In this document: positions 1 to 64,000 of the stretch, one piece after another | How positions within the stretch are numbered: position 1 is the stretch's first letter | How the letters are laid out: every line of letters starts with the position of its first letter | Assembly: GCA_002371155.1 (NCBI GenBank) | Contig: DFGC01000005.1 | Location: 20,024 to 84,023 of the forward strand | Direction: 5' to 3' | Origin: Alphaproteobacteria bacterium UBA3760 | Lineage (GTDB): Bacteria; Pseudomonadota; Alphaproteobacteria; Rs-D84 | DNA length: 64,000 nucleotides | Program-made: the position numbers and the translations under genes | Notes under the pieces: generated by a model | What the model was told of the DNA's origin: nothing | Database searches by the model: none | What the model saw: only the letters and a program-made list of their open reading frames with translations

Positions 1-761
1 GTGCAGTTTCGGTCAATTTTGATTATTTGGCAGACAAAGACAGAAAGTTGAAAAATTTATGGGAGAGTTGTTTTTCATCAGGTGGAACAATGCGGTCTGC
101 GTTGAAAAAATGGGTTGATGATTTGCAATATGGCGATATGTTTAATGAAGATGCGGATACTTTGGATTTACAATCAAGATTGACAACTTTTGATTTTACA
201 GATATTTTACAAGACCCGGTTTTGGCACCTGCGGTGATTTCATATATTTTACACAGAATAAATAATACAACGGTGTCGGGTGGAAATCCGTCGTTGATTA
301 TGATTGATGAAACCGCGCCTATGTTGGAAAACAAAATGTTCCGTGATAATTTTATTGCGGGTTTGCAAGAAGGTCGTAAAAATCGTCAGGCATATATGGT
401 TGCGTTCCAACGCGCAAATGTATTGGATAAACTGGGGATTGGTGATGTTGTTCGTGGTCAGGCACAAACGGTTATGTTTTTCAGAAACCCCGGCGCGGAT
501 TTATCGGACTATGAACATTGGAAATTAAATCCGTTGGAAATGGCGTTTATTCAAGGCAAGGCATATCCAAATTTGAAAAGGGCGGTGTTGTTGTCGCGGC
601 CGGTGAATAATGAGTCTGTTATTTTGAATACAGAATTGGGAGGTTTGGGCAATTTATTAAAATTGTTCGAATCAGGGCGTTCGTCGGTATTATTAGCCGA
701 AGAATTATATAAATCGTATGGGAGCGCATTTGTAGAAGAATATCTGAAAAAAAATGTTTAG
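1..761 (+). CDS. virB4: VirB4/TrbE-family type IV secretion ATPase, C-terminal fragment (gene starts upstream of the window)
   Basis: The frame is open from the window start to the stop at 761. It carries an IDE (Walker B-like) segment and the conserved VirB4 C-terminal block (RKNRQAYMVAFQ...TVMFFRNPGADLSDYE...LNPLEMAFI...VLLSRPV...ILNTELGGL). Confidence 0.6.
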   Translation, partial: AVSVNFDYLADKDRKLKNLWESCFSSGGTMRSALKKWVDDLQYGDMFNEDADTLDLQSRLTTFDFTDILQDPVLAPAVISYILHRINNTTVSGGNPSLIMIDETAPMLENKMFRDNFIAGLQEGRKNRQAYMVAFQRANVLDKLGIGDVVRGQAQTVMFFRNPGADLSDYEHWKLNPLEMAFIQGKAYPNLKRAVLLSRPVNNESVILNTELGGLGNLLKLFESGRSSVLLAEELYKSYGSAFVEEYLKKNV

Positions 762-1380
762 ATTTTTTACCTTTTGGTTGGCTTGTTTTGTAATTACTGC
801 GGGCTATGCAGAAGATAAATGTGTCGCTTATAAAACAAGACCTGGGGTCCAAATAAAAAAACCCGATTGGGTGAAAAAAGTAGGGCAACCGTTGCGTATG
901 ATGGATTTATATCATGGTAATGTCATTGCAACATTGGTTGATGAATATGATATTGTTGTAAATGTCAATGAATTACCAAATAATGATGGGTTTTGTGTGG
1001 GTATCAAAGATATAAATGCAACAATCGGTTATAGTGATTTCTTGGTCAAGGTTGATATGCGACATAAATTCGGGTCGTGTTCGTATAAAACGGTTTTGGA
1101 ACATGAAGGCGAACATATAAACGCATATTTGTCGGTTATTGATGATTTCCAAGATGATTTGAAAAAATCTGTTTATACGGCGGCAAATTCTATTATACCA
1201 ATTTATGTTAAAAAAGAAGAAGATATTGATGATGCAATTGATAATTTGAATTATAAATTGCAACATCATCCAGATGTTGTTTTGGTTAAACAACAAATTT
1301 CTGCGGCCGAAGAATTGCGCAATGAAAAAATCGATGAAGATAACAGTCAGTATGAAGAATTGAAAAAGTGTAATGGTTAA
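754..1380 (+). CDS. secreted protein with HExxH zinc-metallopeptidase-like motif (HEGEHIN), DUF922-like; paralog 1
   Basis: N-terminal signal peptide and a conserved H-E-x-x-H-I-N motif shared with the next ORF. The start overlaps the virB4 stop by 8 nt. Confidence 0.5.
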   Translation: MFRFFTFWLACFVITAGYAEDKCVAYKTRPGVQIKKPDWVKKVGQPLRMMDLYHGNVIATLVDEYDIVVNVNELPNNDGFCVGIKDINATIGYSDFLVKVDMRHKFGSCSYKTVLEHEGEHINAYLSVIDDFQDDLKKSVYTAANSIIPIYVKKEEDIDDAIDNLNYKLQHHPDVVLVKQQISAAEELRNEKIDEDNSQYEELKKCNG

Positions 1381-2044
1381 AAAATTATTCTGTGTTTTGT
1401 TATGTTTCGGATTTGTTTTTCATGCGAATGCGGATGAAAATCGTTGTGCGAAATATAAAAAAATTCCACAAATAAATGTTAAACGCGCAGATTGGAAAAC
1501 AACGGTCAGTCAATCAGATGATGATTTATGGCCGCGTGCGGGTTATGTTAAAATTGAACCGTTCAGTTCTTTTTTGCCGGGGGTTTCGTATACTTTTGAT
1601 GGCAGATATTATTGTGTGTTGTTGGAATCGGTAAATGTTGAAATTGGATTTAATGATTTTAATATTTTTGTCGATAAAAAATATGAGAAAGATTCTTGTG
1701 AATATAATGCGGTGTTGAATCATGAAAATCATCATATAAATGATGCGGTTGCGGCGTTTGATGTGGTTTTCCCAAAAATTGAAATTGCATTGCGTGATAT
1801 TGTAAATAATATAGAACCTGTTTATACTCAAAATGTTGATGAAATTCCGGTGATTGTTGAAAATATGCAAAATAAAATTGTGAAAGATGAAAGTCTGAAA
1901 AAATTAGTTGATGATTTCAAAGAACAATTGCAATCTGATGCGCATGATTTAGATGATGCGCCAACCGACGAATTTAATAAATGCACAGCCGATAGAGTGA
2001 AAAAGGCTTTTGAAAAATATAACAAGAAAAAAGGTTTGTTGTGA
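1373..2044 (+). CDS. secreted HExxH-motif protein (HENHHIN), paralog 2
   Basis: Signal peptide. It shares the Cys/Trp spacing and the HExxHIN motif with the 754..1380 product. Its start overlaps the previous stop. Confidence 0.5.
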   Translation: MVKKLFCVLLCFGFVFHANADENRCAKYKKIPQINVKRADWKTTVSQSDDDLWPRAGYVKIEPFSSFLPGVSYTFDGRYYCVLLESVNVEIGFNDFNIFVDKKYEKDSCEYNAVLNHENHHINDAVAAFDVVFPKIEIALRDIVNNIEPVYTQNVDEIPVIVENMQNKIVKDESLKKLVDDFKEQLQSDAHDLDDAPTDEFNKCTADRVKKAFEKYNKKKGLL

Positions 2045-2391
2045 AAGATAAAATTGTAAAATTTGTAAAACAAGAATATGGGGCGAAACCTGAATATTTA
2101 TGGAAAAAATATCCGACATTTTGTGTGTTTCGGCATGTGGATAATAACAAATGGTTTGCGTTGGTTGCAACATTGCCGCGTAAAATATTGGGTGTATCTG
2201 GGGACGGCATGGTTGATTTTATAAATGTTAAATGCGATAAAGAAACTATCGATTTTTTTCATGGTGTAAATGGTATTTTGCCGGCATATCATATGAATAA
2301 ACAAAACTGGATAACGGTTTTATTGGACGGCACCGTGCCAGAAAAAAATGTAAAAAAACTGATTAGTATGTCGTTCGATTTAACAAAATAA
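2041..2391 (+). CDS. YjbR/MmcQ-family small protein
   Basis: 116 aa with the typical KWFALV...VKCD...LLDG pattern. It overlaps the preceding stop by 4 nt, so it is in the same operon as virB4 and the HExxH genes. Confidence 0.5.
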   Translation: MKDKIVKFVKQEYGAKPEYLWKKYPTFCVFRHVDNNKWFALVATLPRKILGVSGDGMVDFINVKCDKETIDFFHGVNGILPAYHMNKQNWITVLLDGTVPEKNVKKLISMSFDLTK

Positions 2392-2563
2392 AACCCGCCC
2401 AAAATGATGGGGGATTTTTAATATTTTTTTGATTTTGTGGGATAGGGCGGGAAGAAATGTAAAAATAATAAAGAGCAAGATTGAGGACAGGGGATGGAAT
2501 TCGCTCGTCTGGAACCATGGCAACAATGGCGGGGGATGGGTTTCGCGAAAATATGGCACAAGT

Positions 2564-2665
2564 CCGCCTTCGCTGATAAGCATAAATTTTTTTGCAAGAT
2601 TACGGACAATGCTACGGCGGGACACTGAATTTTCTAAAAAAAATACCGCGCAAGCGGTATTTTTA
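2564..2665 (+). ncRNA. candidate small RNA / repeat family R2, copy 1 (CCGCCTTCGC...ACGGACAATGCTACGGCG...TTTCTAAA + hairpin + U-run)
   Basis: About 100-nt non-coding stretch ending in the palindromic hairpin ATACCGCGCAAGCGGTAT plus a T-run. A second copy with the same conserved blocks lies at 48909..48994. Confidence 0.3.
2643..2665. terminator. bidirectional rho-independent terminator (perfect palindrome ATACCGCGCAAGCGGTAT flanked by T-runs on both strands)
   Basis: 18-nt perfect palindrome with TTTTT on the plus strand and TTTTTTT on the minus strand immediately 3' of tRNA-fMet. Confidence 0.5.
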
Positions 2666-2674
2666 GAAAATTCG

Positions 2675-2751
<77 letters not shown>

Positions 2752-2848
2752 ATGATAGGCTATATTATATACTAAATTATATTCCTGTCAATTAAAAATC
2801 ATTTTTTACCGGTGTTTTTTGCATTTTTTGTGTTTTTTCTTTGTTCCC

Positions 2849-2877
2849 TTGCATTGTTTTTTTATTGTTGCTATGAT
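2849..2877 (+). promoter_or_regulatory. putative sigma70 promoter (TTGCAT-17-TATGAT) for the acyltransferase-lpxK-lpxC operon
   Basis: The -35 and -10 elements have 17-bp spacing about 30 nt upstream of the ATG at 2905. Confidence 0.3.
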
Positions 2878-2904
2878 TTTTTTATATTTATATGGTGGGC
2901 TGTT

Positions 2905-3687
2905 ATGGCAAGAAGTAAATTTAGAAAGTATGTTTTAGACCCTTTTTTGGGGCTGGATATTGTTCAATGGTGTATTGCGGTGCCGGTCGCAATTATCATG
3001 TGGTTGATGTTTATCACATGTTGCACGCATATTCGCAATAAAAAGGTTTTGAAAGAATATTCTAAAAAGCCGGCTGTGTTCGTGTTGTGGCATGGGCGGA
3101 CGATGATACCGACATTGGTTATGGGGTTGTATGGTATGCATGCATGTGCCGTCACCAGTCGCAATAAAGACGGGAGACTTATGGCGAAAATTCAGCATTT
3201 GTTTGGTGCGCGTGCCGTGTATGGCAGTACCAGCAACGGTGCGGTGTCTGTATTGCGGGCGGGGGTGCGTGTGTTGCGGAACGATGGGCGCAGTATTGTT
3301 ATGTGTCCCGATGGCCCCAGTGGCCCGTCTTTGCGATTGCAAGATGGTGCGATGTATTATGCAAAAATGGCGGATGTGCCAATTATTCCGGTATGCTTTG
3401 CGTCGTCGAAATCATGGTTCCAGACGCGTTGGGACCGGTATTTGATTGCGTTGCCGTTTTCTAAAAATATTATGGATGTGGGTGAGCCTATATTTGTAAA
3501 ATCAAAAATAAAATCGCCGGAATTTGAAAAAGAACGCAAAAAAATCGAGGATATTTGTGTTAAACAAATGCGTGATTTGGATAAAATGTTTAATTTAATG
3601 CAGGTCGAACAAGATATGACGGCGTCTGAATTCAAACAAAGAATGCGCGAAGCAAAAAAATTGCAAAAACAGGTAAATAAAAAATGA
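2905..3687 (+). CDS. DUF374-like lipid A-associated acyltransferase family protein (lysophospholipid acyltransferase-like)
   Basis: It lies upstream of lpxK and is translationally coupled to it, with an N-terminal TM segment. The start is taken at MARSKF (2905) rather than the upstream in-frame M, whose poly-F leader looks non-coding. Confidence 0.45.
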   Translation: MARSKFRKYVLDPFLGLDIVQWCIAVPVAIIMWLMFITCCTHIRNKKVLKEYSKKPAVFVLWHGRTMIPTLVMGLYGMHACAVTSRNKDGRLMAKIQHLFGARAVYGSTSNGAVSVLRAGVRVLRNDGRSIVMCPDGPSGPSLRLQDGAMYYAKMADVPIIPVCFASSKSWFQTRWDRYLIALPFSKNIMDVGEPIFVKSKIKSPEFEKERKKIEDICVKQMRDLDKMFNLMQVEQDMTASEFKQRMREAKKLQKQVNKK

Positions 3688-4625
3688 AAACACCAAAATG
3701 GTTTATGAAAAAAAATCTGGTTGCAATTTTATTATTGCCGTTGGCGGGTGTTTATTATTTATCCAGTCGGGCTGTGTTCAAATTGCGTGCGCGAAACCCG
3801 TTGCAATCAAAACGAAAAATTGTATGTATCGGAAATATTTTGGCGGGCGGTGTTGGTAAAACACCCATTGTGCGTCAGATTGCTGAATTTTTGGATGCGC
3901 CGGTTGTTATGCGTGGGTATAAACAAACACAATATACAAATGGTATCGGGGACGAGGCAATAATGCTGGCGCGGGGTGGATTAAATGTTCACACCGGGGA
4001 CAGAAAAAGTAATATCATTTTGTTGAATAAACAAAAATCCAAAAACCCAATTGTGATGGATGATGGATTCCAAAACCCAGCAATTAAAAAAGATATTTCT
4101 GTGATTGTTATAGATGAAAATTTTGGATTCGGTAATGGATTTTTGTTGCCGGCGGGACCAAAGCGCGAAACGGTTGCAGCGTTAAATCGTGCGGATGCGG
4201 TTATTATTATGCAAAATGCGCGTGCGCCAAAAAAATATCAAAGTCAAAAAAGTGTTCGGGACGCGTTAAAATTGCCTGAAAAAATGCCAGTGTTTTTTGC
4301 AGAAAATACTACGATTTCACCGTATGCGGAAAACGAGCCATTGGTTGCGTTTGCGGGAATTGGGTATCCGAAAAAGTTCTTTGACCGGTTGAAAAATGTT
4401 GTTGTGAAAAAATCTTTCCCAGACCATTATCAATATAATGATAAAGATTTGAAATATTTATTCGATTTGGCAAATAAAAATGATGCGCGTTTAATTACAA
4501 CTGAAAAAGATTGGGTGCGGTTGCCGGTGGATGTGCGCGATGAAATTAAATATGCCAAGTTGGAAACAAAAATAGAATCTAAATTTTTTGATTGGTTAGA
4601 GGGAAAATTAAATGGCGACTTTTAA
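3684..4625 (+). CDS. lpxK: tetraacyldisaccharide 4'-kinase
   Basis: P-loop GNILAGGVGKTP characteristic of LpxK, 313 aa, overlaps neighbours on both sides. Confidence 0.8.
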   Translation: MKTPKWFMKKNLVAILLLPLAGVYYLSSRAVFKLRARNPLQSKRKIVCIGNILAGGVGKTPIVRQIAEFLDAPVVMRGYKQTQYTNGIGDEAIMLARGGLNVHTGDRKSNIILLNKQKSKNPIVMDDGFQNPAIKKDISVIVIDENFGFGNGFLLPAGPKRETVAALNRADAVIIMQNARAPKKYQSQKSVRDALKLPEKMPVFFAENTTISPYAENEPLVAFAGIGYPKKFFDRLKNVVVKKSFPDHYQYNDKDLKYLFDLANKNDARLITTEKDWVRLPVDVRDEIKYAKLETKIESKFFDWLEGKLNGDF

Positions 4626-5550
4626 GAAAAAATTTGAAATAAACGGTGTTGGTATTCACAGTGGTGCGCCGGTGCGTATGGTTGTGCGTCCGCGCAAAGC
4701 GTCGGGAATTGTTTTTTATCGTGTTGATTTGGATAAAAATTTTCCCATAGATGCAATTTATTCAAATGTTGGGGAAACCAGATTCAGAAATACAACAATT
4801 GGTCAATTAAATGGCCCGCATGTCAAAACAATTGAACATTTTATGGCGGCGTTGCATGTTGTTGGTGTTGACAGTGCCGTTGTTGAAATAGATGGTGCCG
4901 AGGTTCCAATATTAGATGGCAGTGCGTATGAATTTGTTGAAAAATTTTTGTCGGTTGGTGTTGTTGGTGGAAAACCTAAAAAAATTATTGTTAAAAAAGA
5001 AGTTATTGTAAAATCCGCAGATGCGAAAAAAAATGTGCCGTTTTTGGAAAGGGCTAAATTTTGGATTTTGAATAAATTGGCGGGGCGAAAAACAGACGGT
5101 TTTGTAAAATTGTCCCCAAATGATGGGCGTGCGTTAAATATTACGGCGACATTGGTGTATCCTGAAAAAATTATTGGGGCGCAAAGTTTTTCTTATAAAT
5201 ACGATGGAACGAAAAAATCGCGCGATGTGTTTATTCGTGATGTTGCGCGTGCACGAACATTTGGAAAAATTTCTGAATGGGAAACATTAAAACGGCATGG
5301 TATGGGGCGGGGCGCATCGGAACATAATGTGATTGCCGTAAATGCCACAGGCGATGGGACATTAAATAAATTATATTGGGCTGATGAATTTGTTCGGCAC
5401 AAGGTTGTCGATGCGTTTGGTGATATGTTTACATCGGGTGGAATTATCATTGGTGATTTGGTGTCAAACAAGGGCAGTCATGCAATGAATAATTTGGTTC
5501 TGCGTAAATTATTTAGCGACCCGGAAAATTATGAAATTGTTGAAAAATAA
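4612..5550 (+). CDS. lpxC: UDP-3-O-acyl-N-acetylglucosamine deacetylase
   Basis: 312 aa. N-terminus KKKFEINGVGIHSGAPVRMVVRP and the conserved HF..A and G....H blocks of LpxC. Confidence 0.85.
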   Translation: MATFKKKFEINGVGIHSGAPVRMVVRPRKASGIVFYRVDLDKNFPIDAIYSNVGETRFRNTTIGQLNGPHVKTIEHFMAALHVVGVDSAVVEIDGAEVPILDGSAYEFVEKFLSVGVVGGKPKKIIVKKEVIVKSADAKKNVPFLERAKFWILNKLAGRKTDGFVKLSPNDGRALNITATLVYPEKIIGAQSFSYKYDGTKKSRDVFIRDVARARTFGKISEWETLKRHGMGRGASEHNVIAVNATGDGTLNKLYWADEFVRHKVVDAFGDMFTSGGIIIGDLVSNKGSHAMNNLVLRKLFSDPENYEIVEK

Positions 5551-5588
5551 TTTTTAATGTATAAATCAAAGGAACAAAGGAGAAAAAT

Positions 5589-5918
5589 ATGAAAAAAATT
5601 ATTTTGTGTTTGTGTGTGGCGTTGTTGACGGCGTGTAATCATACGGTTGATGTATCGGAAAAATCGTCTGATTTAATCCAGGTTGCGTCTGCGCCAGAAA
5701 ATTGTGTGTTTTTGTATAAAATAAATGCAGATGCGTCGGTGTATTCCCATGATGACGCAATTCAATACTTGAAAAATCGGATTGTGGCACAAAACAAAAC
5801 CGGTAATGTGTTTTGGTTAGAAAAAGATGAAAAACAACAAAATTCATGGGTGATGTTTGGGCCTGAATATAAATATATTATGACGGCGCGTGTGTATGAT
5901 TGTGGTGGGAAAAAATAA
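5589..5918 (+). CDS. small lipoprotein, hypothetical
   Basis: Signal peptide with an LTAC lipobox and a good RBS (AAGGAG). 109 aa. Confidence 0.45.
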   Translation: MKKIILCLCVALLTACNHTVDVSEKSSDLIQVASAPENCVFLYKINADASVYSHDDAIQYLKNRIVAQNKTGNVFWLEKDEKQQNSWVMFGPEYKYIMTARVYDCGGKK

Positions 5919-5944
5919 TTTTGGTAAATTGTGTTATTATATGT

Positions 5945-5974
5945 TTGCCAAAGATTGTATTTTTTTGTTATAAT
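5945..5974 (+). promoter_or_regulatory. putative sigma70 promoter (TTGCCA-17/18-TATAAT) for the pilus-like operon
   Basis: Near-consensus -35 and -10 elements lie 25 nt upstream of the AGGAGA RBS and the TTG start at 5997. Confidence 0.35.
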
Positions 5975-5996
5975 CATATTCAGGAGAGATTGAAAA

Positions 5997-7286
5997 TTGT
6001 CAGACAAGGTTAGTGGTTCTTTTGCGGCGGCGGGTCGGACCGATGTGTTGCGCGTGAACAAGAAAAAGTTCGCGGTGGGTTTGTTTTGGCAACCGGTCGC
6101 GGTCGGATATACTCCGCGGAACTATGCCAAGATATTGGCGAAAAATTCCAAGACAGATGCAAATTTGTTTGTTGAATATCGGTCGATGGTTGGCTTGGCC
6201 GCCAAGGCGCGTGGTGGATTTTCGGGAATGCCATCGGCGGCGGCGGAAATTGTTGATGCGTTGAGTGAATATTCATCTTTCTTGGCGGTGTTTTTAATCG
6301 ATAAAAAATATTATTTGTTGGCGGTGCGTAATGGTGTCATTTTGGCGGATAAATTATTTGATTCTGATTCAGATGCCCGCGCAGAATATGCAAAATATGC
6401 AAAAATTCCTGATTGGTCGGCGTTTATTGCACCAAATTCGTGGGGAATACCGCGTGCAATTGAAAAACATCTGAATTTATTGTTGCCGCGTAAAACAAGA
6501 TATCATTTGCGCCCAATCAGTCGGTGGCCGTCCAGAATTTTGTCTGTTATTTTGTTGGTTGGTTTTTTTGCGCTGGTTTATTTTATTTTTCGTGAACCAA
6601 TCGATAAAATGCGTGAACATAAACCTGTGCAATTAGACCCAGAATTGGTCGCGGAATATAAACGCCAGGTCGAAGAAAAAAATAAAGAATTGGATGCGCA
6701 ATTCGAAATAAAAAAAGAAGAAGTTAAACCGTTGGTTATGCCGTATTCTGAATTGCCGGTGCCAATGGCGCGCGCCAAACAATGTTATCAGGCAATTGGA
6801 TTTTTAATGCAACCGATAACCGGATGGGTGCAAACAAATGTTTCGTGTGATGAAACAACCGCCACAGCCGAATTTACCAGAAAATATGGTTCGTTGGATG
6901 CGTTCTATGTTATGGCGGAAAAATTTCTGCCGGGGGTAAATGTTGATGAATTAAACGAAGATACTTTGCGTGTGAATGTTGCGTTGCCTGAAATTCCACG
7001 CGCCGCGTCCCAAGATGAAAATGATGCGTTGACGGTTGAAAGAAATGTTATCAGTCTGTTTCAATCGATTGATACAGACGCAAAAACAAATGTTGTTGTT
7101 GATACATTGTCAAACGGTGTTGATACGGCAAATTTGAATATTGTCGAAATCGAGGTTTCTTCTAAATTGTTGCCAATGCAATTTATAAAAATCTTTGACG
7201 ATTTTGGTGGTGTTTATATGACGCGTTGTTTGTGGAACGCGGTATCAAGGACTTGGAACTATGAGGTTATAATCTATGCAAAATAA
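5997..7286 (+). CDS. type IVb pilus biogenesis protein, R64 PilO-like (bitopic, central TM)
   Basis: 429 aa with one central TM (ILSVILLVGFFALVYFIF). It is the first gene of a four-gene module whose order and sizes match R64 pilO-pilP-pilQ-pilR. TTG start with a strong RBS. Confidence 0.45.
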   Translation: MSDKVSGSFAAAGRTDVLRVNKKKFAVGLFWQPVAVGYTPRNYAKILAKNSKTDANLFVEYRSMVGLAAKARGGFSGMPSAAAEIVDALSEYSSFLAVFLIDKKYYLLAVRNGVILADKLFDSDSDARAEYAKYAKIPDWSAFIAPNSWGIPRAIEKHLNLLLPRKTRYHLRPISRWPSRILSVILLVGFFALVYFIFREPIDKMREHKPVQLDPELVAEYKRQVEEKNKELDAQFEIKKEEVKPLVMPYSELPVPMARAKQCYQAIGFLMQPITGWVQTNVSCDETTATAEFTRKYGSLDAFYVMAEKFLPGVNVDELNEDTLRVNVALPEIPRAASQDENDALTVERNVISLFQSIDTDAKTNVVVDTLSNGVDTANLNIVEIEVSSKLLPMQFIKIFDDFGGVYMTRCLWNAVSRTWNYEVIIYAK

Positions 7287-8031
7287 AATTAAATTTTTTG
7301 GTTTGTTGTTGGTGATGTTTTCGTGTGTCGTATCGCATAATTCATATGCGGATGATGATTTGGTTGAAGAAACCATTGAATATGGTGATGTGGATTATAA
7401 TAATAAAACAGGATTGGAATATGCGTCTGATGCGATTGTCCAAGATATTATCGGCGCAACATCGGTTGCCGATTATGATGTCAATGGAACTGTGTTTCAA
7501 CAAATTACTGATTTGGAACAAGAAAAAGTTTTAATGCAATTGGAAAAAGAACGCGCACAATTGGATTTGGATTTGGACAGATTGGCGGCGGAAAAAATTA
7601 AATTGCAAATGGAAATGGATACACTGTCGGGACGCGCCGACCAAGAACGGCAAATTTTGCAAAATGAAAAATCAAAATTGGAAGCCGAGGCCGCCAGAAT
7701 CGAACAAGAAAAACGCGCGTTGAGTGCCGCCACAGAATCAACCGAGTATTCAAATGTTGAAACGCAAACACAACCGAAAAAATCTGCGCCGAAAAAGGTT
7801 GCCAGAAATGTCGAAGGCGATGATATTGCGTCATTATATAAATTGGTCAATGTTATGGGTGCGGGAAATCAATTACAGGCAACTTTGTCTGATTTGGAAA
7901 CAGGTCAAACCAAACGCGTCAGTGTTGGTAAAAAAATAGATGGATTTACCGTTAAATCAATTTCTTTGGAAGATGGTGTCGTGTTTAGTAAAGATGGCGA
8001 AACGCAAAATTTGAATATATCCAGTCGGTAA
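7276..8031 (+). CDS. type IVb pilus PilP-like periplasmic protein (signal peptide, coiled coil, C-terminal beta domain)
   Basis: Signal peptide, an extended coiled coil and a C-terminal GxxK..V..G..I.G block. It overlaps the upstream gene by 11 nt. Confidence 0.4.
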   Translation: MQNKIKFFGLLLVMFSCVVSHNSYADDDLVEETIEYGDVDYNNKTGLEYASDAIVQDIIGATSVADYDVNGTVFQQITDLEQEKVLMQLEKERAQLDLDLDRLAAEKIKLQMEMDTLSGRADQERQILQNEKSKLEAEAARIEQEKRALSAATESTEYSNVETQTQPKKSAPKKVARNVEGDDIASLYKLVNVMGAGNQLQATLSDLETGQTKRVSVGKKIDGFTVKSISLEDGVVFSKDGETQNLNISSR

Positions 8032-8035
8032 AAAA

Positions 8036-9661
8036 ATGAGTAAGAATAAAATTGATGATGATTTGTCAAAAAAAACATCTGTGCCGGATGGTATGGATGG
8101 TGCCGAGGCAAAAGAAATCGTCGATTATTTGTTTTCTAATGGAAACCGGTTGCTGACCGCGACGGGTGCGCGGATGGAATTGTCCAAAGATGTCCAAAGT
8201 TTAATTGCGTATTTTTCAGGTGGTGAAATTATTATTTCCAGAACACATAAATATGATGGGCGCGTGTTGGCTTTTTTGGATTTATTGCGTGAAAGAAATA
8301 TGCCAAAACGGATTCCGTTTTATTCTGATTTAGGATTGATTTCGGCAATATACAAAACATATGAAGACCGGTTGGGTAATGTTGTTCGTGCGCGCACCGA
8401 TTATGATAATCAGATGCAGAAAGATTTTGTTGATATTATCGCGCGGGCGGCCGCACAAAAGGTGTCTGATGTGCATATCGAGGTCGCAGACCAAACAACA
8501 ATTTATTTCCGTATAGATGGCAGTATGCAACCTGTGTTGGAATATAATTCGGCATGGGGTGAATCGTTTGTTCGTGCCGCGTTTGCGTCTGCGGATATTT
8601 CAAATTCGAATTATGCACAAAATGAATACCAATCGGCACAGAAAGACGGACGAACACCGTTGCGTGGAACCAAAGATTTATATCTGCCAAATGGTGTGAC
8701 CAGTATTCGTATGCAATTTAATCCGATTGCGTTTGGGTCGCGTTATGTCGTTATGCGATTGTTGTATGATAACCCGTCCGAAGGTATTAAAACAGAACAG
8801 GAATTTGGTGAATATGAACAAAATTTGTTGATGCGTTTGCGTGCGTATCCAACGGGTTTGGTGATTGTTGCGGGTCCGACATCGTCAGGTAAATCTACGA
8901 CTTTGGTGCGAAATATGGCGTTGATGTTAAAAGAACGTAATTATGAAATAAATATGATAACGGTGGAAAATCCGGTTGAACAAAAAATTTTTGGCGCGCA
9001 TCAGATGCCGGTTGTGAACGCTATGAACGAAGAACAACGCGATGAAAAATATACCGAGGCTTTGGCGGCGGCATTACGCAGCGACCCCGATACATTGATG
9101 GTTGGTGAAATACGAACTTTGGCGGCGGCACAGTTGACGGTGCGTGGTGCGTTGTCGGGGCATAATGTTTGGACAACATTGCATGCGAATTCTGCGATGG
9201 CGGCATTGACCCGTTTGTTGGATATGGGTGTTGAAAGTTTCAAGTTGAAAGATGAAACACTGATGCGCGGATTGGTGTCTATGCGGTTATTCAAAAAATT
9301 ATGTCCGCATTGTCGTGAACCGTTGGTAAATCATCCAGAACACCCGGCGTATCGGCGTGTCAAAGATGCGTTCGGTATGGTTGGTGTAAAGCAGACTTTT
9401 GTTCGTGGTCCCGGGTGCAGCGAGTGCAAAGGTTCGGGAACATTTGGACGAATCAAGGCGGGCGAAATCATTATTACAAACAGTGAATTTTTACGATTGG
9501 CATTGGCGGGGAATACTGATTTGGCCATGAAATATTGGTTGGAAGAAATGGACGGACGTACATTGAAAGAGGCCGCCGCGGAATTGATGTTAAAGGGTAT
9601 TATTGGTGTCGATGAATTAGAACGGTGGGTCGGATTATTGGATAGACCTGGGGAATATTAA
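8036..9661 (+). CDS. type IV pilus / type II secretion family assembly ATPase (GspE/PilB; R64 PilQ-like)
   Basis: Walker A GPTSSGKSTT, Asp box, His box and a C-terminal tetracysteine motif CPHC...C..C typical of GspE-family ATPases. Confidence 0.8.
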   Translation: MSKNKIDDDLSKKTSVPDGMDGAEAKEIVDYLFSNGNRLLTATGARMELSKDVQSLIAYFSGGEIIISRTHKYDGRVLAFLDLLRERNMPKRIPFYSDLGLISAIYKTYEDRLGNVVRARTDYDNQMQKDFVDIIARAAAQKVSDVHIEVADQTTIYFRIDGSMQPVLEYNSAWGESFVRAAFASADISNSNYAQNEYQSAQKDGRTPLRGTKDLYLPNGVTSIRMQFNPIAFGSRYVVMRLLYDNPSEGIKTEQEFGEYEQNLLMRLRAYPTGLVIVAGPTSSGKSTTLVRNMALMLKERNYEINMITVENPVEQKIFGAHQMPVVNAMNEEQRDEKYTEALAAALRSDPDTLMVGEIRTLAAAQLTVRGALSGHNVWTTLHANSAMAALTRLLDMGVESFKLKDETLMRGLVSMRLFKKLCPHCREPLVNHPEHPAYRRVKDAFGMVGVKQTFVRGPGCSECKGSGTFGRIKAGEIIITNSEFLRLALAGNTDLAMKYWLEEMDGRTLKEAAAELMLKGIIGVDELERWVGLLDRPGEY

Positions 9662-9663
9662 AA

Positions 9664-10734
9664 ATGGAAGAGTTAGAATTATTTTATGCAAAAATGGTGT
9701 TCAAATTTAATACAGAACGCCGGTTGGCTTTGATTCGCAAATTGGCATCATTGTTGCGGAATAATTTTTCTTTGATGGATGCGTTGGTCAGAATTGAAAA
9801 AATCGAATCTGATAATGGGCGAAAACCGGATGAACCGTATGCAATCGCAATGCGGATGTGGCAAAAAAATCTGGAAATGGGTATGAGTTTTTCTGATGCG
9901 ACGCGTGGTTGGTTGCCGGCGGAAGAAACATTATTGGTGACAAGTGGTAATGTTGCAGATTTGGTTGTTGCGCTGGAAAATGTCGATAAAGTTGTAAATG
10001 GAACAACCAAAATAAAGCGCGCAATGAGAAGCGCAATTGCGTACCCATTGTTTTTGTTGATTTTGACATTTGGTATTATTGTTATGGTTGGAATGTATTT
10101 GGTGCCACCGTTGGCGGATGTGGCGGGGCCAAATGTTGTGTGGCATGGCGCAGCAAATTTGTTGATAATGGTATCTGAATTTTCAATAAAATATTGGTCT
10201 GTGATTTTGGTTGCGTTTGTTTTGTTATGTGTTTTGGTGTGGTTCAGTTTGTCAAATTGGACTGGATGGTTGCGGGCAAAATTTGATAAATTGCCACCGT
10301 GGAATATATATAAAATGCATACATCGGTTGGGTGGTTGATGTCTTTGGCGGCTTTTGTTGCGGCGGGGGTGTCTATGCCGGATGCAATGCGTATTTTGGC
10401 GGATAATGCAAACAAATATTTGCGTGATATTTTAGACGAAACATTACGGTATATTGCAAATGGTGATAATTTAGGTGTCGCGTTGTCGAATACAGGTCGC
10501 GATTTCCCAAATCAAGAAATTATTGGCGATTTAACTATTTATTCTGAAATGAATGATTTTGATGCAAATATCGAAAGATTGGCAGATGATTATTTGCAAA
10601 ATTCTGTGCGAAAAATGGAATCGATATCCAGCACATTGAACAGTTTTGGAATTTTATTGGTATCGGCAATTATCGCATGGGTTGTGTTGGCAACTTTCCA
10701 AATGCAAGACCAAATTACAATGATGTTATCATAA
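9664..10734 (+). CDS. GspF/PilC-family inner-membrane platform protein (R64 PilR-like)
   Basis: 356 aa polytopic membrane protein with the GspF-type three-TM architecture and two cytoplasmic domains. It starts 3 nt after the ATPase gene. Confidence 0.7.
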   Translation: MEELELFYAKMVFKFNTERRLALIRKLASLLRNNFSLMDALVRIEKIESDNGRKPDEPYAIAMRMWQKNLEMGMSFSDATRGWLPAEETLLVTSGNVADLVVALENVDKVVNGTTKIKRAMRSAIAYPLFLLILTFGIIVMVGMYLVPPLADVAGPNVVWHGAANLLIMVSEFSIKYWSVILVAFVLLCVLVWFSLSNWTGWLRAKFDKLPPWNIYKMHTSVGWLMSLAAFVAAGVSMPDAMRILADNANKYLRDILDETLRYIANGDNLGVALSNTGRDFPNQEIIGDLTIYSEMNDFDANIERLADDYLQNSVRKMESISSTLNSFGILLVSAIIAWVVLATFQMQDQITMMLS

Positions 10735-10741
10735 TAAAAAA

Positions 10742-10764
10742 ATCCCCAAGATGGGGATTTTTTT
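10742..10764 (+). terminator. rho-independent terminator (ATCCCCAAGATGGGGAT + T7)
   Basis: Perfect 6-bp GC-rich stem followed by a T-run, directly after the platform-gene stop. Confidence 0.6.
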
Positions 10765-10855
10765 ATTTTCAGAGTTCACTCCGTCGCCAAAGGCTATGGG
10801 GTGCGGGCAAAGCGCAGAGTTCAAATGATGAATTATTATTGGTAAAGCGTTGCGA

Positions 10856-11425
10856 TTACACCATAAATGGCAGGTTTTCCAATGTGCCTTCGGTGACACG
10901 AACATTTACATCTATCAACATAAATATTGCGTCGGGTGATGGTTTTATATTGCATGGAAACATATCGTGCGATAGCAAGTGTGATGTGTTGACCGTCAAT
11001 TTTGTGACCAAATGGTCGTCGTCCAAAAGTGTATAAATTGGGCCAATGTCGGTTGGTGTGTTTGCGCCAATTTCGTGTTCGTTTTGGGGGCAACGCAATC
11101 CGTCCATCAATGTTTTTATTCGGTTATCTATATCAGAACGCGCAACACCAACGATTTCAGGGTGCAACATTAAAATATCCAGTTCGGCAATCATTTTCAG
11201 GTTCGGACTGATAATCGGATTCCAATCTATGCCGCCGACATGACGGGTTATCAATGGGGCCTTGGACGCGTTGGGCAACATGTATCGTGTTAAATTATCC
11301 CATGGACTGTGTTCTACTAATTTTTTTAATTGTGGGTGAAATTGCATGCGGATGTCTGCGATGTGTTGCGCGCGTTTTTTAGGGTTGACAAAAATATCAC
11401 CAAAATAAATCAGTTTAAATTTCAT
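10856..11425 (-). CDS. hypothetical protein
   Basis: 189-aa ORF with an RBS. No motif recognised. Confidence 0.3.
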   Translation of the reverse strand: MKFKLIYFGDIFVNPKKRAQHIADIRMQFHPQLKKLVEHSPWDNLTRYMLPNASKAPLITRHVGGIDWNPIISPNLKMIAELDILMLHPEIVGVARSDIDNRIKTLMDGLRCPQNEHEIGANTPTDIGPIYTLLDDDHLVTKLTVNTSHLLSHDMFPCNIKPSPDAIFMLIDVNVRVTEGTLENLPFMV

Positions 11426-11430
11426 AATAA

Positions 11431-13916
<2,486 letters not shown>

Positions 13917-13917
<1 letters not shown>

Positions 13918-14582
13918 TGTTTGATGCAGATTGGTTTTGGAATCTGGATAAAACACTGCGGGAACGTGGGTTGGATTCAGATTCCAAATCTTTTGATGAA
14001 ATACGCGAAATGCTGGCAACACCAAAACGATTGTCGGGCGACGCGTTTTCTGATGAATGTGCCTATGTGATTTTGGCGGGTGGTTTTTCGCAAAAAACAG
14101 CAAAAAGAATTCATAAAATAATTTGTGAAAAATTGCGTGCGGGTGCGGGATTTGATGATTTAATAAAAATTTTTAACAATAAAAATAAAATAAATGCGAT
14201 TTGTAAAATTTGGCAAAATCGCAACGCGTTGTGTGATGAATATTATTCCAAAAAAACATTAGATGATAAATTGGCGTTTATACAAACATTACCACATATT
14301 GGAAAGATAACTGCAAATCATTTGGCGCGAAATTTGGGGTGTGATATTGTTAAATATGATATTTGGATTCAACGGTTGGGGGCGCTATACGCAGGGAATC
14401 CGGAAATTTTTGCAATTATAGATAATGGAAAATTAAATCCGCAAATAAAAAAATATTGTGATGATATGTTTGCGCATTTGGTGCGTGAAACAGGATTACC
14501 GCGCGGGTATGTTGATGTTGTGTTATGGAAATCTTGTCAAAATGGTTTAATCAAGGGATTAAAATATGGATGTGAAAATTGA
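13917..14582 (+). CDS. HhH-GPD-superfamily DNA glycosylase-like protein (LPHIGKITA...D motif)
   Basis: Helix-hairpin-helix LPHIGKITANHLARNLG followed about 9 residues later by VKYDIWIQRLG, the spacing of the catalytic Asp in HhH-GPD glycosylases. The ATG overlaps the gyrB stop and the stop overlaps the ung start. Confidence 0.4.
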
Positions 14583-15228
14583 AGAGTCTTGGAAACGCGA
14601 ATTGGCACCCGAATTTGATAAAGATTATTTTCGAGAACTGACAGATTTTGTACGTGGTGAATATTTGTCGGGCAAACAAATTTATCCGGCGGCACGAAAT
14701 ATTTTCAATGCGTTTAATTTGTGTCCGGTGGATTCTGTGCGCGTTGTGATTATTGGCCAAGACCCATATCACGAACCCGGTCAGGCGATGGGATTGTGTT
14801 TTTCGGTGCCAAATGGCATAACACCGCCGCCGTCGTTGCAAAATATTTATCGTGAAATTGAATCTGATTTAGGGCACCCCAGTTCGACGCATGGTGATTT
14901 GACGCATTGGGCAAAGCAGGGCGTGTTATTGTTAAATTCAACATTGACGGTCCAGGCACATTTGGCGGCATCGCACGCGGGCCGGGGCTGGGAACAATTT
15001 ACCGATGCGGTAATTGCGGCATTGGCAAAACGCAAAAATATTGTTTATATGTTGTGGGGTTCGTATGCACAAAAGAAAGCCGCGTTGGTGGATAACACGC
15101 AAAATTTAGTGTTGAAAACGGTGCATCCGTCGCCGTTATCAGCATATCGTGGATTTTTTGGTTGCAAACATTTCAGTCGTGCAAATGAATATTTGGCGCA
15201 ACACGGTAAATCACCCATAGATTGGTAA
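14566..15228 (+). CDS. ung: uracil-DNA glycosylase (family 1)
   Basis: Motifs GQDPYH and HPSPLSA. 220 aa. Confidence 0.85.
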   Translation: MDVKIEESWKRELAPEFDKDYFRELTDFVRGEYLSGKQIYPAARNIFNAFNLCPVDSVRVVIIGQDPYHEPGQAMGLCFSVPNGITPPPSLQNIYREIESDLGHPSSTHGDLTHWAKQGVLLLNSTLTVQAHLAASHAGRGWEQFTDAVIAALAKRKNIVYMLWGSYAQKKAALVDNTQNLVLKTVHPSPLSAYRGFFGCKHFSRANEYLAQHGKSPIDW

Positions 15229-15230
15229 AA

Positions 15231-15806
15231 TTAAAAATTATGCGTTAAACCCAATCCGTAAAATGCGTAAGAATGGTTGTCTTCGGCGGTGTTTGCGTTG
15301 GAAAAATGTTGTATAAACAGTTCAGTTGCCCATTCTTGGGTTATGTTCACACCAATTGTGACCTTGAATTGGAATAACAATTTTGCACCCAGGCGTTTGT
15401 TTTCTTTGACCTGTAATCCGACGCCGGCACCCATACCCATGTATAACCGTTTATATCGAAACAGGGCGATGTCTTCGGTGGCATATCCGATTGGAATTGT
15501 GTAATCGGTCCAATCCCAACCATTTTTACTGCCCAATCCCAATGTTTCAGAAATATTCAGACTGCGTCGTGCCGGAATACGAAAAAATGTCGTTGGTTGC
15601 GAATATGTTATTGTTCCAATATAAAAAGGCACAGGTCGCACCGGTGGTGGTAATAAAATTCCGGTATCGAAACCTTGGCCGATGCCGTAAAACATTTGGT
15701 TTTGGTATGTTCCCATAAATGGGTTGCGTTCGGGTAAAAACCAATCGTCGGCCAATGCGATGTTTGGTAAAATAATGGGTAATAAAAATAATAATCTTGT
15801 TTTCAT
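15231..15806 (-). CDS. outer-membrane lipid A 3-O-deacylase (PagL)-like beta-barrel
   Basis: Signal peptide, amphipathic beta-strand pattern, a C-terminal HFSNA (His/Ser active-site pair) and a terminal aromatic residue. The start is taken at MKTRLLF. Confidence 0.5.
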   Translation of the reverse strand: MKTRLLFLLPIILPNIALADDWFLPERNPFMGTYQNQMFYGIGQGFDTGILLPPPVRPVPFYIGTITYSQPTTFFRIPARRSLNISETLGLGSKNGWDWTDYTIPIGYATEDIALFRYKRLYMGMGAGVGLQVKENKRLGAKLLFQFKVTIGVNITQEWATELFIQHFSNANTAEDNHSYAFYGLGLTHNF

Positions 15807-16008
15807 ACCGACAATTTTATCATATTTTGCATATAAAAACAAACTGGAAAAAATAAATTTAATAAAATAATCACGCCGTGGCGCAAGCGAAAGAATTATA
15901 TAAAAATATTATCTATATGGCTATGATTATTAAAAAAAGCCCTTAAAAAAAGGCCATAATACTTGAATTATGACCGATATTGTTCTAATATGACCCAAAA
16001 GGTAAAAG

Positions 16009-17019
16009 ATGAATAAAGAATTTAATTTTTTGGTATATAACACTCCAAACCAAGATGTTAAAATAAATGCTATGGTACGGGATGACACAATCTGGCTTAC
16101 CCAAAAATCTATGGCTGAATTGTTCGGAGTTCAGATTCCCGCTATTAGCAAACACCTTAAGAATATATTTGAAGAAGGTGAATTAGATGAAAAAGTGGTT
16201 GTTTCCAAAATGGAAATAACCACTCAACATGGAGCAATATCCGATAAAACTCAAACATCAGAAACCCAATTTTATAATTTAGATGCTATTATATCTGTTG
16301 GATACAGGGTTAATTCTGTTAAAGCCACTAATTTCAGAATATGGGCAACCAAAGTTTTACACGAATATATTCAAAAGGGGTTTGTTCTGGATGACGAGAG
16401 ATTAAAACAAGGCAAACAAGCCTTTGGCAAAGATTATTTTCGTGAATTATTAGAACGTGTCCGTTCTATTCGTGCATCTGAACGCAGAATATATCAACAA
16501 ATCACAGATATATTTGCAGAATGCTGCATTGATTACGATAAGAATTCAGATATTACTAATAATTTCTATGCAACTGTTCAAAACAAATTCCATTATGCAA
16601 TTACTGGTCAAACTGCTGCTGAAATAATATATACAAAAGCGGACAGAACGAAAGACAATATGGGATTAACCACATGGAAACATTCACCAGATGGACGGAT
16701 TTTGAAATCAGATGTAGGGATTGCTAAAAACTATCTTTCTGAAAAAGAAATCAAACAGTTGGAACGAACTGTATCTGGATATTTTGATTATATTGAAGAT
16801 TTAATTGAACGAGAAAACACATTTACAATGGCCGAATTTGCAAACAGTGTAAACGAATTCTTGGCTTTCAGAAAATACGATGTACTGCCAGATAATAATC
16901 ATGGTCGTATATCAAATGCAAAGGCTATTAAACATGCAGAATCAGAATACGCTGCATTTAATAAAACCCAAAAAATAGAATCTGATTTTGATAAACAGGT
17001 TAAAAAAATGTTAAAATAA
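16009..17019 (+). CDS. RhuM-family virulence-associated protein
   Basis: Characteristic N-terminus NAMVRDDTIWLTQKSMAELFGVQIPAISKHLKNIFEEGEL and a conserved central region. Its codon usage is atypical for this window (CTT, AGC, GGA) and its local GC is lower. Confidence 0.6.
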   Translation: MNKEFNFLVYNTPNQDVKINAMVRDDTIWLTQKSMAELFGVQIPAISKHLKNIFEEGELDEKVVVSKMEITTQHGAISDKTQTSETQFYNLDAIISVGYRVNSVKATNFRIWATKVLHEYIQKGFVLDDERLKQGKQAFGKDYFRELLERVRSIRASERRIYQQITDIFAECCIDYDKNSDITNNFYATVQNKFHYAITGQTAAEIIYTKADRTKDNMGLTTWKHSPDGRILKSDVGIAKNYLSEKEIKQLERTVSGYFDYIEDLIERENTFTMAEFANSVNEFLAFRKYDVLPDNNHGRISNAKAIKHAESEYAAFNKTQKIESDFDKQVKKMLK

Positions 17020-17219
17020 CAAATCTGGGACTCTCAAATTTTCGCAGATTTCCAAAGGTTATCACAAAAAAATGGTGGGAAATTTATACTTTGTAGAATA
17101 TACACATAAAACATCAGAAGTCCGCTTTCATTCACTACGTTCATTACAGCGAGACATCCGTTTCTCTAACTCTACATCTTCGCTTGCTTTCTGCGAAACC
17201 AATCTCGCTGTAGCGTAAG

Positions 17220-17293
17220 CGAAAGCAGATGGTGCCCTAAGCAAGAATCGGACTTGCGACTCGTCCTTACCAAGGACGTGTTTTACCACTAGA
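17220..17293 (-). tRNA. tRNA-Thr(GGU)-like gene with aberrant T-loop (TCCGATT) and imperfect D-stem; possibly a pseudogene or element-borne tRNA
   Basis: The reverse complement is GCCCTAATAGTCTAGTGGTAAAACACGTCCTTGGTAAGGACGAGTCGCAAGTCCGATTCTTGCTTAGGGCACCA. It has perfect 7-bp acceptor, 5-bp anticodon and 5-bp T stems, anticodon GGU, U33 and an encoded CCA. Position 55 is C, and one D-stem pair is mismatched. Confidence 0.45.
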
Positions 17294-17398
17294 CTATTAG
17301 GGCAACAGCGGTATTATACCTGTTCGCGGATAAAAATCAACATAAAAACCATTTTTTACTAGATTTTTATTTTTTTACCATTATAATGCGTTTTGTTT

Positions 17399-17475
17399 GG
17401 CGGGATAGCTCAGCTGGTTAGAGCAGTGGAATCATAATCCACGTGTCGGGGGTCCGAGTCCCTCTCCCGCTACCA
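17399..17475 (+). tRNA. tRNA-Met (anticodon CAU; elongator Met or Ile-lysidine type)
   Basis: GGCGGGATAGCTCAGCTGGTTAGAGCAGTGGAATCATAATCCACGTGTCGGGGGTCCGAGTCCCTCTCCCGCTACCA folds as a canonical cloverleaf with an encoded CCA. Confidence 0.8.
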
Positions 17476-17488
17476 CAGGTTTTATTGA

Positions 17489-17514
17489 CCCACACAGTAT
17501 TGTGTGGGTTTTTT
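17489..17514 (+). terminator. rho-independent terminator after tRNA-Met (CCCACACA-gtat-TGTGTGGG + T6)
   Basis: 8-bp perfect stem followed by TTTTTT. Confidence 0.6.
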
Positions 17515-17573
17515 ATTGGGATTTAGGAATATAATCGGATTTGACAAAATTTTTGCATAGGAAACAAAAACAG

Positions 17574-17601
17574 TTGACAATTTAATTTTTTGGTGTATAT
17601 T
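17574..17601 (+). promoter_or_regulatory. near-consensus sigma70 promoter (TTGACA-16-TATATT)
   Basis: Perfect -35 hexamer and a strong -10 element, 35 nt upstream of the GGAGG RBS and the ATG at 17635. Confidence 0.45.
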
Positions 17602-17634
17602 ATGCTCATAATAAAACATTTATGGAGGCAAAAT

Positions 17635-19389
17635 ATGTTATTAGTGAACATGGATAATGTACCACGTAGAGAGTTGAATAAATTGCAAATTTCGGAAATT
17701 TTGCATGGTATTATGCGTATGGAAAAATCATCAAATCCGGATAAATATGCCCGTTGTATGCCGGAATATAGTCGTTTTGTGTCACGGTATGCTTTTGCTG
17801 TAAATGGTGGTAAAATTAAAATTTCTGATAAAAACATTGTTGCAACGGTGAATTTTTTGGAAAAAATGTCAGGGAGTATTCCGTGTGAAGTTGAGTGTGT
17901 TGATAGTGCTGTATCTAAATTAAAGATACAATATGCCAATGCAATTATAAGCGGGCGTGTAAATGTACCAAAAAAAGATTTAAAATATGTAATTGATGGT
18001 TTTGAATCAGAATTAAGACGTAATAATGATGATAATAATGTTATAACATCTGCGCTGGAAAAAATCAGACCGTTATATCAAGAAATGTGTCAAGAAGATA
18101 AAGATGAATTTGTCCAAAATCCATCCAAAGTGTTTTTCGAAAAACAAAAAGAGCGTAGCGAGAAAAAAGAACAGTTGAAAAATTTAGGATTGAAGGAACG
18201 CATAAAAAAGAAAGTGGCGGGTGTGGCCCAATCGTGCGAGCAAAAAATTGCAGAAAAAATTGAACAATATAAAAATGTAGCACAACAAAAAGCACAAGAA
18301 CGTAAAGAAAAAGTTGCAGCAAAAAGGGAAAAACGCGAAGCAAAAACAGGTGTTTTAAAACCGTTGTTTGCTCGTGCCATGCCATATGCAGCAAGCGTTT
18401 TGTTGTTGGTGGGAATAACATTTGGTTTTTCGCAAGATTCAACGCATGCAGGTGAAACAGATGCATCGAATAAAGACAATAAAACAAAAGTTGCAAAACA
18501 AAACACCAAAAATAATGAAGAAAAAACATATATGGTATCTGAACAAGATTTGGCGCGTGCGAATGGTAATTTTGCTGTGCAACAATCTGAACCAGTTGTT
18601 AAAGATACGGTTGTCAAACACGACCAGAAAATTGCACCAAAACCGGTTGTTAAAAATAATGCAAATGTTAAATCGTCTGACAAATTTTATGATTCCAGAT
18701 TGGATAAATTCTTTGGAGATAAAAAATCTGATGTTTTGCAAAAAATACAAAATCGTATGCAAAATGTTGATTTGGGTGGTATCAGTGCAGAACGCGTTGC
18801 ATACACCATGGGGGTTTATTCGGCATATGGATATAATATCGATGTGTTGAATAATTTCGTAAATGGTGCGGAATTAAATTCAGACCAAATCAAAGAATTA
18901 AAATCTGTCATAGATTTGGCAAAACCACATGGAACCGGTGTTCGTGATTTGGCGGCGGCGCATATAACATCGCGTGAAATTCATGAAATGTGCGCATGTG
19001 GCGATAAATCAAGTGCCGAAAAAAAGATTGCGCAAGCAAAATCAAATGTTAAATCATCAAACGACAGTATTACAAAATCTGATGTGTTGAAAATGGTCAA
19101 CGATAATATCAAATGTGGTAAATCTGTGCTGAATCCAGATGATTCGGCAACATTGACTAAATTGTTGTTGCAAAATAATTTGGGGCCAGATGATTGTGCA
19201 AATATGACCAAATTGTTGTTATTGGCGGGTGTTGATAAAAATATTGTAAATCAAATCGTGCGTCAAAATAATTATTCGAATACTGTTTTAATGCCTGATA
19301 ATTATGTGCAGCGGCTTGAAAAACAAAGTGGTCAGAAAAAGCCAGTGTGGTATTCACGCTGTTTCAGAATATCACGGTATTCACGATAA
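17635..19389 (+). CDS. orphan lysine-rich coiled-coil protein with single central TM helix (hypothetical, possible secreted/effector-like)
   Basis: 584 aa. K/E-rich N-terminal half, the TM segment ASVLLLVGITFGF and a C-terminal half with no recognisable motif. It has a consensus promoter and RBS and is AT-rich. Confidence 0.5.
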   Translation: MLLVNMDNVPRRELNKLQISEILHGIMRMEKSSNPDKYARCMPEYSRFVSRYAFAVNGGKIKISDKNIVATVNFLEKMSGSIPCEVECVDSAVSKLKIQYANAIISGRVNVPKKDLKYVIDGFESELRRNNDDNNVITSALEKIRPLYQEMCQEDKDEFVQNPSKVFFEKQKERSEKKEQLKNLGLKERIKKKVAGVAQSCEQKIAEKIEQYKNVAQQKAQERKEKVAAKREKREAKTGVLKPLFARAMPYAASVLLLVGITFGFSQDSTHAGETDASNKDNKTKVAKQNTKNNEEKTYMVSEQDLARANGNFAVQQSEPVVKDTVVKHDQKIAPKPVVKNNANVKSSDKFYDSRLDKFFGDKKSDVLQKIQNRMQNVDLGGISAERVAYTMGVYSAYGYNIDVLNNFVNGAELNSDQIKELKSVIDLAKPHGTGVRDLAAAHITSREIHEMCACGDKSSAEKKIAQAKSNVKSSNDSITKSDVLKMVNDNIKCGKSVLNPDDSATLTKLLLQNNLGPDDCANMTKLLLLAGVDKNIVNQIVRQNNYSNTVLMPDNYVQRLEKQSGQKKPVWYSRCFRISRYSR

Positions 19390-19394
19390 AATAA

Positions 19395-19413
19395 ATCCCC
19401 ATTTTATGGGGAT
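19395..19413 (+). terminator. hairpin (ATCCCC-attttat-GGGGAT), weak terminator
   Basis: 6-bp GC stem immediately after the stop at 19389. The T tract is short. Confidence 0.3.
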
Positions 19414-19472
19414 TCTTAATACTTGCAAATTGTGTTTTGGGGTGTATGTTATATTTAACAAGAGGTGATAGT

Positions 19473-19802
19473 ATGCATGATATAAATGCGAAGTTCCAAC
19501 AAGTGTGTGCAAAACAACAACAAGAAAAAAACAGACGGCAACAAAGAATAGAAAAATATGCACATAACATTGAAGATTTTATGAATATTTATCAGATTGA
19601 AAAAACAGGACTGTGTTCCGAATTTGTTGCGTCGTATTATGCCAAGAAATGCCAAGAATTAGGTAATGCGGAGTTTAATAAAATAAAAAATCAAGCCCAA
19701 GGATATATCCGACATTTGGAAGTGTCTGGTCAGATAAGCGAACATATCAATTGGTTTAAGTTTGTTTTGGAAAAAGTTGGTGGTGGTTTTGAACGGTCTT
19801 AA
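19473..19802 (+). CDS. hypothetical small protein
   Basis: 109 aa from MHDINAKF with an RBS (AGAGGTGA). It is preceded by the TACTTGCAAATTGT promoter motif. Confidence 0.35.
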   Translation: MHDINAKFQQVCAKQQQEKNRRQQRIEKYAHNIEDFMNIYQIEKTGLCSEFVASYYAKKCQELGNAEFNKIKNQAQGYIRHLEVSGQISEHINWFKFVLEKVGGGFERS

Positions 19803-19808
19803 AATTAC

Positions 19809-19837
19809 TTGCAAATTGTATTTTTTGTGATTAAAAT
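19809..19837 (+). promoter_or_regulatory. putative promoter (TTGCAA-17-TAAAAT) within repeated TACTTGCAAATTGT motif
   Basis: The same 14-nt motif occurs at 19420..19433 ahead of the previous gene. This copy drives the aspS leader. Confidence 0.35.
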
Positions 19838-19844
19838 CTATTCT

Positions 19845-20055
19845 GATTTTATGGGCGCGGTGCCAATGATATGACTGACAACCATGGAGGCATCAAAACC
19901 CAATGTAAAGTGATAAATTCGGGTGGCACCGCGCGGTATTATATTCGCGCCCCGAAAATTCTAATGCTGGTGCCAAATATAAAATTTTCATTTGGTGCCA
20001 TAAAAACCCAATTTGCAACGGCGTTGGGGAACAAGAATAAAAAAAGGGACCAAAA
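19845..20055 (+). promoter_or_regulatory. structured aspS 5' leader with T-box-like core GGGTGGCACCGCG and four GGTGCCA/TGGCACC repeats
   Basis: A 13/13 match to the T-box consensus GGGUGGNACCGCG lies at about 19924..19936. An 11-bp perfect inverted repeat GCGCGGTGCCA...TGGCACCGCGC spans it. GACUGACA codons sit in the upstream arm. Confidence 0.35.
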
Positions 20056-21828
20056 ATGTTATCATTAAAATCTAAATACAGAACGCATACATGTGGCGAA
20101 TTAAATATTGCCAATGTTGGTGAAATTGTGACTTTGTCGGGTTGGGTACATCGCAAACGCGACCATGGGTCGTTGTTGTTTGTGGATTTGCGCGATAATT
20201 ACGGAATTACACAATGCGTGTTCGATGGTGGGGATGAAAATTTGGAAAAAATTCGCCCGGAATCGGTTATTAAAATTACTGGCAAGGTTGTCGCGCGTGA
20301 ATTGGATGCGATAAATGAAAAAATCCCAACCGGTCATATCGAGGTTCAGGCACAAAAATTTGATGTTTTAACCAATGCCGAAGTTTTGCCTTTCCAAGTG
20401 TTTGGTGACGAAGAAACATCCGAAGAATTGCGTTATAAATATCGGTTCTTGGATTTGCGGCGCGAAAAATTACACTATAATATTTTAATGCGCAATAAAA
20501 TGATGAAATGGTTGCGCGATAAAATGTGGGATTTGGGATTTTCAGAATTCCAAACACCGCTGCTTACCGCTGATTCGCCCGAGGGCGCGCGTAGTTTCTT
20601 GGTGCCGTCGCGGTTGCATCATGGTAAATTTTATGCGTTGCCCCAAGCCCCACAAATGTTTAAGCAAATGTTGCAAGTGGCTGGGTTTGACCGGTATTTC
20701 CAAATTGCGCCGTGTTTTCGTGATGAAGATTTGCGCGCCGACAGATTGTTGGAATTTTACCAATTAGATTTGGAAATGTCTTTTGTTGATTTACCAGATA
20801 TCCAAGCCGTGGGCGAAATTGTTATGCCGGAATTGGTAAAAACTTTTGCGCCAGATGCAAATGTTTATCCAACAATTCCGCATATTTCATATGATGATGC
20901 AATGTTGAAATATGGGTGTGATAAACCTGATTTGCGCAATCCGATTTTAATTTCTGATGTGACAGAAATTTTCCGCGGGTCTGAATTTGGAATATTTGCA
21001 AATGCGATTGAAAATGGCGCGGTGGTGCGTGCGGTGCCGGCACCGAATTCGGCGGACCGTCCGCGTTCGTGGTTCGATAAATTGGGTGAATACGCAACAA
21101 AAGAATTAGGCTTGGGGGGATTGGGCTATATTGTTTTTGCCGATGAAGCCAAAGGCCCGGTTGCGAAAAAGTTGGATGCGGCGCGTATCGCAAAATTGAA
21201 AGATATTGCGGGGAACAAATCATCGTTGTTCTTTATTTGCGATATGGTGGATGTCGCAGCGAAAGCGGCGGGTAAATTGCGCAATAAATTAGGCGTAGAT
21301 TTGGGTTTGGTAAACCCGCGTGATTTCGCGTTTTGCTGGGTTGATAATTTCCCGTTCTTTGAACCGGACCCGGAACGCGGTGGTGCGCCGGCGTTTACGC
21401 ATAACCCGTTTTCGTATCCTATTGTTGATTCAATCGAAGAATTGTCTACACGCGACCCGTTCACTATCAAGGCGGCGCAATTCGATATGGTGTTGAATGG
21501 CATTGAAATTTGCAGTGGTGGTTTGCGTAATTATAACCCAGATGTTATGAAAAAATGTTTCGAAATTGCCGGTTATCCATTAGAGGCAGTCGAGAAAAAC
21601 TTTTCTGGATTATACACCGCGTTTCAATATGGTGCGCCACCGCATGGTGGTTGTGCGTTTGGTATTGAACGCGTTGTGTCGGAAATTTTGGGCATTGGCG
21701 ACAGTGTTCGCGAAATCGTCGCGTTCCCGGCAAATCAGCGTGGTCAGGATTTGTTGATGGGGTCCCCGAACGAGGTGTCGGAACAACAACTGCGCGATGT
21801 GCATATTAAAATTCGCGAGAAAAATTAA
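20056..21828 (+). CDS. aspS: aspartate--tRNA ligase
   Basis: 590 aa class II aaRS. N-terminal OB fold with RTHTCGEL, motif 2 FRDEDLRADR and motif 3 GGGCAFGIERV. Confidence 0.9.
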   Translation: MLSLKSKYRTHTCGELNIANVGEIVTLSGWVHRKRDHGSLLFVDLRDNYGITQCVFDGGDENLEKIRPESVIKITGKVVARELDAINEKIPTGHIEVQAQKFDVLTNAEVLPFQVFGDEETSEELRYKYRFLDLRREKLHYNILMRNKMMKWLRDKMWDLGFSEFQTPLLTADSPEGARSFLVPSRLHHGKFYALPQAPQMFKQMLQVAGFDRYFQIAPCFRDEDLRADRLLEFYQLDLEMSFVDLPDIQAVGEIVMPELVKTFAPDANVYPTIPHISYDDAMLKYGCDKPDLRNPILISDVTEIFRGSEFGIFANAIENGAVVRAVPAPNSADRPRSWFDKLGEYATKELGLGGLGYIVFADEAKGPVAKKLDAARIAKLKDIAGNKSSLFFICDMVDVAAKAAGKLRNKLGVDLGLVNPRDFAFCWVDNFPFFEPDPERGGAPAFTHNPFSYPIVDSIEELSTRDPFTIKAAQFDMVLNGIEICSGGLRNYNPDVMKKCFEIAGYPLEAVEKNFSGLYTAFQYGAPPHGGCAFGIERVVSEILGIGDSVREIVAFPANQRGQDLLMGSPNEVSEQQLRDVHIKIREKN

Positions 21829-21846
21829 ACCAAATGCAAAATAAAA

Positions 21847-21876
21847 ACACCCACGGAAATCGTGGGTGTTTTTTTG
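21847..21876. terminator. bidirectional rho-independent terminator (ACACCCACG-gaaat-CGTGGGTGT + T8)
   Basis: 9-bp perfect stem between the convergent aspS and asmA-like genes. There is an A-run upstream and a T-run downstream. Confidence 0.6.
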
Positions 21877-21884
21877 TTAGTTTT

Positions 21885-24359
21885 TTAATACTTGTTATGT
21901 GTTTTTACAAATGCGCGCATAAATCCCGCGTCCAGGTTGTTTATAATTTCGTTTATTGAATATGTACGACGGCCGGTGTCGGTTATTGTCAATTCAATGT
22001 TTGCAGGATTTGGCGCGGTGCCGCGCATAACAAATTCAAATGTGCCGGTCATAACATTATCGTTGATGAATACTGCGCCGACACCATCGACATGTTGCAT
22101 AGATATTGTCAATGGGCGCGTTGTTTCGAAATTTCCGTTTTTGTATTTTCCAAATATTTTTAATTTCTTTATTCGTGTTGCACCCGATTCCAATGCCGAA
22201 GAAATGGCGTATTCTGCATTTAATGCGTTTATTTGGTCGGCATATCCGTAAAATTGGTCAAATCCAATTCCGTATAATACGCCGCCATTTAATGTCATGT
22301 CGATGTCGCCGGTTAAATTATATGTTAAATCGTTTGCGGTCTGTCCAGATGTATGCAGATTTATTTCCCCGGTTATTGTCGAATCTGATACATTTAATGG
22401 TGCGTCAAATTTTAATAATTCGCCGGTTGTTTGGAATTTGTTTAATTGAATTGATATGTCGTAATCAAATTTTTTCTTTTCAATTATTCCCAATAAATGT
22501 CCGCGATTTGTGTCAGATATAGAAAATGTTTGTGTGTTTGGTTTCAACGAATATACAAAATTATTGTATTCGGTGTTGTTAAAAATAACGCTGTCGGCGG
22601 ATATGGATATATTGATTGGTATATCGAACATTGTCGCCAATGGATGCGGGGTTAAAAATTTTTGCTCGTCATAATTATCGATAAAAGATTTGTTGATGAA
22701 TTTATCTAAATCTAATATTTTTGTGCGTAATGTTAAACCAGATTTTGTTGCGTTCCCAGATATGATTTGGTCTGCGATTATTATATTCAAATCGCCGATT
22801 GTGTCATCGTTATATGTCCCAGACACCATGTATGATAAATCGTTTATAAACCGTAAATCTATATTTGGTAATAATTGCTTGAAATTTTTTCCAGTGATTG
22901 TGAAATTGTTGTCTGATAAATCCAATATCCATTGTTGATTTTGTGGAATAAATGTTTTTTTGTTATCGCGTGTTGTGTATGTGCCGCGTGATGTGCGCAT
23001 AAATTCAGGCAAAAATTTCATGTCAATATTGATGTCTGATAATGTTATGTTTTTTGCATAGTTATATTTTGGTATCATTTGTTTCGGTGTTATCACATAT
23101 GTTCCCGACATATCAGAAAATGTGAAATCGATGGTGCCACTGTCCCCGATGTGCGATAATAATTTTCGTATTGTGTTTTGTGATGGCATTTTTTCGGTGG
23201 ACGATGCGGTTATTTTGAATATGCCGTTATCAGATACTATGTTTCCGCGAATTGTGCCGTATTCAAAGTTTTGACATTCCCATTTTTTTGGTGTGCCGGA
23301 AAAATTGCAACTGAATTTTTCATCCATATTGTTTATTTGTAATTTTGTGTTGTGCAATCCGTTTGCGTTGTATGTTCCACCAAATAATTCAATATTGTCG
23401 GCGATAACATGATTTAATTCCAGTTCGTTGTTTAACCCGGCGGCGATAATCATAAACCGTGAAAAATTATTTTCATGGAATTTAATTTTGCCGCGCATAT
23501 CAAACACCATATTCATTTTATTTAACATAATATGGTCGGTTGTGATAAAGGATAAATCGATATTTGCGGAATCTGATTTCAGATTTACAGAATTAAATCC
23601 GTTGGGTAATAATTTTATGTTGCCGGTATAATTGTTCGCGCGAATGCGTGAAAAATCAAATCCGTATCCGCCGTCCCAATTAAATTCCATAGATAAATTT
23701 ATTGGTGATGTGATTTTTGGTTCGTCAAATTCGAACCATTTGTTTGCGTCGTCTGTGGTGATGGATAATTCGCCCGCCGCGCCACCAGATGGGAATAGGG
23801 TGCCGTTGATATGCAATTTGTTGTTGGTGTTTAATACAACAAAATCACCGTTATCGTATGTGATGTCGTATTTATGTTGTTGTGTGCGAACGGTTGCGTT
23901 CAGTTTTGTGCCAGATAATTTTCCACGAACAATCGAATAATCACGATTCATAAAATTGACTGTTGTATTATATATATTTGCGACCAAATTTGTGGGGCGC
24001 GGAAGCAGTTCACTGATTTTTATGTTTGCGTCATATATTCCGATTTCTGGGTTTAATGTCGCGTGTTGCAAATTAAACATTTGACTAAATGGCACAGAAA
24101 AAGATATTCGGTCGATTGTGCCGTTTGGAATTTCAATGTCATGTGCGATGATTGCGGTATGACCCAATAAACTGAAATTCACATCGCCCATAATTTTTAC
24201 CGGTACGCCCGTTTGGGCATATAATTTGTTTTCCAAAATTGGTTTGGATTTATTCAGGTTTATAAACGGCGGAATGCATATCAATCCGATGATTGCGATA
24301 CCGATTAAAAATACGATTGTCCAAAATAGGCGGCGTTTGTGCCGTGGTTTTATTTTCAT
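21885..24359 (-). CDS. AsmA-family protein (N-terminal membrane anchor, large periplasmic domain)
   Basis: 824 aa with an N-terminal TM, N/T-rich beta-strand repeats and a C-terminal YGIGFDQFYGY block as in AsmA-like proteins. Confidence 0.5.
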   Translation of the reverse strand: MKIKPRHKRRLFWTIVFLIGIAIIGLICIPPFINLNKSKPILENKLYAQTGVPVKIMGDVNFSLLGHTAIIAHDIEIPNGTIDRISFSVPFSQMFNLQHATLNPEIGIYDANIKISELLPRPTNLVANIYNTTVNFMNRDYSIVRGKLSGTKLNATVRTQQHKYDITYDNGDFVVLNTNNKLHINGTLFPSGGAAGELSITTDDANKWFEFDEPKITSPINLSMEFNWDGGYGFDFSRIRANNYTGNIKLLPNGFNSVNLKSDSANIDLSFITTDHIMLNKMNMVFDMRGKIKFHENNFSRFMIIAAGLNNELELNHVIADNIELFGGTYNANGLHNTKLQINNMDEKFSCNFSGTPKKWECQNFEYGTIRGNIVSDNGIFKITASSTEKMPSQNTIRKLLSHIGDSGTIDFTFSDMSGTYVITPKQMIPKYNYAKNITLSDINIDMKFLPEFMRTSRGTYTTRDNKKTFIPQNQQWILDLSDNNFTITGKNFKQLLPNIDLRFINDLSYMVSGTYNDDTIGDLNIIIADQIISGNATKSGLTLRTKILDLDKFINKSFIDNYDEQKFLTPHPLATMFDIPINISISADSVIFNNTEYNNFVYSLKPNTQTFSISDTNRGHLLGIIEKKKFDYDISIQLNKFQTTGELLKFDAPLNVSDSTITGEINLHTSGQTANDLTYNLTGDIDMTLNGGVLYGIGFDQFYGYADQINALNAEYAISSALESGATRIKKLKIFGKYKNGNFETTRPLTISMQHVDGVGAVFINDNVMTGTFEFVMRGTAPNPANIELTITDTGRRTYSINEIINNLDAGFMRAFVKTHNKY

Positions 24360-24400
24360 GCTCTCTTTCCCTTGTTTTTTTATTATAGTGTATTATATTT

Positions 24401-26398
24401 ATGTTTGTGAATAAAAAAAGTATTTTTAATCTTGAAAGTAATTATGCGCCAATGGGCGACCAACCAACCGCAATCCGCGAATTGGTCGATGGCGTGCGTT
24501 CCGGGCGTCGGTCCCAGGTTTTATTAGGGGTGACGGGGTCTGGGAAAACTTTTACGATGGCAAATGTGATTGCGGAATTGTCGCGGCCGGCGTTGTTGAT
24601 GGCACCGAATAAAATTTTGGCGGCGCAATTATATACAGAAATGAAATCTTTTTTTCCGCATAATCATGTTGAATATTTTGTTTCATATTATGATTATTAT
24701 CAACCCGAGGCATATATCCCAACAACCGATACATATATCGATAAAGATGCTGCGATAAATGAACAACTGGACCGTATGCGACACAGTGCGACGCGCGCCA
24801 TGTTAGAAGAACGCGATGTTATTGTTGTGTCATCTGTGTCGGCGATTTATGGTATGGGGTCGCCAGAACAATATTCGTCTATGCGTGTGGTGTTAAATGT
24901 TGGGGATAAAATTGGTATTGGCGATGTTGTGCGGTCTTTGGTTGATATTCAATATAAAAGAAACGATGTCGCGCCCGCGCGTGGTGAATTTCGTGTGCGT
25001 GGTGATACATTGGATTTGTTCCCGTCGCATATGGCGGATATGGGATGGAAAATTTCTTTTTGGGGTGATGAAATCGAAGAAATTTGGGAATTTGATACAT
25101 TGACCGGTGCAAAATTACATAAATTAAATCGGGTTGCGGTGTATCCAAACACTCACTATGCAACGCCTATGCCGTCCGTATTACAGGCAATCAGTCAAAT
25201 TCGCCAAGATTTAGACGAACGGTTGAAATATTTTCATGATAATATGAAATATGTCGAAGAACAGCGTTTGCGTGAACGCGTAAATTTTGATATTGAAATG
25301 ATGGAAACAACCGGGACATGTCGCGGGATTGAAAATTATTCGCGATATTTATCGGGACGATTGCCGGGACAACCACCACCGACATTGTTCGAATATCTGC
25401 CACGCGATGCGGTTTTGTTTATAGACGAAAGTCATGTGACCGTGCCGCAAATTGGGGCGATGTCTCGCGGGGACCGTGCGCGCAAGGAAAATTTGTCGCA
25501 CTATGGTTTTCGGTTGCCGGCGTGTGTCGACAATCGACCGTTGACATTTGAAGAATGGGATAATTTGCGACCACAAACGATTTTTGTGTCTGCAACACCG
25601 GCACAGTGGGAATTGGAACAATCGGGCGGTGTTGTGTCAGAGCAGGTTATTCGTCCGACGGGATTATTGGACCCCGTTTGCGAGGTTCGCCCAATTGAAC
25701 ACCAGGTTGACGATTTGTTGGAAACATTAAAGAAAACGCGTGGGCGTGCGCTGGTCACGACATTGACCAAAAAAATGGCGGAACAATTAAATGATTATCT
25801 GAACGAAAATGGTGTGCGGGCGCGGTATCTGCACAGTGATATTGAAACATTGGAACGCATTGAATTGTTGCGCGATTTGCGTTTGGGAAAATACGATGTG
25901 TTGGTTGGAATCAATTTACTGCGCGAAGGTTTAGATGTTCCGGAATGCGAATTGGTCGCAATTATGGACGCGGATAAAGAAGGGTTTTTGCGTTCGACGC
26001 GGTCGCTGATTCAGACGATTGGGCGTGCGGCGCGAAATGCAAATGGGCGCGTGATTTTGTATGCGGATAATATTACCGAATCTATGGATGAGGCGTTGCG
26101 TGAAACGGCACGACGGCGGGAAATTCAAATGAAATATAATGCCGAACATGGTATTGTTCCGAAAACTGTGTCCAAGGCCGTGTTTGCCGAGGTTGGTGAT
26201 TCGCATGAAAAAGTGGACAAGAAACGCAAGTTTGTTTATAATTCTGACGGCGTGTGGGATGCAAATAGCATGAAAAAAGAAATTGCGAATTTAACACGGC
26301 GCATGAAAAAATGTGCTGAAAATTTAGAGTTCGAAGAGGCGGCGGCAATTCGCGATACGATAAACAAAATGCAAGACGATTTGTTGTTGTTGGAATAA
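24401..26398 (+). CDS. uvrB: excinuclease ABC subunit B
   Basis: Walker A GVTGSGKTF, the helicase motifs, the beta-hairpin region and the C-terminal UVR domain (EFEEAAAIRD). Confidence 0.9.
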   Translation: MFVNKKSIFNLESNYAPMGDQPTAIRELVDGVRSGRRSQVLLGVTGSGKTFTMANVIAELSRPALLMAPNKILAAQLYTEMKSFFPHNHVEYFVSYYDYYQPEAYIPTTDTYIDKDAAINEQLDRMRHSATRAMLEERDVIVVSSVSAIYGMGSPEQYSSMRVVLNVGDKIGIGDVVRSLVDIQYKRNDVAPARGEFRVRGDTLDLFPSHMADMGWKISFWGDEIEEIWEFDTLTGAKLHKLNRVAVYPNTHYATPMPSVLQAISQIRQDLDERLKYFHDNMKYVEEQRLRERVNFDIEMMETTGTCRGIENYSRYLSGRLPGQPPPTLFEYLPRDAVLFIDESHVTVPQIGAMSRGDRARKENLSHYGFRLPACVDNRPLTFEEWDNLRPQTIFVSATPAQWELEQSGGVVSEQVIRPTGLLDPVCEVRPIEHQVDDLLETLKKTRGRALVTTLTKKMAEQLNDYLNENGVRARYLHSDIETLERIELLRDLRLGKYDVLVGINLLREGLDVPECELVAIMDADKEGFLRSTRSLIQTIGRAARNANGRVILYADNITESMDEALRETARRREIQMKYNAEHGIVPKTVSKAVFAEVGDSHEKVDKKRKFVYNSDGVWDANSMKKEIANLTRRMKKCAENLEFEEAAAIRDTINKMQDDLLLLE

Positions 26399-26410
26399 AG
26401 GATTTTTGAT

Positions 26411-26827
26411 ATGCAAGAATTTATTTTACCTGATTTGGAGGCAACACATAAATGGGCGCGCGAATTTGCAAAAACTTTGCATGCGCCGGTTGTCGTTGCG
26501 TTGCACGGTGATTTGGGTATGGGAAAATCTGAGATTGCACGAACAATTATTCGGACTTTGCGTGGGGAAAAAACGATTGTGCCGTCGCCGACATTTACAA
26601 TTGTGCAAAACTATGACGGAATTTCGCATTTCGATTTATACAGAATTTCAGATGAATCTGAATTGACCGAGGTTGGTTTGCCATATGCAATCCAAAATGA
26701 TATTACAATTATAGAATGGCCCGATGTCGCCGCGGGCATGTTGCCGGAAAATACAATTCATGTGTATATTTCACTGTGTGGCGCGGATTGCGGGACGGGC
26801 CGTAAAATTATTGTTAAACAGAAATAA
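26411..26827 (+). CDS. tsaE: tRNA threonylcarbamoyladenosine biosynthesis protein TsaE
   Basis: 138 aa with the GDLGMGKSEIAR P-loop typical of the TsaE/YjeE family. Confidence 0.7.
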   Translation: MQEFILPDLEATHKWAREFAKTLHAPVVVALHGDLGMGKSEIARTIIRTLRGEKTIVPSPTFTIVQNYDGISHFDLYRISDESELTEVGLPYAIQNDITIIEWPDVAAGMLPENTIHVYISLCGADCGTGRKIIVKQK

Positions 26828-26837
26828 TATTTTGTTT

Positions 26838-28610
26838 TTATTTCCTTAATAAACTTTGCACCGCCAATGGAAAATCGTTCGATTTTGCCAGGTATGAACC
26901 ACTGATTAAAAAATCTGCGCCGGCATTCCAACATTTTTGTGCGGTTTCTGGATTTATTCCGCCGTCCACAGATATTATGTATTTTAATCCATGTTTTTTT
27001 CGTGTTGTTGATAATGCCAATATTTTCTGTAATACAGATGTGTTAAATTCTTGGCCTGATGCGCCGGGGGCAACCCCCATAACCATAACTTCATCAACAT
27101 CACGCAAAATCGGAACAAGTTGTGTTATTGGGGTGTCTGGGTTTATTGCGACACCCGCGCGACGGCCCGTTGCACGAATCCCGCGTAATGCCGCACGAAC
27201 CCCAGTCGTGTTTAATGATAAAATAATTGTGTTCGCCCCAGCCTTTATCGCGTTTGCCGCCCAGACCGATGGGTTTTCGGTCATTAAATGAACATGTAAA
27301 TGAAAGTTTGTGTTTGCGCGGATTTCTTTTAATTCGGCAATACCGCCGGCAACATGCGGAACATAAAATCCGTCCATTATATCAACATGTATTGTTGATA
27401 TGCCGGCGGATGCAAATAATTTATATGTCATTGGTGATAACATATTAAAGCATAATGTTGATGGTGCGATTGGTATAAATTTTGGCTTTTGTTTTTTAGG
27501 TTTTCGCACAAATATTTTCGTGATTTTATTTATGAATTTTTCGTGGCGTGCCATGCGTGCCATATATGCGTCGCGCGCAGGTTTTTCCGAATCCCATATA
27601 TAATTAGAAATTGCTGTTATGGTTGCGTCGGCATGATGATTTTCAATCGGTAATCCAAATGCGTTTCCGACAAAGTCAACCACACCTTGGATTTGGGTGC
27701 CGCCGCCACTGATTATTATTTTGGTTGGTTGATATTTTGCAACATGTGGTTCGGCAGATTTTTTGATTTCTCCGATAATATCAACAATGCGTGGAACAAC
27801 AACATCGTTCACATCGCCGCGTGTGAAATCATATGCGGTATCGGCGGGGGTCATGCGGTCCATTGCGCGTGGAATTAAATTTGCAACCATGCGTTTTATG
27901 CGTTCGGCTTCGTCAAAATCGATATTTAATGATTTTGTTAAATCGTTTGTTGCGTTGGACATGCCCATAGGAATTTTTTCGTGCCAACATACACCGGAAT
28001 CGTTCCAAATTGAACATCCGGAAAATTCTGCGCCCATGTCGATAAACATTACGGTTTCGCCCGCGCGACGCAAAGTCATATTTTGCAAATATGCCGGGTC
28101 AAAAACACCGTCATATTGAATATGTGTTTTTCGCAATATGGATATAATTTCGTTTATGCGGTCGGTTTCATAACAAATGATTCCAAAAGTTGATATCAAT
28201 TGATGGTCGGTGTATCCCACCGGGGTTTGGATTTTTCGTGCAGATGCCGTATCGTATTGAAATGGCATTATGTGAATTGGTGTAAATCCCGACGGAAATG
28301 TCAATTTAGAAATCTGGGCACGAATATCACCATCGGTGATTTTATGCTCGCCGTTCCAAACGGTGTTTTGTTGTTGGTGCATAAATACAGATTTCCCAAA
28401 ATTCCCGGTTATGTATGCCGATTCAAAATGTGTGTTTAATTCATGCTCTAAATTATCAATTACTGATTTTATGGCAAATTGTTGGTTAAAACTGTCGCAC
28501 ATGGCGGTTGCGGATTTTACGATTTTTCCAGAAATCACACGATGCGCAATTCCGCGAACACATGATGTTCCGATGTCCAGACATAAAAAGCATGAATCAA
28601 GCAAGTTCAT
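26838..28610 (-). CDS. FtsA (actin-like cell-division ATPase) fused in-frame to ribulose-phosphate 3-epimerase (Rpe)
   Basis: The N-terminal 370 aa or so carry the FtsA motifs (LDIGTS phosphate-1, FIDMGAEFS phosphate-2, IISGGGTQIQG adenosine) and end in an amphipathic KFINKITKIFVRK helix. The same frame, without a stop or start codon, continues into an Rpe domain (IAPSTL..., HVDIMDGFYVPH, HLHVHLM, GADFLISGS). Confidence 0.6.
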   Translation of the reverse strand: MNLLDSCFLCLDIGTSCVRGIAHRVISGKIVKSATAMCDSFNQQFAIKSVIDNLEHELNTHFESAYITGNFGKSVFMHQQQNTVWNGEHKITDGDIRAQISKLTFPSGFTPIHIMPFQYDTASARKIQTPVGYTDHQLISTFGIICYETDRINEIISILRKTHIQYDGVFDPAYLQNMTLRRAGETVMFIDMGAEFSGCSIWNDSGVCWHEKIPMGMSNATNDLTKSLNIDFDEAERIKRMVANLIPRAMDRMTPADTAYDFTRGDVNDVVVPRIVDIIGEIKKSAEPHVAKYQPTKIIISGGGTQIQGVVDFVGNAFGLPIENHHADATITAISNYIWDSEKPARDAYMARMARHEKFINKITKIFVRKPKKQKPKFIPIAPSTLCFNMLSPMTYKLFASAGISTIHVDIMDGFYVPHVAGGIAELKEIRANTNFHLHVHLMTENPSVWAANAIKAGANTIILSLNTTGVRAALRGIRATGRRAGVAINPDTPITQLVPILRDVDEVMVMGVAPGASGQEFNTSVLQKILALSTTRKKHGLKYIISVDGGINPETAQKCWNAGADFLISGSYLAKSNDFPLAVQSLLRK

Positions 28611-28612
28611 TT

Positions 28613-29305
28613 TTATTTAACCAATATTCGTGCCGGGTCGCGCATATCTATGACGCGAATATCGCGACCCAATAAATTGTGTGCTTTGTCGATAGTTATT
28701 AAACTGGCAATCGCAGAAACAAAATCGTTTTCGGGTAATTTTATTGTTATTCCGCCCGTTGTTTGAATGTTCCAACGGCGGTTTTCAATCCATTCTATAT
28801 AATCTATGTTCGATATCATATCGTTTGCCGCGTTTGTGATGTCGGATATGTCATTTGGTAATTGACCGCGAAATAATAATGTTGATTCGGGTCTGTCCGT
28901 GATTGGGGATTTGTCGTCATATTTGCCGTCCGCAGATAATGGATAGAAATATTCGCCGTCTGTATATGTTGCGATAAATTTACGGTATGCAACATTTATT
29001 ATTAAATTTCCGTTCGGCATACGGCGGATTGCGCAATCTTTGACCCCGGGAACATTTAATATGTTCGCGTTCAGGTTGTCCAAGTCAATCGAATAAAATG
29101 AAGTGTTTTTTGGTAATGCCGCCGCCGCAGATAATGCCGTCATGTCTTTGTTGCCAACATCGGCGGTTATGTATGTTTTATGCAATCGTGCCATGGGGCC
29201 AATGCCCATACCAACCATTATTGTGCGTGATATAAAATATATTGCCAAAATTATGGCGACAATAAATGATAACCAAAACCAAATTGAACGCTTCATGTTT
29301 GGCAT
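28613..29305 (-). CDS. ftsQ: cell division protein FtsQ (POTRA domain)
   Basis: 230 aa with an N-terminal TM and a periplasmic POTRA-like region. Its stop abuts the ftsA-rpe start. Confidence 0.55.
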   Translation of the reverse strand: MPNMKRSIWFWLSFIVAIILAIYFISRTIMVGMGIGPMARLHKTYITADVGNKDMTALSAAAALPKNTSFYSIDLDNLNANILNVPGVKDCAIRRMPNGNLIINVAYRKFIATYTDGEYFYPLSADGKYDDKSPITDRPESTLLFRGQLPNDISDITNAANDMISNIDYIEWIENRRWNIQTTGGITIKLPENDFVSAIASLITIDKAHNLLGRDIRVIDMRDPARILVK

Positions 29306-29350
29306 TATAACATATTTTTAATAAATAAGAAAGACAAGAAAAATTTATTT

Positions 29351-29731
29351 TTATATCGCCCGCAACAAGTATCCGCGTCGGAACATGCAACGGCGATATG
29401 CCCCCAGGGTGCGCGATGATTTGTTTCGTGGAACCGACATCAATGACCGTTGCCCGACATCGCGATATTCGTTGGATTGAAATGTCACCCATATTCCATC
29501 CCAATTCGGCATTTGGTCATTCTGGTTTGGTAATAACAATCGTGCAATACGCGACCGTGGGGTGTAATTATTGGATTTTATCCCCAGGCATGATTTGTGG
29601 TCACGAACAAATTGTTCGGTGGTGACAGCCTCGTTTTCCCAGTTTAATATGGTGGCATTGTCAATGTCGCCGCGATTGGCGGATGCACATGCCGTTAAAG
29701 CAAGTAATAAAGCAATTTGTTTTATTTTCAT
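29351..29731 (-). CDS. hypothetical lipoprotein
   Basis: Signal peptide with an LTAC lipobox. 126 aa. Confidence 0.4.
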   Translation of the reverse strand: MKIKQIALLLALTACASANRGDIDNATILNWENEAVTTEQFVRDHKSCLGIKSNNYTPRSRIARLLLPNQNDQMPNWDGIWVTFQSNEYRDVGQRSLMSVPRNKSSRTLGAYRRCMFRRGYLLRAI

Positions 29732-29805
29732 ATTTTATATTATAATTCATTTGCGTTCGGGGGGCAATAGTTTTTATAATGTAAAAAAACAGGAAGGAAA
29801 AATAT

Positions 29806-30126
29806 ATGGCTATATCGGTTCAGAATTTTATAAAACTGGCAAACTTTTATAACCAGATGTTGACGACAATGTCGGCAATCTGTGTGGAAAAGGGCGGTAT
29901 CAACATGGAAAATTATGTTGGACGATTCTTTGTCGCGGATGTTTTGGAATACATTGTTGAATATGGTCGCCGATTAAATGAATCGCAAAAGGTGCCGGCG
30001 GATGTTGCCCGCGTTATGAAAATTTTTCAACAAAGATTTGAATCTGTCAAAGATTTGGTGACCCCAACGGAAAAGCCTATTTATGAAATGACATTGGAAG
30101 AATTTGAAAAACTGATGAATATATAG
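29806..30126 (+). CDS. hypothetical protein
   Basis: 106 aa with a strong RBS (AGGAAGGA). It lies 12 nt upstream of the secretin-like lipoprotein gene. Confidence 0.35.
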   Translation: MAISVQNFIKLANFYNQMLTTMSAICVEKGGINMENYVGRFFVADVLEYIVEYGRRLNESQKVPADVARVMKIFQQRFESVKDLVTPTEKPIYEMTLEEFEKLMNI

Positions 30127-30138
30127 TATGGTGAGAGT

Positions 30139-38800: not shown

Positions 38801-39592
38801 ATGCAATCAGGACTGTATGTTGTTGGAACGCCGATTGGAAATTTGTCTGATATGTCGCCGCGTGCGGTGGATGTGTTGCGTGGCTGTGATTTGGTTGCCG
38901 CCGAAGATACGCGTGTGTTTGCAAAATTGGCAGCGCATTTCGATATAAAAACAAAATGTGTTTCGTGTCATGAGCATAATGAATTGCGCGTTGTGGATTC
39001 TATTATTGAAAAAATACAAAATGGTGCCGCGGTTGCCACCGTCAGTGATGCCGGTATGCCTGGTATCAGCGACCCGGGTTTTCGTATTGTTGCGGCGGCG
39101 CGTGCGGCAAATGTTCCGGTGTTTATGGTGCCTGGGCCAACGGCGGCGATTTCGGCATTGGTATTATCAGGATTCCCAACCGACCGATTTACATTTTGTG
39201 GATTTTTCGATGAAAAAAAATTGCATGATGATAATAAAATTCGCCATACAATTATTTATTATGAAAGTCCGAATCGTATTATGACGACTATTGCGGCATT
39301 GGCGCGTGTTATGCCCGAAAGAAAAATTGCAATCGTTCGTGAAATTACAAAAATTCACGAGGAAACAATTATCGGGTATCCGGCGGATTTATTGCAAATA
39401 ACACCACCGCGCGGTGAAATTGTTATCTGTGTTGCGCCGGCACCGGTGCATAAAATGTCTGATTCGGAAATTCGGGATATTGTAAATGATATTGCGGCGG
39501 GGTCAACGAAAAGTGGTGCGGAAATGTTGGCGGCGCGTGCAGGAATTTCCAAGAAAGAGGCATATAAACGCCTGGTCAAGGAGGGCAAATGA
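38801..39592 (+). CDS. rsmI: 16S rRNA (cytidine1402-2'-O)-methyltransferase
   Basis: N-terminus LYVVGTPIGNLSDMSPRA...AAEDTR and a tetrapyrrole-methylase fold. The start is at the RBS-preceded ATG at 38801. Confidence 0.8.
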   Translation: MQSGLYVVGTPIGNLSDMSPRAVDVLRGCDLVAAEDTRVFAKLAAHFDIKTKCVSCHEHNELRVVDSIIEKIQNGAAVATVSDAGMPGISDPGFRIVAAARAANVPVFMVPGPTAAISALVLSGFPTDRFTFCGFFDEKKLHDDNKIRHTIIYYESPNRIMTTIAALARVMPERKIAIVREITKIHEETIIGYPADLLQITPPRGEIVICVAPAPVHKMSDSEIRDIVNDIAAGSTKSGAEMLAARAGISKKEAYKRLVKEGK

Positions 39593-40143
39593 TAAAATTT
39601 GTTGGTTCGTATTCAACGGTTGAAAGTTTGCCAAATACTGCGTTCCCAGAATACGCGTTTGTTGGGCGCAGTAATGTTGGAAAATCATCGCTGATAAATG
39701 CGGTGGTTGGTGCGCCAATTGCACGAACATCAAATACACCGGGGCGAACCCAGGAATTAAACCTGTTTAATATAGATGATAAAATTATGTTGGTTGATTT
39801 GCCGGGGTATGGTTATGCGCGTGTTTCGCGCGAAACTGCCATGGGGTGGGTTGTGCGGTTGGAAAAATATTTGTTGGGGCGTGCGCAATTAAAACGGCTG
39901 TTTATTTTGATAGATTCGCGTGTTGGGGTCAAAGATTCTGATTTAGAATTGATGGATTTTTGTGATAAAAATGGGATTTTGTATCAAATCGTTTACACCA
40001 AAAAAGATAAAAAAATTCGCGAAAAGCATCAAATGGAAATATCGCCAAATAACCATGGTGCAATGGTGGACGATGTGTTGATAACTTCGGCGGAAAAGAA
40101 AATCGGTTTGGAAATTTTAAGGAAAATAATTGGTATCAAATAA
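39589..40143 (+). CDS. engB: ribosome biogenesis GTP-binding protein YihA/EngB
   Basis: G1 GRSNVGKSS, G3 DLPGYG and G4 TKKD. 184 aa. Confidence 0.8.
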   Translation: MIKFVGSYSTVESLPNTAFPEYAFVGRSNVGKSSLINAVVGAPIARTSNTPGRTQELNLFNIDDKIMLVDLPGYGYARVSRETAMGWVVRLEKYLLGRAQLKRLFILIDSRVGVKDSDLELMDFCDKNGILYQIVYTKKDKKIREKHQMEISPNNHGAMVDDVLITSAEKKIGLEILRKIIGIK

Positions 40144-42646
40144 AAATATTTTTTGTACGACAAATCCGGTGCATATGTTAGATGCGCTGGATAAAATTAT
40201 ATCTGAATCCGGGGTTGCGTTGTCGGATTGTTTAGTGTTTTTACCCAGTCGGCGTGCGGTTCGTGCGGCGGAAAAAATGTTCGTTGAGAAAAATTCTGGG
40301 CGTGCGATTATTTTGCCACGATTGGTTGCCCTGGGCGAAGGTGTTGATGATTTAGATGAAATCCAAGACGCGGATGTGTTCAGTAATATGGAACGCGTTG
40401 TTGTATTGGCGAAAATGTTATCGGCGGATGCGAATATCGGAAATATATCAACGGCATTACAAATTGCGCGTGATTTTGTGCGATGCCAAGATTACCTGGA
40501 AAACGAGGGCGTTTCATCACAAGACATAAATTGGGAAAGTTTGGTTGATGAAAAATATGCTGAACATTTTCAATCCAAGGCGAAATTGTTGAATATATTG
40601 ACCAATGTTTTGCCAAAAATTGCGGGTGGGCGCATGACGGCGGCGGCAAAAAGAAATATGGATGTGCGCGCATGGATACCCGAGATTGAAAAATATCCAT
40701 TGGTTGTGGTGTGTGGGTCAACCGCGTCTGTGCCGGCGACGGCGGATTTGATGGTGGCGGTTGCATCATCAAAAAATGGGCGGATTATTTTGCCGGGAAA
40801 AATAGATGGACGGATTTCTGATTTTGGATTAAATACAAATCCGTATAATGCGGAATATAAATTTTTGTCGCGTGTTGGTGTTGCGCCAACAGATGTTATA
40901 AAAATCGATTTTGGGAAATCTGGGATTGATTTTATGAATTATGCATTTGGAAATGATACGGCGGCATATAGTGGCGATAAAGATTTGGAAAATTGTCATT
41001 TGGTGTGTTGTGATACCGAAAGTATCGAGGCGGCGGCGGTTGCGGAAATTTGCAAATCTGCGTTGAAAAAAAATAAAACGGTTATGGTGATTACGCCGGA
41101 TGCCGCCGGAAATCAAAGAATTGAAAGTGCGTTTTTGGATTATGGTTTGGTTGCAGATTTTTCGGGTGCGAAAAGTGGTGCGTCGTGTGCCGCGGCGCGT
41201 GCGATTCTGAATTTGTTGGATTCGTGGATGGAATCGGGCAGTGGTAATTTTGACCGGTATTACACGATTGCAAATTTCGATTTGTTTGATACGGTTGCGC
41301 AAATTATTTCGGAAAATATCGATTTTATGCAACCTGAATTTGATATAGATTCGGTTGAATCTGGGCAAATTTGGTTGGCGATAAAAAATCTGTCTGAATT
41401 TTTAACACGATATGATATTAAATTGTCGTGTGCGGATGCGCGCGCATTTATTGCCGATGCGGCGGCGACGGTTGCGGTGCGCGATGTACCAAATGATAAT
41501 GCGAAAATTGTTGTGTTGGGAACTATCGAGGCGCGTATGCAAACCGCCGATGTTGTGATTTTGACAGGATTAAATGACGGAATGTTTCCGGCGCGCGGAT
41601 ATGAAAATGCGTGGTTGCCGGCGCGTGTGGCTGATGAAATCGGATTGCCCAGTCCCGACAGAAAAGTTTCTTTGATGTCGTTGGATTTTATGAATTTATC
41701 GTGTTGTGATGAAGTGTATTGGTTGCGGTCGCTAAATTCGGGTGGAACAAAAACATTGGAATCCAGGTTTTTATCCCGTGTTATGGCGCGTGGTGGCAAT
41801 ATAAATGAAAATGCCGCGAAAAAAATACTGGGCAATGTTTTGGCACGCGATGTGGTCGCGGAAAATCCGTTGGATTCGTCGGCGCCAAATCCAATCGCAA
41901 AATGGGGCGATGTTTATGTGACCGAATTAGAAAAACTGATTCATAATCCGTATGTGTTTTATGTGTCGCATATTTTAAGGTTGAAAAAAAATAAAGATTG
42001 GTGGATGGGGGTTGATGCGCGTGTGTTTGGTGATTTGGTGCATTCGGTGATTGAACATGCACGCGATTTTTCTGCGCCGGTTATTTTGGCGGAAATGGAC
42101 CGTGCCGCGCGTGAGGCCTTGCATTCGACAAATACAGAAAATTTGATGTTTCGTTTTTGGCATAAACGGTTTATTGAAATTGCAAAATTAGTGCAGGACA
42201 ATTCGGAATTGTTGAAAAAGTCTGTGCCGGAAATTGGGGGGCATGTTATTATAGATGGTGTTCGTGTTTGTGCGCGTGCCGACCGTGTTTGGGACGGTGG
42301 TGTTATGGATATTAAAACCGGTGATATGCCAACAAAATCGCAATTACAAGATGGTATGATGCCCCAGTTGCCGTTAGAGGCGTATATGTTAAAATCTGGT
42401 GGATTTAATGTAAAAATGGCAGACCCGTCGAAAACCCCGGACATGGTGTTTATGTATCTGAAAAATTCCAAAGAAAATATGTATTGGATTGCGCCAGAAG
42501 ATGTTGCGGGTATGATGGATGCGGCAATAAAAAAAACCAAAGAAGTTATTGATATGTTTGCCGTTGGAAACGCGCCATATGAATATCGCAAATCAAATGG
42601 CCCAAAATATAAAGATTTTGACGATTTGGCACGCGTTGATGATTAA
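40130..42646 (+). CDS. addB: AddB-like double-strand break repair protein (inactive-helicase N-domain + C-terminal RecB-type PD-(D/E)XK nuclease), no adjacent addA
   Basis: The N-terminal VFLPSRRAVRAAEKMF segment resembles alphaproteobacterial AddB. The C-terminal RADRVWDGGVMDIKTGD nuclease motif is also present. 838 aa is shorter than typical AddB. Confidence 0.5.
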   Translation: MVSNKNIFCTTNPVHMLDALDKIISESGVALSDCLVFLPSRRAVRAAEKMFVEKNSGRAIILPRLVALGEGVDDLDEIQDADVFSNMERVVVLAKMLSADANIGNISTALQIARDFVRCQDYLENEGVSSQDINWESLVDEKYAEHFQSKAKLLNILTNVLPKIAGGRMTAAAKRNMDVRAWIPEIEKYPLVVVCGSTASVPATADLMVAVASSKNGRIILPGKIDGRISDFGLNTNPYNAEYKFLSRVGVAPTDVIKIDFGKSGIDFMNYAFGNDTAAYSGDKDLENCHLVCCDTESIEAAAVAEICKSALKKNKTVMVITPDAAGNQRIESAFLDYGLVADFSGAKSGASCAAARAILNLLDSWMESGSGNFDRYYTIANFDLFDTVAQIISENIDFMQPEFDIDSVESGQIWLAIKNLSEFLTRYDIKLSCADARAFIADAAATVAVRDVPNDNAKIVVLGTIEARMQTADVVILTGLNDGMFPARGYENAWLPARVADEIGLPSPDRKVSLMSLDFMNLSCCDEVYWLRSLNSGGTKTLESRFLSRVMARGGNINENAAKKILGNVLARDVVAENPLDSSAPNPIAKWGDVYVTELEKLIHNPYVFYVSHILRLKKNKDWWMGVDARVFGDLVHSVIEHARDFSAPVILAEMDRAAREALHSTNTENLMFRFWHKRFIEIAKLVQDNSELLKKSVPEIGGHVIIDGVRVCARADRVWDGGVMDIKTGDMPTKSQLQDGMMPQLPLEAYMLKSGGFNVKMADPSKTPDMVFMYLKNSKENMYWIAPEDVAGMMDAAIKKTKEVIDMFAVGNAPYEYRKSNGPKYKDFDDLARVDD

Positions 42647-43413
42647 ACCAATTCTAACATTAAACCGCAATGGTCGGTTGGTTTTTGTGCGGTGCGTGGG
42701 CATAAATCGATTTCGCAATTTTTAACCATTTTATGCGCGGTTTTATTACATAAAAAATAATCCAATCGCAATCCTTGTTTTTTACCAACGGTGTCGCCAC
42801 CGCGATAACCATACCATGTGTAATCTGTATCATTTGGGTGTAATTCGCGCCATATGTCCGTCCAACCGTTATCCAACCAAGATTGCATTATTTCGCGTGC
42901 AGCGGGTGCCGAAATAGATGAACCAATATAATTTTTTGGATTCCATATATCATGGTCGGTTATTGCAACATTAAAATCGCCCGCGATAATAACCGGTTCG
43001 GGTGAGTTTATATATTGTTCGATATGTTTTGTAAATGCACGCATCCATTCCAATTTATATGCAAATTTTGGTGATTCAATATTGTCGCCATTTGGCATAT
43101 ATGTGTTGATAATCCGCACGCGTCCGTCAATAACACATTCAATCATGCGGGAATTTACATCGGCATAATTGGGGATTCCAAAAGATACATCTTCGATAGA
43201 ATTTTTAGAAAATACCGCAACGCCGTTCCATGATTTTTGACCAAAAACCTTGATATTGTATCCGAATTCGTCGAACAGCATAAAAGGAAAGTTCGCGTTA
43301 TCGACCTTTAATTCTTGGACCAAAATTGTGTCGTATTCGTTTGTGCGCAATATGTCCATAAAACTTTCCACATGGGCGCGAATAGAGTTGATATTTATAG
43401 TCAATATTTTCAT
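42643..43413 (-). CDS. xthA: exodeoxyribonuclease III
   Basis: KILTININSIRA N-terminus and the conserved Glu, Asp and His residues of the EEP-family AP endonucleases. 256 aa. Confidence 0.85.
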   Translation of the reverse strand: MKILTININSIRAHVESFMDILRTNEYDTILVQELKVDNANFPFMLFDEFGYNIKVFGQKSWNGVAVFSKNSIEDVSFGIPNYADVNSRMIECVIDGRVRIINTYMPNGDNIESPKFAYKLEWMRAFTKHIEQYINSPEPVIIAGDFNVAITDHDIWNPKNYIGSSISAPAAREIMQSWLDNGWTDIWRELHPNDTDYTWYGYRGGDTVGKKQGLRLDYFLCNKTAHKMVKNCEIDLCPRTAQKPTDHCGLMLELV

Positions 43414-43482
43414 GTTTGATTTCCTTGTCTTTTCGTTCTATAATATACCCCGTCCAATATAAAAACAACAAGGAAATTTACT

Positions 43483-45063
43483 ATGAATATGAATAATATG
43501 TTGGAAATGGCTGTTCGGCAATGGCCCGAAAATCTGTTTCTGGTGCGCGAAGGTGTTTCGTATTCTGAATTTATGGATATGGTGCGCGCGCGCGCGGTGA
43601 CATTGATGGACAACGGGATTAAACCCGGGGATACGGTCGGTGTGTTATCACATAATATTCCACAATTTCCATTGACGCTGTTTGCGATATGGTATGTTGG
43701 TGCGAAATGTTTGATGCTGGATACGAATTTAACACCGTTTGAATATGATAATATGGCGGATGCCGCCGGATGCAAATTTGTGTGCGCGGAATCGTCGTTT
43801 TTCTATAAAACGGATAAATTCAAATTTATCGATATTACCGCCAAAGATGGTCCGGTAAATCCGATGCTGCATCCATATAATTTCCAAGACAACGATGTTG
43901 CAACATTGTCTTTTACATCTGGGTCAACAGGCGTGCCCAAAATTGTGCCATTGACACACTATAATTTAATAGAGTGTGCAAATTCGTTGGAAGATATGGC
44001 GGAATATTTTGGTTCGGGTGATATTATGTATGGATTTTTACCACTGTATCATATATTCGGTTTTGCCATTGGAATTTTGGCGACGGTGCATTTTGGCGCG
44101 GGTATCGTGTTGCAACCAACAATAAATCCGAAATACATTTTGGACGATTTCAAAAAGTTCCGTCCGCATGTGATTCCGGCTGTGCCACGGTTATGGGAAA
44201 TGTTCAGAAATAAAATTATGGACAATCTGAAAACGCAAAAAAAATGGAGTATCGTCGATTTTATTTTGCGTAATCGTGTTCGTATAAATGATATGGGGCT
44301 GGGATTTTTTGTTCGTAAAGTCCAAGAACCAATTTTGGATATTTTCGGTGGTCGTGTGCGTTTGTTGATTGCCGGTGGTGCCGCCACCAAGCCCGAGGTT
44401 GAAACATTTTACGAAAACCTGGGGTTGGCATTTATCCAAGGTTATGGTTTGACGGAAACGGTTGGTCCAATTTGTATATCAAAGCCAAATAAAAAACGTA
44501 TGGCGTTTTCTGTGGGGGCGCCAACAACAAATAACGAGTGTGAAATTCGTGATAAAGACGAAAATGGCATTGGGGTTTTGTGGCTGCGTGGACACCAGGT
44601 TTTTGGCGGATATATGAATAATGACGCGGTGAATAAAGAGGTGTTCGATGAACGCGGGTTCTTTAATACCGGGGATTTGGTGTATATGGACAAAAATGGC
44701 GAATTGCACTTTGCGGGGCGTAAAAAACAGGTCATCGTTCTGGATAGTGGTAAAAATGTTTATCCAGATGAATTAGAGGCTATGTTTTTGGATATCCCGG
44801 GTGTTAAAAATGTCGCGGTGTTTGAACATCGGGTCAAAGACAAAACGGTTGCATACGGCGTGTTTTCGGTCGATAAGGATATGACAATGGAAAAATTGGT
44901 TGCCGAGGTTAGTGCGGCAAATAAAAAGGTTGCATCGTATAAATGGGTGACCCATTTTGCAATGACAACTGATGATTTGCCGATGACATCAACCCAGAAA
45001 ATAAAACATCATGTTGTTCGTCAAAATTTAATTGATGGTAAATATCCAATTAGACATGAATAA
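43483..45063 (+). CDS. adenylate-forming enzyme (acyl-CoA/acyl-ACP synthetase-like, ANL superfamily), paralog 1
   Basis: Motifs TSGSTGVPK, GYGLTETVG, TGDLVYMDKNGELHFAGRKK. 526 aa. Confidence 0.65.
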   Translation: MNMNNMLEMAVRQWPENLFLVREGVSYSEFMDMVRARAVTLMDNGIKPGDTVGVLSHNIPQFPLTLFAIWYVGAKCLMLDTNLTPFEYDNMADAAGCKFVCAESSFFYKTDKFKFIDITAKDGPVNPMLHPYNFQDNDVATLSFTSGSTGVPKIVPLTHYNLIECANSLEDMAEYFGSGDIMYGFLPLYHIFGFAIGILATVHFGAGIVLQPTINPKYILDDFKKFRPHVIPAVPRLWEMFRNKIMDNLKTQKKWSIVDFILRNRVRINDMGLGFFVRKVQEPILDIFGGRVRLLIAGGAATKPEVETFYENLGLAFIQGYGLTETVGPICISKPNKKRMAFSVGAPTTNNECEIRDKDENGIGVLWLRGHQVFGGYMNNDAVNKEVFDERGFFNTGDLVYMDKNGELHFAGRKKQVIVLDSGKNVYPDELEAMFLDIPGVKNVAVFEHRVKDKTVAYGVFSVDKDMTMEKLVAEVSAANKKVASYKWVTHFAMTTDDLPMTSTQKIKHHVVRQNLIDGKYPIRHE

Positions 45064-45088
45064 ATGGTTTTTATAAAGGAATATAAAA

Positions 45089-46669
45089 ATGAATATGTAT
45101 GAATTGTTGGAAAAAAATATAAAAAGAAATCCGAAAACGGTTTTCTTGGTGCGTGAAAATATTACTTTTGAAGAATTACCAAAATATGTGCGTGCGCGCG
45201 CAACTACATTGGCCAAGGCGGGTATAAAACCCGGTGATACGGTTGGGTTGTTGTCGCATAATTTGCCTGAATTTGTGTTCAGTTTGTTCGCAATTTGGTA
45301 TTTGGGTGCGCGTGTTTTGTTGTTGGATACAAATTTGACTTCGGTTGAATATGATAATATGACGGAATTGACCGATTGTAAATTTGTTGTTGCGGAAAAG
45401 TCTTTCTTTTACAAAACAAAAAATTTCAAATTTATCGATATCCAGGCCCCAGATACCGAAACAGATGAATCGTTGAAACCGTATAAAATCAAAGATTCTG
45501 ATATTGCGACATTGTCGTTCACATCGGGTTCGACGGGAACACCAAAAATTGTGCCGTTGACACATAAAAATTTGGTTTCTTGTTCGGAAAGTTTGGAAAG
45601 TTTGAATATATTTTTGCGCCCGGGTGAAATGCTGTATGCGTTTTTGCCGCTGTATCATGTGTTTGGGTTTGCCGTTGGATTTTTGGCACCATTGCATTTT
45701 GGTATGGGTATGTTGTTGCAATCAACAATCAATCCAAATGCAATTTTGCAAGATTTTGCAAAATATAAACCACATGTTATTCCGGCGGTGCCGAAATTGT
45801 GGGAAATTTTCCGCAAGAAAATCATCGATGGTGTGCGCGAAAAGAAAAAATGGTGGTTGGTGTCTTTCATTATGAATCATCAAAAAACTTTGCGTGCAAT
45901 CGGTTTGGGCAAATTGGTTGATAAAGTATTGAATCAAATTCGTGCGGTGTTTGGTGGTCGCGCCCGTTGTTTGGTCGCAGGTGGTGCCGCAACCAAGCCC
46001 GAGGTTGAAAAATTCTATACTCAATTAGGGATGGATTTTGTCCAAGGTTATGGTATGACCGAAACGGTTGGACCAATCTGTTGTTCGAAACCGGTTAAAA
46101 AACGCGTTCCGTTTGCGTTTGGTGCGCCGTTGGGTGATTGCTGTTGCGAAATTCGTAATGCTGATGAAAATGGTATCGGTATGTTATGGGTCAAAGGCAA
46201 CCAGGTGTTCGGTGGGTATCTGAATAATGACGCGGCGAATAAAGAATGCTTTGATAAAAACGGATTCTTTTGCACGGGGGATTTGGTGTCGATAGACAAA
46301 AATGGTGAATATCATTTTGCTGGTCGTAAAAAACAAGTCATTGTTTTGGATTCGGGTAAAAATGTCTATCCTGATGAATTAGAAGGATTATTCATCGAAA
46401 TCCCGGGTGTTAAAAATGTCGCCGTGTTCGAGCACGAGGTCAAAGGCAAAACTGTATCATATGGTGTGTTTTCGGTTGAACCGGATATGACCATGGAACG
46501 GTTGTCTGCGGAAATTGCCCAGAAAAATAAAAAGGTTGCGTCATATAAATGGGTGACCCATTTTGCGATGACGACTGATGATTTGCCGGTGACATCCACA
46601 CAAAAGGTTAAACATCATGTTGTGCGTAAATATTTAATGGATGGTAAATATCAAGAAAAGGATATTTAA
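45089..46669 (+). CDS. adenylate-forming enzyme, paralog 2
   Basis: The same motif set (TSGSTGTPK, GYGMTETVG, TGDLVSIDKNGEYHFAGRKK). It lies 25 nt after paralog 1. Confidence 0.65.
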   Translation: MNMYELLEKNIKRNPKTVFLVRENITFEELPKYVRARATTLAKAGIKPGDTVGLLSHNLPEFVFSLFAIWYLGARVLLLDTNLTSVEYDNMTELTDCKFVVAEKSFFYKTKNFKFIDIQAPDTETDESLKPYKIKDSDIATLSFTSGSTGTPKIVPLTHKNLVSCSESLESLNIFLRPGEMLYAFLPLYHVFGFAVGFLAPLHFGMGMLLQSTINPNAILQDFAKYKPHVIPAVPKLWEIFRKKIIDGVREKKKWWLVSFIMNHQKTLRAIGLGKLVDKVLNQIRAVFGGRARCLVAGGAATKPEVEKFYTQLGMDFVQGYGMTETVGPICCSKPVKKRVPFAFGAPLGDCCCEIRNADENGIGMLWVKGNQVFGGYLNNDAANKECFDKNGFFCTGDLVSIDKNGEYHFAGRKKQVIVLDSGKNVYPDELEGLFIEIPGVKNVAVFEHEVKGKTVSYGVFSVEPDMTMERLSAEIAQKNKKVASYKWVTHFAMTTDDLPVTSTQKVKHHVVRKYLMDGKYQEKDI

Positions 46670-46671
46670 TC

Positions 46672-48246
46672 ATGAATATGTACCAATTCTTTGAACAAAC
46701 CATGGAAAAGTGTCCAACGACACTTTTCCTGGTCAGGGAAAAAATTAGTTTTGCCGATTTTCCAAAACTGGTTCGGGCGCGTGCAACAACATTGAAAAAG
46801 ATTGGTGTGCAATATGGTGATACATTGGGGGTGTTGGCGCATAATATTCCTGAATTTATAACTACTTTGTTTGCGGCGTGGTATCGTGGCGCACGCGTTT
46901 TGTTATTGGATACGAATTTAACAAATTCAGAATACGATAATATGACGAAATTGACCCAATGCAAATTGGTCGCGGCGGAAAAATCTTTTTTTTATGATGC
47001 GGCGGGGTTCGAATTTTTCGATATTCAAACGGTTGATGATGAAACCGACCCTGAATTAAAACCGTATCCGTTGGATGCAAATGATATTGCAACTTTGTCA
47101 TTTACATCGGGTTCGACGGGAACACCGAAAATCGTGCCATTGACGCATTTTAATTTAATAGAGTGCGCAAATTCGTTTGATGATTTTAACCAATGGTTTC
47201 AGCCGGGTGGGGTGCTGTATGGGTTTTTGCCGTTGTATCATATATTTGGTTTTGCGGCGGGATTTTTGGCACCGTTGCATTTTCAAATGGGAATTTTGTT
47301 GCAACCGTCAATAAATCCAAAATTGATTTTGTCTGATTTCAAAGAATATCGGCCGCATGTGATTCCGTCTGTGCCGAAAATGTGGGAATTGTTCCGCAAA
47401 AAAATTATTGAAGAAATCAAGGCGCAGAAAAAATGGTGGATTGTATCGTTCATATTGAAAAATCAAAAATGGTTGCAGAAAATTGGTTTTGGTTTTATCG
47501 TGCGACGCGTGCAAAAGCAAATTTGTGCGGTGTTCGGGGGGCGGGTTCAGTTGATGATTGCCGGTGGTGCCGCCACCAAGCCCGAGGTTGAAAAATTCTA
47601 TAACGATTTGGGTATCGCGTTTATCCAAGGTTATGGCATGACCGAAACGGTTGGTCCGTTTTGTGGTTCGCGCCCGGTGAAAAAGCGTATCCCGTATGCG
47701 TTTGGCGCGCCGTTGGGAAATAACGAGTGTGAAATTCGCGATAAAGATGAAAATGGTATCGGTATGTTGTGGGTGCGTGGACACCAGGTTTTTGGTGGGT
47801 ATATGAATAACGATGCCGCCAATGCGGAATCTTTTGATGAACGCGGATTTTTCTGCACTGGGGATTTGGTGTATATGGACAAAAACGGCGAGTTGCACTT
47901 TGCTGGTCGTAAAAAACAGGTCATCGTTCTGGACAGTGGTAAAAATGTTTATCCCGATGAATTAGAGGCTATGTTTTTGGACATTCCGGGTGTTAAAAAT
48001 GTCGCGGTGTTCGAACATCAGGTCAATGGTAAAACCGTTGCGTATGGTGTGTTTTCGGTTGAACCCGATATGACAGCAGATAAATTGAGCAAGGCGGTTG
48101 CGGATGCCAATAAACGCGTTGCCAAATATAAATGGGTGACGCATTTTGCGATGACAACGGATGATTTGCCGATGACATCGACGCAAAAGGTGAAGCATCA
48201 TCTGGTTAAACAGAATTTAATCGATGGCAAATACAACGAAATATAA
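46672..48246 (+). CDS. adenylate-forming enzyme, paralog 3
   Basis: The same motifs. It lies 2 nt after paralog 2. About 100 nt near its 3' end is nearly identical to paralog 1. Confidence 0.65.
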   Translation: MNMYQFFEQTMEKCPTTLFLVREKISFADFPKLVRARATTLKKIGVQYGDTLGVLAHNIPEFITTLFAAWYRGARVLLLDTNLTNSEYDNMTKLTQCKLVAAEKSFFYDAAGFEFFDIQTVDDETDPELKPYPLDANDIATLSFTSGSTGTPKIVPLTHFNLIECANSFDDFNQWFQPGGVLYGFLPLYHIFGFAAGFLAPLHFQMGILLQPSINPKLILSDFKEYRPHVIPSVPKMWELFRKKIIEEIKAQKKWWIVSFILKNQKWLQKIGFGFIVRRVQKQICAVFGGRVQLMIAGGAATKPEVEKFYNDLGIAFIQGYGMTETVGPFCGSRPVKKRIPYAFGAPLGNNECEIRDKDENGIGMLWVRGHQVFGGYMNNDAANAESFDERGFFCTGDLVYMDKNGELHFAGRKKQVIVLDSGKNVYPDELEAMFLDIPGVKNVAVFEHQVNGKTVAYGVFSVEPDMTADKLSKAVADANKRVAKYKWVTHFAMTTDDLPMTSTQKVKHHLVKQNLIDGKYNEI

Positions 48247-48247
48247 T

Positions 48248-48380
48248 GGCACATCTGCTGGATTCCGGCTCGCTCATGTAGCACTTGTACACTACGCTCG
48301 CCGGAATCTTCGCATCTGCACCATTATCTTTCGTTGGGATAATTTACGCTCGCAAACAACGGCGCATTTGTTCCGTTCTC
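48248..48380 (+). repeat. solo copy of 103-bp palindromic repeat family R1 (GGCACATCTGCTGGATTCCGGCTCG...CGCCGGAATC...)
   Basis: It shares more than 80% identity with the tandem copies at 51738..52015. It contains the 9-bp inverted repeat GATTCCGGC/GCCGGAATC. Confidence 0.45.
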
Positions 48381-48523
48381 TTTCCATATTTAGTTTTTTT
48401 CGCATTTGGTTTTTTTTCTATTTGGAATATTTGTTATATTTTGTGATAATTATTGTATTGCGCGGAATATTAAAAAGTCCCATAATCTATGCGTATAGAA
48501 AAACAAAATAAAGGAGAAATAAC

Positions 48524-48865
48524 ATGAAAAAATTGTTTTTAATTTTGCCAGTTATGGCATTGGCTGCATGCTCACAAGAAAAGACTTTGGTGTCTGGTTG
48601 TGAAAAGATTGTTGCTAGTGAAAACGGTGATGTTTATAAATGTCCAATGTCTGAAGAATTGGCTGCAATTCAAGCTATGGAAGCAAACGCAATGTTTAAT
48701 ACATTGGATGGTTTGGATGTTGCTGCGGTGGCTGCGGATGCAGAAAATGTATATGTTAATATTTATGGTACATGTGAACAGGAAGGTCAGGTTGCTTACC
48801 GTGTAATGGTAAAGAACCCTGTTTTCAATGGCAACACAATGTATGCTGTTGAAGTATGCCGTTAA
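48524..48865 (+). CDS. small lipoprotein with atypical (GCT/GGT/GTT-rich) codon usage
   Basis: Strong RBS AAAGGAGAAA and lipobox LAAC. Its codon choice is unlike neighbouring genes, which prefer GCG, GTG and TTG. Confidence 0.45.
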   Translation: MKKLFLILPVMALAACSQEKTLVSGCEKIVASENGDVYKCPMSEELAAIQAMEANAMFNTLDGLDVAAVAADAENVYVNIYGTCEQEGQVAYRVMVKNPVFNGNTMYAVEVCR

Positions 48866-48884
48866 TTTATAAATGCTACAAAAA

Positions 48885-48906
48885 ACCGCCATATTGGCGG
48901 TTTTTT
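48885..48906 (+). terminator. rho-independent terminator (CCGCCAatatTGGCGG + T6)
   Basis: Perfect hairpin and T-run 20 nt after the lipoprotein stop. Confidence 0.55.
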
Positions 48907-48908
48907 AT

Positions 48909-48994
48909 CCGCCTTCGCCGGTAAGGACGGGGTGTTGGGTTCAAGATAACGAACAATGCTACGGCGCGATGATCGATTTTTCTAAATAAAAACG
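48909..48994 (+). ncRNA. candidate small RNA / repeat family R2, copy 2, ending in bidirectional terminator AACGGTATaaaaaaTACCGTT
   Basis: It shares the CCGCCTTCGCCGGTAAGG and ACGAACAATGCTACGGCGCGA blocks and a TTTCTAAA tail with the 2564..2665 copy. The terminator hairpin has a T-run on both strands. Confidence 0.3.
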
Positions 48995-49028
48995 GTATAA
49001 AAAATACCGTTTTTATTAATTAAAATCG

Positions 49029-50372
49029 TCATTTTCCCAAACACAATTGTGAAAATGTTGCGTCCATGACATCGGTCGCCGTGATAGTGCCGAGTATTTT
49101 TCCGATGTTGTCCGCGGCGCGTCGCACATGTTCGGCAAATATATCATAATTGCCGTCGAATGTCGTTAGGGCAGAATTTAATTCGCGTTCTGTATCCGAC
49201 AATAATTTATATGTGCGGGCATTTATAACCAAATTGTTTTCTGCGCCGTCCAAAGTATTATGCATGTATTCGCGAATTTTGTTTAATAATTCATCTATGC
49301 CGTCGCCGGTTTTTGCCGATGTATAAATTGCATTTTTGTTATTGCGGGTTTTGATTTCGTCGCATTTGTTGATAACAATGATTTCTTTGTTTTGTGTGTC
49401 CGAAAAGACCACCCCGTCGCTTCGCGCCACCCCTCCACAGGAGGGGAACTCGTTATCAGCATAAATGTGTAAAACTAAATCCGCATTGTCGAGTTCTGTT
49501 TTTGTTCTGTCGATTCCCATTTGTTCGATTTCGTCGCCGGTTTCACGCAATCCGGCGGTGTCAGATAAATTTACCAAATACCCGTCGATGTCGATTTGTG
49601 CAGATATTACATCGCGTGTTGTGCCGGGTGTATTCGACACGATTGCGCGGTTCGTTCCAACCAATTTATTAAACAGTGATGATTTGCCGACATTTGTTTC
49701 GCCAACGAATACTATATTAAACCCATGTGCGATTGCGCGCGATACATTATAACGCGAAAGTGATTTTTTAATATCGGTGTGTAATTCTTTGGTTTTACTT
49801 AAAATTTTTTCAGATATGTTTGCCGGTAAATCGGTTTCATCATAATCCAAAGTTGCGGCGGCATATGCGGCGATTTCAATCATTTGTTCGCGCCATGTGT
49901 TGTAAATCTTGCCGTCGCCACCCAACATCGATTTTAATGCAAATTTGCGTTGGCGGTCGGTTTGTGCGTCTAATAATGCCGCCAATCCGTCCACATCAGA
50001 TAAATCCATTTTGCCGTTCATAAATGCGCGACGCGAAAATTCGCCGGGGGTCGCCATGCGCATATTATGACCTGACAAAAATTCAAATATTTTGTTGATT
50101 ACCGCCGTTGCGCCATGTGTGTGAATTTCGATGATGTCGGTTCCGGTAAAAGATGCGGGCGCGGCAAAATAAATAACAATACATTGGTCGATTAAATCGC
50201 CCGTATCATCGCGCAGATTGCAAAAATATGCATGACGGGGTTTTACCACCCCAGTGTGGGGGAATATCAGTTTTGTTGCAAAATCATGCAAATTGTCGCC
50301 AGATATACGGATGACCGCAACACCGGATTTTCCAAAACCACTGGATAAAGCAAATATTGTATCGTTATTCAT
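49029..50372 (-). CDS. mnmE: tRNA modification GTPase MnmE (TrmE)
   Basis: N-terminus IFALSSG, G-domain motifs GETNVGKSSL and DTAG, and the C-terminal CLGK tetrapeptide. Confidence 0.85.
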   Translation of the reverse strand: MNNDTIFALSSGFGKSGVAVIRISGDNLHDFATKLIFPHTGVVKPRHAYFCNLRDDTGDLIDQCIVIYFAAPASFTGTDIIEIHTHGATAVINKIFEFLSGHNMRMATPGEFSRRAFMNGKMDLSDVDGLAALLDAQTDRQRKFALKSMLGGDGKIYNTWREQMIEIAAYAAATLDYDETDLPANISEKILSKTKELHTDIKKSLSRYNVSRAIAHGFNIVFVGETNVGKSSLFNKLVGTNRAIVSNTPGTTRDVISAQIDIDGYLVNLSDTAGLRETGDEIEQMGIDRTKTELDNADLVLHIYADNEFPSCGGVARSDGVVFSDTQNKEIIVINKCDEIKTRNNKNAIYTSAKTGDGIDELLNKIREYMHNTLDGAENNLVINARTYKLLSDTERELNSALTTFDGNYDIFAEHVRRAADNIGKILGTITATDVMDATFSQLCLGK

Positions 50373-50373
50373 T

Positions 50374-50952
50374 TTATTTACCCGAACTTATTTCTTTTAA
50401 TGCCATTGGGACCAGTTTTGCGACATCGGAACCTGGGTTATTGCTTACTAATTTTTGTGCCATGTCGATAATATCCAATCGGCGATAGCCCAATGATTCC
50501 AACGCAGAAAGCAGGTCGGGCAGGGCGGAATCGCCCGCCGATGCGCCATCAAAATCAAAGTTTGCCCCACCCATTTTGTTTTTCAATTCAACAATGATTT
50601 TTTCGGCAACCTTTTTACCGACACCCGGTGCGGTTGCGATTGTTTTTGCGTCGCCCGTTGCGATTGCCGACATCAGTGTATCGGTCTTGATTGATGACAT
50701 TATACCCAACGCAACCTTGGGTCCGACACCCGACACAGTTGTCAATTGGTTAAATAAATTTTGCCCAGATAAATTGGAAAACCCAAATAAACGAATCGAA
50801 TCTTCGCGGACAATCGTTTCAATCCACAGGGTCACCGTTGATTTTAATGTCAGGTAATCGGGCGTAAAAACCTTGTACCCGACGGGGCCCGCCATTATTA
50901 TTACAAAACCATCGCCGACATAATCAACAATTCCTTGCAATTTTCCAATCAT
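50374..50952 (-). CDS. ruvA: Holliday junction DNA helicase RuvA
   Basis: MIGKLQG N-terminus and two HhH motifs (GVGPKVALGI, GVGKKVAEKI). 192 aa. Confidence 0.8.
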   Translation of the reverse strand: MIGKLQGIVDYVGDGFVIIMAGPVGYKVFTPDYLTLKSTVTLWIETIVREDSIRLFGFSNLSGQNLFNQLTTVSGVGPKVALGIMSSIKTDTLMSAIATGDAKTIATAPGVGKKVAEKIIVELKNKMGGANFDFDGASAGDSALPDLLSALESLGYRRLDIIDMAQKLVSNNPGSDVAKLVPMALKEISSGK

Positions 50953-51002
50953 TTGTTATCCTTTTACGGGTATTTTATAACAATTAAATTAAAAGGTCAA
51001 AT

Positions 51003-51719
51003 ATGAGTGGACACAGTAAATGGCACAACATCCAACATAAAAAAGGTTTGGCGGATGCGGCACGCAGCGGACTGTTTACCAAGTTGGCGCGTGAAATAAC
51101 AATGGCGGCAAAGTTGGGCGATAAAAACCCTGATAATAATCCGCGACTTCGTTTGGCGATTTTGCAGGCGCGCAAAAATTCTATGCCGAACGATAATATT
51201 AAACGCGCAATCGACAAAGCGTCGGGTGCGAATACTGAAAATTTTGTCGCCGTTCGATACGAAGGTTATGGCCCCGGTGCGGTGCCGGTTATTGTCGAGG
51301 CGTTGACCGATAATCCGCGTCGGACTGTGCCGGAAATTCGTAATATTTTTGCAAAAAATGGTGGCAATATGGGCGAAGAAGGCTCGGTCGTGTTTATGTT
51401 CACGCATGCGGGGCAAATTATGTATCCGGCGTCCATTGGCAAAACCGAAGACGAAATGATGGAATTGGTTATGGAGGTTGATGCGGATAATTTGGAAACA
51501 TCACCCGAAGGATTTATTATCACAACCAAGCCTGATAATTTTATGAATGTGCAAAAGGCGTTGTCTGATAAATTGGGTGAACCCGAAAGTGCGGAAATGA
51601 CATGGTTGCCCAATATGCCCATGGATTTAGATGACGAGGCCTATGCCAAGGTGGAAAAATTGGTGGATGCGCTGGATGCGAATGATGATGTGCAGAAGGT
51701 GTTCACCGCGGCCGCATAA
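51003..51719 (+). CDS. yebC: YebC/PmpR-family transcriptional regulator
   Basis: MSGHSKWHNIQHKKG N-terminus is diagnostic. 238 aa. Confidence 0.85.
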   Translation: MSGHSKWHNIQHKKGLADAARSGLFTKLAREITMAAKLGDKNPDNNPRLRLAILQARKNSMPNDNIKRAIDKASGANTENFVAVRYEGYGPGAVPVIVEALTDNPRRTVPEIRNIFAKNGGNMGEEGSVVFMFTHAGQIMYPASIGKTEDEMMELVMEVDADNLETSPEGFIITTKPDNFMNVQKALSDKLGEPESAEMTWLPNMPMDLDDEAYAKVEKLVDALDANDDVQKVFTAAA

Positions 51720-51737
51720 GTAAAATAAAAATATAAC

Positions 51738-52015
51738 GGCACATCTGCTTGATTCCGGCTCGTTTATGTAGCATTTGTACACTGCACTCGCCGGAATCGT
51801 CGCATCTGTACCGTTCTATTTTTATTTTTAATTTGATTGCGGCACATCTGCTGGATTCCGGTTCGTTTATGTAGCATTTGTACACTGCACTCGCCGGAAT
51901 CGTCGCATCTGTACCGTTATCTTTTTATTTTTAATTTGATTGTGGCACATCTGGTCGATTCTGGCTCGTTTATGTAGCGTTTGTGCGCTACGCTTGCAAA
52001 CAACTGCGCATCTAT
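51738..52015 (+). repeat. three tandem copies (period 103 bp) of palindromic repeat family R1
   Basis: Units start at 51738, 51841 and 51944. Each carries the GATTCCGGC...GCCGGAATC inverted repeat and ends in a T-rich tract (TTTTTATTTTTAATTTGATTG). The third unit is diverged. Confidence 0.6.
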
Positions 52016-52114
52016 CTCATTCTAATTTATTTTTTAAGTCGGAGAATATTTACAGTTAAAAAATTCCCCATAAAATCATTTGGATTTTATGGGGTTTATG
52101 ATATAATAAAAATC

Positions 52115-52624
52115 ATGAGAATTATTGGAATTGACCCGGGTTTATTACATACAGGTTGGGCAATCATAGATGCGAACGGTCAACAACGGCACTATGTTGC
52201 CAGTGGTGTTATTTTGCCACCGACAAAATTGTCTTTGCCCGAAAGGTTGAGTCTGATTTTTCGTGGAATTACCGATTTGTGTGAAAAATTTAATCCAGAT
52301 GTGTGTAGCATAGAGATTATTTTCGTGAATAAAAATCCGAAAACTACACTGATTTTGGGGCATGCGCGCGCGGCGGCGATTGTTGCGGTGGCAAATAAAA
52401 ATATTGAAATTTTCGAATATGAACCAAATGCAATTAAAAAGGCTCTGACGGGGGCGGGGCATGCCGATAAAGAACAAATTTATAAAATGCTGAAAATATT
52501 GTTGCCGATGGCAAAACCAAAAACGGCGGATGAATCAGATGCGATTGCAATCGCAATGACCCACGCGAATATGGCAAAGTTTACCCCGTCGCGTGGTGCG
52601 CTGTGTGGGACAGGCACAGTTTAA
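52115..52624 (+). CDS. ruvC: crossover junction endodeoxyribonuclease RuvC
   Basis: MRIIGIDPGL start and conserved acidic catalytic residues. 169 aa. The upstream in-frame extension is rejected as non-coding because it covers the repeats. Confidence 0.85.
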   Translation: MRIIGIDPGLLHTGWAIIDANGQQRHYVASGVILPPTKLSLPERLSLIFRGITDLCEKFNPDVCSIEIIFVNKNPKTTLILGHARAAAIVAVANKNIEIFEYEPNAIKKALTGAGHADKEQIYKMLKILLPMAKPKTADESDAIAIAMTHANMAKFTPSRGALCGTGTV

Positions 52625-52693
52625 TAAATGCGTGATAATTTTATTCTTTTATTTAACTCTGTTTTGTGATAAAATTACAAGACGAGAGAGATT

Positions 52694-54814
52694 ATGAAAT
52701 TTATATCAAAAATTTTGTTTGTTGTATGTTGTGCTACGCCAATTACGGCGACGGCTGCGCCGATTGCGACCACATTGGGCAGTAATTTAACGGGATATAA
52801 TGGAAATTCATCTGTGGCAACGAATCAATGGAACACAATGACAAATCCCCGCGCAAATATACAGAACACGACGGTTAAAAATAATTTTGGAAATTGTAAT
52901 GCGTTGATATTGCGCTGTGCAACGCCAAAATGTGCGGGTGGCGGATGTGCGGACGCGGAAATCGCAAAGCAAATTGTTGTTGGTTGTGTGAATACAAATG
53001 CGTCGTGCAAACAATATGGCGATGATTTGGTGAATTTTATTTCGGCGCAGTTGGTGTCTGATTCGGTGGCGGCGCAAAATGCGGCGGCTGCGGCGGCAAC
53101 CGCGGCGGCGAATCAAAGCGCGGAACAAATCGCGAATATGCAACAACAAATGCAAATGCAGATGGCACAAATGCAGGAACAAAATAACGCGCAAATTTCT
53201 GCATTACAGGATGCATTACAGGAAAGTCAACGCGCCAATCAAGAAATGATGTTGTCGGCGGCGGAATCCGCCAAGGCATCTGCGCCATCGGCGGTGGATG
53301 CGGATACGGGATTAAATGCAACGCAGACGGCGGCGGCGCAATCGGGTGTTGATGCCGAGGTTATTCAACGCGCAACAATTACCGGCCAAATTTTAACCGG
53401 TATGGAAAGTGTCGATTCCAGTTTGAATCAATTAAAAACGACTATGCGTGATGCGTTTCGGTATGGCGGTTGCAATGAAATAAATGGCGATAATTGCACC
53501 GGGCCAAAACGCGTGAAAAAATTCAAAGAATTGTCTATGAAATTTTTTGACCCATACGATGCGTTGGTTGATAATTTAGAGGACGCATTGTTGCGCGCAC
53601 AAAGTGTTGGGGTTGATATGGGCGATATATATATGTTGCTGAGTGGGTCATGCAATCGATATGCAAAGTATTTATGTCGTGGAAATTATAGTAGTGGTTC
53701 GCCAATTTATAGTTCAGACACATGTTGTTTAGGTGATAATGATGGTTGCACTCAGTATAAATCAAAAAAAACAGGAACAACCAGGGGTGGGCATGATTGT
53801 GCCGATGGCATGGTTATTCCGCCCGAGGATTTGGTCGCGTGCACAGTAAATGAAATTTATAATGATGTTGATGGTTATGAAAAGGTGCAAGAGGCTTGGT
53901 TGAATCCGGATGAATCCAGCGCGGGGATAATTCGTGTTGGTTGTGCCAGTGATATTGTCAACAGTGGTATTTTGGGTCGGCGCGCCAGAACCAGAAAAAG
54001 TGTGGCGAATATTGATGTTCTGCAATATTTAATTATGCAGGATGCGCCGAATACAAATGATGAAATCAGTGCGGAAAAAATTAAAAAATATTGTGCAACC
54101 GCACCTTTGGAACCAAAATTGAAAAGTGCGACCATGTCGCGCAGTTTGCCACCAAAAATGTGTTGTGATGATGCAAGTGCGAAATGCGACGGTGATTGTA
54201 ATAATGATTTTGCGTATGTAGATCCGACATATGCGTTGTGTAATGTGCATAGGTATAATTTAGTAGACAATGACATAATGAATCCGACCGATGCGGAAAC
54301 CAAGGAAAAAGTTCGTCAAAATGTTGCGTTGAAAACGACGGTTATCGCACAACAAATGTATAAGCAATATGTTATGGTTGAATCTATGATTAAACGGTTA
54401 AAGATTCAATTGGAAAAGGCGGTGTTGAATGCAAATCTGCAAGTCGCCGGTGGCACATCGTCCAAATCGTCAGACGATTCAGTCAAGGTGGAGTTTAGTG
54501 ATTGCGGTGGAAAGTCGGCAGAAAATGCGTTGAATTGTGTGCAATCAAATTATACTAAATTGAAACCGTTTGTTGACAAGGGAAATTCTAAGAGAACGGT
54601 TCGTGAACAATTGTATAGTGATTTCAGAGTGTTAAAGGCGCATTTGGATAACTGGCCAAGAAGTGTTGATGAAACAAAATGCATAGTTGAAAATGTTAAA
54701 GATAAAAAAACTATGAAAGATTGTTTGGATTTGATAGAGGAAGGAATTACAAAATTGGATAAGCAAATCACAAATGAAAAATCAAGACAAAATTATAGAT
54801 ACCCGTGGGGATAA
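52694..54814 (+). CDS. large secreted Cys- and Gln/Ala-rich protein (hypothetical surface/secreted protein)
   Basis: Signal peptide, a Q/A/M-rich low-complexity coiled coil and more than 35 cysteines. No catalytic motif recognised. Confidence 0.4.
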   Translation: MKFISKILFVVCCATPITATAAPIATTLGSNLTGYNGNSSVATNQWNTMTNPRANIQNTTVKNNFGNCNALILRCATPKCAGGGCADAEIAKQIVVGCVNTNASCKQYGDDLVNFISAQLVSDSVAAQNAAAAAATAAANQSAEQIANMQQQMQMQMAQMQEQNNAQISALQDALQESQRANQEMMLSAAESAKASAPSAVDADTGLNATQTAAAQSGVDAEVIQRATITGQILTGMESVDSSLNQLKTTMRDAFRYGGCNEINGDNCTGPKRVKKFKELSMKFFDPYDALVDNLEDALLRAQSVGVDMGDIYMLLSGSCNRYAKYLCRGNYSSGSPIYSSDTCCLGDNDGCTQYKSKKTGTTRGGHDCADGMVIPPEDLVACTVNEIYNDVDGYEKVQEAWLNPDESSAGIIRVGCASDIVNSGILGRRARTRKSVANIDVLQYLIMQDAPNTNDEISAEKIKKYCATAPLEPKLKSATMSRSLPPKMCCDDASAKCDGDCNNDFAYVDPTYALCNVHRYNLVDNDIMNPTDAETKEKVRQNVALKTTVIAQQMYKQYVMVESMIKRLKIQLEKAVLNANLQVAGGTSSKSSDDSVKVEFSDCGGKSAENALNCVQSNYTKLKPFVDKGNSKRTVREQLYSDFRVLKAHLDNWPRSVDETKCIVENVKDKKTMKDCLDLIEEGITKLDKQITNEKSRQNYRYPWG

Positions 54815-54837
54815 TGAATATGTTTCGCATGTATGAA

Positions 54838-54865
54838 ATCTGGGCTGATGTCCCAGATTTTTTTT
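54838..54865 (+). terminator. rho-independent terminator (ATCTGGGctgatgTCCCAGAT + T8)
   Basis: Perfect 7-bp stem plus a T-run 24 nt after the stop. Confidence 0.5.
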
Positions 54866-55253
54866 CACAATTACCCCGTTGCCTGAATTGCGGTGTCGAC
54901 GGTATTACCGTCATACCGCGGTCGCGCGGTATCCAATTTGCGCCATTGGCGCAAATTTGTGTTATTTGGCATATGAGATATTACACAGGTTTGCGTTCGC
55001 AAACTGGATTCCGGCCTGCGCCGGAATGACGAGATGTGTATTATATTGTCATTCTGAACGACAGTGAAGAATCCATTTGATTCCGATACATAGTGTCGGA
55101 TGATTTTTTAATTTGCCAAACATGGATAGTTCGCTTGATGTTCGCTGGGCTTGCTTGATCAGTATGGGGCATTTTGTTGGAACCATTTCCACCTGTTTTA
55201 CTGGTTTTTCCCCGTTGGCGGGGAATAAAAGATGGATGATGATGTGATAATAT

Positions 55254-55589
55254 CTATTTCCGAAATGTTATTTTTGATATTGCGGGGTATCCAAAATATT
55301 TATTTATACGGCGCAAAATTTCGTCTTGGGAATACGATAATTGTAATGCCAATGCGGGGTTTGTTGGTTTTATCACAACACTGTATTTTTTATCGATGGT
55401 TTGTTTTATCGCAACCAATTTCGCAATATTTGCTATGTCGGACCCCATGATTTCGTCCCATCGTTGTGCCAGGTCCGTCGCAGATGCCGGCCGATGAAAC
55501 ATTTGGAAAAAATTGCCAAACACCCCCGCGATTGTCGTTGGACGCGTGATGCGTTTTTCTAATTTTTTTTCCGAATTATTTTCTGACAT
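55254..55589 (-). CDS. DUF721/DciA-like protein
   Basis: 111 aa. Position next to mltA and the typical W..I.G..IA..T.P..L..G.L.V pattern. Confidence 0.45.
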   Translation of the reverse strand: MSENNSEKKLEKRITRPTTIAGVFGNFFQMFHRPASATDLAQRWDEIMGSDIANIAKLVAIKQTIDKKYSVVIKPTNPALALQLSYSQDEILRRINKYFGYPAISKITFRK

Positions 55590-56679
55590 TTACATATTCC
55601 TTGGGCAATAGTATAAACATTTCACCCTGGGCATGTTGACCATGTGCGAATTTATATGCGTCGTCGCCAGAACCAAAAAATATGTCGGCGCGTATCCATC
55701 CGCGAATCGCAGAACCGGTGTCTTGGGCAATCATCAATCGTTGGAATTTGCGCCCGTCGGATAATTTCGTGTTCACATATACAGGCATACCAACGGTGTA
55801 AATCGAATCGTCAACCGCCAAACTGCGAATACGGGACAGGGGTGTTCCCAATTTGCCAATAACATTTTTAGATTCGGCTTCGCGGAAATATACATATCGT
55901 GGATTGTTATAAATGACTTCGCGTGCGATGGATGGATTTTTTTTCAGGTATTTCCAAACGGCATCGGCACTGTATCCGCCATCGGGTTTAATGCCGCGGT
56001 TGCGTAATTGTTCGCCAATCGATTTGAATTGCATATCGTTTGTTCCGCCAAAGTTTAATTTAACCGTTGAACCGTCGTCCAATGATAACATACCGCTGCC
56101 TTGGATTTGTATGTTTTGGACATCGACCATATCCGCCCAATATAAAACGCGTCCGATTTTGTTTTCGACGATTTTCTTTTTATGCACATTTTTGTATTCT
56201 GCGGGATTTGATGGTGCCGCCATCAATGGTTCGTTGCATTTCGCTGTTTTTGTGCGGCATGCTGGTATGGTTGGTGAATAGTATCCCGTAAATGTTCCGG
56301 TCGTATTGCCAGATGCGTCATATACTTTATATGGTTGAAAGTGCGATTCGAACCATGCACGAACGGTTTTAACATCGGACCCCGCGCCCGGCAACATATT
56401 GCATTTTTCTTGAACCAATGCCGCATCAGGAATCACCCGACCGGTGTATTGCAATTTTGCCCGACATGTGTTGCGGAATGCTTGGAGTGCGTATCGCACA
56501 TCGTCGTTTTCCCAATTTGGTAATGCCGAAAATGATACCGGTTTCAGGTTCGATGATGGCACAACGGCGTTGTTGCCTTGGTGGGGTGATGGTGTTGACA
56601 GGTCGCACGATGTCAATGAAAATGCCAGAAATAGTCCACAAATAACCCCGAAATATGTTGTTTTTGATATATTAAACAT
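55576..56679 (-). CDS. mltA: membrane-bound lytic murein transglycosylase A (lipoprotein)
   Basis: Lipobox LTSC. MltA-specific region and a C-terminal 3D domain (D.G.AI.G..D.F.G). Confidence 0.7.
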   Translation of the reverse strand: MFNISKTTYFGVICGLFLAFSLTSCDLSTPSPHQGNNAVVPSSNLKPVSFSALPNWENDDVRYALQAFRNTCRAKLQYTGRVIPDAALVQEKCNMLPGAGSDVKTVRAWFESHFQPYKVYDASGNTTGTFTGYYSPTIPACRTKTAKCNEPLMAAPSNPAEYKNVHKKKIVENKIGRVLYWADMVDVQNIQIQGSGMLSLDDGSTVKLNFGGTNDMQFKSIGEQLRNRGIKPDGGYSADAVWKYLKKNPSIAREVIYNNPRYVYFREAESKNVIGKLGTPLSRIRSLAVDDSIYTVGMPVYVNTKLSDGRKFQRLMIAQDTGSAIRGWIRADIFFGSGDDAYKFAHGQHAQGEMFILLPKEYVNVRK

Positions 56680-56760
56680 TTTTTATTCCCTCGCCACTTG
56701 TAAAATCTGTTTCATTTGTTATATTATCATAAAACGGACTAAAAAAAAAGGAGCAATCGC

Positions 56761-57213
56761 ATGTCGCAGTTCAAAATTATTTCTCAATTCTTGAAAGATA
56801 TTTCTTTCGAAAGCCCAAATGTCCCAGAATTGTTCTTTAACCAGGATAATGGCCAGGCGAAAATCGAAATAAATATTGATATTCAAATCAAGGGCGCGGA
56901 AAATAATGTGTTTATGGTCGATTTGGTTACCAAGGTTCATTCGAAATTGGATAAAGATGCAAAATCTATATTTTTGATTGAAACAACATATTCGGGTCTG
57001 GTGCAAATGGAAGAAGAAAAAGATGAAGAGGTCAAACGCCGCACTTTATTGATTGATGTGCCACATATGTTGTTCCCGTCGGTTCGTGCGTTGGTGACCC
57101 GTTTGACATCGGAATCTGGATTCCCGGCATTCACAATGCAGCCTGTGGATTTCGAGGCTTTGTACGAACAAAGAAAAAATGCCGCACAACAACAAAAACC
57201 GGCAAATCAATAA
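56761..57213 (+). CDS. secB: protein-export chaperone SecB
   Basis: 150 aa with MSQFKIISQFLKDISFESPN and an acidic C-terminal tail. Confidence 0.85.
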   Translation: MSQFKIISQFLKDISFESPNVPELFFNQDNGQAKIEINIDIQIKGAENNVFMVDLVTKVHSKLDKDAKSIFLIETTYSGLVQMEEEKDEEVKRRTLLIDVPHMLFPSVRALVTRLTSESGFPAFTMQPVDFEALYEQRKNAAQQQKPANQ

Positions 57214-57235
57214 TTATTATTTGGTTGAAAAATGA

Positions 57236-57262
57236 AAACCGTCCGTTTCGGGCGGTTTTTTC
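57236..57262 (+). terminator. rho-independent terminator (AACCGTCCGtttCGGGCGGTT + T6)
   Basis: Hairpin plus T-run 23 nt after the secB stop. Confidence 0.5.
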
Positions 57263-57310
57263 GTTGTTTTGTTTTATTGAAAAAGTATGGTATAATGTTA
57301 TGTCGTTTAT

Positions 57311-58546
57311 ATGGAGAGAGTTTTGGCCAAAGATAAATATATTTCGATAAATTCAGATGTGACCGGGTATTCTTTTGCGAACCTGGGGTTATTCACCGGG
57401 TTTGCGTCGGGTGTTTATAATGCGGTTTATTCGTTGGTTATTTTGGGGATTTTTACCGGAATTTTGGGTGATGAAAAATTGGCGTCGTCGGTGGTTGGTA
57501 TTTATGTCGCGCTGTATTCTGTGTTTTGTATGATTATCGGCGTTTTTTCCAAAGAATTGCTGCGTTGGTTTTCCAAAGTTCGTTTGATGTATATCGCGTT
57601 TTTGTTGGTTGTTATATGTTATGCGATGATGAGTTTTTCTGTTAAACCGACGACATTTGTTGCGCTGGATTATGCATCGGGTGTTGGGTCAACCATTGTC
57701 GGAATTTTAATCCCGTTGTTTATGGCAGATTTTTCCAAAGATATTGGTATGGCAAAATTAAATGCGCGATATTATTTTTGGGTCAATATTGGGTGTTTGG
57801 TTGCGCCGTTGTTCGCGTTGAATATGGCCGAGTGGTTCGGTAATTATCGTATCCCGTTTTTGGCATCTGCGATGATTTATGCAGGGGGATTATTATTTTT
57901 CAAACGATTCGGTATCGTGCAACAAGATAAAGAAATTAAATATGTCAGTCCCCGTCGCACAGTTAAATCTTTGTGGGTAAATACACTGGCGTTTTTCAGG
58001 CGTCCCGGTATGCCGCGTGCGTATGCAATAAATTTTGGATATTATGCGTTGTCGGCGATGCGTGTGTTGTATGTCCCTATTGTTGTGATAGAACAGGGTT
58101 TTTCTGCAAATGTGTTGGGGTGGGTTTTGACGATTGGTATTTTGCCGTATATTATATTTGATTTGTTTATCGGGAATCTGGTTCGGCGTGTCGGGCCAAA
58201 ATTGTTGATGATTATTGGAATGGCGTCTTTTGTTGGGTTTGCGATATTGGCAACATTTTTACAAGGTTATGCGTTGTTGGCAATATTTGTCCTGTGGCAG
58301 ATTTCTGGGGCGTTTATGGAACCGGTGCATGATTTGTTTTTCTTTGATAATGCCCAGAAAAGTGAACAATCACGGTTTTATGGCGTTTTCAAAACGACAT
58401 CATATTTGCCTAAGGTTATCGCCCCGATTTTGGGTGCCGCATGTATTGCGATTTTTGGCGCAACATCGGCGGTATGGTTTGTTCCGATTGCCGTCGGAGT
58501 TTTGGCGTTGTGTGTGTTGGTTTTTGGAAAACAGAATATTTCTTGA
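57311..58546 (+). CDS. MFS-type transporter
   Basis: About 12 predicted TM helices across 411 aa. Confidence 0.55.
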   Translation: MERVLAKDKYISINSDVTGYSFANLGLFTGFASGVYNAVYSLVILGIFTGILGDEKLASSVVGIYVALYSVFCMIIGVFSKELLRWFSKVRLMYIAFLLVVICYAMMSFSVKPTTFVALDYASGVGSTIVGILIPLFMADFSKDIGMAKLNARYYFWVNIGCLVAPLFALNMAEWFGNYRIPFLASAMIYAGGLLFFKRFGIVQQDKEIKYVSPRRTVKSLWVNTLAFFRRPGMPRAYAINFGYYALSAMRVLYVPIVVIEQGFSANVLGWVLTIGILPYIIFDLFIGNLVRRVGPKLLMIIGMASFVGFAILATFLQGYALLAIFVLWQISGAFMEPVHDLFFFDNAQKSEQSRFYGVFKTTSYLPKVIAPILGAACIAIFGATSAVWFVPIAVGVLALCVLVFGKQNIS

Positions 58547-58609
58547 ACAGACTTGCAAATGTGATTTTTTCTGTGTATGATTTTTATACAAGATAAAAGG
58601 GGAAATTTT

Positions 58610-59686
58610 ATGGCAAAAAAAGAAAAAGATGCTGGGGTCGCGACATCAAAGAATCCTGCGTTGGAATCTGCGTTGGCACAAATCCAAAAACAATTCGGTA
58701 AAGAGGCCATTATGAAAATGGGCGATGGGTCGCAACAAAATATCGAAGCGATATCGTCTGGTTCATTGGGGTTGGATATTGCGTTGGGTGTTGGTGGTTA
58801 TCCGCGTGGCAGAATTGTTGAAATTTATGGCCCGGAAAGTTCGGGTAAAACAACACTGGCGTTGCATGCCGTGGCCGAGGCGCAAAAAAAGGGTGGCACA
58901 TGCGCGTATATTGATGCGGAAAATGCGCTGGACCCCAGTTATGCAAAAAAATTGGGCTGTAATGTTTCGGAACTGATTATTTCACAACCTGATTCCGGGG
59001 AACAGGCATTGGAAATCGCAGATACACTGATTAAATCGGGGGCGGTTGATGTCGTTGTGGTCGATTCGGTCGCGGCATTGGTGCCCAAGGCTGAATTAGA
59101 GGGTAATATCGGCGATTCGTTCGTTGGAACAACGGCGCGTTTGATGTCGCAATCACTTAAAAAATTGGCTGGGTCGGTGTCGCGCAGTAATACATTGCTG
59201 ATTTTCATAAATCAAATTCGTATGAAAATTGGTGTTATGTTCGGCAATCCGGAGACAACATCGGGTGGTAATGCGTTGAAATTTTACGCGTCTGTGCGTT
59301 TGGATATTCGCAGAACGGGCGCAATCAAAGATAAAGAAAATGTTATCGGAAACGAAACGCGCGTTAAAATTGTGAAAAATAAAGTCGCGCCACCTTTTCG
59401 GACGGTCGATTTCAAAATTATGTATGGCGAGGGTATTTCCCGTATATCTGAAATTCTGGATATGGGTGTAAAATACAATATTATCGAAAAGGCTGGGTCG
59501 TTTTATTCGTATAATAATGAACGATTGGGGCAAGGCGAGGCCAATGCGCGTCAATGGCTGCGCGACCACCCAGATGTGCAACAAGAATTGCTGGATAAAA
59601 TTATGTCGCGTGCGTCGGGTATTGCCGAAGAAATGACCACAGGCCCCAGCGACGAAGATGATGTTGTTGCGGGGGATGATGAATAA
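58610..59686 (+). CDS. recA: recombinase A
   Basis: [19 protein letters not shown], Walker [10 protein letters not shown] and L1/L2 loops. The start is taken at MAKKEKD with an RBS (AAAGGGGAAA). Confidence 0.95.
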
Positions 59687-59744
59687 AAATTATATCGGGC
59701 GGCGCGAAAGTGTCGCCTGATTTTAACCGTAAAAGGGGGCGGAA

Positions 59745-60653
59745 ATGAATTTTGCAAGGTTTATCGCAACATCTAAATTGATTTTGTTTGGGCATATTTT
59801 GAATTGGCATTTTTTTGACCGTGTTGCGCGTCGTCGTGTGCGGACGGATGCAACGGCGAAAATTGTATCGCAATATTTCAAACGGTATTTGCCGGCGGTC
59901 GCGTCTGTGCCGGAAACAGATGTTATTCATGATGATAAAAATGATAAAATTTGGACATTGTGGTTGCAGGGCGAAGATAAAGCCCCCGCATTGGTTCGGG
60001 CATGTTTCCGCAGTGTGCGTCGCCATTGCAAACAAGAATTGGTTGTGTTGGATGCAAATACGGTTTTTGATTATATATCGTTGCCAGATGAAATAGTCCA
60101 AAAATATAAAGATGGTAAAATTGGGCATGCGCATTTTGCAGATATTTGTCGTGTGGAATTGCTGTATCGGTATGGTGGATATTGGCTGGATTCGACCGGG
60201 TTTGTGACCGCACCAATTCCCGATTGGATAGAGGCCCAAGATTATTTTATGTATTTAACCGGCGATAATTATAATATCGGGGGCAGTCCGTATAGTTTCT
60301 GTCAAAACTGTTTTATACGCGCGCGTCGTGGTGCGTTTTTGTTGGCGGCGTGGCGAGCCATGATTTTGGATTATTGGAAAAAAGAAAATCATACTTTTGA
60401 TTATTTTATGCACCAATTATTATTCAAAACTTTGGTGGAAAATGACGCGCGTGCAAAAAAATATTTTGCAAAAATGCCTCATGTCGCCCAAGACCCAACA
60501 CATGCGTTGTGGTGGACATATCAAAATCAACCGTTTAATCAAAAAATTTTTGATGATGTGACCAGTGGCGCGTTTTTCCAAAAAACAACATATCGTGGGT
60601 CGGATAATCCGGTGCCGGGGTCTTTTGCGGATGTGATGATAAATAAAATGTAG
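59745..60653 (+). CDS. capsular-polysaccharide-synthesis-family (GT32-like) glycosyltransferase
   Basis: WLQGEDKAP...HFADICRVELLYRYGGYWLDST pattern of the Caps_synth / mannosyltransferase-like family. Confidence 0.45.
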   Translation: MNFARFIATSKLILFGHILNWHFFDRVARRRVRTDATAKIVSQYFKRYLPAVASVPETDVIHDDKNDKIWTLWLQGEDKAPALVRACFRSVRRHCKQELVVLDANTVFDYISLPDEIVQKYKDGKIGHAHFADICRVELLYRYGGYWLDSTGFVTAPIPDWIEAQDYFMYLTGDNYNIGGSPYSFCQNCFIRARRGAFLLAAWRAMILDYWKKENHTFDYFMHQLLFKTLVENDARAKKYFAKMPHVAQDPTHALWWTYQNQPFNQKIFDDVTSGAFFQKTTYRGSDNPVPGSFADVMINKM

Positions 60654-60662
60654 GAGATTTTT

Positions 60663-61688
60663 ATGCCAAATAAAAAACCAAAGATTTCTATTATTATTCC
60701 AATTTATGGTGTTGAAAAATATTTGCGTCGGTGTTTGGATTCTGTAATCGCGCAAACATTTACTGATTGGCAGGCGGTTTTGGTTGATGATGGCAGTCCA
60801 GATAAATCTGGGGAAATTGCGGATGATTATGCGGCGCGCGATTCGCGTTTTGTTGTTGTGCATAAAGAAAATGGTGGATTATCTGATGCGCGAAATGCGG
60901 GTATGCCATTTGCCACGGGTGAATATATTATGTATCTGGACAGTGATGATTTTATTCATCCGCAAACAATGGAAATTGCGTATTCGTTGGCGTGTCAGAA
61001 TGATTCGGATATTGTGTCGTTCACGTACGATCGGTTTTATCGTCCACAATTGATGGTGTATCACAAATTGGGCTTTGATACAGATAATGTTGTGCCACGG
61101 GGAATTAAAAAAAGATATGATATAAAAAAAATAAAATCTAAAACAATCAGTGATGTTTATGAATATGCCACCGACAGTGCGCATAACGCATTTCGCAAAA
61201 ATCGTAAATGGTTGATTAAACATTGCCAGGTTTGGAAAAATATGTATCGGCGGTCGCTGATTGCGGATATTCCATTTATCAAGGGAATTTTGTTCGAAGA
61301 TTTTCCGTGGTGGTCGCGTGTTATGTTGCGAAATCCGCGTGTCACAATCGCGCCGTTGCCATTGTATTATTATATACCGAATTTTGGTGGAATTGTTTTG
61401 TCTGCGAAACAGTTGCGTATTATGCAAAGTTTAATTGCGGGTATCAAAGATTCGTTTGTTTTATATAATGACCAGGCGTCTGCGCATCAAATGAAATTAT
61501 GGTCGGAAAATTTTTTATGGTTTTTTATGAATTGGGCGTTTCGTAAAATTAAATATCTGAAAACAGATGAAGAATTGAAAATTGCAAAACAAGAATTTAC
61601 GGATTTGTATGAATTGGGTGTGTTTCGGTCTGTGCCGAAAAATCGGCGTAAATTGGCAATGAAAATATTGGATTTTATCGGGAAATAG
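60663..61688 (+). CDS. family 2 glycosyltransferase
   Basis: ISIIIPIYGVEKYL...DDGSPD...YLDSDD: the GT-A fold DXD and N-terminal motifs. Confidence 0.7.
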   Translation: MPNKKPKISIIIPIYGVEKYLRRCLDSVIAQTFTDWQAVLVDDGSPDKSGEIADDYAARDSRFVVVHKENGGLSDARNAGMPFATGEYIMYLDSDDFIHPQTMEIAYSLACQNDSDIVSFTYDRFYRPQLMVYHKLGFDTDNVVPRGIKKRYDIKKIKSKTISDVYEYATDSAHNAFRKNRKWLIKHCQVWKNMYRRSLIADIPFIKGILFEDFPWWSRVMLRNPRVTIAPLPLYYYIPNFGGIVLSAKQLRIMQSLIAGIKDSFVLYNDQASAHQMKLWSENFLWFFMNWAFRKIKYLKTDEELKIAKQEFTDLYELGVFRSVPKNRRKLAMKILDFIGK

Positions 61689-61692
61689 TGGT

Positions 61693-62814
61693 ATGAAAAA
61701 AATTGCTTTTTGTTTGCGCGATATGCAGTTGGGCGGTGTGGAATCTGTATTGTGTCGAACATTGGAATATTTGTCGAATGATAAAAATTTTGATATAACC
61801 GTTGTTTGTTTTGTTGATGTGTCGGAACCGGTGTATTGTGATTGGTTTCGTGCGCATCCAAATATAAAACGAATCGTTTTATATCCATCAAAAAATTTTG
61901 GAACAAAAATGCCGCGATTTTTTCTGTGGCGTGTTGTAAAACATTTTTGTCGTGATGTATATCGTTTCGTGCGGCGGTATTTCGTTGTGCATCATTTGGC
62001 AAGTTTTGATACGATTATTGATTGGCATGATTTTGGTTTTGCCAAAGAGTTCAAGAAAATAAAAAATGTTAAAAAAATTGCGTGGTTTCACAGTTCGATT
62101 TCTGTGTTCCAAAAACGCAATTTTTCCCAGAATCTATGCGTATACGACAAAATTGTTGTTTTGACTGATGATTGTGTAAATTTTTTAAGAAAACAAAATC
62201 CGAATTATGCGGATAAATTTATTCGTGTTTATAATCCAATTGATGTTTTGCGTATTCGTGATATGGCAATTGGTGGGGCGATTGTTGATGGGGATTATTT
62301 TTGCTGTGTTTCACGAATGGCGTATGATAAAGATATAAAAACCGTGTTGGATGCGTTTGATTTGTTTTATAAAAATCATAAAAATGTAAAAATGGTTTTT
62401 GTTGGTGGTGGTGATAAATTATCTGTGTTCCAAAAATATGCGAATAAATTAAAATCTGCACAAAATATATTATTTGTTGGGGCGCAGAAAAATCCGTATG
62501 TTTATATGGCGTATGCGGTGGCAAATGTTTTGTCCAGTTATGGTGAAGGATTGCCAACGGTTTTATTAGAGGCGCAGGTTTTGGGTGTGTTAAACATTTC
62601 GTCAAATTGCAAATGCGGGCCGCGTGAAATTTTGATGGACGGTACGGTGGGAATGTTGTTTCAACCGGGTGATGCGGTTGAATTGGCAAAATGCATGGCG
62701 GATGTGTATGATAAAAATGTTGATGTCGATACAATGCGTGATACAGCGACGCGTGGATTGGTGCGATTCGATTCGGATATAATTATGAATCAAATTAAAT
62801 CCCTGATTTCTTAA
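61693..62814 (+). CDS. family 4 (GT-B) glycosyltransferase
   Basis: C-terminal EGLPTVLLEAQVLG (the EX7E region) of the GT4/GT1 group. Confidence 0.6.
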   Translation: MKKIAFCLRDMQLGGVESVLCRTLEYLSNDKNFDITVVCFVDVSEPVYCDWFRAHPNIKRIVLYPSKNFGTKMPRFFLWRVVKHFCRDVYRFVRRYFVVHHLASFDTIIDWHDFGFAKEFKKIKNVKKIAWFHSSISVFQKRNFSQNLCVYDKIVVLTDDCVNFLRKQNPNYADKFIRVYNPIDVLRIRDMAIGGAIVDGDYFCCVSRMAYDKDIKTVLDAFDLFYKNHKNVKMVFVGGGDKLSVFQKYANKLKSAQNILFVGAQKNPYVYMAYAVANVLSSYGEGLPTVLLEAQVLGVLNISSNCKCGPREILMDGTVGMLFQPGDAVELAKCMADVYDKNVDVDTMRDTATRGLVRFDSDIIMNQIKSLIS

Positions 62815-63631
62815 ATCGTGGTGGTATTTTGACAACGCGTTTTAATCCCAACATACCCGGTTTATCCAATGCGTAAATTGGACGGAAAATTTGTTGCATA
62901 TTGCGTGCAATGCGCAGCCATTTTTCGGTGTGCGGGACAGAATTGCTGACCGCATTTATTGTGCCATTGCCGCGTCGACGCAGGTGGTTTAACCAATCGG
63001 CACCACGGGCGGCAGCTTTTGTTTCCAGCATTTTCAAATCGATTGCGCCAAAATGTAATAAATACAAATTTTTATCAATGTGGAAATTTTTACCACGGAT
63101 ACTGTGGAAACCACTGCCCCAGGGATGCGTGGTTGTTTTTACAACCGGTTTTGTATATCGTGTGGATAACAATGCAAATTCCCGTTGTTCCAAAAATGGT
63201 GCGTTTGTGTCCAGTTCCGATTCGCAATTTATGTTTTGTCCGATATCCAATCCCAATCCCGATAGTGATGTTTTTATTTTTTTACCGGATAAATATTCGC
63301 GTAATGTTTTTTTTGTGTTTGGGTCAACGATTAAAAACTCATCCGAATCGCATCCGATAACAATGTCATATGTTTTTAATAATTCGTTTGCCAATTCTGA
63401 TAATTTTCCAATGCGGTATTTATCGCCAGCGGTGCGCGACATGTTTTTATGTTCTAATTTTGTTATGTGTGCGTTGCCGGCATTTTTTGGGGTCGTTTGG
63501 TCGGTACCGTCCAAAATTATATATAAATTTTCAGTTCCAAATTGTTTGCCGTAATATGCAATCCAACGGTTCAGGAAAAATTCATCGTCGCGTGCCATGG
63601 TTATTGCTGCAATTTTTTTTGTTTTTTTCAT
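62795..63631 (-). CDS. glycosyltransferase-like protein (GT-A-like, hypothetical)
   Basis: 278 aa with an N-terminal AAITMARDDEFFL segment and a DGTD motif. It overlaps the convergent GT4 gene by 20 nt. Confidence 0.4.
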   Translation of the reverse strand: MKKTKKIAAITMARDDEFFLNRWIAYYGKQFGTENLYIILDGTDQTTPKNAGNAHITKLEHKNMSRTAGDKYRIGKLSELANELLKTYDIVIGCDSDEFLIVDPNTKKTLREYLSGKKIKTSLSGLGLDIGQNINCESELDTNAPFLEQREFALLSTRYTKPVVKTTTHPWGSGFHSIRGKNFHIDKNLYLLHFGAIDLKMLETKAAARGADWLNHLRRRGNGTINAVSNSVPHTEKWLRIARNMQQIFRPIYALDKPGMLGLKRVVKIPPRFKKSGI

Positions 63632-63948
63632 TGTTTTGTTCCCTGTATTTTTTTAATCGCATATTTAATTCCGCGGGTTATTTCACTGAATGGATTTGAT
63701 GTCAAAAGCCATGATATGTATTTCGCGCTATACGCATGATTTGCAGCACATAGAACGATTTTTGCCGTCGCGTTATCACAGTGTTTTAATACATAATTTA
63801 ATTGGTATCCGATTGCGCCATTGTGTCGTGTAAATGACATCTTTTTGATAAATGGACATCCCATGCGGAATAATTTTTTGGGTTTGTTATAAACACTGCG
63901 TCCACGGCATACAAATGGGCAATACCATGTGCCGCCGTGTTCTTCCAA
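63628..63948 (-). CDS. nucleotide-diphospho-sugar-transferase-like protein, probably N-terminally incomplete as called
   Basis: ORF adjacent to and overlapping the GT gene, with an LCAANHAYSAKYISWL motif. The upstream in-frame region up to the window end was not resolved. Confidence 0.25.
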   Translation of the reverse strand: MEEHGGTWYCPFVCRGRSVYNKPKKLFRMGCPFIKKMSFTRHNGAIGYQLNYVLKHCDNATAKIVLCAANHAYSAKYISWLLTSNPFSEITRGIKYAIKKIQGTKQ

Positions 63949-64000
63949 TATATCGGTAAATTTATTTTCGTATAATACCGTGATTAAATATTTGTGCGGT

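Follow-up and report, generated by a model that had tools for sequence, protein, structure and literature searches.

Predicted exported HExxH proteins encoded directly behind virB3-virB4 in the reduced genomes of Ca. Enterousia

Canonical operons for type IV secretion systems (T4SSs) carry virB5 directly after virB4. The VirB5/TraC/TrbJ proteins (PF07996) are minor pilus or stalk-tip subunits that form an all-alpha three-helix bundle, and neither an HExxH motif nor a set of four cysteines is a VirB5 feature. In the Rickettsiales vir homolog (rvh) system, the genes that come after virB4 are virB6 paralogs, and both the Bartonella Trw system and the T4SSs of the Rickettsiales contain amplified surface components. 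HExxH motifs are known from the zincins, including the gluzincins and the aspzincins. Classical zincins usually have a hydrophobic residue at the first x, and in the aspzincins an Asp is found about 10 residues after the motif. A further family, DUF922 (PF06037), encompasses small exported bacterial proteins in which beta strands are followed by an HExxH helix, and was predicted to be zincin-like from a weak FFAS score (PMC3650047).

The locus described here lies in a 64-kb stretch of DNA, referred to as the window, whose host is Ca. Enterousia, a lineage of the order Rs-D84 with genomes of about 0.75-1 Mb. An earlier note on this DNA had placed four open reading frames at the start of the window, and all of these (the VirB4 3' end, A, B, and YjbR) are found where it put them (Table 1). 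The virB4 gene extends beyond the window start and ends with a TAG stop codon at 759-761. It overlaps the gene for paralog A by 8 nt (ATGTTTAG), which in turn overlaps the gene for paralog B by another 8 nt (ATGGTTAA), and the start codon of yjbR is laid over the stop codon of B in the 4-nt overlap GTGA. A scan for terminators and promoters found nothing above background within the cluster.

Table 1. Features at the start of the window, with coordinates in window positions.
Feature	Position	Strand	Basis
VirB4-family T4SS ATPase gene, 3' end (252 codons)	3..761	+	TIGR00929 match
Paralog A, predicted exported HExxH protein with signal peptide, 208 aa	754..1380	+	ORF, family alignments
Paralog B, tandem HExxH copy, 223 aa	1373..2044	+	ORF, 27% identity to A
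YjbR/MmcQ-family gene, 116 aa, GTG start	2041..2391	+	PF04237

The first gene had been read as encoding a T4SS ATPase of the VirB4 family, and this identification is confirmed. The fragment in the window matches TIGR00929 (E=1.4e-35) over profile positions 570-787 of 792, which correspond to the C-terminal ATPase domain, and harbors a Walker B-like IMIDE segment. A full-length orthologue of 807 aa, found in locus L004 of a 94%-identical relative, contains the Pfam domain CagE_TrbE_VirB (PF03135) and matches TIGR00929 with E=1.1e-111. Its score against this model, 374.5 bits, lies under the curated NCBIfam equivalog cutoff of 643.1, and by this sequence measure the protein is a divergent member of the VirB4 family. 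In relatives, virB3 (PF05101) lies immediately upstream of virB4. Apart from virB3-virB4, no virB genes are found in the 64-kb window or in its 10-kb flanks; at the locus, virB2 is absent upstream, and virB5 and virB6 are absent downstream. In some respects this arrangement, compared at the locus only, mirrors that of rvh, as in both a reduced alphaproteobacterial genome carries a chromosomal virB3-virB4 pair surrounded by housekeeping genes. However, in Ca. Enterousia the gene after virB4 encodes an HExxH protein. An origin from a plasmid or mobile element was considered and rejected, as a search of the plasmid collection with paralog A gave no match and housekeeping genes are found on both flanks.

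The final gene of the cluster encodes a YjbR protein, which matches PF04237 over residues 13-114 with 70.5 bits against a cutoff of 30.1. The gene is probably co-transcribed with those for A and B in the window. The proposal that it forms part of a four-gene functional unit does not hold, however, since yjbR is found within 6 kb of the unit in only 6 of 160 loci (3/80 genome and 3/80 metagenome loci) and, in L004, an epimerase gene lies between paralog B and yjbR. YjbR is a passenger in a variable downstream slot rather than a conserved member of the unit, and is not to be read as part of it.

The link between the HExxH gene and the T4SS genes proves stronger than the earlier note could show. 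We refer to the exported HExxH gene behind virB4, or its protein, of the orthologue A type, as X. The order virB3-virB4-X is found in all 146 related loci for which upstream DNA is available (79/79 genome and 67/67 metagenome loci). The gap between virB4 and X is no more than 14 nt in 68 of the 79 genome loci, and is mostly 3, 4 or -8 nt. One or two copies of the HExxH protein gene follow virB4 in the same operon in Ca. Enterousia, and the gene is kept in these small genomes, with an orthologue of A in every related genome that was examined. In Rs-D84 / Ca. Enterousia, X would be co-transcribed and translationally coupled with virB3-virB4.

This adjacency could instead reflect genome stasis, because L004 and L005 share synteny over the whole neighborhood (ftsW-topA-dnaG-ychF ... 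DUF374-lpxK-lpxC). X would then be a general periplasmic housekeeping protein, either an enzyme or a metal binder, that plays no part in type IV secretion and whose place behind virB4 reflects a gene order frozen in reduced genomes. We regard this as possible but rather unlikely. Besides the conserved housekeeping flanks, it is favored by the breadth of the family, which has 1,210 cluster representatives (E<=1e-3; clusters at 50% identity) and whose members outside Rs-D84 are found among unrelated genes that do not adjoin T4SS genes. Such alphaproteobacterial contexts include a position after a Guanylate_cyc gene, another beside an Exo_endo_phos gene, and a Microvirga plasmid, amid hypothetical proteins. 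It also accords with L040, the one genome in which a gene of 345 aa has been inserted, and tolerated, between virB4 and X. Against it, the slot just downstream of X is variable and has been repeatedly rearranged, yet operonic spacing (3, 4 or -8 nt) is retained in nearly every genome and X is never displaced from the virB4 side of this slot in the 146 loci.

Two metagenome scans were also made. One, for which the outlying short-form member P0165 served as query, gave no hits, and the second recovered Enterousia-type loci only, with no more distant orthologues. In the literature searched, no paper pairs Rs-D84 with type IV secretion and no HExxH protein is described beside virB4. The only related mention concerns the HExxH effector domains of the killing T4SSs of Xanthomonadales, which have an unrelated architecture.

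The two genes behind virB4 had been described as secreted paralogs with a conserved HExxH, and this too is borne out. A and B share 27% identity over 197 residues (BLASTP, E=2e-22), and both carry the motif at residues 117-123, as HEGEHIN in A and HENHHIN in B. As read from the sequence, each has a hydrophobic N-terminus that ends in GYA|ED or ANA|DE and is predicted to be a Sec signal peptide. The hydrophobic N-terminus, together with four invariant cysteines, points to an exported protein, and A and B may be Sec-exported, disulfide-stabilized proteins of the periplasm or cell surface. They do not appear to be lipoproteins, since the LAC of the signal peptide of A is not conserved among homologues. 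B retains the HExxH, the Asp and the four Cys, has an extra basic C-terminal tail, and evolves faster than A. A word-index search with B returned only 8 proteins, which are 47-54% identical except for one 92% near-copy. Orthologues of A share 50-80% identity between species. The downstream (B) copy is confined to the clade of the window itself (L010-L021), and a separate lineage with an upstream extra copy is represented by L040, L055, L074 and L080. Tandem duplication has therefore occurred at least twice, giving rise to extra copies that diverge fast but keep the HExxH in both lineages.

Across 96 diverse members, with a mean column identity of 19%, the only invariant columns are (in the numbering of A) G55, H117, E118, H121, D194 and the four cysteines C23, C81, C109 and C206. 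The HExxH is invariant in alignments A1, A2, A3 and A4 and occurs in each of the 278 full-length members collected, so its conservation in these sequences is far beyond chance. The longer H-E-x-x-H-I-N motif of the earlier note is upheld only in its first five positions, which are family-wide; in distant members the I is mostly V, and the N varies across the family. Most members have D, N or G at the first x of HExxH. The invariant D194 is a candidate third metal ligand, and the spacing between the His and this Asp is 65-75 residues in most full-length members. A di-iron or ferritin-like site was rejected: scattered sub-threshold matches to Ferritin_2 and Ald_deCOase do occur, but the family has one ExxH and one invariant carboxylate only. 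Among the Pfam and NCBIfam models, none reaches its cutoff with A, B or the 96 family members searched, and by these comparisons the family is unnamed.

The nearest named family is DUF922, although at the level of sequence it is approached below threshold only. It is the most frequent sub-threshold Pfam match, found for 14 of the 96 members with a best E of 0.0023. The match of member P0181, at 17.4 bits, spans 51 positions of the profile, which surround the motif and extend beyond it. None of the 96 members reaches the gathering threshold of 27 bits, and A and B have no match to DUF922 even at E<=1. DUF922 resembles the A/B family in its small exported proteins and in the order of its strands and HExxH helix, and both families lack an experimental function.

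In the AF2 model of A (pLDDT 90), a four-strand beta sheet, which makes the N-terminal half beta-rich, is followed by a long helix, 109-131, that carries the HExxH, and D194 is found at the end of a later helix. A second AlphaFold model is likewise confident (pLDDT 85.5), and the models include both long strands and long helices. As modeled, the family resembles the gluzincins and aspzincins in placing an invariant HExxH on a helix after a beta sheet, and D194, as an invariant acidic residue on a later helix, could act as the third ligand as the Asp does in aspzincins. In contrast to the aspzincins, however, the family Asp follows 65-75 residues after the motif, and the first x is polar, unlike that of classical zincins. 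Moreover, the family has no significant sequence or Foldseek match to solved zincins. Foldseek searches with both models yielded nothing significant, either among PDB chains (best E 0.36 and 0.65) or in BFVD, and no structural similarity to the known zincin fold; PDB profile searches returned coiled-coil and apolipoprotein noise only. Of the proposal that A and B are metallopeptidases, the conserved motif and its position on a modeled helix therefore stand, whereas a passing HMM match and a zincin fold match were not obtained, and DUF922 appears only below threshold. Read from the invariant residues, A and B may each contain a mononuclear metal site, most likely as zinc-dependent hydrolases, in which, on the model, H117 and H121 would bind the metal from one helix, E118 would act as the catalytic base, and D194 is the candidate third ligand.

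The paralogs occupy the virB5 slot, immediately after virB4. Like VirB5, they have a signal peptide, are about 220 aa long and are helical in their C-terminal half. Position and size alone are insufficient for homology, however. A and B have no match to PF07996 (E<=1), and this model is absent from the 25 families that the 96 members match most frequently. The four beta strands that precede the helices contrast with the all-alpha bundle of VirB5, and there is no significant PDB Foldseek match. The claim that the paralogs sit in the virB5 slot and yet are not VirB5 is thereby sustained, and by these comparisons X is not a VirB5 homologue. A non-homologous replacement is a different matter. X could be a structural, surface-exposed T4SS component, such as a pilus or stalk-tip substitute for VirB5 or an adhesin, in which HExxH-Asp forms a structural metal site. 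The slot, the signal peptide and the VirB5-like size (about 200-225 aa) are consistent with such a role, as are the long strands and long helices of the models. The two or more tandem duplications with fast-diverging extra copies likewise resemble the amplified surface components of the Bartonella Trw and Rickettsiales T4SSs. We nevertheless consider it improbable, as family members with these invariant residues also occur in genomes and at loci where no T4SS gene is adjacent, and an invariant Glu beside the first His is typical of catalysis rather than of a purely structural site. The missing VirB5 Pfam and PDB matches and the beta-rich N-terminal half also weigh against it.

Still less probable, in our estimation, is that X is a secreted effector or toxin, which would pass through Sec to the periplasm, fold with disulfides, be released by the T4SS in the manner of pertussis toxin via Ptl, and attack partner or host cells as a metalloprotease. 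The signal peptide, the four conserved Cys, the adjoining T4SS genes and the diversification of the paralogs are compatible with this, and the lineage is considered partner-dependent (PMC12306168). However, nothing found here points to export through the T4SS, the family is widespread in free-living-type Alphaproteobacteria, where it lies at loci that lack T4SS genes, and the fairly conserved sequence of orthologue A is atypical of effectors.

The reading that we tentatively favor is that A and B are exported metal-dependent hydrolases co-expressed with VirB3 and VirB4, and likely act as T4SS accessory enzymes. With X directly behind virB3-virB4, co-transcribed and coupled, production of the enzyme would always accompany that of the T4SS inner-membrane core. 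Its most likely role would be that of an accessory periplasmic enzyme, which could cleave a peptide of the cell wall or process a subunit of the T4SS or pilus during assembly. A bolder version, which seems to us unlikely, holds that X represents a new family of exported HExxH-Asp metalloproteins, one without structural precedent, that was recruited in Rs-D84 / Ca. Enterousia as an integral T4SS component, either replacing VirB1-type wall remodeling or subunit processing or as a non-homologous VirB5 substitute, and was later amplified into paralogs.

If X does work with VirB3 and VirB4, it would be a new kind of T4SS accessory, namely a small exported HExxH protein that takes the virB5 slot, and it would come from a gut lineage that is uncultured and is considered to depend on other cells for its way of life. 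To our knowledge, no small exported HExxH accessory protein of a T4SS is known in any Gram-negative system. The T4SS question aside, the A/B family is large (>1,200 clusters), and its invariant site (H-E-x-x-H, Asp, four Cys) is sharply delimited. These properties, together with the lack of a passing Pfam or NCBIfam model and of a PDB Foldseek match, recommend it for family curation, for structure determination and for biochemical work.

The window opens with four genes that share one strand in the ORF map and raw sequence, successive neighbours overlapping by 8 nt (ATGTTTAG), 8 nt (ATGGTTAA) and 4 nt (GTGA). The first is of VirB4 type and the last belongs to the YjbR family. Between them lie A and B, whose products each begin with a hydrophobic, signal-peptide-like N-terminus and carry HExxH at residues 117-121 (HEGEH in A, HENHH in B). 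The two align at E=2e-22, with 27% identity across 197 residues, and by this comparison are true paralogs. The earlier note had described these genes, both family assignments, the overlaps, the paralogy and the motif, and the ORF map, sequence and profile matches bear it out.

Coordinates of features in the window and at related loci (L-numbers)
Feature	Location	Strand	Details
VirB4 C-terminal ATPase part	3..761	+	ORF enters from window edge, ends TAG; TIGR00929 E=1.4e-35, profile positions 570-787 of 792
Paralog A	754..1380	+	208 aa; ORF map and raw sequence
Paralog B	1373..2044	+	223 aa; ORF map and raw sequence
YjbR-family gene	2041..2391	+	116 aa, GTG start; PF04237 70.5 bits, cutoff 30.1
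tRNA-Met gene	2675-2751	-
Sigma-70 consensus	2764-2791	-	TTGACA, 16 nt, TATAAT
Type IVb-pilus-like cluster	5997-10734	+	PAP_PilO (429 aa, PF06864 E=2e-12), 251-aa unknown, T2SSE ATPase (541 aa), T2SSF (356 aa)
RhuM-family 'virulence protein' gene, near tRNA-Thr and tRNA-Met genes	16009-17019, 17230-17475	+ (first interval)	PF13310, E=5e-103
ORF without family	17590-19389		599 aa
FtsA/epimerase ORF	26838-28610	-	590 aa; FtsA match residues 189-326, ribulose-phosphate 3-epimerase match 396-574
Three AMP-binding genes	43483-48246	+	526, 526, 524 aa; PF00501, E 5e-66 to 2e-60
Slot content, window	2041-2811		yjbR alone
Slot content, L004	11283-13286		epimerase gene, yjbR, 153-aa unknown
Slot content, L005	10695-16356		UDP-galactopyranose mutase, three glycosyltransferases
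Slot entry, L040	4273-5310		345-aa gene between virB4 and X
Family gene and cyclase gene, L090	5818-8711
Family gene and Exo_endo_phos gene, L092	7180-8681
Family gene and Exo_endo_phos gene, L096	613-2199

Metagenomic contigs carry copies of A that are exact or nearly so, and a scan with one genome per species gave 184 confirmed relatives. The best 80 of these are without exception MAGs from gut or rumen and bear the labels Candidatus Enterousia, uncultured Alphaproteobacteria or "Rickettsiales". When these 80 genome loci were searched by tblastn with VirB3, VirB4, A, B and YjbR, virB3-virB4 lay upstream of X, the HExxH gene of this locus, in all 79 containing upstream DNA. Of the 79, 32 have the X start 3 nt from the virB4 stop, 14 have a distance of -8 nt and 12 one of 4 nt; in 68 it does not exceed 14 nt. 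X starts were called as ATG only, of which the larger gaps are probably an artefact. L040 clearly departs from this pattern: there an inserted 345-aa gene separates virB4 from two X copies. Among 80 further metagenome loci, virB4 adjoins X in 67/67 with upstream DNA. YjbR, which the earlier note placed in one operon with the other three genes, lies within 6 kb in only 3/80 genome and 3/80 metagenome loci and is separated from B by an epimerase gene in L004, a 94%-identical relative. From these synteny counts, therefore, the conserved unit is virB3-virB4-X(-X'), X' being an extra copy, and YjbR is a passenger. Between X and DUF374-lpxK-lpxC lies a variable slot, occupied in relatives by glycosyltransferase and LPS genes.

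The second copy of X, present in 17/79 genome loci, belongs to one of two distinct lineages, both of which keep HExxH and the cysteines. The B-type downstream copy is limited to the window's own clade; the upstream-copy lineage (L040, L055, L074 and L080) is ~26% identical to B. The Enterousia-type virB4-X arrangement is also seen in records titled 'Bacteroides fragilis' (CAVGNU010000002.1, L033) and 'Cyanobacteria bacterium UBA3803' (DFEL01000144.1, L012), titles that are probably binning or labelling errors in public MAGs.

L004 supplies the upstream part absent from the window, in the order ftsW-topA-dnaG-ychF(-)-SufBD-like gene, a 44-aa minus-strand ORF resembling a gene for an L36-type ribosomal protein, and virB3 (96 aa)-virB4 (807 aa)-A-B. 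In L005 the 99-aa gene preceding virB4 matches Pfam VirB3. VirB4 here is, by its profile score, a divergent member (full-length orthologue 374.5 bits, TIGR00929 cutoff 643.1), yet its conservation across the lineage is strong (71-85% identity). Because no virB2 lies upstream of virB3-virB4 at the locus and no further virB gene within the 64-kb window, the remainder of which is housekeeping (gyrB, aspS, uvrB, lpxK, lpxC and others), the T4SS genes are probably scattered on the chromosome, as they are in Rickettsiales.

The window has several other features. The gap after yjbR is occupied by a minus-strand tRNA-Met gene with a perfect sigma-70 consensus directly 5' of it. Only ~5 kb 3' of virB3-virB4-X is a type IVb-pilus-like cluster, also kept in L004 and L005; PMC12306168 reports no pili for Rs-D84. 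The three tandem AMP-binding paralogs are striking for a ~1-Mb genome. The FtsA/epimerase ORF, which adjoins ftsQ, is either a gene fusion or the product of a lost stop codon, and the RhuM gene, with the 599-aa ORF beside it, may mark a small integrated element.

Against Pfam and NCBIfam at E<=1, A and B gave noise only. Searching 1.84 billion cluster representatives with a profile built from 29 close homologues gave 1,210 proteins at E<=1e-3, of which 298 reached E<=1e-10; their length is nearly always 200-250 aa. NCBIfam has no model for this broad family. Across 96 diverse members (mean column identity 19%) the sole invariant columns are C23, G55, C81, C109, H117, E118, H121, D194 and C206, and the same nine are invariant in a 56-member alignment without the Enterousia clade. 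HExxH is present in 278/278 full-length members in hand, its first x being D, N or G in most and the Asp following 65-75 residues later in most. With the 96 members scanned singly, DUF922 was by far the commonest sub-threshold Pfam match (14/96, best E 0.0023), followed by a few other HExxH families, also sub-threshold (eCIS_core, M56, Tox-MPTase2); in member P0181 the DUF922 match spans 51 positions of the profile, around and beyond the motif. DUF922 is itself uncharacterised; its predicted zincin-like nature comes from a weak FFAS score (PMC3650047).

The AlphaFold2 model of A, from a 29-sequence alignment, is confident (pLDDT 90, pTM 0.80). A signal-peptide helix is followed by strands 31-35, 40-44, 56-73 and 80-99, helix 109-131 bearing HExxH, helix 133-146, a short strand and helices 155-170, 173-195 (D194 near its end) and 198-204. 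The distant member P0175 (pLDDT 85.5) has the same plan with the addition of a helix separating strands 2 and 3; residues 143-180 and 189-220 form two very long helices, and the invariant Asp (D223) comes just past the second. Because these helices form a hairpin, the topology suggests that the Asp should come back near the HExxH turn. Neither model is recognisably a solved zincin, VirB5/TraC or VirB8; a remote zincin relationship is possible. Most economically, the invariant HExxH and Asp of an exported, probably disulfide-bonded protein would make up a mononuclear metal site in which the Glu is catalytic, and on balance X appears to be a metal-dependent hydrolase akin to DUF922 or the zincins.

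Outside Rs-D84 the broad family is found in unrelated neighbourhoods. In one the family gene shares a 4-nt overlap with the stop of a 728-aa adenylate/guanylate-cyclase (Guanylate_cyc) gene; in two others, whose family members share only 25-30% identity, it stands divergently beside a 260-aa Exo_endo_phos (PF03372) gene. Such neighbours may hint at what the family originally did. Another member lies amid housekeeping genes, and one is amid hypothetical genes on a non-mobilisable Microvirga megaplasmid; A had no match in a plasmid collection. Because none of these outside loci adjoins a T4SS gene, the T4SS association is specific to Rs-D84. This absence of a T4SS link elsewhere, together with the synteny of the entire neighbourhood, favours the main rival, that X is a housekeeping protein held in position by frozen synteny, which we consider rather unlikely. 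X persists in ~1-Mb genomes, where it is in every case operonic with virB3-virB4 and in many cases translationally coupled, which argues for co-expression; a T4SS-related role is plausible, and X might act in T4SS assembly through putative wall-peptide cleavage or subunit processing. The combined reading, a metal-dependent hydrolase co-expressed with virB3-virB4 and having such a role, is tentative, and its T4SS link rests on gene order in genomes that generally keep their gene order. A structural, non-homologous replacement for VirB5 would also fit the position, the size and the repeated tandem duplication; however, the Glu looks catalytic and the family is spread widely without T4SS, and we regard this as improbable. 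Least probable of all is a toxin exported by Sec and then by the T4SS.

Enterousia belongs to the uncultured order Rs-D84, whose members have genomes of ~0.75-1.0 Mb, are without most biosynthetic pathways and are believed to rely on other cells (PMC12306168, in which secretion is nowhere mentioned). We found no paper on this HExxH family in the virB5 slot. Small secreted putative HExxH hydrolases are a kind already known, and the function we infer for X is of that kind. What is new is a family without a curated model above threshold or a Foldseek match in the PDB, its repeated duplication in Rs-D84, and the solid observation that, throughout one uncultured and biologically intriguing lineage, the virB5 slot of an apparently scattered T4SS is where it is fixed.

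Follow-up and report, generated by a model that had tools for sequence, protein, structure and literature searches.

The 64,000-nt stretch of DNA analysed here (hereafter the window) carries four genes of a type IVb pilus (T4bP) motor between lpxC and gyrB, and the question raised by this locus is whether the block is a leftover of a conjugative element, a motor put to another use, or one part of a pilus machine whose other parts lie elsewhere. We favour the last reading. With a probability of roughly 0.7, the block is the intact inner-membrane and alignment operon of a chromosomal T4bP machine with genes dispersed over the genome. It is read as a scattered pilus system, not a plasmid leftover, because the clade keeps these genes at the same spot and the outer-membrane parts elsewhere. 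The features of the locus, in window positions, are as follows.

3684-4625: lpxK, upstream flank of the module
4612-5550: lpxC, upstream flank of the module
5589-5918, + strand: small lipoprotein of 109 aa with the lipobox LLTAC, between lpxC and pilO
5945-5974, + strand: sigma-70-like promoter match TTGCCA-18-TATAAT, TG-extended, agreeing at 11 of 12 consensus positions
5997-7286, + strand: pilO ORF, 429 aa
7276-8031, + strand: pilP ORF, 251 aa
8036-9661, + strand: ATPase ORF, 541 aa
9664-10734, + strand: platform ORF, 356 aa
10740-10769, + strand: hairpin AAATCCCCA-AGA-TGGGGATTT followed by a T run, read from the sequence just 3′ of the platform gene
11488-13917: gyrB, downstream flank of the module

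The module occupies positions 5997-10734 as four tightly packed ORFs on the + strand, with an 11-nt overlap at the first junction and gaps of 4 nt and 2 nt at the next two, and its base composition is like that of its flanks. The ORF coordinates and flanks bore out the initial annotation, which had placed a four-gene block between lpxK-lpxC and gyrB and had given it a promoter and a terminator of its own. The near-consensus promoter match is present and is followed by AGGAGAG and a TTG start codon at position 5997, but we take it as no more than agreement with the consensus, because the region has no excess of such sites over shuffled sequences (14 observed, 18.8 expected). The hairpin and T run are likewise visible and resemble an intrinsic terminator, although a simple terminator scanner did not list them.

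Profile-HMM searches with the four proteins identified them as type IVb pilus homologues, not T2SS or Tad ones, in agreement with the family assignment given to them earlier. The PilO protein matched the Pfam model PAP_PilO (PF06864) at 47.1 bits (cutoff 26.7; 2e-12) and contains one hydrophobic, transmembrane segment (residues 180-198), while its family profile matched the PilO2Bp N-domain structures 4byz and 4bz0 (E 0.0015-0.0023, with 0.0015 for 4byz), and NCBI gives its homologues the name "type 4b pilus protein PilO2". By sequence it is a bitopic protein of the PilO2/BfpC family, with a predicted cytoplasmic actin-like N-domain, one transmembrane segment and a periplasmic C-domain. In the PilP protein a signal peptide and a coiled coil precede the C-terminal PilP domain (residues 127-236), and this last region matched the NCBIfam model TIGR03021 (pilP_fam) at 39.1 bits (cutoff 34.65). 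The ATPase matched Pfam T2SSE at 215 bits (1e-63) and contains the Walker A motif GPTSSGKST, a Walker B-like motif, a His box and the tetracysteine motif CPHC...CSEC (residues 423-464), so that its description as a tetracysteine GspE-family ATPase was confirmed. BfpD was its best match among solved structures (267 bits, 1.9e-78, residues 34-525), ahead of GspE (155 bits, 2.9e-44) and PilB (119-125 bits). Against family models it scored 217 bits with the NCBIfam GspE model TIGR02533, far under the cutoff of 630, 34.7 bits with a TadA-family model (cutoff 373) and 187 bits with a PilB-type model. Judging from these similarity scores, it is a putative extension-type ATPase of the GspE superfamily in the T4bP branch (PilQ/BfpD-like). 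The platform is a single two-domain GspF protein of the GspF/PilC family, PilR/BfpE-like, which was matched by Pfam T2SSF in two stretches (84.6 bits), contains three transmembrane segments and is 33% identical to its counterpart in the Bosea T4bP locus.

A search of genome contigs with the single PilO sequence returned 1 locus only, and the comparison set comprised 80 related metagenome loci, whose PilO is 41-98% identical to this one, plus the loci L001 and L005. The lineage is one of uncultured gut/rumen Alphaproteobacteria, with metagenome-assembled genomes named "Alphaproteobacteria bacterium" and Candidatus Enterousia. In L001, L005 and the 80 metagenome loci the order was DUF374-lpxK-lpxC-lipoprotein-PilO-PilP-ATPase-platform-orf189(-)-gyrB-UDG; the four genes were collinear in 49 of the 49 loci holding all four, lpxC lay upstream in 60 of 60 loci and gyrB downstream in 35 of 37. 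ATPase identity across 60 related loci was 76-93%, and the median identities were 82% for the ATPase, 62% for LpxC and 87% for GyrB. Compared with a strain-level relative (L002), PilO and the ATPase showed 0 nonsynonymous changes at dS 0.10-0.14, and the comparison with L001 gave dN/dS of 0.055-0.18. The module is under very strong purifying selection (dN/dS 0-0.18 overall), and its position is fixed on the chromosome across a wide clade in which it is vertically inherited. The initial annotation had set its R64-like interpretation against a broadly conserved core locus at lpxC-gyrB with pilin genes nearby; such a core locus is largely what was found, except that no pilin genes lie nearby.

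These data bear directly on the suggestion that the block is the decaying remains of an R64/PAPI-1-type thin pilus from a conjugative plasmid or ICE, inserted between lpxC and gyrB. Its gene order and families do resemble plasmid- and ICE-borne T4bP blocks, since R64 (IncI1) PilN-O-P-Q-R and PAPI-1/ICE PilN2-O2-P2-Q2-R2 contain these four families in an identical order, among them the PF06864 PilO2-type bitopic protein and the TIGR03021 PilP, and virB4, which is a T4SS gene, is found about 5 kb upstream. However, the four ORFs are intact and retain catalytic motifs, they occupy one and the same place in 35-60 independent loci with PilO identities as low as 41%, the composition is without anomaly, no integrase or repeat boundary stood out, and the syntenic region of L005 lacks virB4. 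Because relatives keep the same four genes at lpxC-gyrB under purifying selection, the remnant reading is unsupported and we regard it as extremely improbable; the intact ORFs, the low dN/dS and the conserved synteny contradict the decay that had been proposed. The "VirB4 fragment" described at the window start is a gene cut by the window edge only and not a fragment, because the same gene runs at least 560 aa further upstream in L010. VirB4, once put forward as a possible partner, is part of a different machine, a T4SS, and no finding connects it with the module.

There is also little to link the module specifically to R64, because a PilO search of plasmid records found only 52 matches, all listed as PilO2, at 21-27% identity, and Escherichia was outside their ten commonest host genera. 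The order O-P-ATPase-platform, earlier compared with R64, is present but common to type IVb systems, including bfp-like operons, and not R64-specific. Identity to the plasmid versions is low (PilO 21-27%, ATPase 32-36%, platform 30-33%). Unlike R64 and PAPI-1, the module is chromosomal, lies between lpxC and gyrB apart from the secretin/TcpQ pair, lacks adjacent pilS/pilV pilins, peptidase, lytic transglycosylase and shufflon, and has no evident conjugation link; neither pilV, shufflon nor recombinase adjoins it, and its flanks are housekeeping genes in all relatives. The nearest plasmid-borne relatives are full T4bP clusters in the order TcpQ-secretin-PilO2-PilP-ATPase-platform. In the plasmid loci compared, a retraction ATPase follows the platform gene, whereas none is found at that place here.

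As the initial annotation held, no canonical secretin gene accompanies the module within the 64-kb window, which contains no TcpQ either, only a divergent secretin homologue at 30139-31491. In the clade, a canonical pair of TcpQ and PF00263 secretin was found at a second conserved site near dnaA. The pair begins about 6 kb upstream of DUF374-lpxK in L097, shares a 293,723-bp contig with a PilO locus about 130 kb away in L101 (PilO locus L081), and occupies the same sufBD...plsY-dprA-dnaA site in L102 and L103. Its identity is at least 79% among the best 120 of 852 matches, and in the pair carriers compared for PilO (L097 and L081/L101) that protein is 45-49% identical to the one studied here. 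This genome presumably also carries the pair, outside the window. The alternative "remnant or minimal repurposed motor" fails in its remnant half, given the conserved locus and the purifying selection, and "minimal" is doubtful because related genomes encode the canonical TcpQ-secretin pair at the second site; a single locus is insufficient for calling a system minimal.

The only secretin homologue of the window was analysed separately.

30139-31491, + strand: divergent, shortened secretin-family lipoprotein of 450 aa, apparently in one operon with lolCE-lolD

As a single sequence this protein had no match in Pfam, NCBIfam or the PDB, and neither a PDB search with a shallow profile nor an hhalign comparison with one PilN gave a match. 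A deeper profile of its family reached the PF00263 secretins, and hhalign of the family against PilN-type secretins gave a probability of 99.95% (E 1e-37, residues 91-432). The AF2 model had a pLDDT of 86.8 (45 on a shallow alignment) with N0/N1-like domains confidently modelled, and its top 25 PDB matches in Foldseek were all secretins, with BfpB second-best. In this protein, N0/N1-type periplasmic domains precede a C-terminal secretin beta-domain that ends in an ELV..PR motif and lacks about 40-50 residues relative to PilN types, and its family is 73-85% identical across the clade. It is a real, very divergent secretin homologue missed by family libraries.

That this lipoprotein, and not a canonical PilN, forms the outer-membrane channel of the module in this species seems to us unlikely. 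It is the sole secretin homologue in the window with its periplasmic domains well modelled, in relatives it lies on the same contigs as PilO (judged from the shared longest contigs of 113,526, 63,422, 99,541 and 73,781 bp), and the true secretins nearest to its profile include TcpQ-fused T4bP-type proteins. The linkage to PilO, however, is conserved chromosomal synteny and not adjacency, and the gene never lies beside pil genes; its own conserved neighbours are lolCE-lolD in the window, L008, L009 and L019, or, in L017 and L020, an HTH-X-Y-[secretin-like]-Z cassette beside VirB6, VirB9, VirB10 and VirB11 genes. The proteins beside it in the cassettes of L017-L020 matched no known family. Moreover, the clade has its canonical TcpQ-PilN pair, and the lipoprotein, with its shorter secretin domain, resembles the clade's PilN no more than it does other secretins. 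Because it belongs to a separate conserved cassette, a partnership with the module is unproven: the secretin homology suspected in the initial annotation was established by hhalign, AF2 and Foldseek, but the protein stands as a candidate outer-membrane partner that may be unrelated to the module.

The substrates of the motor were sought next to it and next to the secretins. A scan for the class III (prepilin) signal found no such ORF in the 64-kb window. Nor did it yield a prepilin gene in about 100 loci from the clade, among them the regions around the two types of secretin; it did pick up the pilins of the Bosea and Salmonella plasmid loci. Among the window ORFs searched with Pfam there was no A24 peptidase, the remaining ORFs were read by eye as housekeeping genes, and tblastn with the Salmonella A24 peptidase gave no match in 80 loci. 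No pseudopilin-like ORFs were found in the window. These scans bear out the statement that neither pilin nor peptidase accompanies the module in these 64 kb. A 238-aa ORF (33507-34223, leader ...AFSG/TKIW) was considered as an odd prepilin and rejected, because its glycine is not conserved in L008 and L009 and it is an anchored helical-repeat protein. Four proteins beside the canonical secretin in L101/L102 (329, 384, 377 and 766 aa) were likewise considered as pilins, and none of the four was flagged by the class III scan; the translations of the 329- and 766-aa proteins were read and are not those of pilins.

The lack of pilin genes raises the alternative that the PilO2-PilP-ATPase-platform core has been repurposed and is kept, pilin-poor, for a task other than a classical pilus, for example as a T2SS-like protein-exporting piston or for an unconventional substrate without the canonical G/xxxxE signal, and that it might act via the divergent secretin at 30139-31491. 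In the clade loci, the surroundings of PilOPQR, TcpQ-PilN and the divergent secretin contain no canonical prepilin. Conservation of the ATPase comes close to that of GyrB, an unusual degree for an adhesion organelle, and the same contigs carry a second, highly conserved secretin homologue. Nevertheless, we consider this alternative unlikely. Type IV pilus systems, such as the Pseudomonas T4aP, commonly have their pilin genes dispersed, and the absence of prepilins within 10 kb is therefore weak evidence; in addition, PilP together with TcpQ-PilN is the architecture usual for a pilus, none of the known T2SS parts (GspC, G-K, L, M) was encountered, and the GspE model score is far under its cutoff. 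A bolder form, in which a reduced-genome gut alphaproteobacterial lineage keeps a T4b motor working without classical pilins and exports something else, possibly via the short secretin, is more improbable still. If true, a type IV filament motor would have been put to a new use, and the secretin would represent a new subfamily.

Under the preferred reading of a scattered T4bP machine, pilins and a prepilin peptidase would be encoded in this genome outside the window, and the mechanism can be sketched from the protein families. The hexameric ATPase would dock both on the polytopic platform and on bitopic PilO2, at its cytoplasmic actin-like domain, and ATP hydrolysis would lift processed pilins from the inner membrane into the growing fibre. 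On the periplasmic side, PilO2 and the PilP domain would link the motor to the N-terminal domains of the secretin, through which the fibre would exit the cell across the outer membrane. The product may be a surface fibre for adhesion, aggregation or DNA uptake.

Among known systems, the EPEC bundle-forming pilus (BfpG-BfpB-BfpC-BfpU-BfpD-BfpE) supplies BfpD, the solved structure most similar to the module ATPase. BfpC belongs to PF06864 (PMC3984277), as does the module PilO, and BfpB pairs with BfpG (PMC12531336). The clade resembles this system in pairing its canonical secretin with a TcpQ-family protein and in the rank of BfpB among the Foldseek matches of the divergent secretin, and bfp-like plasmid operons have the same gene order as the module. 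The bundle-forming pilus differs in having BfpU where the module has a PilP-family protein, and in holding pilin, retraction ATPase BfpF and peptidase in one operon, none of which adjoins the module here. The T2SS, like the machine proposed here, has a GspE-superfamily ATPase with the tetracysteine motif, a GspF platform and an outer-membrane secretin, but in the module PilO2 and PilP stand in place of GspL/M/C, there are no pseudopilin genes, and the ATPase reaches 217 against a cutoff of 630 bits. It differs from the Tad/Flp pilus (TadA ATPase, TadB/C platforms, Flp pilin, RcpA) in the TadA model score (34.7 against 373) and in its one two-domain platform. In the T4aP of Pseudomonas and Neisseria, the motor, alignment complex, secretin and pilins lie at several unlinked conserved chromosomal sites, and the core machine genes of the module's clade are likewise split among conserved sites; T4aP systems have PilM/N/O families instead of PilO2 and the retraction ATPases PilT/PilU.

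Nothing relevant on the pili of this clade was found in the literature. T4bP machines have hitherto been known mainly from plasmids, ICEs and enteric pathogens, and the preferred reading would make such a machine a widespread core chromosomal trait of uncultured gut/rumen Alphaproteobacteria, encoded at no fewer than two conserved sites, and therefore a candidate colonisation, aggregation or DNA-uptake organelle. As a by-product, the analysis yielded a secretin-family lipoprotein overlooked by current family libraries. The 109-aa lipoprotein between lpxC and pilO had 0 matches in Pfam, NCBIfam and PHROGs, and hhalign against TcpQ, with a very shallow profile, gave nothing in favour of a TcpQ/BfpG-like pilotin. 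Its gene was nevertheless present in 60 of the 60 loci of relatives with enough upstream sequence (27-98% identity), always between lpxC and pilO, and it is a possible accessory protein of the module.

Four closely packed genes lie between lpxC and gyrB, as the initial annotation had observed, and their ORFs, family matches and flanks were all confirmed, while the interpretation offered there was partly supported.

Features of the PilO-PilP-ATPase-platform module
5945-5974: promoter-like TG-extended TTGCCA-18-TATAAT, consensus match only
5997-7286, + strand: PilO, 429 aa, PAP_PilO (PF06864) above gathering score
7276-8031, + strand: PilP, 251 aa, pilP_fam (TIGR03021) above cutoff
8036-9661, + strand: ATPase, 541 aa, T2SSE
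9664-10734, + strand: platform protein, 356 aa, two T2SSF stretches
10740-10769: terminator-like hairpin and T run, consensus match only

The first two genes overlap by 11 nt, the second and third are 4 nt apart and the third and fourth 2 nt apart, and the proposal that the module has its own promoter and terminator is consistent with the two signal sites at the level of consensus matches. PilO contains one transmembrane segment and the platform protein three, and the ATPase carries the motifs GPTSSGKST, LMVGEIR, GHNVWTTLH and CPHC-x34-CSEC. The 5′ flank consists of a DUF374 gene, lpxK, lpxC and a 109-aa lipoprotein gene, and the 3′ flank of a 189-aa gene on the opposite strand followed by gyrB.

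Gut and rumen MAGs of uncultured "Alphaproteobacteria bacterium" yielded hundreds of PilO homologues. The order DUF374-lpxK-lpxC-lipoprotein-PilO-PilP-ATPase-platform-orf189(−)-gyrB-orf221-UDG was conserved in the homologous loci L001 and L005 (PilO identity 74 and 59%), and this arrangement recurred in 80 metagenome loci with PilO identity down to 41%. Across these 80 loci, the four genes were collinear in 49/49 of those with a full set, lpxC and the small lipoprotein gene lay upstream in 60/60, and gyrB lay downstream in 35 of 37, the exceptions being an inversion (L046) and a rearrangement (L097). Median identities to the window were 82% for the ATPase (minimum 76), 67% for the platform, 52% for PilO and 51% for PilP, compared with 62% for LpxC and 87% for GyrB. 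In comparison with L002, a strain-level relative, neither PilO nor the ATPase had a nonsynonymous change at a dS of ~0.10-0.14, the dN/dS of the module against L001 was 0.055-0.18, and its GC content did not differ from that of the flanks. The fixed synteny, the identities, the low dN/dS and the flank-like GC content together show that the module is an old core locus, vertically inherited under strong purifying selection. The earlier reading as a decaying conjugative remnant fails on the grounds named with it at the outset, the same four genes being conserved between lpxC and gyrB in relatives.

The 189-aa protein (10856-11425, − strand), which has no family match, showed 76-92% identity across 43 related loci and is more conserved than PilO, PilP and LpxC. 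Insertions of 1-2.4 kb were observed between the platform gene and this gene in 8 of the 42 loci measured, with a similar 2.1-kb insertion in L001.

The module proteins group with type IVb pili (T4bP), and not with T2SS or Tad families, on the following evidence. The best solved-structure relative of the ATPase was BfpD, which powers extension of the bundle-forming pilus, a type IVb pilus of EPEC (1.9e-78, N-terminal domain included), well ahead of GspE (2.9e-44) and likewise of PilB/PilF; GspE, PilB, TadA and VirB11 model scores were all far under their cutoffs. The PilO-family profile matched the PilO2Bp N-domain crystal structure 4byz (E 0.0015), which defines PF06864 and shares an actin-like fold with BfpC (PMC3984277). 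The closest plasmid-borne relatives were complete T4bP clusters, found in Bosea and Salmonella and arranged as TcpQ-secretin-PilO2-PilP-ATPase-platform-PilT-like-pilins, and E. coli plasmid matches at 34% identity were bfp-like operons. The plasmid records retrieved with PilO itself numbered only 52, with identities of 21-27%, and all were listed as PilO2. The PilO-PilP-ATPase-platform order, compared earlier with that of R64, is a general T4bP feature and not peculiar to R64.

A canonical secretin was found in related genomes. In L097, whose PilO is 45% identical, the genes for a TcpQ-family protein and for a lipoprotein secretin of 543-559 aa begin ~6 kb upstream of DUF374-lpxK.

TcpQ and PF00263 secretin pairs in related loci
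L097: 192-2694
L101: 9081-11614
L102 and L103: 9017-11629

The L097 secretin retrieved 852 relatives, the best 120 of which were all at least 79% identical, all carried PF00263 and came from the same kind of MAGs as PilO, including Candidatus Enterousia merdequi. L101, L102 and L103 represent a second conserved site (sufBD-[TcpQ-secretin]-...-plsY-dprA-dnaA), and the L101 pair shares one 293,723-bp contig with the PilO locus L081, ~130 kb apart. The T4bP system of the clade is therefore dispersed. The natural partner of the module would be this canonical pair, expected outside the 64-kb window and predicted in this genome from its relatives. A secreted 766-aa Cys/Gly/Tyr-rich protein without family match is encoded directly 3′ of the canonical secretin in related genomes (L102 11959-14259).

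The 450-aa secretin-like lipoprotein at 30139-31491 was also examined. Single-sequence searches gave a sub-threshold STN match and nothing else, and its family profile found only 142 proteins among 1.8 billion representatives, the distant members being bona fide PF00263 secretins, some TcpQ-fused. Profile-profile comparison with PilN-type secretins, the T4bP lipoprotein secretins, gave a probability of 99.95% (E 1e-37, residues 91-432, terminal ELV..PR included). Judged by these two comparisons, the secretin homology suggested initially is borne out, and the protein is a genuine but very divergent homologue, with a beta-domain ~40-50 residues shorter than usual. It is no nearer to clade PilN than to other secretins, and its genomic neighbours are not pilus-like: lolCE-lolD lies directly 3′ in the window, L008, L009 and L019, and in more distant lineages the gene belongs to a conserved cassette, HTH regulator-X-Y-secretin-like-Z, none of whose proteins has a known family. 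The cassette adjoins VirB6-like genes in L017 and L020, and also VirB11, VirB10 and VirB9 genes in L020. In the window, the gene and lolCE-lolD appear to form one operon, and a 106-aa ORF on its 5′ side (29806-30126) weakly resembles the C-terminal region of protein Y, at 12 bits. The family (window, L016-L020) is 73-85% conserved in the clade without a Pfam or NCBIfam match; this short secretin family, unrecognised by family libraries, is a more unusual item than the module.

No pilin or peptidase gene had been noticed with the module, and the window scans agreed. The class III signal scan, which did pick up the pilins in the Bosea and Salmonella clusters, found no pilin among all window ORFs or in ~100 clade loci, the neighbourhoods of the two secretin types among them. 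No A24 peptidase was found in Pfam scans of the window ORFs tested, the remaining ORFs being housekeeping by eye, or in the related loci compared. Pilin genes are often unlinked to pilus machine genes, and the scans covered the window and its related loci, so that the missing genes amount to absence of evidence. The result does keep alive the idea that the module works pilin-independently, which we consider improbable. We regard the module as the chromosomal, dispersed and deeply conserved core of a T4bP, itself a known kind of system, in an uncultured alphaproteobacterial lineage. As established for these families, the ATPase hexamer would engage the platform and the PilO2 cytoplasmic domain, PilO2 and PilP would bridge the periplasm to the secretin N-domains, and polymerised processed pilins would exit via the secretin. 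Unlike the Bosea, Salmonella and bfp-like loci, the window has no PilT/BfpF-like retraction ATPase 3′ of the platform gene. Likely roles in the gut would be adhesion, aggregation or DNA uptake.

Several other features of the window were observed. The virB4 gene (27-2044 region), described initially as a fragment, is cut by the window edge, and in L010 it codes for at least 560 aa. After it come overlapping genes for two secreted paralogues (208 and 223 aa, sharing 27% identity), each with an HExxH-like motif (HEGEH, HENHH) and no family match, and then a YjbR gene and tRNA-Met, with no further T4SS genes. Positions 1-15000 show strongly positive GC skew (0.2-0.4) with nearly all genes on the + strand, consistent with a leading-strand location fairly close to the origin; in relatives, the TcpQ-secretin site has dnaA nearby. 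The 15800-19800 stretch, of low GC (0.33-0.36) and low GC skew, contains a RhuM-family gene (16009-17019), tRNA-Thr, tRNA-Met and a 599-aa protein without family match, and may be an integrated element. The proteins encoded at 34233-34871 and 52694-54814 are secreted, rich in cysteine and without family match, the 212-aa one having a duplicated GCC.GE.Y.DLGDLGFNCC module. At 43483-48246 lie three AMP-binding (acyl-CoA synthetase-like) paralogues in tandem, with lengths of 526, 526 and 524 aa. Adjoining ftsQ, one 590-595-aa ORF (26838-28610, − strand) joins an FtsA domain to a ribulose-phosphate 3-epimerase domain, a fusion kept in relatives (L008 and L009, 6670-8457).

Follow-up and report, generated by a model that had tools for sequence, protein, structure and literature searches.

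T-boxes are treated as a Gram-positive hallmark, and the locus described here raises the question of whether one of them controls an aminoacyl-tRNA synthetase gene in an alphaproteobacterium. The stretch of DNA that was analysed, hereafter the window, comprises 64,000 nucleotides of a contig (DFGC01000005.1) assigned to Alphaproteobacteria bacterium UBA3760. It carries aspS (20056..21828), which encodes a 590-aa aspartate--tRNA ligase of the bacterial type (NF001750 score of 703.6 bits, cut-off 443) and is the proposed regulated gene. The T-box core GGGUGGCACCGCG is located at 19921-19933, 123-135 nt upstream of the aspS start at 20056; all coordinates refer to the + strand unless stated otherwise. 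The initial annotation had offered two explanations for this leader, a compact T-box-like tRNA-sensing RNA or a set of GGTGCCA repeats serving as operator sites for a protein regulator. As judged from sequence and its conservation, the aspS leader is most likely a sensor of uncharged tRNA-Asp or tRNA-Asn that acts on translation.

In the published surveys consulted, the only proteobacterial T-boxes are the deltaproteobacterial leuA leaders of Geobacter and Pelobacter (PMC2494555), and the search for the translational class in TBDB covered only Actinobacteria (PMC7778990). No report of an alphaproteobacterial T-box was found in full-text literature searches.

Related leaders were collected by an AspRS protein search, which returned 80 loci with 74-93% identity, labelled Candidatus Enterousia or uncultured Alphaproteobacteria and originating from rumen and gut. 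Together with the window, they form the alignment of 81 leaders on which the following analyses are based. The placement of Enterousia is Alphaproteobacteria incertae sedis. An AddB of the alphaproteobacterial type, also encoded in the window, agrees with placement in the Alphaproteobacteria. A separate AspRS protein search returned only close relatives (at least 87% identity) and did not reveal the phylogenetic limit of the element.

A sigma-70-like promoter sequence, TTGCAA-17-TAAAAT, was observed at 19809..19837, with a predicted transcript start near 19845, and the TTGCAA hexamer occupies the equivalent relative position in many related loci. At other loci a tRNA-Thr gene abuts the leader instead, and in many loci the leader lies directly 3' of a tRNA gene. 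Genes for tRNA-Asp and tRNA-Asn were absent from the window and from the 60 related loci scanned, and no second aminoacyl-tRNA synthetase gene was present among the 28 window ORFs scanned, which included all those of at least 400 aa.

The perfect match of the core to the T-box consensus, reported in the initial annotation as 13 of 13 positions about 125 nt upstream of aspS, was confirmed. The sequence GGGTGGCACCGCG occurs once in the window (19921-19933), with 0 mismatches (13/13) to GGGTGGNACCGCG. Four further window matches to GGGTGGNACCGCG carry 2 mismatches each, against a chance expectation of 3.3 for such matches. In the relatives, GGGUGGCACCGCGC was present at 80 of 80 loci, and likewise GGGTGGCACCGCGC, with a distance to the start codon of aspS of approximately 100-170 nt on the 5' side. 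Without variation in any of the 80 related leaders, the core represents a conserved element and not a chance match.

The core lies within a helix (19919..19955) in which the arrangement of outer segment A1, bulge and inner segment A2 aligned to the antiterminator of the Rfam T-box model RF00230 with near-maximal posterior, and which corresponds to a T-box antisequestrator helix. A1 is formed by UCGGG (19919-23) and CCCGA (19951-55), with covarying outer pairs; the 7-nt bulge UGGCACC (19924-30) belongs to the T-box core; and A2 pairs GCGCG (19931-35) with CGCGC (19946-50). The 3' strand of the helix, 19946-19955, is designated C1. Across the 81 leaders, the two outer A1 pairs were paired in 100% of cases, with four and three pair types, and the closing pair of the helix was AU, CG, GU or GC and never broken. 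A further A1 pair was among the top mutual-information columns (CG in 58 leaders, UA in 18 and UG in 5).

The T-box core, a sequence of the type AGGGUGGNACCGCG on the 5' strand of the helix with its 7-nt UGGNACC bulge, was invariant in 81/81 leaders, and the N of UGGN was C in every one of them. Both tRNA-Asp and tRNA-Asn carry G73, so the invariant UGGC fits a tRNA of this kind.

Upstream of the bulged helix, a second conserved domain, Stem I (19853..19901), was defined by covariation in the 81 leaders, and both stems of it were recovered by RNAalifold unaided. Its basal pairs, GGG (19853-55) with CCC (19899-901), extend the C-stem (19859-64 / 19889-94), in which all 6 pairs have changed on both sides across the leaders. 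The C-stem is followed by a K-turn recognized from its sequence pattern, with the bulge AAU (19865-67) next to tandem G.A pairs (19868-69 / 19887-88); by the same pattern, all 81 leaders have the G and A on the 5' side, and the 3' GA is kept in 78/81. Above it lies the NC-stem of 4 bp (19870-73 / 19883-86), two pairs of which covary.

The NC-stem is closed by a 9-nt terminal loop, ACUGACAAC (19874..19882), which contains the specifier GAC (19877-19879) and, directly 3' of it, a purine (A at 19880). Of the 81 leaders, 68 have GAC (Asp) as the specifier and 13 have AAC (Asn), so that A and C are invariant in the alignment, and the triplet agrees with the synthetase encoded downstream; the following base was A in 79 leaders and G in 2. 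The initial annotation had noted a tandem of Asp codons in this region, of which the second GAC proved to be conserved and the remainder did not. The inner 7 nt of the loop, CUGACAA, fit the Y-Y-NNN-R-A pattern of an anticodon loop, from which we infer a loop-loop contact between the specifier loop and the anticodon loop of the tRNA. Specifiers ending in C are the preferred kind in TBDB (PMC7778990).

The switch between GAC and AAC was scattered over several types of leader and Shine-Dalgarno sequence, as if either tRNA served as an acceptable read-out. Alphaproteobacteria are mostly devoid of AsnRS and employ a non-discriminating AspRS together with GatCAB instead. Both tRNA-Asp and tRNA-Asn would be AspRS substrates if the enzyme encoded here is non-discriminating.

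The 5' domain was also evaluated statistically. Pair counting over the 81 leaders gave 90.8% of cells paired, compared to 74.4% in shuffles, and the covariation score reached 0.464, compared to 0.185 in shuffled alignments and at most 0.12 with slid partners. RNAalifold without guidance returned the same four helices, and the top mutual-information pairs were the same pairs. No extra long-range pairing was detected in the 81 leaders by either mutual information or RNAalifold.

Several modules of the canonical T-box were absent. No distal Stem I platform was found in any of the 81 leaders, the 9-nt loop being placed directly above the 4-bp NC-stem, and Stem II, the IIA/B pseudoknot and Stem III were missing, with only about 18-25 unpaired purine-rich nucleotides between Stem I and A1. 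This interval includes the purine-rich linker AAAGUGAUAAAU (19907..19918), which consists of conserved alignment columns and occupies the site of Stem II, IIA/B and Stem III in canonical T-boxes. RF00230 aligned the AAAGUG of the linker to the AGuG just before Stem III, with Stem III itself deleted.

These absences were reflected in the covariance-model searches. At gathering thresholds, Rfam recognized only tRNAs in the window, while at relaxed thresholds RF00230 was the sole sensible match. Its score was 27.3 bits against a gathering score of 93; the bulged helix was aligned perfectly, while the model's Stem III was dropped entirely and its Stem I lost about 87 positions. When RF00230 was applied to 14 diverse relatives, 13 scored 19-32 bits and one gave no match. 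With family scores in this range and a threshold of 93, standard annotation misses the leader. A covariance model built for the element itself, R1, found one copy in the window with 120 bits and nothing else there.

The two defining interactions of the class, a specifier matching the regulated gene and a bulged helix of the UGGN type, nevertheless place the element among the T-boxes, and on the conserved sequence features we assign it there despite the sub-threshold RF00230 score and four missing canonical modules. The proposal of a compact T-box-like tRNA-sensing leader, one of the two made in the initial annotation, is thus supported by the conservation and covariation of the bulged helix and the specifier-bearing Stem I in the 81 leaders. 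Taken as a whole, the reading of the leader (approximately 19845-20055) as a member of the T-box riboswitch lineage that senses tRNA-Asp or tRNA-Asn and relays the signal to the Shine-Dalgarno sequence (SD) through the two arms of a downstream hairpin, G2 and C2, is regarded as likely. Confidence is high for tRNA sensing and moderate for the predicted G2/C2 relay.

As for the mode of control, no terminator-like hairpin with a U-tract was observed in the leader (19845-20055), and in the absence of an intrinsic terminator, control is probably translational. The initial annotation had suggested fold prediction as a way of recognizing a terminator or alternatives sequestering the SD; two candidate SD-sequestering schemes were found, between which the energy models do not decide. 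In the first, C2 pairs with the SD while G2 occupies the bulge, and in the second, C1 pairs with the SD. Covariation between C2 and the SD favours the first.

The elements involved are located downstream of the bulged helix. Hairpin 2 (19968-20000 in the window), present in 81/81 leaders, consists of the 5' arm G2, UGGUGCCAAAU (19968..19978), and the 3' arm C2, AUUUGGUGCCA (19990..20000). G2 includes GGUGCCA (19969-75), the exact complement of the bulge UGGCACC, and C2 is the proposed anti-Shine-Dalgarno segment. The region of the SD and the aspS start, AAAGGGACC (20043..20058), contains GGGACC at 20046-51 and the start codon at 20056-58. Between C2 and the SD, a facultative hairpin CCCAA...UUGGG (20007..20028) occurs as a single copy in the window; inserts resembling it were found at the same spot only in leaders L005, L011, L013, L016-18, L034 and L035.

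A marked difference in conservation was observed between the two arms of hairpin 2. The G2 core GGUGCC was present in 77/81 leaders, with an entropy of approximately 0 bits, while C2 occurred in 31 variants, the entropy over four of its positions being about 1.3 bits each. That one arm is invariant while the arm facing it drifts implies a second partner for both: for G2 something equally invariant, either the bulge or C1, and for C2 the drifting SD, which together would amount to a relay. Changes in C2 are accompanied by changes in the type of SD (GGGACC, GGGUGU, GGGGUC and others), examples being GACACC or GGCACC with GGUGU (GACACC with GGGUGU), UCGCC with GGCGA, GGUUCC or G(U)NCCC with GGGACC, and GGUGUCC with GGAAACC. 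Several C2 variants mismatch G2 yet match the local SD.

The co-variation was also evident in duplex energies. The duplex of C2 with its own SD had a mean of -6.83 kcal/mol, compared to -5.79 +/- 0.18 kcal/mol for permuted combinations, and none of 5000 permutations was as low, in a test that is inflated by kinship among the leaders. The duplex of the bulge with G2 comprises 7 bp with -13 to -14 kcal/mol and is stronger than G2:C2 or G2:C1. As G2, the bulge and C1 never vary, pairing among these three segments is not amenable to proof by covariation.

On this basis, the following mechanism is proposed. The loop codon, GAC here and AAC in some relatives, would pair with the anticodon of tRNA-Asp or tRNA-Asn, and the 3'-terminal GCCA, free in uncharged tRNA, would then pair with the UGGC of the bulge. 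Without tRNA, G2 (GGUGCCR) would lie on the bulge and C2 would be released, so that the C2:SD duplex blocks initiation (OFF). With uncharged tRNA on the bulge, G2 would return to C2, the SD would be free and more AspRS would be made (ON).

Thermodynamic modelling gave mixed results for this relay. In constrained folds of the 81 leaders, the bulge:G2 state with a paired SD was isoenergetic with the antiterminator state (mean +0.13 kcal/mol), and in this state the partner of the SD was C2 in 61/81 leaders. Against the relay, forcing the antiterminator raised the unpaired fraction of the SD only from 0.44 to 0.48. A state that retains hairpin 2 and pairs the SD elsewhere was the best OFF state in 60/81 leaders and lay on average 2.4 kcal/mol below the antiterminator state. 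Altogether, the constrained ON/OFF energy comparisons single out no one OFF state.

These energies bear on the second scheme, which corresponds to the usual three-segment platform of translational ileS leaders in Actinobacteria: the sensor is the same, C1 (GCGCCCC) pairs directly with the SD in the absence of tRNA, and hairpin 2 is a constant spacer bringing both into contact. The C1:SD duplex had a mean of -7.2 kcal/mol, as good as that of C2:SD, and in unconstrained folds with a paired SD, C1 was the commonest partner (24 leaders) and G2 remained on C2 in 58/81. The state with hairpin 2 kept, being the more stable by the mean difference of 2.4 kcal/mol given above, speaks for the same scheme, as does the layout of the aspS leaders of Nocardioidaceae described below, which is exactly this one. 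It leaves unexplained, however, the invariance of G2 (77/81) beside 31 variants of C2, as well as those C2 variants that fail to match G2 but match the local SD. Moreover, with hairpin 2 kept, the SD had no consistent partner, as 27 leaders used C1, 40 used other segments and 14 had no partner, and SDs of the GGGACC type obtain only a 3-bp CCC/GGG contact from C1. Pairing of C1 with the SD in place of the relay is considered less likely than not, but it is a serious rival and the strongest of the competing explanations.

A second alternative is that the structure is a T-box-like relic which no longer senses tRNA and has a constitutive mRNA-stabilising or processing role after the tRNA-Thr gene. 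Such a role would suit the position of the leader directly after a tRNA gene at many loci, and the leader is without elements thought necessary for tRNA affinity (PMC7583486). The residues predicted to contact the tRNA (UGGC, the A and C of the specifier and the next purine) are, however, invariant down to 74% AspRS identity, and the sole specifier change, GAC to AAC, is meaningful for tRNA choice, which makes a relic very improbable.

Lower still is the probability of attenuation by a terminator and antiterminator as in Firmicutes, the mode of most known T-boxes (PMC7583486). The bulged helix is indeed the canonical antiterminator element, but the missing terminator hairpin and U-tract speak against this mode, and the sequence 3' of hairpin 2 in related leaders is rich in A and shows no U runs.

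The GGTGCCA repeats emphasized in the initial annotation do exist, although at slightly different positions: on the + strand at 19859, 19969 and 19994 (not 19861, 19963 and 19993) and on the - strand at 19924 (not 19927). Coordinates in that annotation were off by 1-6 nt in general. The RNA structure accounts for all four copies, the - strand copy at 19924 being the bulge, 19969 G2, 19994 C2 and 19859 a strand of Stem I. The copy at 19859 is a covarying strand whose sequence differs in every lineage, and C2 reads GGUGCCA in this genome because GGUGCC self-pairs through G.U wobbles.

In the whole window, 17 copies of GGTGCCA were counted, compared to 7.6 +/- 2.9 expected from shuffling, and comparison of the copy positions with the ORF list placed the 13 copies outside the leader within long ORFs in every case. 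That the repeats are DNA sites for a protein regulator of aspS is the least probable of the alternatives. Four copies fall within 142 bp and the window-wide count exceeds the shuffle expectation, but only the G2 copy and its complement, the bulge, are conserved across the 81 leaders. The first copy, as part of a covarying stem, takes many different sequences and the last (C2) has 31 variants, more than one + strand copy is not seen in most relatives, and the 13 other window copies lie in ORFs, not promoters. Among the + strand copies, G2 alone is conserved in sequence, and the variation of the others follows RNA pairing. The initial annotation had stated that an operator would be favoured by the lack of a significant T-box covariance match and of a specifier-bearing Stem I, together with GGTGCCA upstream of unrelated genes. 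The RF00230 score is indeed below threshold (27.3 against 93), but a Stem I with a specifier exists, and no GGTGCCA was seen upstream of other genes in the window, the copies outside the leader being inside ORFs.

The 11-bp perfect inverted repeat spanning the core was likewise found, at 19855-19865 and 19924-19934 instead of 19856-66 and 19928-38, and it is not conserved. It is lineage-specific, no other leader among the 81 exceeding 7 bp, and it dominates the single-sequence minimum-free-energy fold of the window. That fold, in which the T-box is paired with the Stem I strand through the repeat, was rejected as the general structure, as the repeat is unique to the lineage. The repeat may add a lineage-specific competitor to the switch.

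The small ORF at 19871-20068, suspected in the initial annotation to be spurious, begins inside the specifier stem, and the A of its start codon (alignment column 37) is present in only 23/81 leaders, from which it follows that the ORF is spurious. Three features had not been foreseen at that stage, namely the restriction of the 11-bp repeat to one lineage, the alternation of Asp and Asn specifiers and the putative two-step translational relay.

Comparison with known systems places the leader apart from each of them. With the canonical RF00230 T-boxes (Bacillus subtilis tyrS, glyQS) it shares the 5'-strand T-box helix with the 7-nt bulge UGGNACC, the K-turn at the base of Stem I, a specifier and purine matching the synthetase and the position in the leader of an aminoacyl-tRNA synthetase gene. 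In contrast to them, it is without the elbow-contacting Stem I platform, Stem II, IIA/B, Stem III and a terminator, its specifier lies in a terminal loop and not in an internal loop, and its host is an alphaproteobacterium.

The translational T-boxes of actinobacterial ileS genes, such as those of Mycobacterium (Sherwood et al. [quoted passage not shown] They retain Stem II, IIA/B and Stem III, however, none of which is detectable in the aspS leader; their sequestrator is directly the 3' strand of the bulged helix, while here the extra G2:C2 hairpin seems to act as a relay; and they respond to Ile, not Asp/Asn, in a different phylum. Translational T-boxes with a truncated Stem I are known mostly from Actinobacteria, where Stem II is essential (PMC7583486), and Stem II is absent only in glycine T-boxes (PMC11297988).

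A metagenome scan was performed for the same Stem I and T-box architecture with a specifier whose middle base is not A, codons with A in the middle being excluded. It returned 19 stretches, almost all of which were judged to be false positives from coding sequence, and gave no evidence for other specificities among specifiers with a non-A middle base. One stretch, L091, was considered as a member of other specificity and found unconvincing (14.7 bits, E 0.22 with R1).

The same scan also uncovered leaders in front of a gene for archaeal-type aspartate--tRNA(Asn) ligase in Nocardioides and Marmoricola (L087, L101-L104). These Nocardioidaceae leaders share with the present one the 9-nt hairpin loop CCUGACAAC or close variants of it, the bulge UGGCACC and an AspRS gene downstream. 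Unlike it, they are high in G+C, have no K-turn, carry a Stem III-like hairpin and precede an archaeal-type AspRS; they possess a classic sequestrator, CACCUCCAGG / CCUGGAGGUG, over GGAGG, with no G2:C2 relay. They gave no RF00230 match at E <= 1. In the sequences compared, candidate Asp specifiers in a hairpin loop thus occur in two phyla, and only the Enterousia group has the predicted G2:C2 relay.

For the alternation of specifiers, a precedent is reportedly available from Clostridium acetobutylicum, in which Saad et al. 2012 (cited in PMC4574755) are said to have described an Asn-specific T-box acting on tRNA-dependent asparagine formation. This would be a T-box reading tRNA-Asn over an AspRS/amidotransferase route, and the AAC specifiers in 13 of the leaders suggest a similar logic. 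The clostridial element is full-length, transcriptional and from a Firmicute, in contrast to the leader described here.

A more far-reaching reading would make the element the smallest natural T-box yet seen, fixed across a clade of gut and rumen Alphaproteobacteria and composed of a mimic of an anticodon stem-loop and a mimic of the acceptor end, G2, competing for the bulge. In it, the 7-nt loop Y-Y-RAC-R-A would kiss the anticodon loop of tRNA-Asp or tRNA-Asn with neither an elbow platform nor Stem II, the GCCA of the tRNA and the cis-encoded G2 (GGUGCCR) would compete for the bulge, and the second hairpin would relay the outcome to the ribosome-binding site. The reason for the toggling of the specifier between Asp and Asn would be that both tRNAs are served by a single AspRS. 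This combined reading is put forward tentatively, as a possibility of somewhat less than even standing.

The presence of a conserved T-box in an abundant alphaproteobacterial group of the gut and rumen means that curated models miss diverged members of the family, and it would extend tRNA-sensing regulation to a new bacterial class. A sensing domain of approximately 110 nt, with none of the accessory contacts to the tRNA that are regarded as necessary, makes the long-standing question of the minimal RNA that reads both the identity and the charging state of a tRNA directly testable, and it may provide a compact part for engineered tRNA-responsive switches. For the organisms themselves, the alternation of GAC and AAC would represent a natural experiment on the feedback control of an enzyme that serves two tRNAs.

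In the window leader, the 5' strand of Stem I (19855-19865), the hairpin that bears the specifier, is perfectly complementary over 11 bp to the T-box (19924-19934), a match seen in this lineage only. The energy of the corresponding duplex was -25 kcal/mol in the window, compared with a family median of -9 kcal/mol. This pairing could act as an extra competitor against Stem I and the bulged helix.

Between C2, the proposed anti-Shine-Dalgarno arm, and the Shine-Dalgarno sequence lies a facultative hairpin, CCCAAUUUGCAACGGCGUUGGG (20007-20028), which occurs as one copy within the window and whose 3' arm is itself Shine-Dalgarno-like. Similar inserts (CCCACUUCGCCAAGGCUUCGUGGG and variants) were found at the same spot in only eight scattered related loci.

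Another complementarity was observed in one clade, comprising related loci L008-L010, L013-L015, L017, L018, L020, L023, L025, L038, L040, L052, L053, L071, L076-L078, and L081. There, the bulged helix carries a loop, AAAUCUUA, to which UUAAGAUUU, a short way 5' of the hairpin 2 arm G2, is complementary; the two may form a pseudoknot or another alternative pairing. Loop complementarity of this type was absent from the window leader.

A conserved T-box-like leader also precedes the archaeal-type aspartate--tRNA(Asn) ligase genes of Nocardioides and Marmoricola, at 885-1050 on the minus strand of locus L087 and at 520-712 in loci L101-L104. One hairpin of this leader has the loop CCUGACAAC and another resembles Stem III; the leader also has the UGGCACC bulge, and its Shine-Dalgarno sequence is covered by a sequestrator. 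No match was obtained in these leaders in a search with the Rfam T-box family RF00230 at E <= 1, and the actinobacterial T-boxes described in the literature found were those of ileS only.

Elsewhere in the window, three paralogues of about 525 aa each are arranged in tandem at 43483-48246, with matches to acyl-CoA/adenylate-forming ligase families, all of them under the family cut-off. In a single ORF of 590 aa on the minus strand (26838-28610), residues 44-337 form an FtsA/PilM-like N-terminal part and residues 381-585 a C-terminal ribulose-phosphate 3-epimerase part; the ORF represents either a fusion or two genes joined by ORF-finder read-through. A weak, sub-threshold match to Rfam Phe_leader (35860-35937; 32.7 bits vs 55), downstream of a tRNA-Gly/tRNA-Tyr pair, is probably due to chance. 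The G+C content of the window is about 35-43%, and GC skew across 1-64000 is strong and uniform to an unusual degree, being positive in all 4-kb bins (+0.06 to +0.29).

The tRNA-Thr gene of the window (17230-17303, minus strand) lies 2.5 kb from the leader on the opposite strand, with two intervening ORFs (17590-19389 and 19437-19802) that had no family matches. Many related loci have a tRNA-Thr(GGU) gene on the strand of the leader, ending 10-20 nt 5' of it, as at 1248-1321 in L055 and 1243-1316 in L032. Given this proximity and shared orientation, the leader may be co-transcribed with the tRNA in such loci and then freed by tRNA processing.

Follow-up and report, generated by a model that had tools for sequence, protein, structure and literature searches.

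A probable ancient fusion of ftsA to the ribulose-phosphate 3-epimerase gene in genome-reduced gut Alphaproteobacteria

The window, by which is meant the whole 64-kb stretch of DNA that was analysed, carries on its minus strand an ORF of 590 aa in which an FtsA-like protein runs in frame into ribulose-phosphate 3-epimerase (Rpe), and on the presence of such an ORF the ORF list, Pfam and NCBIfam all agree with the original prediction. The genes at the locus and the parts of the ORF are as follows.

3684..4625: lpxK, about 22 kb from the fusion gene
4612..5550: lpxC, likewise about 22 kb from the fusion gene
26411..26827, plus strand: tsaE, convergent with the fusion gene (PF02367, 106.6 bits; TIGR00150, 89.6 bits)
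26838..28610, minus strand: ftsA::rpe fusion ORF, 590 aa and 65.2 kDa, stop codon 26838-26840 included
27585..28610, minus strand: FtsA-like actin-fold core, aa 1-342, with a 1C/SHS2 subdomain and ATP-binding motifs (Foldseek, TIGR01174, PF14450)
27510..27584, minus strand: tail helix, aa 343-367 (a DSSP helix in the AF2 model)
27471..27509, minus strand: polybasic, proline-containing spacer VRKPKKQKPKFIP, aa 368-380 (disordered in the AF2 model)
26841..27470, minus strand: ribulose-phosphate 3-epimerase (beta/alpha)8 barrel, aa 381-590 (PF00834, NF004076, 2FLI alignment, Foldseek)
28613..29305, minus strand: ftsQ, 230 aa (FtsQ_DivIB_C, 38.2 bits; POTRA_1, 22.2 bits)
29351..29731, minus strand: lipoprotein-like ORF, 126 aa, upstream of ftsQ, with a signal peptide and an LTAC lipobox

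Two Pfam domains lie within this single polypeptide, FtsA (PF14450) at aa 189-326 with 47.4 bits against a cutoff of 31.8 and Ribul_P_3_epim (PF00834) at aa 396-574 with 154.9 bits against a cutoff of 21.1, and the frame between the two halves is free of stops, as had been claimed. The AF2 model of the whole fusion has a mean pLDDT of 90.3 and a pTM of 0.60; a pTM of this size suggests no fixed interface between the FtsA and Rpe domains and therefore gives no evidence for one, and the two are predicted to be independent, well-folded units joined by a flexible basic tether.

That the ORF opens with a full FtsA actin-like domain is borne out by PF14450 and more extensively by fold. A Foldseek search of the PDB with the fusion model returned FtsA at every one of ranks 1-18 (top matches 3wt0, 3wqt, 7q6i, 1e4g and 7q6d), with TM scores of 0.68-0.76 normalised by target, E values of about 1e-24 and alignments of about 350-387 columns against targets of 334-388 residues; FtsA is also the best family for the N-terminal half when phmmer is run against the PDB. 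By Foldseek the actin/ASKHA fold with the FtsA-specific 1C (SHS2) subdomain is present in the fusion, and SHS2_FTSA gives weak Pfam matches in the orthologues P0134 and P0140. The phosphate-1, phosphate-2 and adenosine motifs for ATP binding are present in the window protein (LDIGT at aa 11-15, IDMGA at aa 190-194 and GGG at aa 302-304), and across 81 sequences D12, G14, D191, G193, G302 and G303 are invariant, with G304 kept in 77; the motifs are degenerate or absent in the distant members P0134, P0140, P0147 and P0148. Canonical FtsA (E. coli 7Q6D, T. maritima 1E4F/4A2A, S. aureus 3WQT, V. maritimus 7Q6F) has in common with the fusion the actin fold and 1C subdomain, the ATP-binding motifs and a gene position straight after ftsQ, and where it carries a basic amphipathic membrane-binding tail after the core (PMC7613929) the fusion has a basic amphipathic helix at the same place. 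In contrast to canonical FtsA the core of the fusion is shorter by about 40 residues, ftsZ is not next downstream, and the amphipathic helix is internal and followed by a 210-aa enzyme domain. Identity to the solved FtsA structures is 14-16% only, and TIGR01174 scores 83.9 bits over aa 44-337, under its equivalog cutoff of 175.85; the FtsA domain is divergent but complete.

Divergence of this order could also be read to mean that the N-terminal half is some other FtsA/PilM-like ASKHA protein, of metabolism or pilus assembly, and not the divisome FtsA. Besides the low identity and the sub-cutoff TIGR01174 score, PilM and EutJ models match this half weakly, ftsZ is not adjacent, and a type IV-pilus/T2SS-like cluster lies within the same window. 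We regard such an identity as quite improbable, given that FtsA beats PilM by sequence (83.9 versus 34.8 bits), that the 18 leading fold matches are all FtsA, that the SHS2_FTSA matches in orthologues speak for FtsA, that an FtsA-like basic amphipathic tail follows the core (PMC7613929), and that the fusion gene begins 2 nt after ftsQ in essentially every genome.

The Rpe half scores 179.6 bits with the NCBIfam rpe subfamily model NF004076 (cutoff 165) and 164 bits with the stricter equivalog TIGR01163, under its cutoff of 212.6. Block-mean pLDDT is mostly around 90 over aa 381-590, and the Foldseek match to S. pyogenes Rpe (2FLI) has a TM score of 0.91, an rmsd of 1.4 A and 35% identity, so that the model and this match together place a (beta/alpha)8 barrel here. 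A residue-by-residue alignment pairs H408, D410, H441 and D549 with H34, D36, H67 and D176 of 2FLI; these metal and catalytic ligands are invariant in the 81 sequences, as are S384, G519, Q520, G571 and S572 of the Ser, GQ and GS phosphate-binding motifs. The Rpe TIM barrel is complete, and the original description of a complete Rpe domain is confirmed by PF00834, NF004076, the 2FLI fold and the ligand match. Free-standing Rpe (S. pyogenes 2FLI, potato 1RPX, Synechocystis 1TQJ) has the same metal and catalytic ligands and phosphate-binding motifs. The barrel of the fusion differs from it in lacking its own initiator Met, with a first strand (IAPS) that runs directly on from the FtsA tail, in falling under the TIGR01163 cutoff and possessing its own family-specific invariant residues (C387, F388, M390, C560 and W561), and in that some sublineages carry catalytically dead versions.

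The stop codon of ftsQ (TAA, 28615-28613) and the ftsA ATG at 28610 are 2 nt apart, and therefore ftsQ and ftsA::rpe are probably translationally coupled; the original prediction was right to place ftsQ upstream, although the strict abutment of stop and start that it described gives way to this short gap. Placed against the order ftsQ-ftsA-ftsZ, ftsQ is directly upstream of the fusion in 79 of 80 loci, and also in the distant loci L081-L087. The lipoprotein-like ORF upstream of ftsQ, for which there is no Pfam match, is syntenic in 57 loci, with a gene of 124-127 aa in L082-L087, and may open the operon; ftsQ and ftsA::rpe probably form an operon, perhaps together with this gene. A promoter-like site is seen at 29767-29739 on the minus strand, and such sites are here no commoner than chance. 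At the other end tsaE stops 10 nt from the stop codon of the fusion, is convergent downstream in 54 loci, and bounds the division operon at the place usually taken by ftsZ. A tblastn search with E. coli FtsZ found no ftsZ in the 64-kb window nor within about 10 kb of the fusion gene in 87 related loci, the loci inspected amounting to about 2% of each genome. The proposal of a broken dcw cluster with tsaE, and not ftsZ, as the downstream neighbour is thus locally correct, and lpxC does sit next to lpxK some 22 kb away. A second FtsA or Rpe half was likewise absent from the roughly 10 kb around the gene in all 87 loci.

Relatives with the same fusion are plentiful. Among the best 80 of 171 GTDB species matches all 80 genomes hold it in one uninterrupted ORF of 588-598 aa, these being species-level genomes of Ca. 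Enterousia, order Rs-D84, independently assembled in different projects, with the closed circular long-read genome OZ007020.1 among them. At 90% identity there are more than 120 clusters with 100% coverage and both Pfam domains; at 50% identity about 25 clusters are full-length fusions, down to 28% identity, below which the protein search drops sharply to free Rpe at about 130 bits, and distant members of 30-34% identity still have ftsQ directly upstream. The host lineage is one of uncultured genome-reduced gut Alphaproteobacteria, the Ca. Enterousia / Rs-D84 group and relatives. An artefact of assembly or sequencing, where a hidden frameshift, a missing stop or a chimeric join made the long ORF, had been among the readings offered at the outset; the window is a single sequence given without its read support, and one related scaffold (L086) does have an assembly defect inside the fusion gene. 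Since all 80 independent assemblies have the frame intact, as do the clusters at identities from 99% to 28%, and since the L086 defect splits the fusion gene and does not create it, this reading is refuted and its probability is practically nil. One apparent free-standing Rpe (P0135, 209 aa, 69% identical) was rejected, being on scaffold L086, where 10 N and a duplicated flank lie inside an ordinary fusion gene. Short matches such as P0124, P0127, P0132 and P0133 align to partial stretches of the fusion and are presumed to be fragments.

Both halves are under strong purifying selection: where dS is unsaturated, sequence pairs give a dN/dS of about 0.03-0.07 in the FtsA half and of about 0-0.05 in the Rpe half. 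This bears on a recent deletion scar, the reading in which the junction is decaying while intact ftsA and rpe are at work elsewhere, and for which the strong genome reduction of the lineage (PMC12306168) offers a setting. Decay is at odds with an omega far below 1 in both halves, with active-site residues essentially invariant in 81 sequences and a conserved linker length, with a fusion older than the divergence to 28-30% identity and conserved in gene order, and with the want of a second copy of either half within the 10 kb or so around the gene in the 87 loci; a scar or pseudogene can be set aside as exceedingly unlikely, if by a hair less so than the artefact. It had further been supposed that a separate ftsA or rpe elsewhere in the genome would make the junction gene a pseudogene, which does not follow, because selection is seen on the fusion itself.

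What joins the two halves is a helix and a short basic spacer. Along the tail helix (aa 343-367) pLDDT drops from about 88 to 66, and its C-terminal half, HEKFINKITKIFVR, is amphipathic, with F359, I360, I363, I366 and F367 on one face. The helix KFINKITKIFVR has a hydrophobic moment of 0.70, against 0.62 for the membrane-targeting sequence of E. coli FtsA, and presumably it is the former C-terminal membrane-targeting helix of FtsA. The offset of the best amphipathic 14-mer is shared by 37 of 81 sequences. Membrane targeting is no more than plausible, since the family mean moment of 0.67 is reached by 21% of shuffles of the same tails; of the amphipathic membrane-targeting helix first described, the amphipathic character stands, with a moment that does not rise significantly above the shuffles. 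The distant subgroup P0141-P0145 shows no obvious amphipathic helix, having a disordered basic linker only. Beyond the helix pLDDT falls below 50 at aa 372-375, the length of the spacer is near-invariant (indels of at most 1-2 residues in the alignment of 81 sequences), and the net charge over aa 355-380 is on average +9.1, ranging from +5 to +12.

Start codons were sought in 81 genes over the 59 codons that surround the junction. The linker of the window sequence does have in-frame ATG (M350, M353) and GTG (V368) codons, contrary to the claim that there was no plausible start between the halves, but the claim holds in that no in-frame start upstream of the first strand of the barrel is conserved across the 81 genes and no Shine-Dalgarno-like motif precedes such linker codons in relatives. 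Further in, an ATG or TTG codon directly precedes the conserved Pro-Ser of the first strand in 46 of 81 sequences; a Shine-Dalgarno-like motif accompanies this position in 1 of the 81, and starts at or within the first strand altogether in 3. An invariant ATG at +10 was considered as an Rpe start and rejected, as it lies inside the barrel past the first strand and has no Shine-Dalgarno-like motif. The ORF might still yield two proteins, by cleavage in the spacer or by an internal Rpe start, the fusion then serving co-expression only: the disordered spacer, rich in Lys, Arg and Pro, is a plausible protease site, the first-strand ATG or TTG would favour an internal start, and the pTM of 0.60 fits separate FtsA and Rpe. 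Such an outcome seems improbable to us, given that the first-strand start is missing from the window's own subgroup, which has Ala382 there, and from many others, and almost always goes without a Shine-Dalgarno-like motif, that a near-constant spacer length is not expected of a mere cleavage site, and that a barrel working only as a free enzyme gives little reason for P0134, P0288 and P0139 to keep a dead one. From the sequence we infer a single stable polypeptide as the translation product.

The dead barrels just mentioned belong to two sublineages, both very AT-rich and with the gene order of the window, and their members P0134, P0288 and P0139 do not keep the full set of Rpe ligands and phosphate-binding motifs. 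P0134 and P0288 have H to Y, D to T and D to C replacements and no longer possess the Ser and GQ motifs, and P0139 has two H to N replacements and a loop deletion in its Rpe-like part. A search based on P0134 gave one further cluster of its kind, P0288, and in that one pair the Rpe-like part has a pN of 0.096 against a pS of 0.371 (Fisher p = 2.7e-12). Purifying selection on dead barrels hints at a non-catalytic role of the barrel in FtsA function. Because the dead barrel is retained under selection in two sublineages, the barrel has probably come to serve FtsA structurally as well, the most plausible form being an oligomerisation module; this is the least certain step of the proposal and draws on few AT-rich clusters. 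Data from the Enterousia-type sequences are for their part compatible with a passive fusion without coupling of the halves. Of the moonlighting fusion originally envisaged, the fusion is real and the moonlighting, that is functional coupling, is only hinted at by the dead-barrel lineages.

The reading we favour, and hold to be likely, is a genuine ftsA::rpe gene fusion fixed long ago, with an origin and roles as follows. The fusion would have had a single origin, through loss of the ftsA stop codon and of the nucleotides between it and a downstream rpe, in an ancestor where ftsZ no longer came after ftsA. The FtsA half would still serve division at the membrane, anchored there internally by the helix and basic spacer, and the Rpe half would supply the Ru5P/Xu5P epimerase activity of the cell, its N-terminal tether leaving the catalytic face (the C-terminal ends of the beta-strands) free. 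The barrel would then have gained its structural role for FtsA and been kept as a dead barrel in the two AT-rich sublineages. Rs-D84 genomes measure <1 Mb, have a coding density of about 90% and encode all non-oxidative pentose-phosphate steps but transaldolase (PMC12306168). A bolder view, which we put forward tentatively and think rather unlikely, makes the Rpe barrel an integral FtsA module at the membrane, oligomerising or sugar-phosphate-sensing, that controls FtsA assembly; if true, division would be hard-wired to pentose-phosphate status, and sublineages no longer in need of the catalysis would have kept the module as a pseudoenzyme. More extreme again, the cells may divide by an FtsA-Rpe scaffold without any FtsZ, a suggestion to be read against the 2% or so of each genome that was inspected.

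Metabolic enzymes acting on the divisome in trans are known in UgtP of B. subtilis, OpgH of E. coli and GdhZ and KidO of Caulobacter crescentus, and these likewise link a metabolic enzyme or enzyme-like protein physically to the FtsZ/FtsA machinery; KidO, a non-catalytic enzyme homologue, parallels the dead-barrel lineages of the fusion. They are separate proteins that bind FtsZ reversibly and in response to metabolites, whereas the link in the fusion is covalent and to FtsA. Fusions of adjacent genes (of the 'Rosetta-stone' kind) occur in reduced genomes, and the removal of a stop codon and spacer during streamlining is an origin plausibly shared with them, yet FtsA and Rpe belong to unrelated processes and their fusion has been kept below 30% identity, outliving the catalysis of one partner. 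[quoted passage not shown] The fusion also lets one ask whether an oligomeric enzyme can tune FtsA polymerisation, with the dead barrels as a built-in evolutionary control between a structural and an enzymatic role. No published description of an FtsA-Rpe fusion was found in literature searches and, if true, this would be, as far as found there, the first covalent link between an enzyme of central metabolism and a core protein of the divisome.

Databases name the fusion protein only "ribulose-phosphate 3-epimerase" or "hypothetical protein". Because annotation pipelines name the Rpe half alone or neither half, FtsA seems absent from Rs-D84 genomes, and Rpe seems present even where a sublineage probably has an inactive barrel; reconstructions of the metabolism and cell biology of these abundant symbionts of gut and rumen would be distorted by both errors.

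The minus-strand ORF at 26838..28610 encodes 590 aa and, as the original prediction had it, runs from FtsA into Rpe without a stop codon (the junction reads ...ARMARHEKFINKITKIFVRKPKKQKPKFIPIAPSTLCFNM...). Pfam matches to both FtsA (PF14450, aa 189-326) and ribulose-phosphate 3-epimerase (PF00834, aa 396-574) fall on the one polypeptide. In NCBIfam the product passes for the rpe subfamily NF004076 (179.6 bits against a cutoff of 165), the top non-Rpe family being the ftsA equivalog TIGR01174 with 83.9 bits over aa 44-337, under its cutoff of 175.85. An AlphaFold2 model from an input alignment of 52 sequences has a mean pLDDT of 90.3 and a pTM of 0.60, and divides the protein as follows:

aa 1-342, actin-like fold
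aa 343-367, long helix
aa 368-380, low-confidence stretch (pLDDT <50 at 372-375)
aa 381 to 590, (beta/alpha)8 barrel, first strand IAPS at 381-384

The high pLDDT together with the moderate pTM suggests that the two halves are independent domains on a tether and not partners in a fixed interface. In Foldseek comparisons with the PDB, ranks 1-18 belong without exception to FtsA (S. aureus, V. maritimus, T. maritima, E. coli and X. poinarii), with alignments of ~350-387 columns and TM 0.68-0.76 normalised to target, and the FtsA-specific 1C subdomain is therefore covered; next comes the S. pyogenes Rpe structure 2FLI (TM 0.91, rmsd 1.4 Å).

Three readings of the junction had been offered, a moonlighting fusion, a recent deletion scar and an assembly artefact, and the relatives bear directly on the last two. 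A search over 5.8 billion proteins found the same fusion in more than 120 clusters of ~590 aa, at 100% coverage, with both Pfam domains and identities of 56-99%. A scan of one genome per GTDB species gave 171 genomes with a relative; in the best 80 of these, mostly labelled Candidatus Enterousia or uncultured Alphaproteobacteria/Rickettsiales and sampled from rumen, colon and faeces of ruminants, horses, chickens and humans, the fusion is a single unbroken ORF of 588-598 aa every time (80/80). These include the circular long-read assembly OZ007020.1 (958,618 bp), and an artefact of assembly is incompatible with such a record. ftsQ lies immediately upstream in 79 of the 80 loci, a convergent tsaE-uvrB-asmA block follows downstream in ~54, and no second copy of the FtsA or Rpe half was found within ~10 kb of the fusion in any locus. 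HMMER run exhaustively over 1.84 billion cluster representatives extends the family to ~25 clusters of full-length fusions with identity as low as 28%, below which scores fall sharply, ordinary free Rpe appearing at ~130 bits. Four distant proteins (P0134, P0139, P0140 and P0143, 30-34% identity) are still encoded immediately after ftsQ, and three of the four loci keep the window's wider upstream order of lolC/D, a 435-450 aa ORF, a 106-aa ORF and a 126-aa ORF. At NCBI the distant members appear under "Rickettsiales bacterium" or "Alphaproteobacteria bacterium" as ribulose-phosphate 3-epimerase or hypothetical protein. Nei-Gojobori dN/dS, for pairs with unsaturated synonymous divergence, was:

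FtsA half, 0.03-0.07
Rpe half, 0.00-0.05
linker, 0.04-0.5

A recent scar fits neither these ratios in the two halves nor the depth of the family. The fusion is neither artefact nor scar; it is a single orthologous two-domain ORF, ftsQ-linked and under selection. By phmmer alignment H408, D410, H441 and D549 are the metal/catalytic residues H34, D36, H67 and D176 of 2FLI, and together with S384, G519/Q520 and G571/S572 they are invariant in all 81 Enterousia-type sequences. The FtsA motif residues D12, G14, D191, G193, G302 and G303 are likewise invariant in 81/81, and G304 is present in 77. With dN/dS so low and the motif and catalytic residues so constant, both halves look functional in the window's lineage.

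An apparent free-standing Rpe, the short protein P0135 from the distant locus L086, was rejected: in its scaffold an ordinary fusion gene is interrupted by a gap of 10 N with a duplicated flank. This metagenome scaffold defect (L086 2592-2981) leads gene callers to a false pair of FtsA (306 aa) and Rpe (209 aa), a caution when split and fused forms are counted.

One gene could in principle yield two proteins. The linker had been described as lacking a plausible start codon; a few ATG and GTG codons do occur there, and what holds is that none of the in-frame ATG, GTG or TTG codons ahead of the barrel is conserved across the 81 genes, three of which have none at all in the 45 codons before it. 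A Met or Leu codon within the first strand (PI[M/L]PS) is a possible start in 46 of the 81, with a Shine-Dalgarno-like motif upstream in one, and the window has Ala at that position. An invariant ATG ten codons later lies within the barrel, past the first strand, with no Shine-Dalgarno-like motif to serve it. Because starts are not conserved, Shine-Dalgarno-like motifs are scarce and linker length differs by no more than 1-2 residues across the clade, a separate translation start for the Rpe half seems unlikely. A proteolytic cut at the exposed basic spacer may give two proteins.

The helix ending the FtsA part had been assigned to membrane targeting, and its amphipathic character is borne out. 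In its final 14 residues, HEKFINKITKIFVR, F359, I360, I363, I366 and F367 share one face, and the hydrophobic moment of the window's 14-mer is 0.70 versus 0.62 for the membrane-targeting sequence of E. coli FtsA. The top-scoring hydrophobic-moment window falls at the same offset in 37/81 sequences, and aa 355-380 have a mean net charge of +9.1. In both helix and basic charge the linker looks like the membrane-binding tail of canonical FtsA, which binds membrane via a C-terminal amphipathic helix missing in the EcFtsA 1-405 construct (PMC7613929). The targeting role itself is less settled: 21% of shuffles of these tails attain the observed mean moment, and in the distant subgroup P0141-P0145 the linker consists only of a disordered Arg/Lys/Pro-rich stretch, and for these reasons the internal helix is held to be a likely, still putative, membrane-targeting element. 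The active site of a TIM barrel lies at the C-terminal ends of its strands, and therefore a tether at the N-terminus should not obstruct the catalytic face.

Around the fusion the window has the following genes:

3684..5550, lpxK and lpxC
26411..26827 (+), tsaE, convergent, 10 nt between its end and the fusion stop; then uvrB
28613..29305 (-), ftsQ, stop TAA at 28615-28613
29351-29731 (-), 126-aa ORF with signal peptide and lipobox (LTAC), without Pfam match
29806-31491 (+) and 31504-33499 (+), divergent conserved block adjoining the division genes: 106-aa ORF, 450-aa ORF, then LolC/E-like permease and ABC ATPase

ftsQ was rightly placed upstream, though its stop and the fusion ATG at 28610 are separated by a 2-nt spacer and do not abut. 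The prediction was also correct that tsaE stands where ftsZ would follow and that lpxC is remote, beside lpxK; no ftsZ was found across the 64-kb window, nor mur, ddl or ftsW among the ~45 window ORFs annotated by Pfam. Classically lpxC closes the dcw cluster, after ftsZ. DUF374-lpxK-lpxC lies 22 kb from ftsQ-ftsA::rpe in the window and 2-6 kb from it in distant lineages (L081 5104-7769, L087 15905-18464), a closeness that may be a vestige of an ancestral gene order. The 126-aa ORF is directly upstream of ftsQ in ~57 Enterousia loci, has a 124-127 aa counterpart in the distant loci L082-L087, and may encode an uncharacterised lipoprotein of the divisome, possibly at the head of the operon. The order of the divergent block is unchanged in loci of merely 30% identity, and its 450-aa ORF has a weak secretin/TonB STN match and nothing else.

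Distant, very AT-rich sublineages (GC 24-25%) retain the fusion and the window's gene order but have lost catalytic ligands of the barrel:

L082 10001-11770, P0134, and L084 5415-7187, P0288 (GC 25%): ligand His to Tyr and Asp to Thr, first-strand Ser and GQ phosphate motif gone, second catalytic Asp to Cys
L085 4568-6295, P0139 (GC 24%): two His to Asn, PGxxGQ loop deleted

These genes encode 575-590 aa, lie behind ftsQ as before and have PF00834 matches of 88.9 and 28.8 bits. When P0134 is set against P0288 (75% identity), pN is 0.096 and pS 0.371 in the Rpe-like part (Fisher p = 2.7e-12), whose omega of ~0.21 indicates tighter constraint than in the FtsA-like part (~0.37); thus a barrel probably incapable of epimerase activity is being retained by purifying selection. 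Dead barrels in a few clusters and one dN/dS pair are the sole hint that the barrel may contribute something to the FtsA half. The FtsA ATP motifs are degenerate too in the P0134 lineage, so the entire protein evolves differently there.

It is proposed that the fusion arose once, when the ftsA stop codon and the spacer before a downstream rpe were lost in an ancestor whose ftsZ would already have ceased to follow ftsA. Helix and basic spacer would hold the protein at the inner face of the membrane, where it would fulfil the division role of FtsA and supply the cell with epimerase activity; with less certainty, the barrel could also be structural, for example by clustering FtsA. As a free enzyme, Rpe forms dimers or hexamers, and the 2FLI deposition holds 12 chains. 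The nearest functional analogies are metabolic enzymes working on the Z-ring in trans, namely UgtP, OpgH, GdhZ and the enzyme-like KidO, none of which is known to be covalently joined to a core divisome protein. Public annotations call the fusion simply an epimerase, and full-text literature searches found no mention of an FtsA-Rpe fusion; its components are ordinary and its architecture is not.

The gut Alphaproteobacteria of Ca. Enterousia and the order Rs-D84 are uncultured; their genomes measure 0.75-1.0 Mb at a coding density of ~90%, and they are believed to live obligately on other cells as symbionts or parasites (PMC12306168). MreB, RodA and MrdA are present, respiration is absent, biosynthetic pathways are very few, and the non-oxidative pentose-phosphate steps are encoded, transaldolase excepted; that paper mentions neither FtsA nor FtsZ, and the fusion gene, named rpe by annotation pipelines, may be what it counts as Rpe.

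Elsewhere in the window, a type IVb-pilus/T2SS-like cluster at 5997-10734 (+) encodes a PilO-like accessory protein (PF06864), a T2SSE ATPase and a T2SSF platform protein, interspersed with ORFs without Pfam match; in the published Rs-D84 description, type IV pili are given only for another lineage (UBA9783), and a cluster of this kind in Rs-D84 goes unmentioned. Three tandem paralogous ORFs of 524-526 aa at 43483-48246 (+), the first an AMP-binding (acyl/aryl-CoA ligase-type) enzyme, form a set unusual for a genome <1 Mb. Three further genes are:

16009-17019 (+), RhuM-family virulence protein (344 bits), in a lower-GC stretch (~34-35% at 16-20 kb)
17590-19389 (+), ORF of 599 aa without Pfam match
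52694-54814 (+), ORF of 706 aa without Pfam match

GC content is ~40% and GC skew is strongly and evenly positive throughout the 64 kb (0.05-0.33 in each 2-kb bin), and the window therefore lies inside one replichore with unusually strong strand asymmetry.

Follow-up and report, generated by a model that had tools for sequence, protein, structure and literature searches.

Three tandem adenylate-forming enzymes in Candidatus Enterousia: old paralogues, probable fatty-acid-activating isozymes and a domain-restricted gene conversion tract

Why does a gut bacterium with a very small genome keep three copies of one enzyme gene side by side? The host of this locus, Candidatus Enterousia (order Rs-D84), has relatives whose MAGs are smaller than 1 Mb and are reported to be purely fermentative, without lipid, amino-acid or nucleotide biosynthesis, TCA cycle or respiration (PMC12306168). 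Reduced genomes normally shed paralogues, yet up to three 1.6-kb copies are kept here, i.e. ~0.5% of a ~0.9-Mb genome. We analysed this array in a stretch of 64,000 nucleotides (hereafter the window) together with the related loci.

According to the list of open reading frames and their translations, three intact ANL (AMP-binding) genes follow one another in tandem on the forward strand: g1 (43483..45063; 526 aa, paralogue type A), g2 (45089..46669; 526 aa, type B) and g3 (46672..48246; 524 aa, type C). The spacers measure 25 nt between g1 and g2 and 2 nt between the stop of g2 and the start of g3, in exact agreement with the earlier note, which had described three consecutive genes of 524-526 aa within 43483-48246. 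A separate AAGGA ribosome-binding site serves each gene, located upstream of g1, in the 25-nt spacer for g2 and within the 3' end of g2 for g3. The array is flanked, as had been described, by an xthA-like exonuclease III gene on one side (42643..43413, reverse strand; Pfam Exo_endo_phos, E 1e-22) and on the other by the palindromic repeat "R1" (48243..48335, forward strand), which directly follows and overlaps the stop codon of g3. Between xthA and g1, a sigma-70-like promoter candidate (TTGATT-17-TATAAT, 43416..43444, forward strand), a consensus match only, agrees at 10 of 12 positions and ranks first in a scan of 42500-49200. The repeat would fold into a long hairpin (-43.3 kcal/mol for 48240-48400, z = -4.1) and has near-identical copies at ~51733-51935; in 8 related A-B-C genomes it is absent from the 3' site of g3, and what follows g3 there is either a lipoprotein gene or a terminator. 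In the window, a small predicted lipoprotein gene without any Pfam match (48524..48865, forward strand; 113 aa, MKKLFLILPVMALAAC...) is located between g3 and an intrinsic-terminator-like hairpin (AAAAAACCGCCA / TGGCGGTTTTTT; 48880..48906, forward strand) that closes the unit, with arms of 12 nt that are 100% complementary and a T-run at its end. This lipoprotein gene may be co-transcribed with the array, and the start of a homologous gene is found downstream of g3 in locus L004. GC hairpins with T-runs directly follow g3 in L002, L003, L005, L020, L066 and L082. No convincing terminator was detected within the three-gene array, and in the window and its relatives terminators are located only beyond the last array gene. 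A single strand, short spacers, no internal terminator, an upstream promoter match and an end terminator thus suit an operon at the sequence level, and g1-g2-g3 form one apparent transcription unit, co-transcription being judged from spacing only.

The three proteins are members of the ANL superfamily (class I adenylate-forming enzymes). All match PF00501 (AMP-binding) with E-values of 1e-60 to 1e-66, well over the gathering score, and PF13193 (AMP-binding_C) over its full model length with 22-24 bits, just below the 24.5-bit cutoff. We tested the core motifs, i.e. the A3 P-loop (T/S)SG(T/S)TGxPK, A5 GYGxTE, A7 TGD, the A8 hinge GRxK and the A10 lysine. The translations of g1, g2 and g3 read TSGSTG(V/T)PK, GYG(L/M)TET, TGDLV, GRKK and TSTQK, the A10 catalytic lysine (in TSTQK) being kept in each, and the core motifs are invariant over 43 relatives and in all clade consensus sequences. 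The longer forms GYGxTETVG and TGDLV..DKNGE.HFAGRKK, given in the earlier note, hold for each of the three proteins as well. An AF2 model (mean pLDDT 78; ~90 in the N-terminal domain, ~50 in the C-terminal domain) matches many ANL structures in Foldseek with a probability of 1.00 and a TM-score of ~0.6-0.7; the predicted fold is the two-domain ANL fold, with a C-terminal domain modelled at low confidence. Among more than 100 matching NCBIfam models, none reaches its equivalog or subfamily cutoff, the best being NF004837 (PRK06187; 198-216 bits for a cutoff of 476). Matches in the PDB have only 19-23% identity, the best being 4-coumarate-, feruloyl-, oxalyl- and malonyl-CoA ligases and MenE, and an extra helical insertion of ~50 residues (235-290) in the window proteins splits every PDB alignment. 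Within the ANL superfamily, the family makes up a subfamily of its own.

The ANL gene occupies a constant site, xthA-ANL-mnmE, in 80 related loci and one identical metagenome contig. The copy number in related genomes, which the earlier note had proposed to compare, is one, two or three at this conserved site (48, 8 and 26, respectively, of 82 sequences including the window). Moreover, wherever a related locus reaches far enough upstream, xthA is in virtually all cases the divergently oriented next neighbour of the ANL gene, even where other synteny is broken. Five paralogue types were distinguished (A, B, C and two D types), in variable gene order, with 64-70% protein identity between types (65-70% between the three copies of the window) and 77-90% within a type. 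The g1 gene groups with all 48 single-copy orthologues and its type is present in all Enterousia loci examined; clade B, that of g2, is common to 28 other genomes, while type C, that of g3, is found in the window's own subgroup only (8 genomes in the tree, and L082). Thus g1 is the ancestral, universally conserved copy, and g2 and g3 are old derived isozymes. The duplications that built the array are old, since the paralogues are 64-70% identical and the orthologous clades span many species.

Every copy is under strong purifying selection, with dN/dS values against orthologues of 0.07-0.08 (g1), 0.12-0.14 (g2) and 0.08-0.11 (g3). The claim that all three genes look functional agrees with these values (0.07-0.14 overall) and with the intact lysine and P-loop. 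Retention under such selection marks the enzyme function as central to these uncultured gut symbionts. The copies might nonetheless be redundant, the array being a dosage amplification and the differences neutral drift. The catalytic motifs are indeed all identical, the C-terminal domain is nearly identical across g1, g2 and g3, and the copy number varies from 1 to 3 among related species, so that extra copies are dispensable in some lineages. However, neutral redundant copies would be lost from genomes below 1 Mb, dN/dS is ~0.1 for every copy, and each paralogue type forms its own clade over many species, with higher identity within than between types. In addition, 22 sites are fixed differently between the clades, and these paralogue-diagnostic residues are all at positions 165-407, with none at 408-526. 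We therefore hold redundancy to be decidedly unlikely. The divergence pattern, with all diagnostic residues at 165-407, is rather in keeping with the diversified substrate handling that the earlier note had proposed.

Divergence is not uniform along the three genes. A tract of 147 nt, corresponding to codons 401-450 of g1 (44684..44830, forward strand) and to 47873..48019 of g3 (forward strand), encodes the hinge (A8, GRKK) together with the strands that open the C-terminal domain. In this short tract, whose limits are those of the statistically best segment and were thus picked from the data, nucleotide identity is 93.9% between g1 and g3, against 78.9% between g1 and g2 and 78.2% between g2 and g3. 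A tract of roughly 100 nt with about 95% identity had been noticed before, between 44731-44830 of g1 and 47911-48010 of g3, with g2 more diverged. The identity and the divergence of g2 hold, but the partner in g3 is 47920-48019: the ungapped identity to 47911-48010 is only 26%, and the earlier g3 coordinates were therefore 9 nt out of register. Within the tract, 26 out of 33 informative sites favour g1=g3 (vs. 33% gene-wide), and the identity of g1 and g3 at third positions is 0.83, against 0.53. The dS between g1 and g3 is 0.39 at codons 401-450, compared with 1.21 at codons 1-400 and 1.27 at codons 451-526. In a tree of the tract, g1 and g3 of the window are sisters (bootstrap 0.83) nested in the g1 clade, whereas the remaining gene gives clean g1, g2 and g3 orthologue clades.

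This tract encodes the most conserved segment of the protein (hinge/A8 region), where all paralogues are 79-87% identical at the nucleotide level. Stronger purifying selection, or chance, could in principle raise identity there. However, the excess falls on synonymous sites (dS of 0.39 vs. 1.07-1.28 for the pairs with g2), including a serine codon that is AGT in both g1 and g3 and TCG in g2, and g2, under equal protein constraint, shows no excess identity. The tract of g3 is also nearer to g1 of the window (0.93) than to the g3 orthologues (0.78-0.86). In a maximal-segment test, none of 5000 permutations equalled the observed clustering of g1=g3 sites (p<1/5000). Constraint or chance is thus extremely improbable. 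The tract is a lineage-specific gene conversion from g1 to g3; its signal is absent from the relatives L002, L020 and L082. The conversion supposed from the first inspection is therefore genuine, but neither it (dS of 0.39, vs. more than 1 elsewhere) nor the duplications, which had been the other option, can be called very recent.

The start of the C-terminal domain, with ~80% DNA identity between copies, can serve as a substrate for RecA-type recombination; in the window lineage, ~147 nt were copied from g1 to g3. The genes recA, ruvA and ruvC and an addB-like gene are present in the window. Two genome groups, A-B-C and D-B-A, both show their maximum of within-genome excess identity at codons ~381-470. 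Gene conversion between bacterial paralogues is a general phenomenon, known for instance from tuf genes and rRNA operons. As in those cases, the tract is short, comes from the same genome, is limited to regions of recombination-grade identity and recurs in relatives. Unlike in those cases, only ~9% of the gene is homogenised and the diverged N-terminal domain is untouched, so that the paralogues remain different from one another and there is no concerted evolution of the array. This locus is therefore a clean natural case of domain-restricted gene conversion, in which the acceptor-side domain is homogenised repeatedly and the substrate-side domain goes on diverging.

We then considered what these enzymes might activate. 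An exhaustive search for homologues outside the family gave, as the best matches, standalone ANLs of 524-529 aa from other gut bacteria (37-43% identity). Fusions of ~815-930 aa combining ANL, PP-binding and PlsC-type acyltransferase domains come as a close second (37-38% identity, E down to 5e-101); among the listed matches of this size, PF01553 is found in 37 out of 38 and PF00550 in 32. The whole ANL region of these fusions, e.g. that of Candidatus Termititenax dinenymphae (GBR77523.1, P0219), can be aligned with the window proteins, which share with them the motif IVLxSGKNVYPxELE and an insertion after the VP(R/K)LxE helix. Unlike the fusions, the Enterousia proteins have nothing beyond the ANL C-terminal domain, so that a similar mode of action would require a carrier and an acyltransferase as separate proteins. 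The function of the fusions is not described in any publication that we found. Because ANL-carrier-PlsC fusions are so frequent among the closest homologues from outside, the best reading is that the three-gene array probably encodes fatty-acid-activating isozymes that capture fatty acids from outside.

Each enzyme would adenylate a fatty acid with ATP and then transfer the acyl group to a thiol acceptor, holo-ACP or CoA. We know of no sequence signature separating ACP-loading from CoA-loading ANLs; the carrier and PlsC domains fused in many nearest homologues are indirect support for transfer to holo-ACP. Since the differences are confined to the N-terminal acyl-pocket domain and the acceptor-handling C-terminal domain is nearly identical, g1, g2 and g3 would take different fatty acids and hand them over to one common acceptor. 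As the host is reported to be without lipid biosynthesis, the acquired fatty acids would feed the assembly of membrane phospholipid and lipid A. Genes for LpxC, LpxK and a member of the DUF374 acyltransferase superfamily are present in the window, implying that acylated lipid A is made. The earlier note had cited nearby lpx, pagL-like and lol genes in favour of such a role; they lie ~11-40 kb from the array, in other transcription units and without co-variation with it, and are not linkage evidence. Neither in the window nor in any of the related loci does the array have an ACP, PlsC, PlsX/Y or fab gene in its vicinity. We also derived HMMs from the two non-ANL parts of the fusions, carrier and acyltransferase; they detected nothing around the array, and their sole match in the window is weak (E 0.007), to the DUF374 protein (2776-3684).

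If fatty-acid scavenging is true, it would explain how these bacteria build phospholipid and lipid A despite the reported lack of lipid synthesis, and would offer an obvious way in for cultivation, by showing which lipids to supply, and for inhibition. A bolder version, which we consider possible but doubtful, is that the family is the sole entry point for all Enterousia acyl chains, loading scavenged fatty acids onto ACP, and that the isozymes split the pool, e.g. 3-hydroxy acids to lipid A and ordinary long-chain acids to phospholipids. The host, a diderm, retains the acyl-ACP-dependent lipid A pathway (LpxC, LpxK and a DUF374/LpxJ-like acyltransferase in the window) in spite of its reported lack of lipid biosynthesis. 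In this version, the split would come from new isozymes arising repeatedly in herbivore-gut lineages, as five types with different pocket residues. Such an arrangement would be a FASII-independent route to a Gram-negative envelope.

Comparison with known enzymes bears on the substrate. The top PDB sequence matches are 4-coumarate:CoA ligases (3TSY, 5BSM/5BSW; E 6e-35 with a single sequence, 1e-47 with a profile). The diagnostic residues 330 and 332 sit just after the A5 motif and have their counterpart in the post-A5 loop of 4CL: in the alignment, I330 falls on V341 of tobacco 4CL2 or beside it, and V341 is the residue deleted by engineering in the mutant of PDB entry 5BSW. Non-fatty carboxylic acids of the herbivore gut (hydroxycinnamates/phenylpropanoates, dicarboxylates, bile acids or short-chain acids) could thus be activated for uptake trapping or detoxification rather than for membrane lipid, because 4-coumarate-CoA ligases, feruloyl-CoA synthetase, MenE, and oxalyl- and malonyl-CoA synthetases, at the top by sequence and fold, rank at least level with fatty-acid enzymes. 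Multi-copy arrays do occur in rumen and horse-gut MAGs. However, PDB identities of 19-23% do not discriminate, the Thermus long-chain FACS 1ULT and the acyl-ACP synthetase 8I8D scoring similarly, and the identity to 4CL itself is only 21-23%, with the ~50-residue insertion lacking in 4CL. The host has no phenylpropanoid pathway context and hardly any pathways that could take aromatic CoA esters further; one copy is kept in every Enterousia locus, those of lineages from the human and mouse gut included; and many of the closest homologues outside the family are fused to a carrier and to a glycerolipid acyltransferase of the PlsC type. We regard a non-fatty substrate as unlikely.

Fatty acids activated for beta-oxidation are the next comparison. 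The best NCBIfam matches (PRK06187, PRK05605) bear the name long-chain-fatty-acid--CoA ligase, i.e. that of FadD-type enzymes; JGI calls relatives "long-chain acyl-CoA synthetase", Thermus ttLC-FACS is a structural match (1ULT/1V26), and RGFFNTGDLVYMDKNGELHFAGRKK is in register with the FACS signature of FadD from E. coli, which spans 25 residues. The array could therefore encode ordinary acyl-CoA synthetases that supply energy. Against this, every NCBIfam score is far under its curated cutoff (216 vs. 476 bits at best, less than half), and no fad gene was found in the window or adjoining ANL in the related loci examined. Without TCA cycle and respiratory chain, the purely fermentative host (PMC12306168) would have no sink for the reducing equivalents of beta-oxidation, and a FadD-type role is very unlikely.

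The scavenging role that we favour is that of acyl-ACP synthetases (E. coli Aas, Vibrio harveyi AasS, Neisseria AasN and Chlamydia AasC), which activate outside fatty acids for membrane lipid synthesis. These enzymes share the two-domain ANL fold and the two-step chemistry, and AasS (PDB 8I8D), whose biology PMC12086093 and PMC11271967 describe, is among the Foldseek matches. E. coli Aas carries a fused PlsC-type acyltransferase, as do many nearest homologues of the window proteins. Unlike Aas and AasS, the window proteins, ~20% identical to them, are standalone, without acyltransferase or carrier domain, and where those systems have a single gene, three tandem isozymes are found here.

The tandem ANL genes g1 (43483-45063), g2 (45089-46669) and g3 (46672-48246), all on the forward strand, encode proteins of 526, 526 and 524 aa, each matching Pfam AMP-binding (E 1e-60 to 1e-66) as well as the small C-terminal ANL domain. 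These open reading frames lie exactly where the earlier note had placed them, and the spacers it gave (25 nt between g1 and g2, 2 nt between g2 and g3) agree with those measured. The motifs that it listed, TSGSTGxPK, GYGxTETVG and TGDLV...GRKK, are present in all three proteins, as is the A10 lysine (in TSTQK), and every start codon is preceded by an AAGGA Shine-Dalgarno sequence. Pairwise identity between the copies is 65-70% for proteins and 69-72% for DNA. With dN/dS values against orthologues of 0.07-0.14, every copy is under strong purifying selection. Pseudogenisation is ruled out by intact frames and motifs and by a dN/dS of ~0.1; no copy is a pseudogene, and the triplication can be regarded as functional, as claimed. 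An assembly artefact is also ruled out, the same array being found on an independent JGI contig identical to the window (L001), and arrays of two or three ANL copies in more than 30 other MAGs are a further point against it.

All of the closest proteins and loci belong to uncultured Alphaproteobacteria of the gut named Candidatus Enterousia, which a 2025 study placed in the order Rs-D84 (PMC12306168). Enterousia genomes were reported to be ~0.75-1.0 Mb, without amino acid, nucleotide and lipid pathways, TCA cycle or respiration, and these bacteria are probably dependent on partners (PMC12306168). Two MAGs of that study are among our loci, one with three copies (L031, JBKSMS, 0.89 Mb) and one with two (L008, JBKSNB, 0.75 Mb). 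The 82 sequences counted are 80 related loci, the window and contig L001, which is identical to it; 48 of them carry one ANL copy, 8 carry two and 26 carry three. The site is constant, divergent from xthA and, in most loci, with a convergent mnmE downstream; the xthA-ANL pairing is kept even where the remaining synteny is rearranged.

A neighbour-joining tree of all copies, together with clade-to-clade identities, separated five paralogue types, all at about the same distance from one another (64-70% identical at the amino acid level). Type A comprises g1, the gene of every single-copy locus and one gene from each array; type B corresponds to g2; type C corresponds to g3 and is found only in the window's subgroup (eight genomes in the tree plus locus L082); two D types hold the remaining paralogues. 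The gene orders are A-B-C (window group), D-B-A (17 genomes), A-D (4) and B-A (4). The xthA-mnmE interval has undergone several rounds of remodelling, and unequal crossing-over and independent duplications are both possible origins of these orders. In the type-A subtree the multi-copy species fall into a single clade, and their samples are from rumen and horse gut; single-copy species include lineages from human, mouse, deer and some ruminants.

Divergence among the three copies of the window is not uniform. In sliding windows, g1-g3 nucleotide identity climbs to 88-93% across ~44650-44830, whereas pairs with g2 remain at 77-81%; g2 is more diverged in this stretch, as the earlier note had said. 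Its g1 coordinates (44731-44830) are correct, but its g3 coordinates (47911-48010) are off by 9 nt: ungapped identity is 26% at that position, and the ~95% claimed is recovered (95%) with the in-register partner 47920-48019. A GENECONV-style search, which looked for the longest stretch of matching polymorphic sites (perfect or penalised), hit short fragments in other places and did not find the tract, since ~9 mismatches are scattered within it. The informative-site maximal-segment test used in its place bounded a tract of 147 nt (g1 44684-44830, equivalent to g3 47873-48019), in which 26 of the 33 informative sites support g1=g3, against 33% gene-wide; none of 5000 permutations matched its score. 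The signal sits at synonymous positions. Third-position identity between g1 and g3 is 0.83 in the tract against 0.53, an AGT serine codon is common to g1 and g3 where g2 has TCG, and tract dS is 0.39 for g1-g3 and 1.07-1.28 for pairs with g2, g1-g3 reaching ~1.2 elsewhere.

Without codons 401-450, the copies of the eight A-B-C genomes resolve into three clean clades of orthologues. In the tract-only tree, g1 and g3 of the window are sisters (bootstrap 0.83) nested beside g1 of two related loci, L002 and L020; the transfer therefore went from g1 to g3. Within the tract, g3 of the window shares 93% identity with its own g1 and only 78-86% with g3 orthologues, including the closest one by protein sequence (L082), so the conversion is later than the split from the sampled relatives, whose orthologues are separated from those of the window by a dS of ~0.75-1.05. 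The g1-to-g3 conversion is thus lineage-specific but, with a tract dS of 0.39, not very recent. The earlier proposal of a recent conversion or duplication holds for the conversion itself and not for its freshness, and the ANL duplications are ancient.

The tract tree also pairs g1 of L003 with g3, groups the three L005 copies together and places g3 of L006 among g1 sequences. Mean within-genome excess identity has its maximum at codons ~381-470 whichever paralogues are paired, in the A-B-C group as in the D-B-A group. This makes the start of the C-terminal domain a recurrent conversion hot spot, likely because it is the sole stretch where the paralogues stay ~80% identical. The window also encodes recA, ruvA, ruvC and an addB-like nuclease.

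Of the promoter-like sites in the region scanned, TTGATT-17-TATAAT in the xthA-g1 spacer (43416-43444) is the best, and the scan detected no credible terminator within the array. A GC hairpin with a T-run is found directly 3' of g3 in L002, L003, L005, L020, L066 and L082. The equivalent terminator-like hairpin of the window (48880-48906) stands 3' of a gene encoding a small predicted lipoprotein of 113 aa (48524-48865, +; signal MKKLFLILPVMALAAC), which thus lies between g3 and the hairpin. This protein has no Pfam match; a similar gene follows g3 in L004 and in no other relative. Ahead of the lipoprotein gene, and abutting the stop codon of g3, lies a palindromic repeat of ~85 nt (48243-48335; z = -4.1) that belongs to a REP/MITE-like family. 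Near-identical copies (~90%) occur at 51733-51830 and 51836-51935 and the core again at 51944, about three copies standing in tandem between yebC and ruvC, with a diverged partial copy at ~55006; the core is seen 4 times, against 0.3 expected. It is missing after g3 in the closest relatives, and the repeat has been acquired in the window lineage. The core also directly follows the stop codon of the single ANL gene in L037 (10424) and L049 (3183). The distribution of this family suggests repeated insertion at gene ends or terminators. Apart from tRNAs, Rfam models had no match in the window, the ANL locus included.

Elsewhere in the window, a 590-aa ORF adjoining ftsQ (26838-28610, -) matches FtsA (residues 189-326) and ribulose-phosphate 3-epimerase (396-574); this is a genuine FtsA-Rpe fusion or else the product of a stop codon lost between two genes. 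A type IV pilus or type II secretion-like cluster (5997-10734, +; PilO-like protein, T2SSE ATPase, T2SSF platform protein) may bear on the partner-dependent lifestyle that has been proposed. Beside two tRNA genes (17233-17303, -; 17399-17472, +), a low-GC stretch (34-35%) holds a gene for a RhuM-family "virulence protein" (16009-17019, +; E 5e-103) and may be a small integrated element. GC skew is positive in all 2-kb bins of positions 1-64000 (0.05-0.33) and most genes are on the forward strand; the whole window is probably on one leading-strand replichore.

We compared the paralogue types residue by residue. At twenty-two positions the residue is conserved (at least 85%) within every clade yet differs between clades; all of these positions are within residues 165-407 and none in 408-526. 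They form clusters in the helix after the P-loop (165, 169, 172, 179), after the A4 histidine (201, 205, 212) and just past the A5 motif (330, 332), where the residues are I-C-I in A, I-C-C in B, F-C-G in C and F-C-C in D. In the HMMER alignment, residue 330 is at or next to V341 of tobacco 4CL2, which is deleted in an engineered mutant with feruloyl-adenylate bound (PDB 5BSW). The AF2 model has a pLDDT of 78 overall and ~50 in the C-terminal domain, and pocket and acceptor geometry are thus beyond it. The confinement of the diagnostic positions would fit paralogues that have diverged on the side of the acyl substrate and share their acceptor side, and the diversified substrate handling that had been proposed is likely.

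Library evidence for the function of these enzymes is weak. NCBIfam gave more than 100 sub-threshold matches for g1, g2 and g3, with no model at cutoff and no assignment, the best being a long-chain-fatty-acid-CoA ligase subfamily (216 of 476 bits). PDB sequence, profile and fold searches returned only generic ANL enzymes at 19-23% identity (among them 4CL, feruloyl-, oxalyl- and malonyl-CoA synthetases, MenE, Thermus LC-FACS and AasS), and Foldseek of the AF2 model against the PDB did not tell fatty-acid, aromatic-acid and ACP-loading enzymes apart. The three proteins are an uncharacterised subfamily of a very well known superfamily and behave as tandem paralogues usually do. Their interest above routine comes from the host, a genome of <1 Mb, reported without lipid biosynthesis, that repeatedly gained and kept extra ANL copies.

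The linkage of the array to nearby lpx, pagL and lol genes, put forward earlier, is ruled out by their distance (~11-40 kb) and by their absence from the conserved neighbourhood. The lipid A genes are noteworthy in themselves in an organism reported without lipid synthesis: a run at 2812-5550 (+) encodes a DUF374 protein (LPLAT acyltransferase superfamily), LpxK and LpxC, and a PagL-like lipid A 3-O-deacylase homologue lies apart from it (15231-15842, -). DUF374 is the LpxJ family of lipid A late acyltransferases, and the protein is possibly an LpxJ-type enzyme. LpxA, LpxD and the late acyltransferases use acyl-ACP as donor. Fatty-acid activation fits a host reported without lipid biosynthesis yet encoding LpxC, LpxK and the DUF374 protein. 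HMM searches for ACP and PlsC, run over the window and each of the 85 loci fetched, gave no match close to the array, and no ACP, PlsC or fab gene is close to it in any locus. ACP is a tentative candidate for the acyl acceptor and CoA a slightly less likely one; the remaining probability falls to something other than these two.

Homologues were searched exhaustively over 1.8 billion cluster representatives. The best scores belong to a few standalone proteins of 524-529 aa from other gut Alphaproteobacteria and Candidatus Termititenax (37-43% identity), and the next matches with E<1e-75 are mostly proteins of ~815-850 aa. Among the matches listed of ~815-930 aa, a phosphopantetheine carrier domain follows the ANL domain in 32 of 38 and a PlsC-type acyltransferase domain does so in 37 of 38. 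These fusions, carried for example by Candidatus Termititenax dinenymphae, retain the serine of the carrier (DSL) and the NHxSxLD motif of the acyltransferase, have the IVLxSGKNVYPxELE motif in common with the window proteins and are among their closest outside relatives. The family (~815-930 aa, proteins P0213-P0345; 6001-8523 of the outgroup locus L083) is large and apparently unstudied; literature searches on the fusion and on Rs-D84 lipid metabolism found no functional study. The genomic context of the outgroup homologues (L083-L085) shows nothing beyond the fusion architecture itself. In one relative (P0210, 753 aa, from a single Logan contig), the ANL domain is fused instead to a BPL_LplA_LipB lipoate/biotin-ligase-type domain. 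The ANL-carrier-PlsC fusion would be a self-contained route from fatty acid through acyl-adenylate and acyl-carrier to (lyso)phospholipid. On Rosetta-stone grounds, the most likely role of the standalone enzymes of Enterousia is to activate fatty acids for the acylation of glycerolipids, and the fusions themselves would be functionally analogous to Aas of E. coli.
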